Assembly: GCA_038845975.1 (NCBI GenBank)
Contig: JAWBQF010000042.1
Span: 1 to 17,965 of the forward strand
Length of the DNA: 17,965 bases
Direction of reading: 5' to 3'
Source: Candidatus Methanomethylicia archaeon
Lineage (GTDB): Archaea > Thermoproteota > Methanomethylicia > CALHIW01
In this document: one piece after another, positions 1 to 17,965 of the stretch
How positions within the stretch are numbered: position 1 is the stretch's first letter
Layout of the letters: each line of letters begins with the position of its first letter
Made by a program: the position numbers and the translations under genes
Notes under the pieces: generated by a model
What the model saw: the letters and a program-made list of their open reading frames with translations, nothing else
What the model was told of the DNA's origin: nothing
Databases searched by the model: none

Positions 1-594
1 TATTTTCGTTCATCTAGGATGGCTTCAGATATTCTAAGCTTATTGTTGTAGGAGTTATGCATCTATATTATCGTGGTTTATCTTAATCTTCTATTGATTT
101 TGATAGGAGGGATGTTAGGATCGTTATGGTTGATGATACTATTATTAATGTGGGGTCTATGAGTAAGATTGTTTATGTTGCATTCAAGCCATTATTGAGG
201 AGAATTCTCTACATATGGGTTTGCGATGTTGCAAATATACTTACATCTCTAACATTCCTTAAAAAGATTAAAACTACCTATGGTTCAAATATAATTGTAT
301 TAAGTGATGGAGCTCAATATTATAAAGCATCATGAGAATATTAAAATTAAAACATGAATTGTATAGTTTAGAGGTTAGAATTAATGGAGAGAATAATACA
401 GTATATAGGATAGAACTAAGCTATTCGATAATTATATACTGTGCATGAAGGATAAATGCGGTAATGAGCATTAATGCTTATGAAGTCGATAGCATAGCTA
501 AACGAAACATGGATAAGGAAAATAAAAGCTAAGAATTCATAGAAAACATAATACCAAAATAGAGGTAATAAAACATACTTAAGTTAACAAAGCC
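1..594 (+). mobile_element. Degenerate IS6-family element (3' part; frameshifted DDE transposase), left end outside window
   Basis: Joined frames read YFRSSRMASDILSLL / RSYASILSWF / IVMVDDTII...VYVAF...IVLSDGAQYYKA (ORF 126..335) / LMERIIQYI / DRTKLFDNYILC. This gives the D-D-E triad and C-terminal motif of archaeal IS6 transposases. CTTAAGTTAACAAAGCC at 578-594 (revcomp GGCTTTGTTAAC...) resembles an IS6 right TIR; its partner is not visible. Confidence 0.8.
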
Positions 595-639
595 GATAGA
601 ATGGAAGTAATAGTTTAGAAGCTATTAATATTAGTATTA

Positions 640-1170
640 TTAAAGTTTATAGAAATCTTGAACACTTGAGAAAGTAAGATTACATTAAATATTAGGATTC
701 TGGAAATGTCTGGAAGATTCATAAAGCATTATATAAAATTCACAAAGTAACTATTGATAAGTGGATAATAGGCCTAAAAGAAATAAACATTCATCAAAAT
801 CTAAGAAAGTTGATCTAGATGAAGCAGAATTAAGGCTAATGATGGGCAATATGGGTTTATGTAGGTATTAGAAATAAGTAATAGCTATAGGAACCTACCT
901 ATAAAACATTACGATAACAAAATTTATTAAAAGGTTTTAAACTTTGTAATGGAAAACCAGTATTCCTTACTGACAGTATGTTATGGTTCTCTAAACCTTT
1001 TGAAGAATTAAATTATCATATATTAGAGAAGCCTTTCAATGAAAGAAGCATAATAGAATTGTATACTAATCATTTAGTATGAATCATGATACTTTCAACT
1101 AATTTAACATAGATGATAGAGTAGCGGTTGAATGTTGGAGGCTATTCATACAATCTACAATATGAGAGAT
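640..1170 (+). pseudogene. Second, more decayed IS6-family transposase remnant (boundaries approximate)
   Basis: Fragments KIHKVTIDKWII (~735), KKVDLDEAEL (~803-832), IWVYVGI (~850) and KLCNGKPVFLTDSMLWFSKPFEELNYHILEKPFNERSIIELY (~940-1065) follow the IS6 order HTH, D, WVY, D, E. They are broken by stops and frameshifts; no TIRs recognised. Confidence 0.65.
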
Positions 1171-1194
1171 ACTAGCTGTTACATCTCTTAGAAA

Positions 1195-1312
1195 AATAGA
1201 AAATAATCATATTATTCCAGCATTAACCTCTAGCCAGGGGAAATATAAACTAATACAGATTATGTAATAGATTAATGATTATTTTCTATTAATAGTAATT
1301 GATAGAAAATAA
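1195..1312. repeat. Three-copy ATAGAAAATAA motif forming two alternative inverted repeats
   Basis: 1195-1210 AATAGAAAATAATCAT is the exact reverse complement of 1275-1290. 1279-1293 also pairs with 1298-1312 (14/15, 4-nt loop). Confidence 0.7.
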
Positions 1313-1320
1313 CTCAACTA

Positions 1321-1552
1321 AGTTTGTTTCATAGCTTCATTAATCTACAGTAATAAGCCTAAATTAAGCTTAAGTCATCATGTCTAATAACATAATGCTT
1401 TAAGAACTGCATCTACTAATACTCTAGAGTAGATAACTTATGTGATTTCTATTTTACTATCCTTTTAGTGTCTTCATAGCTGAAGAATTAATAGCATCTC
1501 TCACAATATTATAACTAAGTCTAAATGAATTTAGATGTGATGTTTTACTCAT
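1321..1552 (-). pseudogene. Possible remnant of a corrinoid (cobalamin-binding) protein N-terminal cap domain
   Basis: Frameshifted minus-strand fragments VRDAIN / FSYEDTKRIVK*KSHKLSTLE / LVDAVLKAL / LLL*INEAMKQ resemble the MttC/MtaC cap. It lies divergent from the MttB homologue. No DxHxxG motif found. Confidence 0.3.
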
Positions 1553-1560
1553 TAATTCAC

Positions 1561-1575
1561 GATATATTTATTTAT
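1561..1575 (+). promoter_or_regulatory. Candidate TATA box for the methyltransferase gene
   Basis: TATATTTATTTAT lies about 20-30 nt upstream of ATGs at 1587/1596, with no SD, consistent with a leaderless transcript. Confidence 0.4.
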
Positions 1576-1586
1576 TGCTAACATAG

Positions 1587-3023
1587 ATGTCAATTATGAG
1601 GATTAGGATTTTAAATCGTGGGGATATTTGTAGAATTGATGTAGCTACAATGGAGGTTCTGGAAAAGATTGGTATAAAGATATTTGAGGATGAGGCTTTA
1701 AGGATTATGAGAAGAATAGGTGTTGAAGTTGGAGATAATAAAACTGTTAGAATACCGGAGTATATTGTAAGAGAAGCTATTAAGAAAGCTCCAAGCTCCT
1801 TCATACTTTTCGGTAGGAAGCATAGATTAAAAATTGAGCCTGGTAATACTTATTTTTCAATGCAGGGTACTAGTATTCATATTCTAGATTTAGAAACAGG
1901 CTTACGTCGAGAACCTACTTTGAGAGACTTAGAGAATTTTTGTAGGCTTGCAGATGCCCTAGAAAATATTCATCACGTATCTATAGCTGTAGAGCCTAAA
2001 GATGTGAAGATAGAGTTACTGCATGTATATGAGTTGCTTACAATGTTTAGGAATACTACGAAGACTATTGATGGAAATACTTATGGAGGAAGAACTGCTA
2101 TGGATACTGTAAGGCTTACTAGTATTGTTGCTGGCGGTATAGAGGAGCTTATGAAGAAACCTATGCTTCTAGGATTTCATAATCCAGTAAGTCCTCTACA
2201 GCACTCTAAAGAGTTAACTGAGGGACTTATTGTCTATGCTAAGTATAGACAGCCAGTTATAATAGCTCCTGAAGCTCAAGCAGGAGCTACAGCACCAGCT
2301 ACCCTTGCAGGACTATTAGTACAGCAGAATGCTGAGGTTTTAAGTGGATTGGTTATAGCTGAGTTTACAAATCCAGGTACTCCAATACTTTATGGAACTG
2401 TTTCAGCCCCCCTAGATATGAGGACAGGTAACATAGCTCTTGGGGCTATAGAAACTGGATTAATAAATGCAGCAACAGCTGAAATAGCAAGCTACTATAA
2501 TCTACCAAGTCGAGGAACCGGAGGAGTAACAGACTCGAAAATACCCGATATACAGGCAGGAATAGAGAAAGCATTAACATTACTCATGGCTGCTATGGCT
2601 GGAATAAACTTCATATATGATGCTTCAGGATCTCTTGAATCTACATTAACAGCAAGCTATGAGCAGGCAGTAATCGACAATGAAATATGCGGTATGGTTA
2701 ATCGTGCCTTATGTGGAATTGAAGTTAATGATGAAACACTTGCTCTAGACGTTATAAGTGAAGTAGGTTCAGGAGGACATTACCTATCAAAAAAGCATAC
2801 TATAAAATACCTTAAGAGAGAATACTATATACCTAAAATAATTGATAGGGATAGAAGAGAGAAGTGGATAAGGATGGGAGGAAGAGATTTATGGAGGACT
2901 GCGCGTGAAGAAGCAATGAGAATACTAGCAGAACATAGACCGGAACCACTAGATAAAGATGTGGAGAATGAACTTGTAAAATTAGTTGGAGAGATGGAGA
3001 AGAAATTGACTAGGAACCATTAA
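1587..3023 (+). CDS. mttB: Trimethylamine methyltransferase (MttB) superfamily protein, non-pyrrolysine type
   Basis: 478 aa with family motifs NPVSPL, AGATAPATLAG, DMRTG, GAIETG, TDSKIPDIQAGIEK, EQAVIDNEI and GSGGHYL. No in-frame TAG; Val314 occupies the Pyl-equivalent position. The start could be 1596. Confidence 0.93.
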   Translation: MSIMRIRILNRGDICRIDVATMEVLEKIGIKIFEDEALRIMRRIGVEVGDNKTVRIPEYIVREAIKKAPSSFILFGRKHRLKIEPGNTYFSMQGTSIHILDLETGLRREPTLRDLENFCRLADALENIHHVSIAVEPKDVKIELLHVYELLTMFRNTTKTIDGNTYGGRTAMDTVRLTSIVAGGIEELMKKPMLLGFHNPVSPLQHSKELTEGLIVYAKYRQPVIIAPEAQAGATAPATLAGLLVQQNAEVLSGLVIAEFTNPGTPILYGTVSAPLDMRTGNIALGAIETGLINAATAEIASYYNLPSRGTGGVTDSKIPDIQAGIEKALTLLMAAMAGINFIYDASGSLESTLTASYEQAVIDNEICGMVNRALCGIEVNDETLALDVISEVGSGGHYLSKKHTIKYLKREYYIPKIIDRDRREKWIRMGGRDLWRTAREEAMRILAEHRPEPLDKDVENELVKLVGEMEKKLTRNH

Positions 3024-3051
3024 ATTTAAAGTTTATTAGTATCTATTCTTA

Positions 3052-3091
3052 AAATAGAAAACTATTAGAAATACGTAATAGTTTTCCATTT
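3052..3091. terminator. 16-bp-stem hairpin between convergent genes (candidate bidirectional terminator)
   Basis: AAATAGAAAACTATTA (3052-3067) pairs with TAATAGTTTTCCATTT (3076-3091), 15/16, 8-nt loop. It starts 29 nt after the mttB stop and is followed by T-rich runs. Confidence 0.5.
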
Positions 3092-3199
3092 AAACTATTT
3101 GTTTTCAAAAGTTTTAGATAATGCTTAATTTTTAAGTAGAATCTGAACTATGCTATGTTAACATGTATGTAGAACTGTTGAATATTGATGTGGTGATGG

Positions 3200-4507
3200 T
3201 TAAGATTTATTGCTTTGATGTAGTTTTCCTAGTGAGCTTAAACGTTTAATTTCTCCTCTTTCAATAAGTATTCTTACAGTTCTACTACTAATTAATTCCT
3301 CTAATTTATCTATTCTCTCCTTAATCTCCCTAAACTCTACTAGTGGTTGAACTGCTTTACCTATTTCTTGCGGTATTATCTTCCTGATAGGTACTGCTAG
3401 TTTTCTTATCGGGTACTCAATTATTTTAGGCTTATATTTACCTATAAGCTTCATATACATTTCACTATATGATTTGCCCCATGGCTTATTTTCCTCAATA
3501 TTAAATCCAAATCTATTAACTTTAAGAACTTCATATGGGCATGCATTAACACATGCTCCACAATATACACAGTATTCATCAGCAACTTTAATTCTTGATT
3601 CTGAAGGTATTCTCGCAGTATAGAATAGATTTAATGGGCATATGTTGAAGCAATTTTTACAGCCTGATGGATCGCATTTCTCAGGCTTAACAATTCTAAT
3701 CTCTCCTGTAAATGGCTTCTTAGTTTCTATTGCTTTTTGTGGACATTTATCCATGCATAAGCCACACCATATACAGCTATTAACATCTATTTTAACTTCC
3801 CCTTTAACTTTCGGTTTAGCTATTGTTCTTAAAGCTGACTTAAAGCATTTAACTGATATTGCTTCTGTAGGACATATTTCCCTACAGAGTTCACAGTAGT
3901 CACATTTATCTTCATCAATAAATATTCCATTAGCAATTTTAAATTCTGGTGGTGTAGGTTTATCTATCCATTCTATTTTGAATGCATTACATAGTATTTC
4001 ACATAATCCACAGTATATGCATTTATCTATGTCAATTCTTATTTCTCCACTAGCCCATATCTCCCCATCATATTTTACAAGATCCTCCTTTCGAGGAATC
4101 TCAATTTCTACCTTTAAAGCTCTTCTCGGACATGTTTTCTCACATATTAAGCATGGTTTACACTTTGACGAATCTATGCTTATTGATCCGCTAATTCTTG
4201 GGGTTTTAAATGTTTCTTCAGTATTAAACTTTAATGCATTAAATATACATACTGATGCGCCGACTGGACATACAATACATTTAGTTTCATCAATAATTAT
4301 CTGTGGAGCTTCAAGCTTCTTTGCTGCTATATCTCTTATTGGACCCAATGTTATTGCTTCAACTGGACATACAATACTACATAATCCACATCCAACACAT
4401 CTATCCATACTGAATTTTATGTTTTTTGTAAGCATTGTATATTTTGAAGTGTATGTTAACGTACTATTTACTATCTCGACATTTACTTGCGGCTTTTCAA
4501 TACTCAA
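3200..4507 (-). CDS. fwdF: Polyferredoxin, FwdF/FmdF-like (8 ferredoxin-type [4Fe-4S] motifs)
   Basis: Six CxxCxxCxxxC motifs, one CDPSGCxxCxxxCP variant and one degenerate CxxCxxGxxxC. The TTG start overlaps the hdrA TGA (TTGA), with an AGGTGA SD at 4515-4520. It has a C-terminal charged, probably helical extension. Confidence 0.82.
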   Translation of the reverse strand: MSIEKPQVNVEIVNSTLTYTSKYTMLTKNIKFSMDRCVGCGLCSIVCPVEAITLGPIRDIAAKKLEAPQIIIDETKCIVCPVGASVCIFNALKFNTEETFKTPRISGSISIDSSKCKPCLICEKTCPRRALKVEIEIPRKEDLVKYDGEIWASGEIRIDIDKCIYCGLCEILCNAFKIEWIDKPTPPEFKIANGIFIDEDKCDYCELCREICPTEAISVKCFKSALRTIAKPKVKGEVKIDVNSCIWCGLCMDKCPQKAIETKKPFTGEIRIVKPEKCDPSGCKNCFNICPLNLFYTARIPSESRIKVADEYCVYCGACVNACPYEVLKVNRFGFNIEENKPWGKSYSEMYMKLIGKYKPKIIEYPIRKLAVPIRKIIPQEIGKAVQPLVEFREIKERIDKLEELISSRTVRILIERGEIKRLSSLGKLHQSNKS

Positions 4508-6864
4508 TGAGTTGTCACCTTTACAAGTTCGCTTCCAATAGGTCCTACTTTACTAATTCTATCTACGAAGTCTGTAATGATTTTAGCTAGCTTACCCCCC
4601 TCAGAAGCACTTACACCCGTTATTTCAACTCTACCTGGATTAACTTCATATTTCTCCAATAATTCCTTTAATGACTTTATTCTCCTATTGGCTTTAACTC
4701 TACCTGTTCTATAGTGGCAGTCCTGTTCTCTACATCCAATAATTAGAACTCCATCAGCTCCCATTTTAAGAGCCCAAACTACATGTTTAGGACTAACTCT
4801 ACCTGAACATTCAACTCTAACTACTCTAATATTTGTTGGATATGGTATCTTGTTAATTCCCGCATTATCTGCAGCTGCATAGCCACACCATCTACATAGG
4901 AATCCTATAATTAATGGATAGTCCTTTTTCTCCTTAAATACTGCTTTAAGCATTAAGTATATTTGTTCATCAGTTGGTTTTTTAGGCGATTTTATTGCTC
5001 CTACTGGACATGCAGCTATACATACACCACACCCAGTACATGCAGTTTCATTAACTAATACTTCTTTAGATATTAGTTTTAAGGCTTTATAGTCGCATGC
5101 TTGTACACATAACCCACATTTTAAGCATTTATCCTTATCTACTTCAGGTGCAATAACCTCCACTTCTACTTCACCAGAATGTAGGAATTGAGCTGCTTTA
5201 CTTGCTGCTAATCCTGCTTGAAGAGTAGATTCAGTAATGTCTTTAGGTCCACTGCATGCCCCAGCTAGATATATACCGCTTCTAAAAGTATCTGATGGTT
5301 TGAGTTTGGGATGATACTCTGTAAAGAAGCCATATTCATCTAGCTGTAATCCAAGCATGTTTGCAAGCCTTCTATTATCTGGATCTGGATCCATACCTAT
5401 ACTTAAAACTACTAGGTCGAATAGTTCTCTCTCTACTTTTCCCTCTAGAGTATCCTCATAGGTAAGTTTTAGCTTTCCGGATTTATCTCTCTCTACACTA
5501 CTTATCCTTCCCCTCACAAATTTTACTCCTGCTTCAAGTGCTCTTCTATATGCTTCTTCATGCATTTTACCTGAAGCTCTAATATCAGTATAGAAGACTG
5601 TTATATCTATTTCTGGATTAATTATTTTTGTTTCAAGAGCATGCTTTATCGTATACATACAGCATATCTTACTACAGTATGGTCTACCTAGTCTTTCACT
5701 TCTACTACCTACACATAGTATGAATGCTATTTTCCTTACTTCACCACTATCTGATGGCTTAACTATTCTACCTTTTGTAGGTCCATTACAGTTAAGCATT
5801 CTATCATATTCGGCTCCTGTAATAACATCTAGGAATCTTCCATAGCCATACTCCTCGATTTCTCTTGGATTATATGGTTTAAATCCTGTTGCAACAATTA
5901 TTGCTCCTACACTTAAGGTTATTTCTCTATCTATATCTTTAAAGTTTACTGCCTTAGGATCGCATACTCCAATACAATTCATACATCCAATACAATTTTC
6001 AATATCAATATATGGTGCAACAGGTACTGTTTGAGGTTCTGGTTTAACTATGGCCTTTCTCATATTTACTCCATATTCATACTCATTCGGGAGCTCTACT
6101 GGGCAAACTTCTAAACACTTATTACATCCATTACATGCTGTTTCATCTATATATCTTGCTTTCCTTCTAATCTTCACCACATAGTCTCCAGGTACTCCTG
6201 AAACATCAACTACTTCACTTAAAGTATATATTTTAATGTTTGGATGATTGTAGGCTTGAGAGAGTAACGGCCCAAGAATACATATGCTACAGTCTAGCGT
6301 TGGAAATACTTTATCCCATTTAGCCATATGACCACCTAGAAAACCAGATTTTTCAACTAGGAATACCTTAATACCAGTATCTGCTAGATTTAATGCTGCA
6401 TTAATACCTGCTACACCACCACCTATAATAAGAACTGATCTTTCAGTAGGTCTTCTAATAATATTGATTGGTTTAGCTTCTCTAACAGCTTCTAAAGCCA
6501 TTAATATATGGTCTAAAGCTTTTAATGTAGCTTTACCTGGATTATACCAGTGAACCCAACTAGCCTGCTCCCTAATGTTTGCTATTTCAATAAATCCTCT
6601 ATTCAAACCATATTTTTCAGCGTTTTTCTTGAAGAGTTCTTCGTGAAGACTCGGAGTACATGCAGCTATAACAATTCTTGAAGTTCCATCCTTAGCTATT
6701 ATCTCCCCCATTTTCTTTAGTCCATCCTCACTACACCAATGCTCATTATCATATACTAGAATATCTCCATATATCCTCTTAACATCATTTTTAAGCTTTT
6801 CAATATCTATAACGCCTTTAATATTTGTACCGCAATGACAGATTAAACATGCAGTTCTATTCAT
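4504..6864 (-). CDS. hdrA: Heterodisulfide reductase subunit A fused to a C-terminal MvhD ([2Fe-2S]) domain
   Basis: CHCGTNI, AACTP, GGGVAG FAD motif, KVFPTLDCSICI, inserted 2x[4Fe-4S], CVGSR...CSKICC, GPKDI and C-terminal 2x[4Fe-4S]. MvhD motifs follow: FLCRWCGYAAAD, CSGRV, GCREQDCHY. AGGTGG SD at 6869-6874. Confidence 0.95.
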   Translation of the reverse strand: MNRTACLICHCGTNIKGVIDIEKLKNDVKRIYGDILVYDNEHWCSEDGLKKMGEIIAKDGTSRIVIAACTPSLHEELFKKNAEKYGLNRGFIEIANIREQASWVHWYNPGKATLKALDHILMALEAVREAKPINIIRRPTERSVLIIGGGVAGINAALNLADTGIKVFLVEKSGFLGGHMAKWDKVFPTLDCSICILGPLLSQAYNHPNIKIYTLSEVVDVSGVPGDYVVKIRRKARYIDETACNGCNKCLEVCPVELPNEYEYGVNMRKAIVKPEPQTVPVAPYIDIENCIGCMNCIGVCDPKAVNFKDIDREITLSVGAIIVATGFKPYNPREIEEYGYGRFLDVITGAEYDRMLNCNGPTKGRIVKPSDSGEVRKIAFILCVGSRSERLGRPYCSKICCMYTIKHALETKIINPEIDITVFYTDIRASGKMHEEAYRRALEAGVKFVRGRISSVERDKSGKLKLTYEDTLEGKVERELFDLVVLSIGMDPDPDNRRLANMLGLQLDEYGFFTEYHPKLKPSDTFRSGIYLAGACSGPKDITESTLQAGLAASKAAQFLHSGEVEVEVIAPEVDKDKCLKCGLCVQACDYKALKLISKEVLVNETACTGCGVCIAACPVGAIKSPKKPTDEQIYLMLKAVFKEKKDYPLIIGFLCRWCGYAAADNAGINKIPYPTNIRVVRVECSGRVSPKHVVWALKMGADGVLIIGCREQDCHYRTGRVKANRRIKSLKELLEKYEVNPGRVEITGVSASEGGKLAKIITDFVDRISKVGPIGSELVKVTTH

Positions 6865-6872
6865 TCAACCAC

Positions 6873-8156
6873 CTACAAGTATTCTAGTAGCTTCCTAAGA
6901 AATTCCTCCTCATGAATAGTGTTTTCTCTTTCATCTATGATTTTCTCTAGCTTAGTAGGTACACCGTCCGAGCGTATAACTTCCCCACTAGCTTCAACTC
7001 CTAGAATCGATAATGGAACCCTTATTTGGCTTCTACTTGAAGCTACTGTTTCTCTATAATCTAATATTATTGTTTTACTAAACGGTATTTTTCTTGAAGC
7101 ACTTAACGGTAGATGTGTTGTAGGATCTGTTTTAACAAGGAGAACTGCATCAAAATCCCCTCTTAAAAGTCCTCCGTAAGCACTTGTAGAAACAGGATTA
7201 TATTCAATACTTCCATTACTAAACTTTAATGCATGACTATACTTATAGAGTTTATATGGGATCTGCGCTGCCCCCATTGAGTTGATTCTTTCAGCTATTG
7301 GAGTTAATGTAATTCTTTTACTAGCTCCTATTTTTCTTAGAATGTTTACAATTGAAAGTATTGTATCGTTAACATTACCGTTAAGTATTAAGCCGTGACC
7401 TATGAAGAATGCAATATATCTTGCCCTTTTAATATCATTGATTAGAGATGAGGCTGCTCCTGTGTACCTACTAGTCTTTAACGGTTTTCCATCATATATT
7501 CTATCTAAACTCTCAGTAAATTCAACATCTCCACCTAAATCGATTTTTATTTGGTGTTGAGCGATCTTCATAGTCCAGCTATTCCTAACATCTACTACAG
7601 CAACAATTCTATTTTCTCTTCCAAGTGGAACACTATTTCCTCTAGGCATTACTGAATATCTGCTTGCATGTCTTAGATTAGTTTCAGCTGGGTTTGCAGC
7701 CCAGAAAACAATCATGTCTGCATTATCCAATACATCTTCAAAAACACCTAACTCAATATCTCCACTGGCTATTAAGGGCATTAATGGCTGACATATACTT
7801 GGAGGCGTATCAAATATTCCATTAACCTTCTCTGCAACTTTTAATCCAAGCTCTATAGCTTTATTGGAACATTCATCAAACCCATATATTAAAGGTTTAC
7901 TAGATGATGAAAGAATTTCAGCAGATTTCCTAACAGTTTCTTCAAGATCTACGTTTTTCAACCCAATAGTGAAACCTCTTAACCTACTATCCATGCTATA
8001 TGTTTTAATTGCTTGATAGCCATGACTACATGCCCCCTCAACAACCCTTACTTCTCCATTACTGATTTTAACAACTAAGTCATTACATAATAAGGAGCAT
8101 CCTGGACAAACAACTTCTTCTAAAACAGTGTTCTCTAAATAGCTTTTTAAGGACAT
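6873..8156 (-). CDS. fwdB: Formylmethanofuran dehydrogenase subunit B-like Mo/W-bisPGD family protein, divergent active site
   Basis: Colinear with FwdB: VVCPGCSLLCND...AC [4Fe-4S] motif, KPLIYG, ADMIVFW..NP....RH.SR, VVDVR, YNP, DP..HLP, GVEASG...R.DGVP. ATG 8156 is preferred over GTG 8162 because a GGTG SD lies upstream. Confidence 0.88.
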   Translation of the reverse strand: MSLKSYLENTVLEEVVCPGCSLLCNDLVVKISNGEVRVVEGACSHGYQAIKTYSMDSRLRGFTIGLKNVDLEETVRKSAEILSSSSKPLIYGFDECSNKAIELGLKVAEKVNGIFDTPPSICQPLMPLIASGDIELGVFEDVLDNADMIVFWAANPAETNLRHASRYSVMPRGNSVPLGRENRIVAVVDVRNSWTMKIAQHQIKIDLGGDVEFTESLDRIYDGKPLKTSRYTGAASSLINDIKRARYIAFFIGHGLILNGNVNDTILSIVNILRKIGASKRITLTPIAERINSMGAAQIPYKLYKYSHALKFSNGSIEYNPVSTSAYGGLLRGDFDAVLLVKTDPTTHLPLSASRKIPFSKTIILDYRETVASSRSQIRVPLSILGVEASGEVIRSDGVPTKLEKIIDERENTIHEEEFLRKLLEYL

Positions 8157-8342
8157 ATACACACCAATTATAAAACTTAACTAATATATTTTTCCAACAC
8201 TATCAATATAACGCTGTTTAGCTAATATTTAAACCTTATGATGTTAAATAGTAATTCAACTACATATATAAAGCATATACAGATATTAGGGGAAGTTAAT
8301 TTAGACGGATTCAATAATATATGTTAGCTAAGCGAACCACTA

Positions 8343-8393
8343 TACTAGTCTAGACTTTACATGTTAGATAGATTTATATAGTATAGACTAGTA
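8343..8393 (+). promoter_or_regulatory. Nitroreductase TATA box (TTTATATA, 8373-8380) bracketed by a 13/14-bp inverted repeat
   Basis: The TATA ends 22 nt before ATG 8402. TACTAGTCTAGACT (8343-8356) pairs with AGTATAGACTAGTA (8380-8393). Confidence 0.5.
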
Positions 8394-8401
8394 AACCTGA
8401 T

Positions 8402-8917
8402 ATGGATATTTTAGAGCTTATTAAGAGTAGGAGGAGTATAAGGAGGTATATGGAGAAAGCAGTTCCTAGCGAACTAGTTAGGAAGATATTAGAGGCTGGT
8501 AGATGGGCTCCATCAGCAAATAATAGCCAGCCATGGAGTTTTATAGTATTAAAAAGTGAAGAAGTAAGGAGAAGAGTTGCAGAAGCTACAACATATGGAA
8601 GATTCTTAGCAAATGCTCCTATCGGAATAGCTGTTGTTATTGATCCTGAGCTATCAAGACATGCAGTAGAAGATGGAGCTATTGCAACTATGAATATGCT
8701 TCTTGAAGCTCATGCTTTAGGTCTTGGTGCCTGCTGGATAGGAGCATACAATTCACCTTACGAGGAGAAGATTAAGGAAATACTTAAAATCCCAAAGAAT
8801 AAAAGAATACTATCTATAGTTTCTATAGGTTACCCAGCAGAATCGCCATCAAAAAATCGTAAAGAATTAGATGAAATTGTATTTATTGACAACTATGGAA
8901 ATAAAGAAAAACTCTAA
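8402..8917 (+). CDS. Nitroreductase-family FMN-dependent oxidoreductase
   Basis: RRSIRRY, APSANNSQPWSF, DGAIATMNMLLEAHALGLGACWIG and SIGYP are standard family motifs; 171 aa. Confidence 0.93.
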   Translation: MDILELIKSRRSIRRYMEKAVPSELVRKILEAGRWAPSANNSQPWSFIVLKSEEVRRRVAEATTYGRFLANAPIGIAVVIDPELSRHAVEDGAIATMNMLLEAHALGLGACWIGAYNSPYEEKIKEILKIPKNKRILSIVSIGYPAESPSKNRKELDEIVFIDNYGNKEKL

Positions 8918-9070
8918 TTTGAGAAGCTAGCTGGAAGTAGTGAATATTAAGACTGCTTAACTGCATTATAAGTATAAAATAATGGTTCTGTCCGGATAAG
9001 ATATAGGTTGAGAATAGGTTTAATCTTTTCTTGTTTTTGTTTTTTCCTAAAGTATTGTTGCTATTCTTAT

Positions 9071-9179
9071 GAGCTCATTGCAAAACTCCAAATTTAAGCA
9101 TGTTAACAATCTTTTACAATACTATTCTCATGTAGAATTAAACTGTTAAACCTTAGTAGTAGAGTTTTGCAATGACTTC
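9071..9179. mobile_element. 109-bp MITE-like element nested in the IS6 3' region (IS5-type ends)
   Basis: Ends GAGCTCATTGCAAAACTC (9071-9088) and revcomp GAAGTCATTGCAAAACTC (9162-9179) match 16/18, inner 14 bp perfect. TAT flanks both sides (9068-9070, 9180-9182). No coding capacity. Confidence 0.7.
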
Positions 9180-9256
9180 TATCTTAAAAAGTTTAATATT
9201 TTAGTCATCTCTTGCTTTTTAAAATTTAATGTTAAATATGATGATATGATAATAAG

Positions 9257-9929
9257 TTATCTCTTGCTTTCCTTGCCTAGAAAGTCGTAGTAGAACTTAA
9301 GGCTCTTAGAAGCTGTTAGATTCCTTAAAGCTAGGCTTTGTTCACTCCCACTTAGCTTTCTAAGGGTATTTCTTAAGTTAACGTTGATGTTATGGAGGAA
9401 TATGCCTGTACGATGCTTCAGGTAGGCAAAAACCCTTTCCACCAAGCTTCTTCTCCATGTTTTGATGCTCCTGCTCTAATCCTAGCTGCTCAACCCCTTC
9501 CTCAAGCCAACCCGCCCTATCCCTTATTATTCTCGGCTTGTTAGGCATTTATTAAGACTTTTGAAGGAAAGCCTAGTTGCTAAAGAACTCCTAGCAGGTC
9601 CTTATCTCTACAAGCTCCTAGTATCAACATCTATGGCAACATAAACCCAAACTTCCCGCCCTTAAGCTTGAGGCAATCTTCATCTATAGCTATGGCTTCT
9701 TTGGCTTCCCCCATTCTTTAGCTTCCAAAATAGCCCTGAACTTCAAGCACCACTCGTTTAGATTTACTGGCAAATTCCCTCCAAAGCTCAAGAAGCCTAG
9801 AAGCTTTCCACAAGAGCTCAGTATCAACCATAATAGAAAAGCCTTCACCTTCAGCTCAATCGGCTTTCTATTTCCTTTAAAGATATTTAAGCTCCCAGCC
9901 CAATCTATTAACTGGGCTGGAATCTCCAT
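9257..9929 (-). pseudogene. Frameshifted IS6 DDE transposase
   Basis: MEIPAQL...FKGNRKPIELKVKA / AIAIDEDCLKLKGGK / VWVYVAIDVDTR / NKPRIIRDRAGWLEE...LGLE / RRSLVERVFAYLKHRT are spread over several frames. ORFs 9690..9950 and 9257..9445 are pieces of it. Confidence 0.88.
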
Positions 9930-10039
9930 AATATTAATTACCCAGCCCAACTTTTATCCGGACAGAACCAAAATAATTAGGGAAAAATAGTAAATTAGAG
10001 TAGAATTTATTATGGAGGCTTCTATAGAACTGGATGAGT

Positions 10040-10429
10040 TTAATCACTACTAAGAAGTTCTTGTAGTTTAGTAGTAGTTTTAGATGTTGGCTTAATAGAT
10101 ACCATTACACGTCCATATATTGGAAAGCCTTCCTGACCCATGAATGGTGGGAGTAAAGACATGCTCCATGGACTCATAGGCATAACAGCAACATCATCCT
10201 CAAGGCTTTCATCAGCTTTAACCCTAACAACAACGGAGTTGAAAAGCGATGATACCTCCACGTTATCGCCGTTTTTTATACCCATCTCAACCATGGAAGA
10301 TTTAGAAATGGAAACTATAGCTACACTATTAGCATACTCACTATTTAAACTACCCATCTTAGACATTAACTCCGAATTATGAGTTCTTGTAATAACAAGC
10401 TTAAACTGTCTAGACACATGAGAAGACAT
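10040..10429 (-). CDS. fwdD: FwdD-like molybdopterin-dinucleotide-binding subunit, divergent
   Basis: 129 aa; LVITRT, EY...VA, M..MGIKNGDNVEVSS, VVVR and MPMSPW match the FwdD double-psi barrel pattern. Confidence 0.8.
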   Translation of the reverse strand: MSSHVSRQFKLVITRTHNSELMSKMGSLNSEYANSVAIVSISKSSMVEMGIKNGDNVEVSSLFNSVVVRVKADESLEDDVAVMPMSPWSMSLLPPFMGQEGFPIYGRVMVSIKPTSKTTTKLQELLSSD

Positions 10430-10713
10430 AGTAGATAAATATAAAGGTATCTATATATTTACGATTCTGTAAACTTTAGATGTGAAGTATATGTAGTTTG
10501 TGATAGGTTAATAAGAAATATTTGACTTAATTACTAATTAATTAGGTTGCTTTCAATACATTTAAACCATAATTCTCACTGAATTAATGTTTAACTAGTT
10601 ATACATTATCTATACATCATTAGATATGCTTATATGAAAGATTTAAATACTATTAAACACTGTTATATTGATGATTCAAGTAAAAGATATAAGCTTAGTC
10701 TAGTTGATGCATT

Positions 10714-11175
10714 ATGCTTGAAAACAAGAATAAGAAACTAATTCAATATTACGTATTAAAGTGTTTTCAGTGTGGAGTATGTACAGGTTCATGTCCAGTA
10801 TCATCTATTACACCGTTTAATCCAAGAAGGATAGCGTATAAAATAGTTAGAGGAATAGGAGGAATTGATGAGATATGGTATTGTCTTATATGTCATATAT
10901 GTGAAGCAAGATGTCCAAGCCTTATAGAATTCACTAAAGTAGTAACTAAGCTTAGAGAGGAAAGCATTAGGGCAAGAAGAGATATATTAAATACCTACAG
11001 GGAAATGCTAAAACAGTTTTTAGATAGTGGATTAGTAATTAAGCCTATAAGTAATGAAGTTGAAGTCTACCGTGAAAAGCTAAAACAAGACCTAGATAAG
11101 GAGGGATTTCATAGAGTATTAAGAGAAATATTTATGAAGACAGGATTTCAAGGGGTTGGAATTGACGAGGATTAA
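10714..11175 (+). CDS. hdrC: Heterodisulfide reductase subunit C (2x[4Fe-4S])
   Basis: CFQCGVCTGSCP...FNPRRI...IWYCLICHICEARCP; overlaps hdrB. Confidence 0.88.
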   Translation: MLENKNKKLIQYYVLKCFQCGVCTGSCPVSSITPFNPRRIAYKIVRGIGGIDEIWYCLICHICEARCPSLIEFTKVVTKLREESIRARRDILNTYREMLKQFLDSGLVIKPISNEVEVYREKLKQDLDKEGFHRVLREIFMKTGFQGVGIDED

Positions 11176-12049
11176 TGATGTCCCAAATAGTGAAGAACCA
11201 TTATACTACTATCCAGGATGTCTTTCACTAAATATGTATCCAGGTATTGCATACTCAACATTAAAAGTTCTTGAAATGCTAGGTTATAAGGTATTTTTAG
11301 GAGAGGAGATATGTTGTAGCTTAACATTTAAGAATGTAGGGTTAATGCCTCCTGAAACTGTATATTCTATCAATGCCTTTATAATGTCGAAGACATATTT
11401 AAAATCTAGATTTATTGTAACATCATGTAATGGATGCTACTCAAACTTAAACGATACATTAAAGAAACTAGAAGATGAAGGTTTTAGAAGGCTTATTGAC
11501 GAGTTGAATATGACAATACCCCAGGGTATTAAGATTATACATGTAGCTGAAGTAATATACAAGCAAATAGAAGAAATAGCTAGGATAGGGGAGAGAAATC
11601 TTAAAGGATTAAGAGTAGCAGTCCATTATGGATGTGATTATACGTATGCTCATCCAGATCTAGTTATTGATAGTGTTGAGTATCCAAGATTCCTCGATGA
11701 CTTTATTGAAAGATTCGGAGGTGAACCTATTGAATACGATGAGAAGCAAACATGCTGTGGCCAACCAGCAATTAAGGGGGTGGGAGATATAACTATGGAG
11801 CTAGCTAAGAGGAAAATACTAAGTATAAATAGCGTAGATACGGATATTCTACTTGTAATGTGTCCAGCATGCCTACTAGCATTTGATAGGGTGCAGTATA
11901 GCTTAATAAGCTTAGGGGAGATAAATAGAGTAATACCGGTAATACATGTATCACAGCTAGCAGGATTAATTCTAGGTTTAAACTTTAAAGATCTAGGTTT
12001 AGATCTCCATCTAGTTAAGGAGTTTAATAGGTTTCATGGTTTAAGATAG
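11156..12049 (+). CDS. hdrB: Heterodisulfide reductase subunit B-like protein (two CCG domains)
   Basis: YYPGC, ICC, SCNGC, HYGC, TCCG and MCPAC give ten Cys for two non-cubane clusters; C-terminal PVIHVSQL.GL.LG. The true start may be TTG 11162 (AGGGG at 11151-11155). Confidence 0.9.
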   Translation: MELTRINDVPNSEEPLYYYPGCLSLNMYPGIAYSTLKVLEMLGYKVFLGEEICCSLTFKNVGLMPPETVYSINAFIMSKTYLKSRFIVTSCNGCYSNLNDTLKKLEDEGFRRLIDELNMTIPQGIKIIHVAEVIYKQIEEIARIGERNLKGLRVAVHYGCDYTYAHPDLVIDSVEYPRFLDDFIERFGGEPIEYDEKQTCCGQPAIKGVGDITMELAKRKILSINSVDTDILLVMCPACLLAFDRVQYSLISLGEINRVIPVIHVSQLAGLILGLNFKDLGLDLHLVKEFNRFHGLR

Positions 12050-13189
12050 CTAACTAATTAAAGCTCTAATGAAGCTAGATATAACTAGATGAATTTTTAA
12101 TATTATGCTTCTAGGTATGGATTCATGATTATCAAAATCTAAATCTCTACCAATAGCTTCTAGCAAGTTGGATTGACTAATTATACTAAATGCTTTATCC
12201 ATTGTTTTCGGCGTATTAACCAGCAGATTTAAAAGCTTAACTAATACTCTTTGCCTTCTAAGCTTCATTACTAAATCTAAATTAAGCTTAGCATATCTTA
12301 CTCCAATATTATTTACATCGCTACATTCATTAAAAGCCTTAGTAAGAGCATCTACAGATTTTAAACCAGTTAGTAGACCTCCACCAGTTAATGGTTTTAC
12401 CTGAATAGCAGAATCACCAATATATAGTAGTCTACCAAGATAGGGGGTTTTTAAGACAGGACCTCTAAGTATCCATCCACCGAAAACTCTTAAAACTCTA
12501 TATTTACCGATTTGTTTTGAAATTATTGGATGCTTACTTAAAACATAAATAAGCCTAGTGTAAGGCTTCCTACTAGATCCTAATCCAACTCTTACAATTC
12601 CATCTCCTAGAGGAAGAAGCCATATGAAGAATTTAGGAGTTAATTTAGAGAAGAACACTTGTATAGTATCTAAATCAACATTACTTAGTCTACATTCTAA
12701 ATCCATCTGGATACCTGGAACCCTATCAACATATGGATTTAATGTTTTACCCAGTATCCTATGTGAAGCTCCTTCAGCATTAATTACTAAATCGTAGCTT
12801 TTAATTATACCATTAACTTCAATAGATGCCTTTCTGTAGTTTACAGCATTAACCCTTACACCTAAACAGCAATATTCATAACATCTATCATAGAGTTCAC
12901 AATCAAAACCAACTCTATCAATAACTCCTACAAACCATGAATTATCATGTAGAGTTACCGATATGTTACTGGGTGAATACAGTTTTATTCTATTAAACCT
13001 ATTTAGAATATGCTTACTACCTACATATCTCTCAATAAAGCTCCTACTAACTACACCAGCACAATGTTGAGGTATACCAATAGACTTATGTTCTTCATAT
13101 ACTGTAACACTATGACCTAAACTAGAAAGCTTTTTCGCAATACTTAAACCAATAGGTCCAGCACCTATAATTGCTATTTTCATCCACAT
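12050..13189 (-). CDS. Geranylgeranyl-reductase-family FAD-dependent oxidoreductase
   Basis: IIGAGPIG, PQHCAG, IDRVGFD, INAEG, FIWLLP, VRVGL and IGDSAIQVKPLTGGG. Probable start is ATG 13183. Confidence 0.85.
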   Translation of the reverse strand: MWMKIAIIGAGPIGLSIAKKLSSLGHSVTVYEEHKSIGIPQHCAGVVSRSFIERYVGSKHILNRFNRIKLYSPSNISVTLHDNSWFVGVIDRVGFDCELYDRCYEYCCLGVRVNAVNYRKASIEVNGIIKSYDLVINAEGASHRILGKTLNPYVDRVPGIQMDLECRLSNVDLDTIQVFFSKLTPKFFIWLLPLGDGIVRVGLGSSRKPYTRLIYVLSKHPIISKQIGKYRVLRVFGGWILRGPVLKTPYLGRLLYIGDSAIQVKPLTGGGLLTGLKSVDALTKAFNECSDVNNIGVRYAKLNLDLVMKLRRQRVLVKLLNLLVNTPKTMDKAFSIISQSNLLEAIGRDLDFDNHESIPRSIILKIHLVISSFIRALIS

Positions 13190-13293
13190 CCCATAGTGAA
13201 TTATTCATTAATTCTATTTAGATATATGTAAAGGAAGGAACCGAGGAATAATAGAAATACTTTTGGGATTGATATTTGTAGCCATATAAACCA

Positions 13294-14259
13294 TTAATAT
13301 AGATGACATGCAACAAAATGCTTTGAGCATACTTCCCTTAAAGTAGGCTCATTTAGATTACATTTACCATCAATTATCTTAGGACATCTAGGATGAAATC
13401 TACATCCTGTAGGTGGATTAATTGGGCTTGGAGGCTCTCCTGGAACAATAGGTCTCTCCCTAAACCTATTTTCAGGGTCAGGATCAGGTATAGCATTTAT
13501 TAGGGCAACTGTATATGGATGAAGAGGATTTTTTAAAACTTCTCTTATTGAGCCATACTCAACAATCTTTCCAAGGTACATAACACCAATATTATGTGAG
13601 AAGTATTTAGCTGTAGCTATGTCATGAGTTATATACATCATTCCAATACCATACTTTTCCTGAAGCTCTCTAAATAGTAACAGTATTTCAGCCCTACTGG
13701 AAGCATCAATCATTGATACAGGTTCATCGGCAACTATAAAGCTTGGATTTAAAACTAGAGCTCTTGCAATACATACTCTTTGCCTCTGTCCACCTGAAAG
13801 CATATGTGGAAACTTTAAAATAAACTCTTCAGGGGGAGAAAGCCTTACATTACTTAATGTTTTTAAAATAATTTCTCTACGTTCAGAAACATCTTTAACT
13901 CCATGTATTATTAGAGGTTCTTCAAGTATTTGCTTAATCGTCATGTATGGATTTAGAGATGAAAACGGATCCTGAAATATTATTTGAGCTTCCTTCCTAA
14001 TCCATCTAATATCTCCCTTAATATTCGTTATGTCACTACCTTTAAAAACTATTTTACCTGATGTAGGCTCTATAAGCTTAACAGCTGTACGTCCAAGTGT
14101 AGTTTTTCCACTACCAGACTCACCAACTATTGCTACTATTTCACCTTTAGATATAGTCATAGATACACCATCAACAGCTTTAACAGTTAACGTTTTAAAG
14201 AAGCCTTTACGAACACTAAAATATGTTTTAATATCTACTAGTTTAAGTATAGGCTCCAT
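13294..14259 (-). CDS. dppF: Oligopeptide/dipeptide ABC transporter ATP-binding protein
   Basis: GESGSGKT, LSGGQRQR, ADEP, HPYT and a C-terminal GCRFHPRC...C...C domain. Confidence 0.93.
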   Translation of the reverse strand: MEPILKLVDIKTYFSVRKGFFKTLTVKAVDGVSMTISKGEIVAIVGESGSGKTTLGRTAVKLIEPTSGKIVFKGSDITNIKGDIRWIRKEAQIIFQDPFSSLNPYMTIKQILEEPLIIHGVKDVSERREIILKTLSNVRLSPPEEFILKFPHMLSGGQRQRVCIARALVLNPSFIVADEPVSMIDASSRAEILLLFRELQEKYGIGMMYITHDIATAKYFSHNIGVMYLGKIVEYGSIREVLKNPLHPYTVALINAIPDPDPENRFRERPIVPGEPPSPINPPTGCRFHPRCPKIIDGKCNLNEPTLREVCSKHFVACHLY

Positions 14260-14265
14260 AAATCA

Positions 14266-15213
14266 TCACTTGTAAAGCCAACACTTAACAAAGCTACCGT
14301 TTACTAGTATACTTTGAGGATTTTCCCTATAGCATTTATCCATTACGTATGGACATCTAGGATGAAATCTACATCCAGATGGAGGAGCTACAAGATCTGG
14401 AGGAGCTCCAGGTATGAATTCAGGTGTTTTATCACTGTGTAGTCTAGGAATACTGCTAAGTAGTTTTTGAGTATATGGATGCTTAGGAGATAGAAGCACC
14501 TTCTCAGCACTACCAAGCTCTACAAGCTCTCCAGCATACATAACTCCAAAATCATCACATATATCGCTTGCTAAAGCTATATCGTGAGTTATGAAGATCA
14601 TTGAAATACCAAGTTTTCTCTTAAGGCTTTTAAGTAAATTCATTATTTGAGCTTGAATGCTTACATCAAGCGCTGATGTAGGCTCATCTAGAATTAATAT
14701 ATCTGGATTTAGTGTTAAAGCCATAGCTATAATAGCTCTCTGCTTCATACCTCCGCTAAGCTCATGGGGATACCTATTAACAATATCAGGAGGTAAACCT
14801 ACAAGCCTAAAAAGCTCCTCAACAATTTTTAAAGCTTCCTCTTTTCTTAAACCCTTATGGATAATAAGAGGTTCAGCAACTTGAAAACCAACTTTAAGAA
14901 CAGGATTTAGGGAATTCATAGCACCTTGAAAAACCATTGATATTCTCCTCCATCTAATCTTAGATCTAAACTCAGCCTCATTAAGAATCGTTAAATCCAT
15001 ATCTTCAAGATATATCTTACCCTCATATCTTGAAACATTTCTTGGAAGATTTCTAACTATAGCATTAGCTGTACTTGACTTACCACATCCAGATTCACCT
15101 ACAATTCCTAGAGTTTTACCCTTATCTAAGCTAAGAGATACACCATCAACAGCTTTAACATCCCCTCTTAAAGTTTTAAAGTAAAGTCTTAAACCACTTA
15201 CTTCAAGAAGCAT
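14266..15213 (-). CDS. dppD: Oligopeptide/dipeptide ABC transporter ATP-binding protein
   Basis: GESGCGKS, YPHELSGGMKQR, LDEPTSALD and GCRFHPRC. Confidence 0.93.
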   Translation of the reverse strand: MLLEVSGLRLYFKTLRGDVKAVDGVSLSLDKGKTLGIVGESGCGKSSTANAIVRNLPRNVSRYEGKIYLEDMDLTILNEAEFRSKIRWRRISMVFQGAMNSLNPVLKVGFQVAEPLIIHKGLRKEEALKIVEELFRLVGLPPDIVNRYPHELSGGMKQRAIIAMALTLNPDILILDEPTSALDVSIQAQIMNLLKSLKRKLGISMIFITHDIALASDICDDFGVMYAGELVELGSAEKVLLSPKHPYTQKLLSSIPRLHSDKTPEFIPGAPPDLVAPPSGCRFHPRCPYVMDKCYRENPQSILVNGSFVKCWLYK

Positions 15214-16653
15214 TTACTTCCACCTTCTCAGTCTAGGATTAACTACAGGTTCCATACCTAATGCTATAAATACGAAGGTAATTGCTGAATATACAATAAA
15301 CAAGCCGGGTGGAAGAATCCACCACCAATAACCTAGAAATACAGCACCATTTTTAAATCCATACTCTAATATTTGGCCCCATGTAGGCATAGTAACATCT
15401 CCAAGGCCTAGAAAGCTTAAAGCAGCTTCAGCTAGTATTGCGTAGGGAGTGAAGAAGATCATTTGAGCAAATACAAATGGTGCAACCTGCGGAAAAATAT
15501 GTTTAACCATTACTCTCAATCTAGATGCTCCAATAGCTACCGCAGCCTCAATAAACTGGGATGTCTTAGCTGAGAGAACCATAGATCTAACAATTATAGT
15601 TAGGCTTGGCCAGTTAAAGAATACAAGTACAAGTATGATTAGCCAAAGCTTACCACCAAATATAAATGATAACAATATGAGAAGAGGGAGAAGAGGAATA
15701 TTATTTATAGTATCTGCGAAACGCTGAATAAAATCATCAATTCGCCCACCAATATATCCACTTATAATTCCTAAACCAGCACCAATAACTGTTGTAAGTA
15801 GCGAGGTGCCAATACCAATGATTAACGCTACAGGAAAACCGAATAGTAAGCCTTGAGATAAATCACGTCCCAAAACATCAGTTCCCATTAAGCCATAAAC
15901 ATAACCACCTAAAACAACATTAACCATACCAATATTATCATTAACATCACTACATACCAATACAGTGCTAAAAACATATCTACCAGTTAATGGAGTAAAA
16001 GTATTTTTTCCACTAATATATCCGAAGATAATCCTTTCATTTCCAATCTCAAGAATACTACTAATTCCTAAGGATATGTTAAACTCCCTATACAGAAAAC
16101 CTATAAGAGACCTTGCTAAATACATATCTCCGCTTAAAAGTATCCTTTTAGGCTCTATTGAGAAGTATTTAAATGGGGGTATTACATTATTTGATGGTGT
16201 TTCAATAGCTAGAGTATATAGCTCTACAGTTTTTCCATCAGGTCTAGTTACATAAAACCTTACAATAGGCGGTGAATCCCTATTATGGAATAATAAATTA
16301 CTGATTCTTAACGTTATAAACTTTGGAAACTGATTATATTCATGGTTATAGCTTACATTATAGTATTTAATAAACCGGTTATTGTAGGTTTTAATTCCGG
16401 AAGCCTTACTTACTGAGAGCTCTGCATGGCTCATAAGCTTTTCAGAAAGGAAAATATTAATCCATTCAGGCTGAGCAGTTTTAGGATAATCAACCCAATA
16501 TAGAGGATTATACCAGTATCGAACCCCAAAATCTAAGGGTAGAGTAACTACAGTATAAATAGATACTATAACTAAAACCGTAAGAAATAGAATACCGATT
16601 TTCGATATATTACTAGCCCAGAACTCACTAAAAGACTCTCTAATAAAGCTCAT
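15214..16653 (-). CDS. dppC: Peptide ABC transporter permease with a large extracytoplasmic insert
   Basis: GTDVLGRD, FIEAAVAIGAS (EAA loop), HIFP, LSFLGLG and GYWWW..PPG, with a ~200-aa hydrophilic insert after TM1. Confidence 0.92.
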   Translation of the reverse strand: MSFIRESFSEFWASNISKIGILFLTVLVIVSIYTVVTLPLDFGVRYWYNPLYWVDYPKTAQPEWINIFLSEKLMSHAELSVSKASGIKTYNNRFIKYYNVSYNHEYNQFPKFITLRISNLLFHNRDSPPIVRFYVTRPDGKTVELYTLAIETPSNNVIPPFKYFSIEPKRILLSGDMYLARSLIGFLYREFNISLGISSILEIGNERIIFGYISGKNTFTPLTGRYVFSTVLVCSDVNDNIGMVNVVLGGYVYGLMGTDVLGRDLSQGLLFGFPVALIIGIGTSLLTTVIGAGLGIISGYIGGRIDDFIQRFADTINNIPLLPLLILLSFIFGGKLWLIILVLVFFNWPSLTIIVRSMVLSAKTSQFIEAAVAIGASRLRVMVKHIFPQVAPFVFAQMIFFTPYAILAEAALSFLGLGDVTMPTWGQILEYGFKNGAVFLGYWWWILPPGLFIVYSAITFVFIALGMEPVVNPRLRRWK

Positions 16654-17699
16654 TAAAGCCTCACCCTAGGATCAAGAACTACATAAAGGATTTCAAGTAT
16701 GAATCTAGCTAAAACATATATGAGTGTAAATATGTATGTTAAAGCAAGTATTAGAGATTCATCAACAGACATTACAGCCTTATAATATAGAGTCCCCATA
16801 CCAGGCCAGTCGAACACGATTTCAGTTAAAATAGCTCCTGCAATAGAGCCTGCAAGACCCAATACAATATTAGTTAGTATTGGTGGAGCAGCAACCCTAA
16901 CAATATATCTTCTCCTAACTAAATCTTCGGGAAGACCCTTAACCCTAGCAACATTTACAAAATCCTCCTGGGCAACTGATAAGACAATACTTCTCGTTAT
17001 GTAAATCCATGAGCCTGATAGGGCTAAAACAAGAGTAATTAGGGGAAGCATTACATGCCAGAGAAGATCTAGAAAACGCATGAATGGATCTTCATGTGGA
17101 GGAGCACTATACATGCCGCCGAAAGGGAAAATTCTTAATTGAAAGGAGAAAAACAATATCATTAACATACCAAGCCACCATGTAGGTAGAGCATAGGAGA
17201 TAGCTGAATATAGTGAAGTAGCTCTATCTATCCTTGTACCATGTTTTAAAGCAACTCTTGGACCAATAAGGAGGCCTAGGATAAAGTTAATGATTAAGGC
17301 TGAAGTCATTAAAAGTATTGTGTTTGGAATTCTTTCAATAATTATGTCTGAAATTTTATTACTACCAGTAAATGTTTGAACCTCTCTTGCAGACCCTAAA
17401 TCTAAAGTTACAATTCTTAAAATCATATTTGGAATTCTAGCATACCAAGGCTTATCTAAACCATAAGCCTTAACTAAATCCTGCCTTATCCTTTCTATAG
17501 CTTTATTAAGCTCTTCAGGATCCCTAATTTGGGTAGTAAGCTTCTGCCTTATACCTCTAAGCTCCTCATTCATTATTGAGTTAAGAATTCTATCTGATAG
17601 TCCTGATGCACCAATTATTAAAACAGTAAATAGTAGAACACTAATAAGTACAATTATTAATGTTAACCCCTTTAAAGCTAAAGTCTTCCCCAACCCCAT
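16653..17699 (-). CDS. dppB: Peptide ABC transporter permease
   Basis: YGLDKPW, DLG, RIPNT, DFVNVARVKGL, TEIVFDWPGMG and LDPRVR. ATG 17699 is preferred because AGGTG at 17706-17710 fits an SD. Confidence 0.92.
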   Translation of the reverse strand: MGLGKTLALKGLTLIIVLISVLLFTVLIIGASGLSDRILNSIMNEELRGIRQKLTTQIRDPEELNKAIERIRQDLVKAYGLDKPWYARIPNMILRIVTLDLGSAREVQTFTGSNKISDIIIERIPNTILLMTSALIINFILGLLIGPRVALKHGTRIDRATSLYSAISYALPTWWLGMLMILFFSFQLRIFPFGGMYSAPPHEDPFMRFLDLLWHVMLPLITLVLALSGSWIYITRSIVLSVAQEDFVNVARVKGLPEDLVRRRYIVRVAAPPILTNIVLGLAGSIAGAILTEIVFDWPGMGTLYYKAVMSVDESLILALTYIFTLIYVLARFILEILYVVLDPRVRL

Positions 17700-17719
17700 A
17701 AAAAACACCTATTATCATT

Positions 17720-17965
17720 GAACTCATCTGAAAACTATTTAAATGTTTCTGAGTAAGGTTTTGTTATGGAGTTTAGGGAGCTTACTGATAGTGAGTGGGA
17801 GCTTATTAGGTCTTTGCTTCCTCCTAGGGCTAGGACTGGTAGGCCTAGGATTAACGATAGGATTATTGTTAACGGAATCCTATATGTTCTTGTTACTGGT
17901 TGCCGTTGGATGGATATACCAATTAAGTATGGCTCATATAAGACTGCTTGGGATAGGTTTAAGCG
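17720..17965 (+). mobile_element. Left part of an IS5-family element (truncated by the window end)
   Basis: Candidate left TIR GAACTCATCTGAAAACT from 17720, 46 nt before an IS5 transposase start. The right end is not visible. Confidence 0.7.
17766..17965 (+). CDS. IS5-family transposase N-terminus (DUF4096-type), partial; absent from the ORF track
   Basis: Translates to MEFRELTDSEWELIRSLLPPRARTGRPRINDRIIVNGILYVLVTGCRWMDIPIKYGSYKTAWDRFK, open to the window end. LTD.EW, GRP, NGILY and TGC.W are IS5 (IS427/IS1031-like) hallmarks. Confidence 0.92.
   Translation, partial: MEFRELTDSEWELIRSLLPPRARTGRPRINDRIIVNGILYVLVTGCRWMDIPIKYGSYKTAWDRFK

Follow-up and report, generated by a model that had tools for sequence, protein, structure and literature searches.

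The DNA analysed here, referred to as the window, is a stretch of 17,965 nucleotides from a hot-spring Candidatus Methanomethylicia archaeon. Six genes of Fwd and Hdr type lie between positions 3200 and 12049. The reverse strand carries a FwdF-like polyferredoxin (3200-4507, 435 aa), an HdrA::MvhD fusion of the HdrA2 type, the flavin-based bifurcating subunit (4504-6864, 786 aa), and a FwdB-like paralog of the W/Mo-pterin subunit (6873-8162, 427-429 aa, the ATG at 8156 being the more likely start codon). The stop codon of fwdB-like and the ATG of hdrA are separated by 8 nt, with the SD motif GGTGG upstream of hdrA, and hdrA and fwdF share 4 nt (TTGA), with AGGTGA upstream of fwdF. Beyond a nitroreductase-family gene on the forward strand (8402-8917; PF00881, 1.9e-33) and a non-coding repeat element (8983-9970), the FwdD-like pterin-cap subunit (10040-10429, reverse strand, 129 aa) is transcribed divergently from the HdrC-like (10714-11175, 153 aa) and HdrB-like (11156-12049, 297 aa) genes, which occupy 10714-12049 on the forward strand. 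This layout, described in an earlier note made from the sequence, was confirmed, and all module reading frames are intact. Gene calls and profile searches of the window likewise showed neither fwdA nor fwdC, and no gene for a hydrogenase or Fdh; tRNAs and tandem repeats were not found in it either. MttB, nitroreductase, geranylgeranyl reductase and Opp/Dpp ABC transporter genes flank the cluster.

The repeat element between the nitroreductase gene and fwdD-like is 988 bp long, has terminal inverted repeats of 28 nt and contains a nested MITE-like insert of about 100 nt (9075-9175). The element breaks up the ancestral gene order. At least 10 copies, 77-93% identical, are present in the genome, and read depth over the element is approximately 2- to 10-fold above that of its flanks. 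In all four independent runs compared, contigs end at 9013 and 9944 and none spans the repeat. Therefore, the MAG contig is the sole support for adjacency of the two halves. The window stretch itself recurs in 9 runs belonging to 5 studies, near-identical at 0.90-0.95 of the words sampled. The nitroreductase gene is inserted between the halves and lies outside the conserved module; of 13 class-level related loci that were compared with the window proteins, none has a match to it.

The Hdr subunits were analyzed by profile searches and alignment. HdrA matches the HdrA2 model NF040770 over positions 3-777 of 777, scoring 990.2 bits, below the cut-off of 1100. Its residues 6-645 align with 8rvu_a (E=4.5e-184), every Cys motif being matched, and the MvhD part was located at residues 652-774 (PF02662; 5odc_D, E=6.8e-34). 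The domain set of the HdrA2 subclass is complete, with Fe-S cysteines, FAD fold and fused MvhD. HdrC-like (TIGR03290, 74.9 bits, cut-off 160) has two CxxCxxCxxxCP motifs. HdrB-like, with PF02754 in two stretches, is below the TIGR03288 cut-off (158.6 vs 345 bits), and the cysteines of its two full CCG motifs all align with those of 8rvv_B (10/10). All cluster ligands of HdrA, HdrB and HdrC are intact. The deviation at signature positions that the earlier note had claimed for HdrA was not borne out.

The FwdF-like protein (NF042909, 249 bits, cut-off 375) aligns with 5t5i_F over residues 30-348 (E=2.6e-51). A Cys map and an 18-sequence alignment (A4) showed eight ferredoxin-type Cys motifs, seven of them complete; motif 2 has three Cys (C83 replaced by Gly), in this genus only. 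The protein ends with a conserved, Cys-free tail of about 110 aa, for which the model (pLDDT 84.8) predicts a flexible linker (356-389) and helices (390-432). FwdG had been reported as absent from the cluster. This is true of the window, but a FwdG2-like ortholog of 155 aa is encoded on another contig of the genome (G000:C11:4529-4996), and it is a usual member of the module: at 25 of the 28 related loci it is the gene immediately upstream of fwdB-like.

The FwdB-like protein has no Pfam match and scores 285.3 bits with TIGR03129, below the cut-off of 327.8, as against 550 for the canonical FwdDB of the same genome. Its AlphaFold model (pLDDT 84.4) gave TM values of 0.89 to 5T5M_B and 0.67 to FhcB, the next fold matches after FwdB being NuoG and FhcB. 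As modelled, the FwdB fold is retained, and binding of a W/Mo bis-pterin is only putative. The four-Cys [4Fe-4S] motif (C19, C22, C26, C45) is invariant across the clade. C124 aligns to the W/Mo ligand C118 of 5t5i_B, and Cys is found at this position in 37 of 38 clade rows. In the same alignment H119, which is His in 13/13 canonical sequences, is replaced by Q125 in the window copy, and R288 and G289 by A290 and E291. The active-site Arg at position 288 is present in all 13 canonical sequences and in none of the 27 assessable HdrA-linked FwdB-like proteins. In formate dehydrogenases this residue is indispensable. A290, E291 and S295 are invariant, or nearly so, within the clade. Positions 125-127 and 290-295 all differ from the canonical consensus. 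FwdB-like retains 28 of the 70 canonical near-invariant columns, and its pterin-binding loops are partly altered.

Since Ala-Glu stands in place of the catalytic Arg clade-wide, and Gln in place of His119 in the window copy, the pterin unit is likely not a standard CO2/formate enzyme, judging from these residues. Residues of the pterin site were first remodelled and afterwards fixed anew, the Fe-S ligands staying in place; therefore, repurposing fits better than decay, as the earlier note had argued. The Cys ligand is present in 23 of 27 HdrA-linked copies and was lost in four lineages (L061, L064-L066), which suggests that in these the protein is purely a structural part or a relay. Arg or Lys (R292) occupies the column of M. 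wolfeii His290, near the metal, in the genus of the window, and Arg directly follows the Cys ligand in the clade of records labelled Nezhaarchaeales, where the window copy has Gln. Thus, a compensating basic residue is possible. The second subunit of the unit, FwdD-like (PF01568, 45 bits; NF042908, 57 bits, cut-off 175), matched 5t5i_D with profile A3 (E=1.6e-15). FwdD is known as a cap over the pterin, and according to a review the D subunit was lost with pterin-less FhcB. FwdD-like is present even in lineages where FwdB-like has no Cys ligand.

The window contains, in rearranged form, a module of seven genes, namely fwdG2-like, fwdB-like, hdrA::mvhD, fwdF-like, fwdD-like, hdrC-like and hdrB-like. 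The module was found at 28 distinct HdrA-linked loci, in Methanomethylicia (including records labelled Nezhaarchaeales and Culexmicrobium), Bathyarchaeia, Thermoproteota, Asgard archaea (Baldr- and Thorarchaeota) and one Methanosarcina. Six genes are contiguous in 8 of the 13 class-level loci, five in one and four in three, and the remaining locus is cut by a contig end. FwdB-like sequences form a monophyletic clade (22/22 leaves, SH-like support 0.93), and the FwdB-like, HdrA and FwdF-like trees recovered the same major groups. Compared with the same-genus ortholog, dN/dS was 0.19 for FwdB, 0.11 for HdrA, 0.25 for FwdF, 0.23 for HdrB and 0.25 for HdrC (C-terminal part). The module is conserved and under purifying selection. 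FwdC is adjacent in 0/28 loci and a FwdA-like gene in 1/28; CODH/ACS genes are neighbours in 8/28. No donor gene of hydrogenase or Fdh type belongs to the module. A link to methyl-compound metabolism through the MttB homolog, suggested previously, was not upheld, as this adjacency is limited to the same genus, the genome has 16 MttB paralogs, and CODH/ACS genes are the neighbours instead at those 8 loci.

The genome also contains a canonical ftr-fwdDB(fused)-fwdA-fwdC-mch operon on contig C5, and the window genes are indeed second, divergent fwdB and fwdD paralogs, as supposed earlier. The canonical operon has neither fwdF nor fwdG, of which the genome encodes one each. Canonical FwdDB was also found in 14 of the 15 class genomes bearing the FwdB-like paralog; mcrA was found in three of these 15 and not found in the other 12. 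Many archaea using the H4MPT Wood-Ljungdahl pathway carry the module. At 93% completeness, searches of the window genome found neither mcrA nor a FocA/FdhC-type formate transporter, and no [NiFe] large subunit (PF00374) or DsrC was found in it. Mer, CODH/ACS and FrhB-like are encoded. Three GcvH genes are present, a possible lead to a lipoyl-protein disulfide of the kind suggested for Culexarchaeia. A ComA search was without match, and was uninformative because the M. acetivorans control was likewise unmatched.

Among the solved Hdr-Fmd/Fwd supercomplexes, 9SW6 and 9SFI presumably come from the papers on the M. marburgensis and M. maripaludis structures. In these two and in 7BKB (M. hungatei), as far as the accessible parts of the sources describe them, HdrABC and MvhD are connected through an FmdF/FwdF-type polyferredoxin and FwdG to FwdB/D. 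The best PDB match of every window module protein is one of the supercomplex entries or the related 5T5I and 8RVU/8RVV. The window differs from the solved supercomplexes by having no FwdA or FwdC, no Mvh, Vhu, Fdh or Elp donor in the cluster, MvhD fused to HdrA, a FwdB without His119 and Arg288, and an extra C-terminal tail on FwdF. FmdF groups 3-6, from TACK and Asgard archaea, were termed uncharacterised in a 2026 structural paper, which calls for structures of TACK Hdr complexes.

The cluster had been put forward as a new complex, but it is already in print. In the accessible part of a 2025 Sci Adv paper (PMC12700198), the cluster of the cultured Methanonezhaarchaeia strain YNP3N is described as a formate-oxidising "Fwd-Hdr complex". 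By that account, YNP3N resembles the window in its unfused second FwdB/FwdD beside HdrABC and the FwdF polyferredoxin, in its separate canonical FwdABCD with fused BD beside Wood-Ljungdahl genes, and in the lack of an attached MvhAG or FdhAB. The window organism differs in that no mcrA was found, FwdG is on another contig, and the repeat splits the block, which is also inverted. The same part of PMC12700198 contains no discussion of the missing active-site Arg or of the wider distribution. The literature searched does not describe FwdB-like/HdrA linkage for Culexarchaeia, Bathyarchaeia or Asgard archaea, which supplementary gene tables may list; the main text of the Culexarchaeia paper has no word beginning with 'Fwd'.

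Names for the two halves of the module, fwdG2B2D2 and hdrA-pfd, have also existed in Methanosarcina since 2010. The FwdG/B/D trio without A and C resembles the former, while HdrA2B2C2 of M. acetivorans shares the HdrA-MvhD fusion and the polyferredoxin gene beside hdrA. According to the portion of the M. acetivorans work consulted, HdrA2 is an HdrA-MvhD fusion, dependent on F420H2 and ferredoxin, in an operon with a polyferredoxin. In Methanosarcina, however, these parts are for the most part not linked to one another, and HdrB2C2 acts as a CoM-S-S-CoB reductase; one Methanosarcina MAG (L081) has the fwdG2B2D2 part 2.5 kb from the hdrA-polyferredoxin part. ElpA (8RVU), the Cys118-less 'Molybdop' of ANME/Methanosarcinales hdrA clusters and FhcB are, in the sources as far as consulted, members of the FDH/FwdB family that have lost catalytic residues and still belong to a redox complex or cluster. 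Unlike these, the window FwdB-like protein keeps the Cys ligand, a full-length FwdB fold (TM 0.89) and the D subunit. It pairs with FwdF/FwdG and not with FdhB.

We give even chances to the reading that the window module encodes a Fwd-Hdr bifurcating complex whose pterin unit most likely does something other than standard CO2/formate catalysis. The products would assemble into a soluble complex of the HdrA2B2C2 type that carries out flavin-based electron bifurcation. The electron donor at the fused MvhD/FAD would probably be F420H2, by analogy with Methanosarcina HdrA2. HdrBC-like would pass the high-potential electron to a disulfide, which is probably not CoM-S-S-CoB (mcrA was not found). By analogy, the polyferredoxin and FwdG2-like would connect HdrA, on its low-potential branch, with the FwdB/D-like unit at the [4Fe-4S] cluster and pterin site; we infer this wiring because the arrangement is the same in all three solved supercomplexes, as their sources describe it in part, and the direction of electron flow is inferred likewise. 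The pterin unit may then relay electrons, or have been neofunctionalised as a redox site of low potential. Points against this bifurcating reading are the published formate-donor interpretation, the possible compensating basic residue, the four lineages without the Cys ligand, the low number of canonical columns retained (28 of 70) with the altered pterin-binding loops, the unlinked fwdG2-like gene and the joining of the halves across a repeat.

More tentatively, FwdB/D-like could be a neofunctionalised W/Mo-pterin enzyme catalyzing a novel low-potential reaction fed by bifurcation, with the module as an old energy-coupling device. The re-fixed site would here comprise the Cys and Ala-Glu...Asn-Ser in place of His/Arg-Gly-His.

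In the published formate proposal, FwdB/D-like would oxidize formate made inside the cell; the electrons would reach the flavin of HdrA by way of FwdG/FwdF and MvhD, and be bifurcated there to a disulfide and ferredoxin. Besides the YNP3N account (PMC12700198, in its accessible part), the modelled FwdB fold, the Cys ligand in most HdrA-linked loci (23/27), a D subunit retained where pterin-less FhcB has none, a basic residue near the site (R292 in this genus, Arg after Cys in the Nezha-type clade) and the lack of any other donor module in the cluster are consistent with it. However, Arg288 is replaced in 27/27 loci and His119 in the window, the surrounding positions 125-127 and 290-295 are all non-canonical, no formate transporter of FocA/FdhC type was found at 93% genome completeness, and the polyferredoxin is on the low-potential acceptor side in the solved supercomplexes, so far as their sources were consulted. 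We consider formate oxidation unlikely.

It is similarly improbable that FwdB/D-like is non-catalytic, an Fe-S scaffold or relay docking the Hdr-polyferredoxin wire to another enzyme, for instance canonical FwdDBAC or CODH/ACS. The Cys in 37/38 rows of the window clade with the new A-E..N-S motif fixed around it, the FwdD-like pterin cap kept even where Cys is lost, and a predicted fold much closer to FwdB than to FhcB argue against such a role. It would nonetheless agree with the four Fe-S Cys being the only cofactor ligands that all HdrA-linked copies have kept, with the four lineages without Cys ligand, and with the canonical operon having no fwdF or fwdG of its own in a genome with one of each. 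CODH/ACS adjacency (8/28 loci) fits the proposed docking, and pterin-less FDH homologs are already known within Hdr complexes or clusters, in the sources as far as consulted. NuoG, FhcB, ElpA and 'Molybdop' would serve as models, the first two being also the next fold matches.

Very unlikely is an isoenzyme role, in which FwdB/D-like would take the place of fused FwdDB on the canonical core of FwdA and FwdC when some particular metal regime prevails, and the Hdr genes would be mere neighbours. Exchange of Fmd/Fwd subunits is reported, FmdBC being able to replace FwdBC in Methanothermobacter according to the part of that work consulted, and the paralog coexists with canonical Fwd in 14/15 genomes; but the second sphere of the active site is remodelled, hdrA/fwdF linkage is tight and conserved where FwdC (0/28) and FwdA-like (1/28) are not, and the gene trees are congruent. 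Finally, decaying paralogs or an assembly artefact without joint function, which the unbridged multi-copy repeat splitting the cluster, the unlinked fwdG2-like gene and the Fe-S Cys missing from FwdF-like might suggest, is scarcely credible given the intact frames, the dN/dS of 0.11-0.25, the near-identical stretch in 9 runs from 5 studies and the contiguity of the same genes in other lineages.

Altogether, the module is where TACK and Asgard genomes house their uncharacterised FmdF-type polyferredoxins. In methanogens, energy coupling depends centrally on Hdr-Fmd supercomplexes; since mcrA was not found in 12 of the 15 class genomes, the module bears on the role of HdrABC outside methanogenesis and on the disulfide used there. 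The uniform loss of the active-site Arg is a sharp objection to formate oxidation, the sole published functional proposal, and cultured YNP3N makes this question experimentally accessible. If the neofunctionalised reading is true, the module would be shared by non-methanogenic Wood-Ljungdahl archaea (TACK, Asgard) using a disulfide other than CoM-S-S-CoB, and would be a sister of the methanogen Hdr-Fmd supercomplex, not its remnant.

The window is a complete 17,965-bp contig (C42) of a 76-contig, 2.77-Mb genome whose completeness is rated 93%, and its gene list was drawn up from ORF calls and family scans. The minus strand encodes a FwdF-like polyferredoxin (3200-4507), an HdrA fused to MvhD (4504-6864), a FwdB-like protein (6873-8162) and a FwdD-like protein (10040-10429); HdrC-like (10714-11175) and HdrB-like (11156-12049) proteins are encoded on the plus strand. 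Around and between these genes lie an MttB-family methyltransferase (1587-3023) and a nitroreductase (8402-8917), both on the plus strand, and a geranylgeranyl reductase (12050-13189) and an Opp/Dpp ABC transporter (13294-17708), both on the minus strand. The genes, positions and spacing described in the earlier note were confirmed, including the 8-nt gap and 4-nt overlap joining fwdB, hdrA and fwdF, each with a Shine-Dalgarno-like GGTG. By curated NCBIfam cut-offs, every Fwd/Hdr-like protein of the window except HdrA scores far below threshold; HdrA reaches 990 bits with the HdrA2 model (cut-off 1100), matching over its full length. Among named relatives, the closest is a MAG that carries the label Candidatus Methanomethylicia, with amino-acid identities of 87-91%. 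Near-identical DNA was detected in nine runs from five studies (0.90-0.95 of sampled words matching), seven of these runs being labelled hot-spring metagenomes.

The FwdB-like protein aligns full-length to solved FwdB chains (HMMER, E about 1e-48 to 1e-52). Its predicted model (pLDDT 84.4) gives a TM of 0.89 to 5T5M_B, the next fold matches being NuoG (about 0.71) and FhcB (0.67). When aligned to 5t5i_B, whose numbering is used here, the Cys118 ligand is retained as C124, His119 is replaced by Gln, Arg288-Gly289 by Ala-Glu, and His290 by Arg. We take Arg288 to be the catalytic arginine that formate dehydrogenases conserve. In agreement with this, 13/13 canonical sequences and the genome's own FwdDB have arginine at this position. 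None of the 27 assessable HdrA-linked FwdB-like copies does. All of these copies keep the four Fe-S cysteines, and 23 keep the Cys ligand, which is missing in Thorarchaeota-type copies and at locus L061. The window clade is monophyletic (22/22 leaves, SH-like support 0.93); within it Ala-Glu is invariant, Cys is found in 37/38 rows, and the residue that follows differs between subclades (Gln, His, Arg or Lys). The clade keeps 28 of the 70 near-invariant columns of canonical FwdB, the changed ones including 125-127 and 290-295. A review counts Cys, His119 and His290 among the metal-site residues, and a second paper names Cys118. At the sequence level, the site reads as rebuilt and then conserved, not as random decay.

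Residues 161-183 (window about 7614-7682) form the only internal part of the model with pLDDT <50, and are also the richest in clade-invariant residues (T161, L163, R164, S167, Y169, P173-G175, G181-E183); this segment may need a partner or cofactor to become ordered. Separately, in Asgard loci where fwdB adjoins fwdA (L105, L107 and L113-L120), Cys is kept, His119 is Gln and Arg288 is Gly. The "canonical" Fwd of those loci may resemble Fhc and not be a CO2 reductase.

The earlier note had proposed a new complex, but a Fwd-Hdr cluster is already published for Methanonezhaarchaeia strain YNP3N (PMC12700198). That paper describes a distinct FwdABCD with fused BD, apart from the cluster. It proposes that formate is oxidised, with coupled reduction of heterodisulfide and ferredoxin. 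For the module described here, in which the arginine is replaced, this formate-donor model appears unlikely. A non-catalytic relay appears equally unlikely; pterin-less FDH homologs are reported from Hdr complexes or clusters (ElpA, a Cys118-less 'Molybdop'). In the article texts searched, we found no mention of the missing arginine, or of the module beyond Methanonezhaarchaeia.

The fwdB and fwdD of the window are second copies. Contig C5 of the same genome carries a canonical operon (ftr, fwdDB, fwdA, fwdC, mch), in which fwdDB is a 576-aa fusion (550 bits) and fwdA scores 778 bits; the window therefore does not hold the genome's only fwdBD. Genome-wide searches, at 93% completeness, returned no mcrA, no PF00374 match for a [NiFe] large subunit and no F420-type FdhA above cut-off. 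An FdnGHI-like membrane enzyme is encoded on contig C7, and the genome also encodes Mer, CODH/ACS, one Nuo/Fpo-like complex and 16 MttB paralogs. A second hdrC-hdrB-hdrA set (L002, G000:C2:7712-10407) was seen close to an acyl-CoA dehydrogenase gene; its HdrA is short (426 aa) and has no terminal domains.

Of the 62 genomes of the class, 15 contain the divergent paralog of FwdB at 36-88% identity, one of the copies being partial; 14 of these also have a canonical FwdDB and only three have mcrA. Gene order in the 13 loci fetched from the class is fwdB-like, hdrA::mvhD, fwdF-like, an opposite-strand fwdD-like, then hdrC and hdrB. Six genes are complete in eight loci and five in one; three have four genes, hdrCB being missing, and a contig edge cuts the last. 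With a profile search of named genomes and removal of duplicates, the HdrA-linked loci total 28, labelled Methanomethylicia, Nezhaarchaeales, Culexmicrobium, Bathyarchaeia, Thermoproteota, Baldrarchaeota, Thorarchaeota and, once, Methanosarcina. The synteny check suggested in the earlier note thus revealed a conserved module. A seventh gene, fwdG2-like, lies immediately upstream of fwdB-like in 25/28 loci and encodes a 155-aa Fe-S protein with a PF04060 domain and a two-cluster ferredoxin part matching FwdG in the PDB. Its ortholog in the window's genome (59-64% identity) stands alone on contig C11, so the claimed lack of FwdG is wrong genome-wide. FwdA-like adjoins the module in one of the 28 loci, FwdC in none and CODH/ACS subunit genes in eight. 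Isoenzyme exchange is very improbable.

The FwdB-like, HdrA and FwdF-like trees contain the same major groups, indicating that the genes were inherited together. At L044, from a MAG labelled Baldrarchaeota, the cluster has the Methanomethylicia-type order and its HdrA is 63% identical to that of the window, the highest value outside the genus; this points to either lateral transfer or faulty binning. Compared with a same-genus ortholog, whose contigs end at FwdD-like, dN/dS ranged from 0.11 to 0.25 for the five genes covered (FwdB-like 0.19, HdrA 0.11, FwdF-like 0.25, HdrB-like 0.23, and HdrC-like 0.25 over its C-terminal 79 codons), and decay or artefact is very hard to credit.

In the window, the fwdB-hdrA-fwdF block is inverted relative to the order elsewhere, fwdG2-like is on another contig, and the cluster's two halves are separated by the nitroreductase gene and a 988-bp element (8983-9970) with 28-nt terminal inverted repeats and at least 10 genomic copies. 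Nested in this element is a MITE-like insert of ~100 nt (9075-9175) with perfect 14-nt inverted ends, which also occurs by itself many times; of the element's small ORFs, the one that was scanned (86 aa) had no family match. Depth over the element rises about 2- to 10-fold in four independent runs, whose contigs end at 9013 and 9944. The join of the two halves, seen in the window's contig alone, is plausible, and the functional reading of the module is independent of it. A different ~600-bp repeat (at least 24 genomic copies, 86-92% identity) occupies positions 1-600, and no ORF in bases 1-1586 exceeds 69 aa.

The earlier note also linked the module to MttB; over the 28 loci, this adjacency occurs solely in the window's own genus. 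Positions 2527-2625, within the MttB ORF, match Rfam PYLIS_3, the mttB pyrrolysine insertion sequence (65.6 bits). The ORF (1587-3023) contains no in-frame stop and has a sense codon where UAG would stand, which makes it a non-Pyl homolog. In a same-genus MAG (L041/L042, 4293-5427) the ortholog matches in three pieces, at least two in different frames, consistent with either a pseudogene or assembly errors.

HdrA aligns with solved HdrA in its flavin fold and all Fe-S motifs, and its tail with MvhD. HdrB-like retains both CCG motifs, HdrC-like both ferredoxin motifs, and FwdF-like has eight cluster motifs, seven of them complete. In the window's genus alone, the third Cys of motif 2 (residue 83) is Gly, which could leave a 3-Cys or [3Fe-4S] site. 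All 18 aligned members of the FwdF-like family have an additional cysteine, Cys221, that belongs to none of the eight motifs. The family also shares a C-terminal tail resembling a docking piece, for which the model predicts a flexible, Pro-rich linker and then three helices.

Related publications report fwdG2B2D2 and hdrA-pfd in Methanosarcina, and an HdrA-MvhD fusion in M. acetivorans HdrA2B2C2, which uses F420H2 and ferredoxin and whose polyferredoxin is given an unknown role; a 2026 paper describes the FmdF groups found in TACK and Asgard archaea as uncharacterised. A Culexarchaeia paper mentions HdrA2B2C2 and a disulfide of unknown identity, and contains no word beginning 'Fwd'. Altogether, the earlier note's view of a repurposed and conserved unit stands, without its claims on novelty, FwdG and MttB, and the module is probably not a standard CO2/formate enzyme. 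The reading that we favor, with roughly even chances, is an HdrA2-type complex that would bifurcate electrons, sending the low-potential branch from HdrA through the polyferredoxin to the remodelled pterin unit, with HdrBC acting on a disulfide other than CoM/CoB.

Follow-up and report, generated by a model that had tools for sequence, protein, structure and literature searches.

A FwdB-like paralogue without the canonical metal-site His and Arg, encoded beside a probable HdrA2-type heterodisulfide reductase in a Methanomethylicia archaeon

A gene at positions 6873..8162 (minus strand) of a 17,965-nucleotide stretch of DNA from a Candidatus Methanomethylicia archaeon, the whole of which is referred to here as the window, encodes a FwdB-like paralogue that is tentatively interpreted as a terminal redox module, remodelled at its active site, within a bifurcating Hdr complex rather than as a formate/CO2 catalyst, with a non-catalytic relay as a close rival. 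Hdr flavin-based electron bifurcation is central in methanogen energetics, and to our knowledge its coupling partners outside the methanogens are largely unknown. The gene cluster described here is conserved and widespread in archaea, and in it an enzyme of HdrA2 type appears to be coupled to a module derived from the CO2-reducing FwdBD, one from which the residues common to all canonical formate/CO2 enzymes compared are missing.

The open reading frame encodes 429 amino acids counted from a GTG codon, and 427 from an ATG at position 8156. The ATG, two codons into the frame, is the likely true start because the database copy of the protein (P0004) has 427 amino acids; residues are numbered from the GTG, as in a preliminary description of this DNA. 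Methanothermobacter wolfeii FwdB (5t5i_B) matches the protein over its full length (phmmer, E 4.2e-48), and Foldseek with the AF2 model (pLDDT 84) retrieved FwdB 5t5m_B (TM 0.89, E 2e-34), so the FwdB fold is present and the homology to FwdB claimed in that description is borne out; NuoG and FhcB were also among the structural matches. The score against TIGR03129, the FwdB/FmdB equivalog, was 285.3 bits, under the curated cut-off of 327.8, and a Pfam scan gave no family at E<=0.1, PF00384 included. A search of the window with Rfam at the gathering threshold and a tRNA scan gave no match in or near the gene. Contigs from two further sequencing runs, neither flagged as a possible source of the DNA, carry the whole gene in identical form; in two runs with strain variants the key codons were unchanged among the differences listed, there being 9 more besides. 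No RNA source was listed among 18 runs. The gene is under purifying selection (dN/dS 0.20 against a related locus, L005; 0.245 for the polyferredoxin gene). A pseudogene or decaying copy was ruled out by the intact frame, this dN/dS value and the invariant residues specific to the clade.

The N-terminal four-Cys [4Fe-4S] motif (C19, C22, C26 and C45; 8028..8108, minus strand) is intact, as originally described, and invariant in both alignments made (A1 and A2). In phmmer and clade alignments, Cys124-Gln125 (7788..7793, minus strand; codons at 7791-7793 and 7788-7790), within DTPPSICQPLM (residues 118-128), lies opposite FwdB Cys118-His119, and WAANPAETNLRH (residues 154-165; 7668..7703, minus strand) lies opposite WGCNPMHAHPRH. 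Ala290-Glu291-Arg292 (7287..7295, minus strand), within TPIAERINSMG (residues 287-297), falls opposite FwdB Arg288-Gly289-His290 in phmmer and the alignments, and all three motifs quoted in the preliminary description are present in the translation of the gene. Against 5t5i_B, phmmer pairs 'ppsicq.plm' with 'tasvchgps' and 'ltpiaerinsmg' with 'lipmrghynvtg'; the Cys is retained, and His119 is replaced by Gln125, Arg288 by Ala290, Gly289 by Glu291 and His290 by Arg292. The pairing is identical against 9sfi_Q, 7bkb_H and the genome's own canonical FwdB (TCHG and MRGHFN), which confirms that the metal Cys is kept, at the codon first reported, and that the catalytic His and Arg are missing. Cys-His and Arg-Gly-His are present in 23 of 23 canonical sequences compared, where the FwdB-like protein has Gln125 and Ala290. 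The Arg is numbered as in the preliminary description, which equates it with the catalytic Arg of formate dehydrogenases. An Arg and a His around the metal are conserved in FMDs and FDHs according to a review (PMC11656701).

The protein falls in a 26-member P-x-A-E clade with overall identity of 35-40 %, to which the Nezhaarchaeales homologues also belong. Glu291 is present in all 26 members and Ala290 and Cys124 in 25 each, and S122-I123 is invariant. The residue after Cys124 is Q in 6, H in 5 and R in 15, the Arg being that of the Nezhaarchaeales subclade (SICR). Position 292 is R or K in 5 of the 26, within the window's immediate clade only, and elsewhere N (13), S (4), E (3) or D (1); two relatives combine Gln125 with Glu292 and thus have a basic residue at neither place. 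When the CQ and AER patterns singled out in the preliminary description were counted, the Cys, Ala and Glu proved general to the clade, and the Gln and the basic residue at 292 did not. Its suggestion that the Arg had shifted by two residues as a functional replacement for Arg288 was discarded, since position 292 is unconserved, and judged from the alignments it is Ala290-Glu291, not residue 292, that is the conserved novelty of the clade. Near-invariant, clade-specific residues number 28, including H47, K53, K112, R174, E183, Q202, H203, D243, E291 and S295, and some parts of the clade have a degenerate version (LFVNL, FFVDL, WGVSA) of the W-G-x-N-P part of the WAANPAETNLRH region. The HdrA2-linked FwdB-like proteins form one clade in the tree (33 rows, SH-aLRT 99), with the A-E clade (24 rows, SH-aLRT 100) nested within it, and no row of this clade carries an Arg where FwdB has Arg288; counts of Arg-less forms are biased by the collection of loci with patterns from the P-x-A-E clade.

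Eight nucleotides separate the stop codon of the FwdB-like gene from the start of a gene for a probable HdrA2-type HdrA with an inserted ferredoxin domain and a C-terminal MvhD fusion (4504..6864, minus strand; PF02662 at residues 652-774; NF040770, 990 bits, cut-off 1100). The stop of the latter is overlapped by 4 nt by a gene for a FwdF-like polyferredoxin that has eight Cys motifs and, at its C-terminus, about 100 amino acids free of Cys (3200..4507, minus strand; NF042909 FwdF, 249 bits, under the cut-off of 375). Between the FwdB-like operon and the FwdD-like and HdrCB genes lies a repeated element (8983..9970), found by inverted-repeat search. It measures about 990 bp, is bounded by terminal inverted repeats of 28 nt, has at least 10 further copies in the genome at 77-93 % identity and is outside the system. 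The FwdD-like subunit (10040..10429, minus strand; 129 amino acids; PF01568, E 1e-11; NF042908 FwdD, 57 bits, below the cut-off of 175) was aligned with canonical FwdD domains. The HdrC-like subunit (10714..11175, plus strand; TIGR03290, 75 bits, below cut-off) is followed by an HdrB-like subunit with two CCG domains (11156..12049, plus strand; PF02754 in two stretches; TIGR03288, 159 bits, below cut-off), the translation of which shows both Cys-rich motifs. Family-profile scans gave no match to FwdA or FwdC in the window. Synteny is conserved: of 25 related loci, 23 have HdrA2 and polyferredoxin genes next to the FwdB-like gene, 20 have a FwdD-like gene and 10 have HdrC-like together with HdrB-like genes, the loci spanning Methanomethylicia, Culexmicrobium, Nezhaarchaeales, Bathyarchaeia, Baldrarchaeota, a Kor3 genome and Thorarchaeota. 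HdrA2 also adjoins the FwdB-like gene in 10 of 10 further loci of the class. Complex prediction for the FwdB-like protein and the polyferredoxin, run without controls, scored 0.00 in both runs and was given no weight for or against association.

The FwdB-like protein is a paralogue, separate from the organism's own Fwd. That Fwd is encoded, in the same genome, by a canonical Ftr-FwdDB(fused)-FwdA locus, with FwdA beside FwdDB on one contig (C5), and the canonical FwdB copy scores 551 bits against TIGR03129. The preliminary description had overlooked the paralogy, the canonical FwdDB-FwdA locus, the neighbouring HdrA2-MvhD and polyferredoxin genes and the D partner at 10040..10429. Of the 12 genomes of the class that bear the paralogue, 11 also have a canonical FwdB, as do five of five other genomes tested. 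The source organism is a hot-spring archaeon and a non-methanogen; McrA was not found in its genome, which is 93 % complete. A tie of the paralogue to methanogenesis was rejected, as, among the 31 class genomes examined, McrA was matched in only 3 of the 12 with the paralogue and in 8 others without it.

The favoured reading, held at somewhat less than even probability, is that the FwdB-like protein would supply the B-type subunit for a second Fwd-derived module of non-canonical kind, pairing with the FwdD-like protein in a BD-type unit that has neither FwdA nor FwdC. The FwdF-like polyferredoxin would wire this unit to a flavin-based electron-bifurcating disulfide reductase of the HdrA2(MvhD)-HdrB-HdrC type. 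By analogy with solved Hdr-Fmd/Fwd supercomplexes, low-potential electrons would leave the bifurcating FAD of HdrA via the inserted ferredoxin domain and then pass through the polyferredoxin to the FwdB-like subunit, where the [4Fe-4S] cluster would hand them on to the Cys124 site. In those supercomplexes FwdB is fed by FmdF/FwdF, which binds the ferredoxin domain inserted in HdrA (PMC13518236), and the pterin of these enzymes is located at the B/D interface (PMC11656701); the D-like partner of that pair is retained in the window cluster. The site appears rebuilt rather than decayed (Arg288 to Ala, Gly289 to an invariant Glu, His119 to Gln, His or Arg, Cys retained) and is for that reason read as a terminal redox site that has moved off CO2/formate. 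Taken with the Hdr-type enzyme encoded alongside, it suggests that CO2/formate is probably no longer handled by the FwdB-like protein; its site would act on another acceptor or donor, with CO2/formate interconversion lost and CO2/formyl-methanofuran chemistry left to the canonical Ftr-FwdDB-FwdA locus. We infer complex formation, this direction of electron flow, W/Mo-pterin retention and the change of substrate. It counts against a terminal redox site that the sequence points to no candidate substrate. In its boldest form, which is speculative and rather unlikely, the P-x-A-E clade would be a new catalytic type of the Fwd/Fdh fold, with Cys-ligated W/Mo or a substitute metal and the invariant Glu occupying the formate-binding Arg/Gly position, passing HdrA2 low-potential electrons to a non-CO2 substrate.

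The FwdB-like and FwdD-like pair could instead be a non-catalytic [4Fe-4S] relay or scaffold in an HdrA2-polyferredoxin complex, with the metallopterin lost or vestigial, a reading of about one chance in three. The preliminary description had offered another substrate and a non-catalytic scaffold as its two options, and both are left by the evidence. Homologues of FwdB/FmdB/FhcB amount to 939 representatives at E<=0.001. Degenerate FwdB-like proteins are common, the Cys being absent in 97 of 135 representatives of at least 380 amino acids. Of the 73 columns invariant among canonical sequences, 27 are conserved at >=80 % in the A-E clade, compared with 23 in the 97 Cys-less representatives and 57 in an Arg-less 'CHG' sister group, so that outside Cys124 the FwdB-like protein looks, by these alignments, no more pterin-competent than its Cys-less relatives. 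PF00384 scored at gathering level in 9 of the 10 canonical proteins scanned, in 4 of 19 without the Cys and in 1 of 13 A-E clade members. In a Thorarchaeota sister group the Cys is lost and the FwdD-like, polyferredoxin and HdrA2 genes are retained; the module is evidently workable without the Cys ligand. The intact four-Cys motif, which had been taken to set the protein apart from cofactor-less relatives, does not do so: most of the 97 Cys-less representatives still have all four, and the motif was discarded as a sign of a cofactor-bearing enzyme. NuoG, among the Foldseek matches with FhcB, is a [4Fe-4S] structural and electron-transfer piece of complex I. ElpA, a truncated, pterin-less FdhA in the Elp-Hdr complex, gives a precedent in the Fdh/Fwd fold (PMC12350162). 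Against a scaffold, Cys124 and S122-I123 are retained in 25 or 26 of 26 members at 35-40 % identity, the former catalytic positions are fixed as Ala-Glu without drift, the fold is complete (TM 0.89), unlike that of ElpA, and the D partner is retained, whereas in the M. extorquens homologue pterin loss accompanies absence of D (PMC11656701).

The protein is improbable as a formate dehydrogenase/CO2 reductase in which formate oxidation at FwdBD feeds bifurcation and reduces ferredoxin and heterodisulfide, although this is what is printed for the Methanonezhaarchaeum 'Fwd-Hdr' cluster (PMC12700198). FwdBD is a CO2/formate catalyst by descent, the Cys ligand is kept, and the Arg of SICR in Nezhaarchaeales (15 of 26) could conceivably supply a positive charge. 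However, the metal-site Arg and His are missing, an invariant acidic residue stands beside the former Arg, and the window subclade has Gln after the Cys, with the two Gln125 and Glu292 relatives lacking any basic residue there. The main text of PMC12700198 does not contain 'active site', arginine, histidine, cysteine, tungsten or molybd-, and the formate hypothesis therefore appears to be annotation-based. Conversion of the pterin pocket to another cofactor or metal, for example with Cys124, Glu291 and the clade-specific His47 and His203 and with chemistry unrelated to Mo/W, would accord with the 28 clade-specific near-invariant residues and the weak match to the Molybdopterin profile, yet it is very improbable given the retained D-like subunit, and no precedent for it is known to us in the Fwd/Fdh fold.

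If the site of the proposed terminal redox module is catalytic, it would carry out a new low-potential reaction in hot-spring and sediment archaea without Mcr; if it is not, another molybdoenzyme fold would, after ElpA, have been reused as wiring. A new catalytic type, if true, would imply that non-methanogenic Thermoproteota, and Asgard archaea with variant forms, have an undescribed energy-coupling reaction; the printed view of Fwd-Hdr as a formate oxidiser would then be overturned. Either way, the formate-oxidiser reading of the Fwd-Hdr cluster is in need of test, and the question is open to experiment because a cultured carrier, strain YNP3N, exists.

The Fwd-Hdr cluster was described in 2025 (Sci Adv) in the cultured Ca. 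Methanonezhaarchaeia strain YNP3N, where it was read as a formate oxidiser and includes FwdG (PMC12700198). The window cluster fits the Fwd-Hdr definition, having a second FwdB and FwdD, HdrA, HdrB, HdrC and FwdF, and a separate canonical fused FwdDB; no FwdG-like gene was noticed among those of the window. Both have the second FwdB/FwdD set beside HdrABC and the FwdF polyferredoxin and a separate locus with fused FwdBD, assigned in YNP3N to the WL-pathway (PMC12700198); in contrast to YNP3N, the window organism is without McrA, its cluster is interrupted by the repeated element, and its protein has Gln, not Arg, after the Cys. M. wolfeii FwdB/FwdD (5T5I/5T5M) shares the fold, length, four-Cys motif, Cys ligand position and separate D subunit, whereas the window protein is without His119, Arg288, Gly289 and His290 and below the TIGR03129 cut-off, and its cluster is without FwdA or FwdC. 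The Hdr complexes of M. hungatei (7BKB) and M. maripaludis (Hdr-Vhu-Fwd) likewise have an HdrA with an inserted ferredoxin domain, a FwdF-type polyferredoxin and a co-encoded FwdB-type end module (PMC13518236), but the window HdrA is probably of the HdrA2 type, with fused MvhD, its cluster has no hydrogenase, FdhAB donor or FwdA/C, its end module has an apparently remodelled site, and its host is a non-methanogen. M. acetivorans HdrA2 (MA2868) with HdrB2C2 also has an HdrA-MvhD fusion followed by a polyferredoxin (PMC2838876, PMC9012536); the window HdrA2 differs in falling below the NF040770 cut-off (990 against 1100 bits), and a FwdB-like gene lies near HdrA2 and polyferredoxin genes in only one Methanosarcina locus (L044) among the loci retrieved. 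ElpA, FhcB and NuoG are Fdh/Fwd-fold members in redox complexes without Mo/W catalysis (PMC12350162, PMC11656701). The cofactor-less FhcB type has lost both the metal Cys and the D subunit (PMC11656701) and ElpA is truncated, whereas the window protein is full length, retains Cys124 and is encoded with a FwdD-like partner.

The FwdB-like ORF (6873-8162, reverse strand) encodes 429 residues when translated from GTG, and the database copy of the protein has 427 aa, with an ATG start two codons downstream. The translation contains the three motifs quoted in a preliminary description of this DNA, DTPPSICQPLM (residues 118-128), WAANPAETNLRH (residues 154-165) and TPIAERINSMG (residues 287-297), and the Cys124 codon lies at 7791-7793 of the same strand, as claimed there. 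A phmmer search of PDB sequences matched the protein to five FwdB/FmdB chains (E 1e-51 to 7e-35), and S-I-C-Q and P-I-A-E-R-I-N were aligned with S-V-C-H and P-M-R-G-H-Y-N, respectively, of M. wolfeii FwdB (5t5i_B). By this pairing the metal Cys is retained and His119, Arg288, Gly289 and His290 of the canonical enzyme are replaced by Gln, Ala, Glu and Arg, which bears out the earlier claims of a kept metal ligand and missing catalytic His and Arg; the N-terminal cluster motif, also described as intact, has all four Cys. An AlphaFold2 model built from a 26-sequence alignment (mean pLDDT 84, pTM 0.87) had FwdB chains as its best structural matches (5t5m_B, E 2e-34, TM 0.89), followed at greater distance by NuoG, FhcB, FdhA and ElpA-type chains. 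The NCBIfam FwdB equivalog score was 285 bits, below the cut-off of 327.8, and no Pfam family was matched even at E 0.1. The altered active-site residues are a real observation; the gene was identical over its full span in contigs of two further sequencing runs, neither marked as a possible source of this DNA, and the key codons were unchanged among the differences listed for two strain-variant runs (nine further differences fall outside the listing).

The window is one whole contig, 17,965 bp long, from a genome of 2.77 Mb (GC 33.7 %, 93 % complete, 4 % contamination), which also encodes a canonical FwdB (551 bits) with T-C-H-G and M-R-G-H-F-N present. This second copy lies on contig C5 at 76559-80692 (locus L001), between Ftr and FwdA, and is fused behind a FwdD domain (576 aa); most canonical copies of the class share this D-B fusion, in open frames of about 570-597 aa. 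McrA was not found in the 93 % complete genome and, given the canonical FwdB elsewhere, the window gene is a paralogue in a non-methanogen. The H4MPT Wood-Ljungdahl branch is present, and the nearest named relative of the gene (87 % identity) is in a MAG labelled Ca. Methanomethylicia. Of the 12 class genomes that bear the paralogue, 11 also have a canonical FwdB (the remaining one is 62 % complete), and so do all five other genomes checked (two Methanothrix, one Bathyarchaeota, one Nezhaarchaeales and one Thorarchaeota). McrA matches occurred in 11 of 31 class genomes, only three of which carry the paralogue. Two further molybdopterin-oxidoreductase genes of the window's genome, on contigs C3 (L003:226-2169, 647 aa) and C7 (L004:1-2763, at least 921 aa), are Fdh-alpha-like and score below equivalog cut-offs; their presence implies Mo/W-bisPGD synthesis by the organism.

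The FwdB-like gene is followed after 8 nt by a gene for an HdrA2-type HdrA of 786 aa with a C-terminal MvhD (NF040770, 990 bits; PF02662), which overlaps by 4 nt the gene of a FwdF-like polyferredoxin of 435 aa with eight Cys motifs, both on the reverse strand. Upstream are a nitroreductase gene, a repeat of about 990 bp, a FwdD-like gene (10040-10429, reverse strand) and, beyond it on the forward strand, HdrC-like and HdrB-like genes, the HdrB-like protein retaining both Cys-rich CCG motifs. Relatives were sought in one genome per species, the best 80 of the 105 found were kept, and synteny was compared on the 25 closest loci, from Methanomethylicia, Ca. Culexmicrobium, Nezhaarchaeales, Bathyarchaeia, Baldrarchaeota, a “Kor3” Thermoproteota genome and Thorarchaeota. 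HdrA2 and the polyferredoxin adjoin the FwdB-like gene in 23 of these loci (in the two exceptions the contig ends at the gene or is short), a FwdD-like gene is present in 20, and the HdrC-like and HdrB-like pair in 10; HdrA2 is also adjacent in all 10 further paralogue loci from genomes of the class. This context, which the preliminary description missed, places the window gene in the “Fwd-Hdr” cluster family. The usual order in most relatives is B, A2, F, D (opposite strand), C, B, and in the window it is interrupted by the repeat, which with the nitroreductase gene splits the B-A2-F block from D-C-B. The repeat (8983-9970) is non-coding, is flanked by 28-nt terminal inverted repeats (82 % complementary) and has at least 10 further copies on other contigs (77-93 % identity); within it, a sub-element of about 110 bp (about 9067-9182) is far more numerous than the whole. 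The whole resembles a non-autonomous transposable element with a MITE nested inside it.

Elsewhere in the window, an MttB-superfamily methyltransferase gene (1587-3023, forward strand), one of at least 16 non-pyrrolysine paralogues in the genome, has an uninterrupted frame with no pyrrolysine codon; an Rfam PYLIS_3 match inside it (2527-2625, 65.6 bits) is presumably due to coding-sequence conservation. The contig start (1-1586) is AT-rich (GC about 0.29) and lacks tRNA and Rfam matches and any ORF that reaches 80 aa. A geranylgeranyl-reductase-family flavoprotein gene and a four-gene Opp/Dpp-type ABC transporter (two ATPases and two permeases, one permease unusually long at 479 aa) occupy 12050-17708 on the reverse strand.

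A quick maximum-likelihood tree (104 rows, LG+G4, SH-aLRT only), rooted on 18 canonical R-G-H sequences and excluding six partial ones, placed the window protein in a 24-row clade (support 100) with Ala-Glu at 290-291 in every row, here called the A-E clade, nested in a 33-row clade of HdrA2-linked proteins (support 99). Its sister groups are Bathyarchaeia/Kor3 proteins with C-H-G and [S/A]-G-H-Y, in which only the Arg is lost, and Thorarchaeota proteins that have lost the metal Cys itself. Among 26 cluster representatives of the A-E clade Glu291 is invariant, and Ala290 and Cys124 are each found in 25. Cys124 is followed by Q (6), H (5) or R (15), and position 292 holds R (3), K (2), N (13), S (4), E (3) or D (1), so that the earlier suggestion of a shifted Arg does not hold for the clade; beyond the window, the exact pattern of C-Q plus A-E-R/K occurred in just four clusters, all with 77 % identity to it or more. 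When all 1.84 billion representatives were read, 939 FwdB-like matches were obtained at E<=0.001 and 81 at E<=1e-30; P-x-A-E occurred in 8 of 151 aligned sequences (the best 150 of the 939 and the window protein), most of the others having lost the Cys and kept the four-Cys motif. The metal Cys is lost in 97 of 135 FwdB-like representatives of at least 380 aa (P0061-P0201), nearly all with the N-terminal four-Cys motif, so it is common for FwdB/FhcB-like proteins to be degenerate while the cluster site stays intact. All retrieved FwdB-like sequences that fall outside the canonical group lack Arg at the Arg288 position (L030-L084, with retrieval biased by the search patterns); these come from Methanothrix, Methanocrinis, Methanosarcina, Methanoperedens, and Jord-, Hel-, Hermod-, Hod- and other Asgard loci, with motifs such as FCQG/MVGHY, YSQG/TLGDY and ICQG/LGGHY.

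That the window-type protein may still hold a metallopterin is rated little better than even. In favour, the Cys and its invariant S-I neighbours are kept despite 35-40 % overall identity, the catalytic positions are exchanged for fixed residues with no drift, 28 clade-specific residues are near-invariant, dN/dS of the gene is 0.20, and the D-type partner gene is retained; section 2.2 of a review (PMC11656701) places the FMD cofactor at the B/D interface and describes the pterin-free M. extorquens homologue as also lacking the D subunit. Against it, of 73 columns invariant across 35 canonical FwdBs the A-E clade keeps 27 and the Cys-less representatives 23 (Thorarchaeota group 36, “CHG” sister group 57), and only R60, C124 and P383 are kept in the clade yet lost in the Cys-less set. 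The Pfam Molybdopterin gathering score is reached by 1 of 13 A-E members, compared with 4/4 Arg-less C-H...G-H, 9/10 canonical and 4/19 Cys-less forms, the W-G-x-N-P motif is degenerate in several clade members, and the Thorarchaeota module persists without the metal Cys.

In the working proposed here, low-potential electrons would pass via the polyferredoxin between an HdrA2-HdrB-HdrC-like bifurcating enzyme, acting on a putative disulfide substrate in Mcr-less organisms, and a BD-like end module that would receive them or, in reverse, deliver them. The end site is tentatively taken as a remodelled redox site with another substrate, an account that falls somewhat short of even probability. 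A non-catalytic relay is a close rival, less probable and still plausible, for which ElpA is a direct precedent inside an Hdr complex (PMC12350162); the earlier alternative of different substrate or non-catalytic scaffold stands. Persisting turnover of formate anion/CO2 is unlikely because the Arg/His pair is gone and an invariant Glu sits beside the old Arg position, and conversion of the site to another metal or cofactor appears more improbable still.

The “Fwd-Hdr” cluster has already been described in a cultured Ca. Methanonezhaarchaeia strain (YNP3N) by Kohtz and co-workers (PMC12700198), in whose proposal formate oxidation is coupled to the reduction of a heterodisulfide and of ferredoxin; searching the main text of that paper for terms gave no mention of “active site”, arginine, histidine, cysteine, tungsten or molybd-. 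The Culexarchaeia paper (PMC9723716) mentions HdrA2B2C2 but neither Fwd nor polyferredoxin. No paper discussing the altered FwdB-like residues was found in the open-access full-text literature. Beyond that searchable literature are the points that the B subunit of the family is unlikely to be a standard formate/CO2 catalyst, that one large clade has fixed Ala-Glu at the old Arg-Gly, and that the module is found mostly in Mcr-less genomes. Compared with the Hdr-Fmd/Fwd supercomplexes, the corresponding parts are all encoded in the window cluster save the donor module, FwdA/C and apparently FwdG, and the best reading of this likeness would thus be a BD-like end module wired to a bifurcating Hdr.
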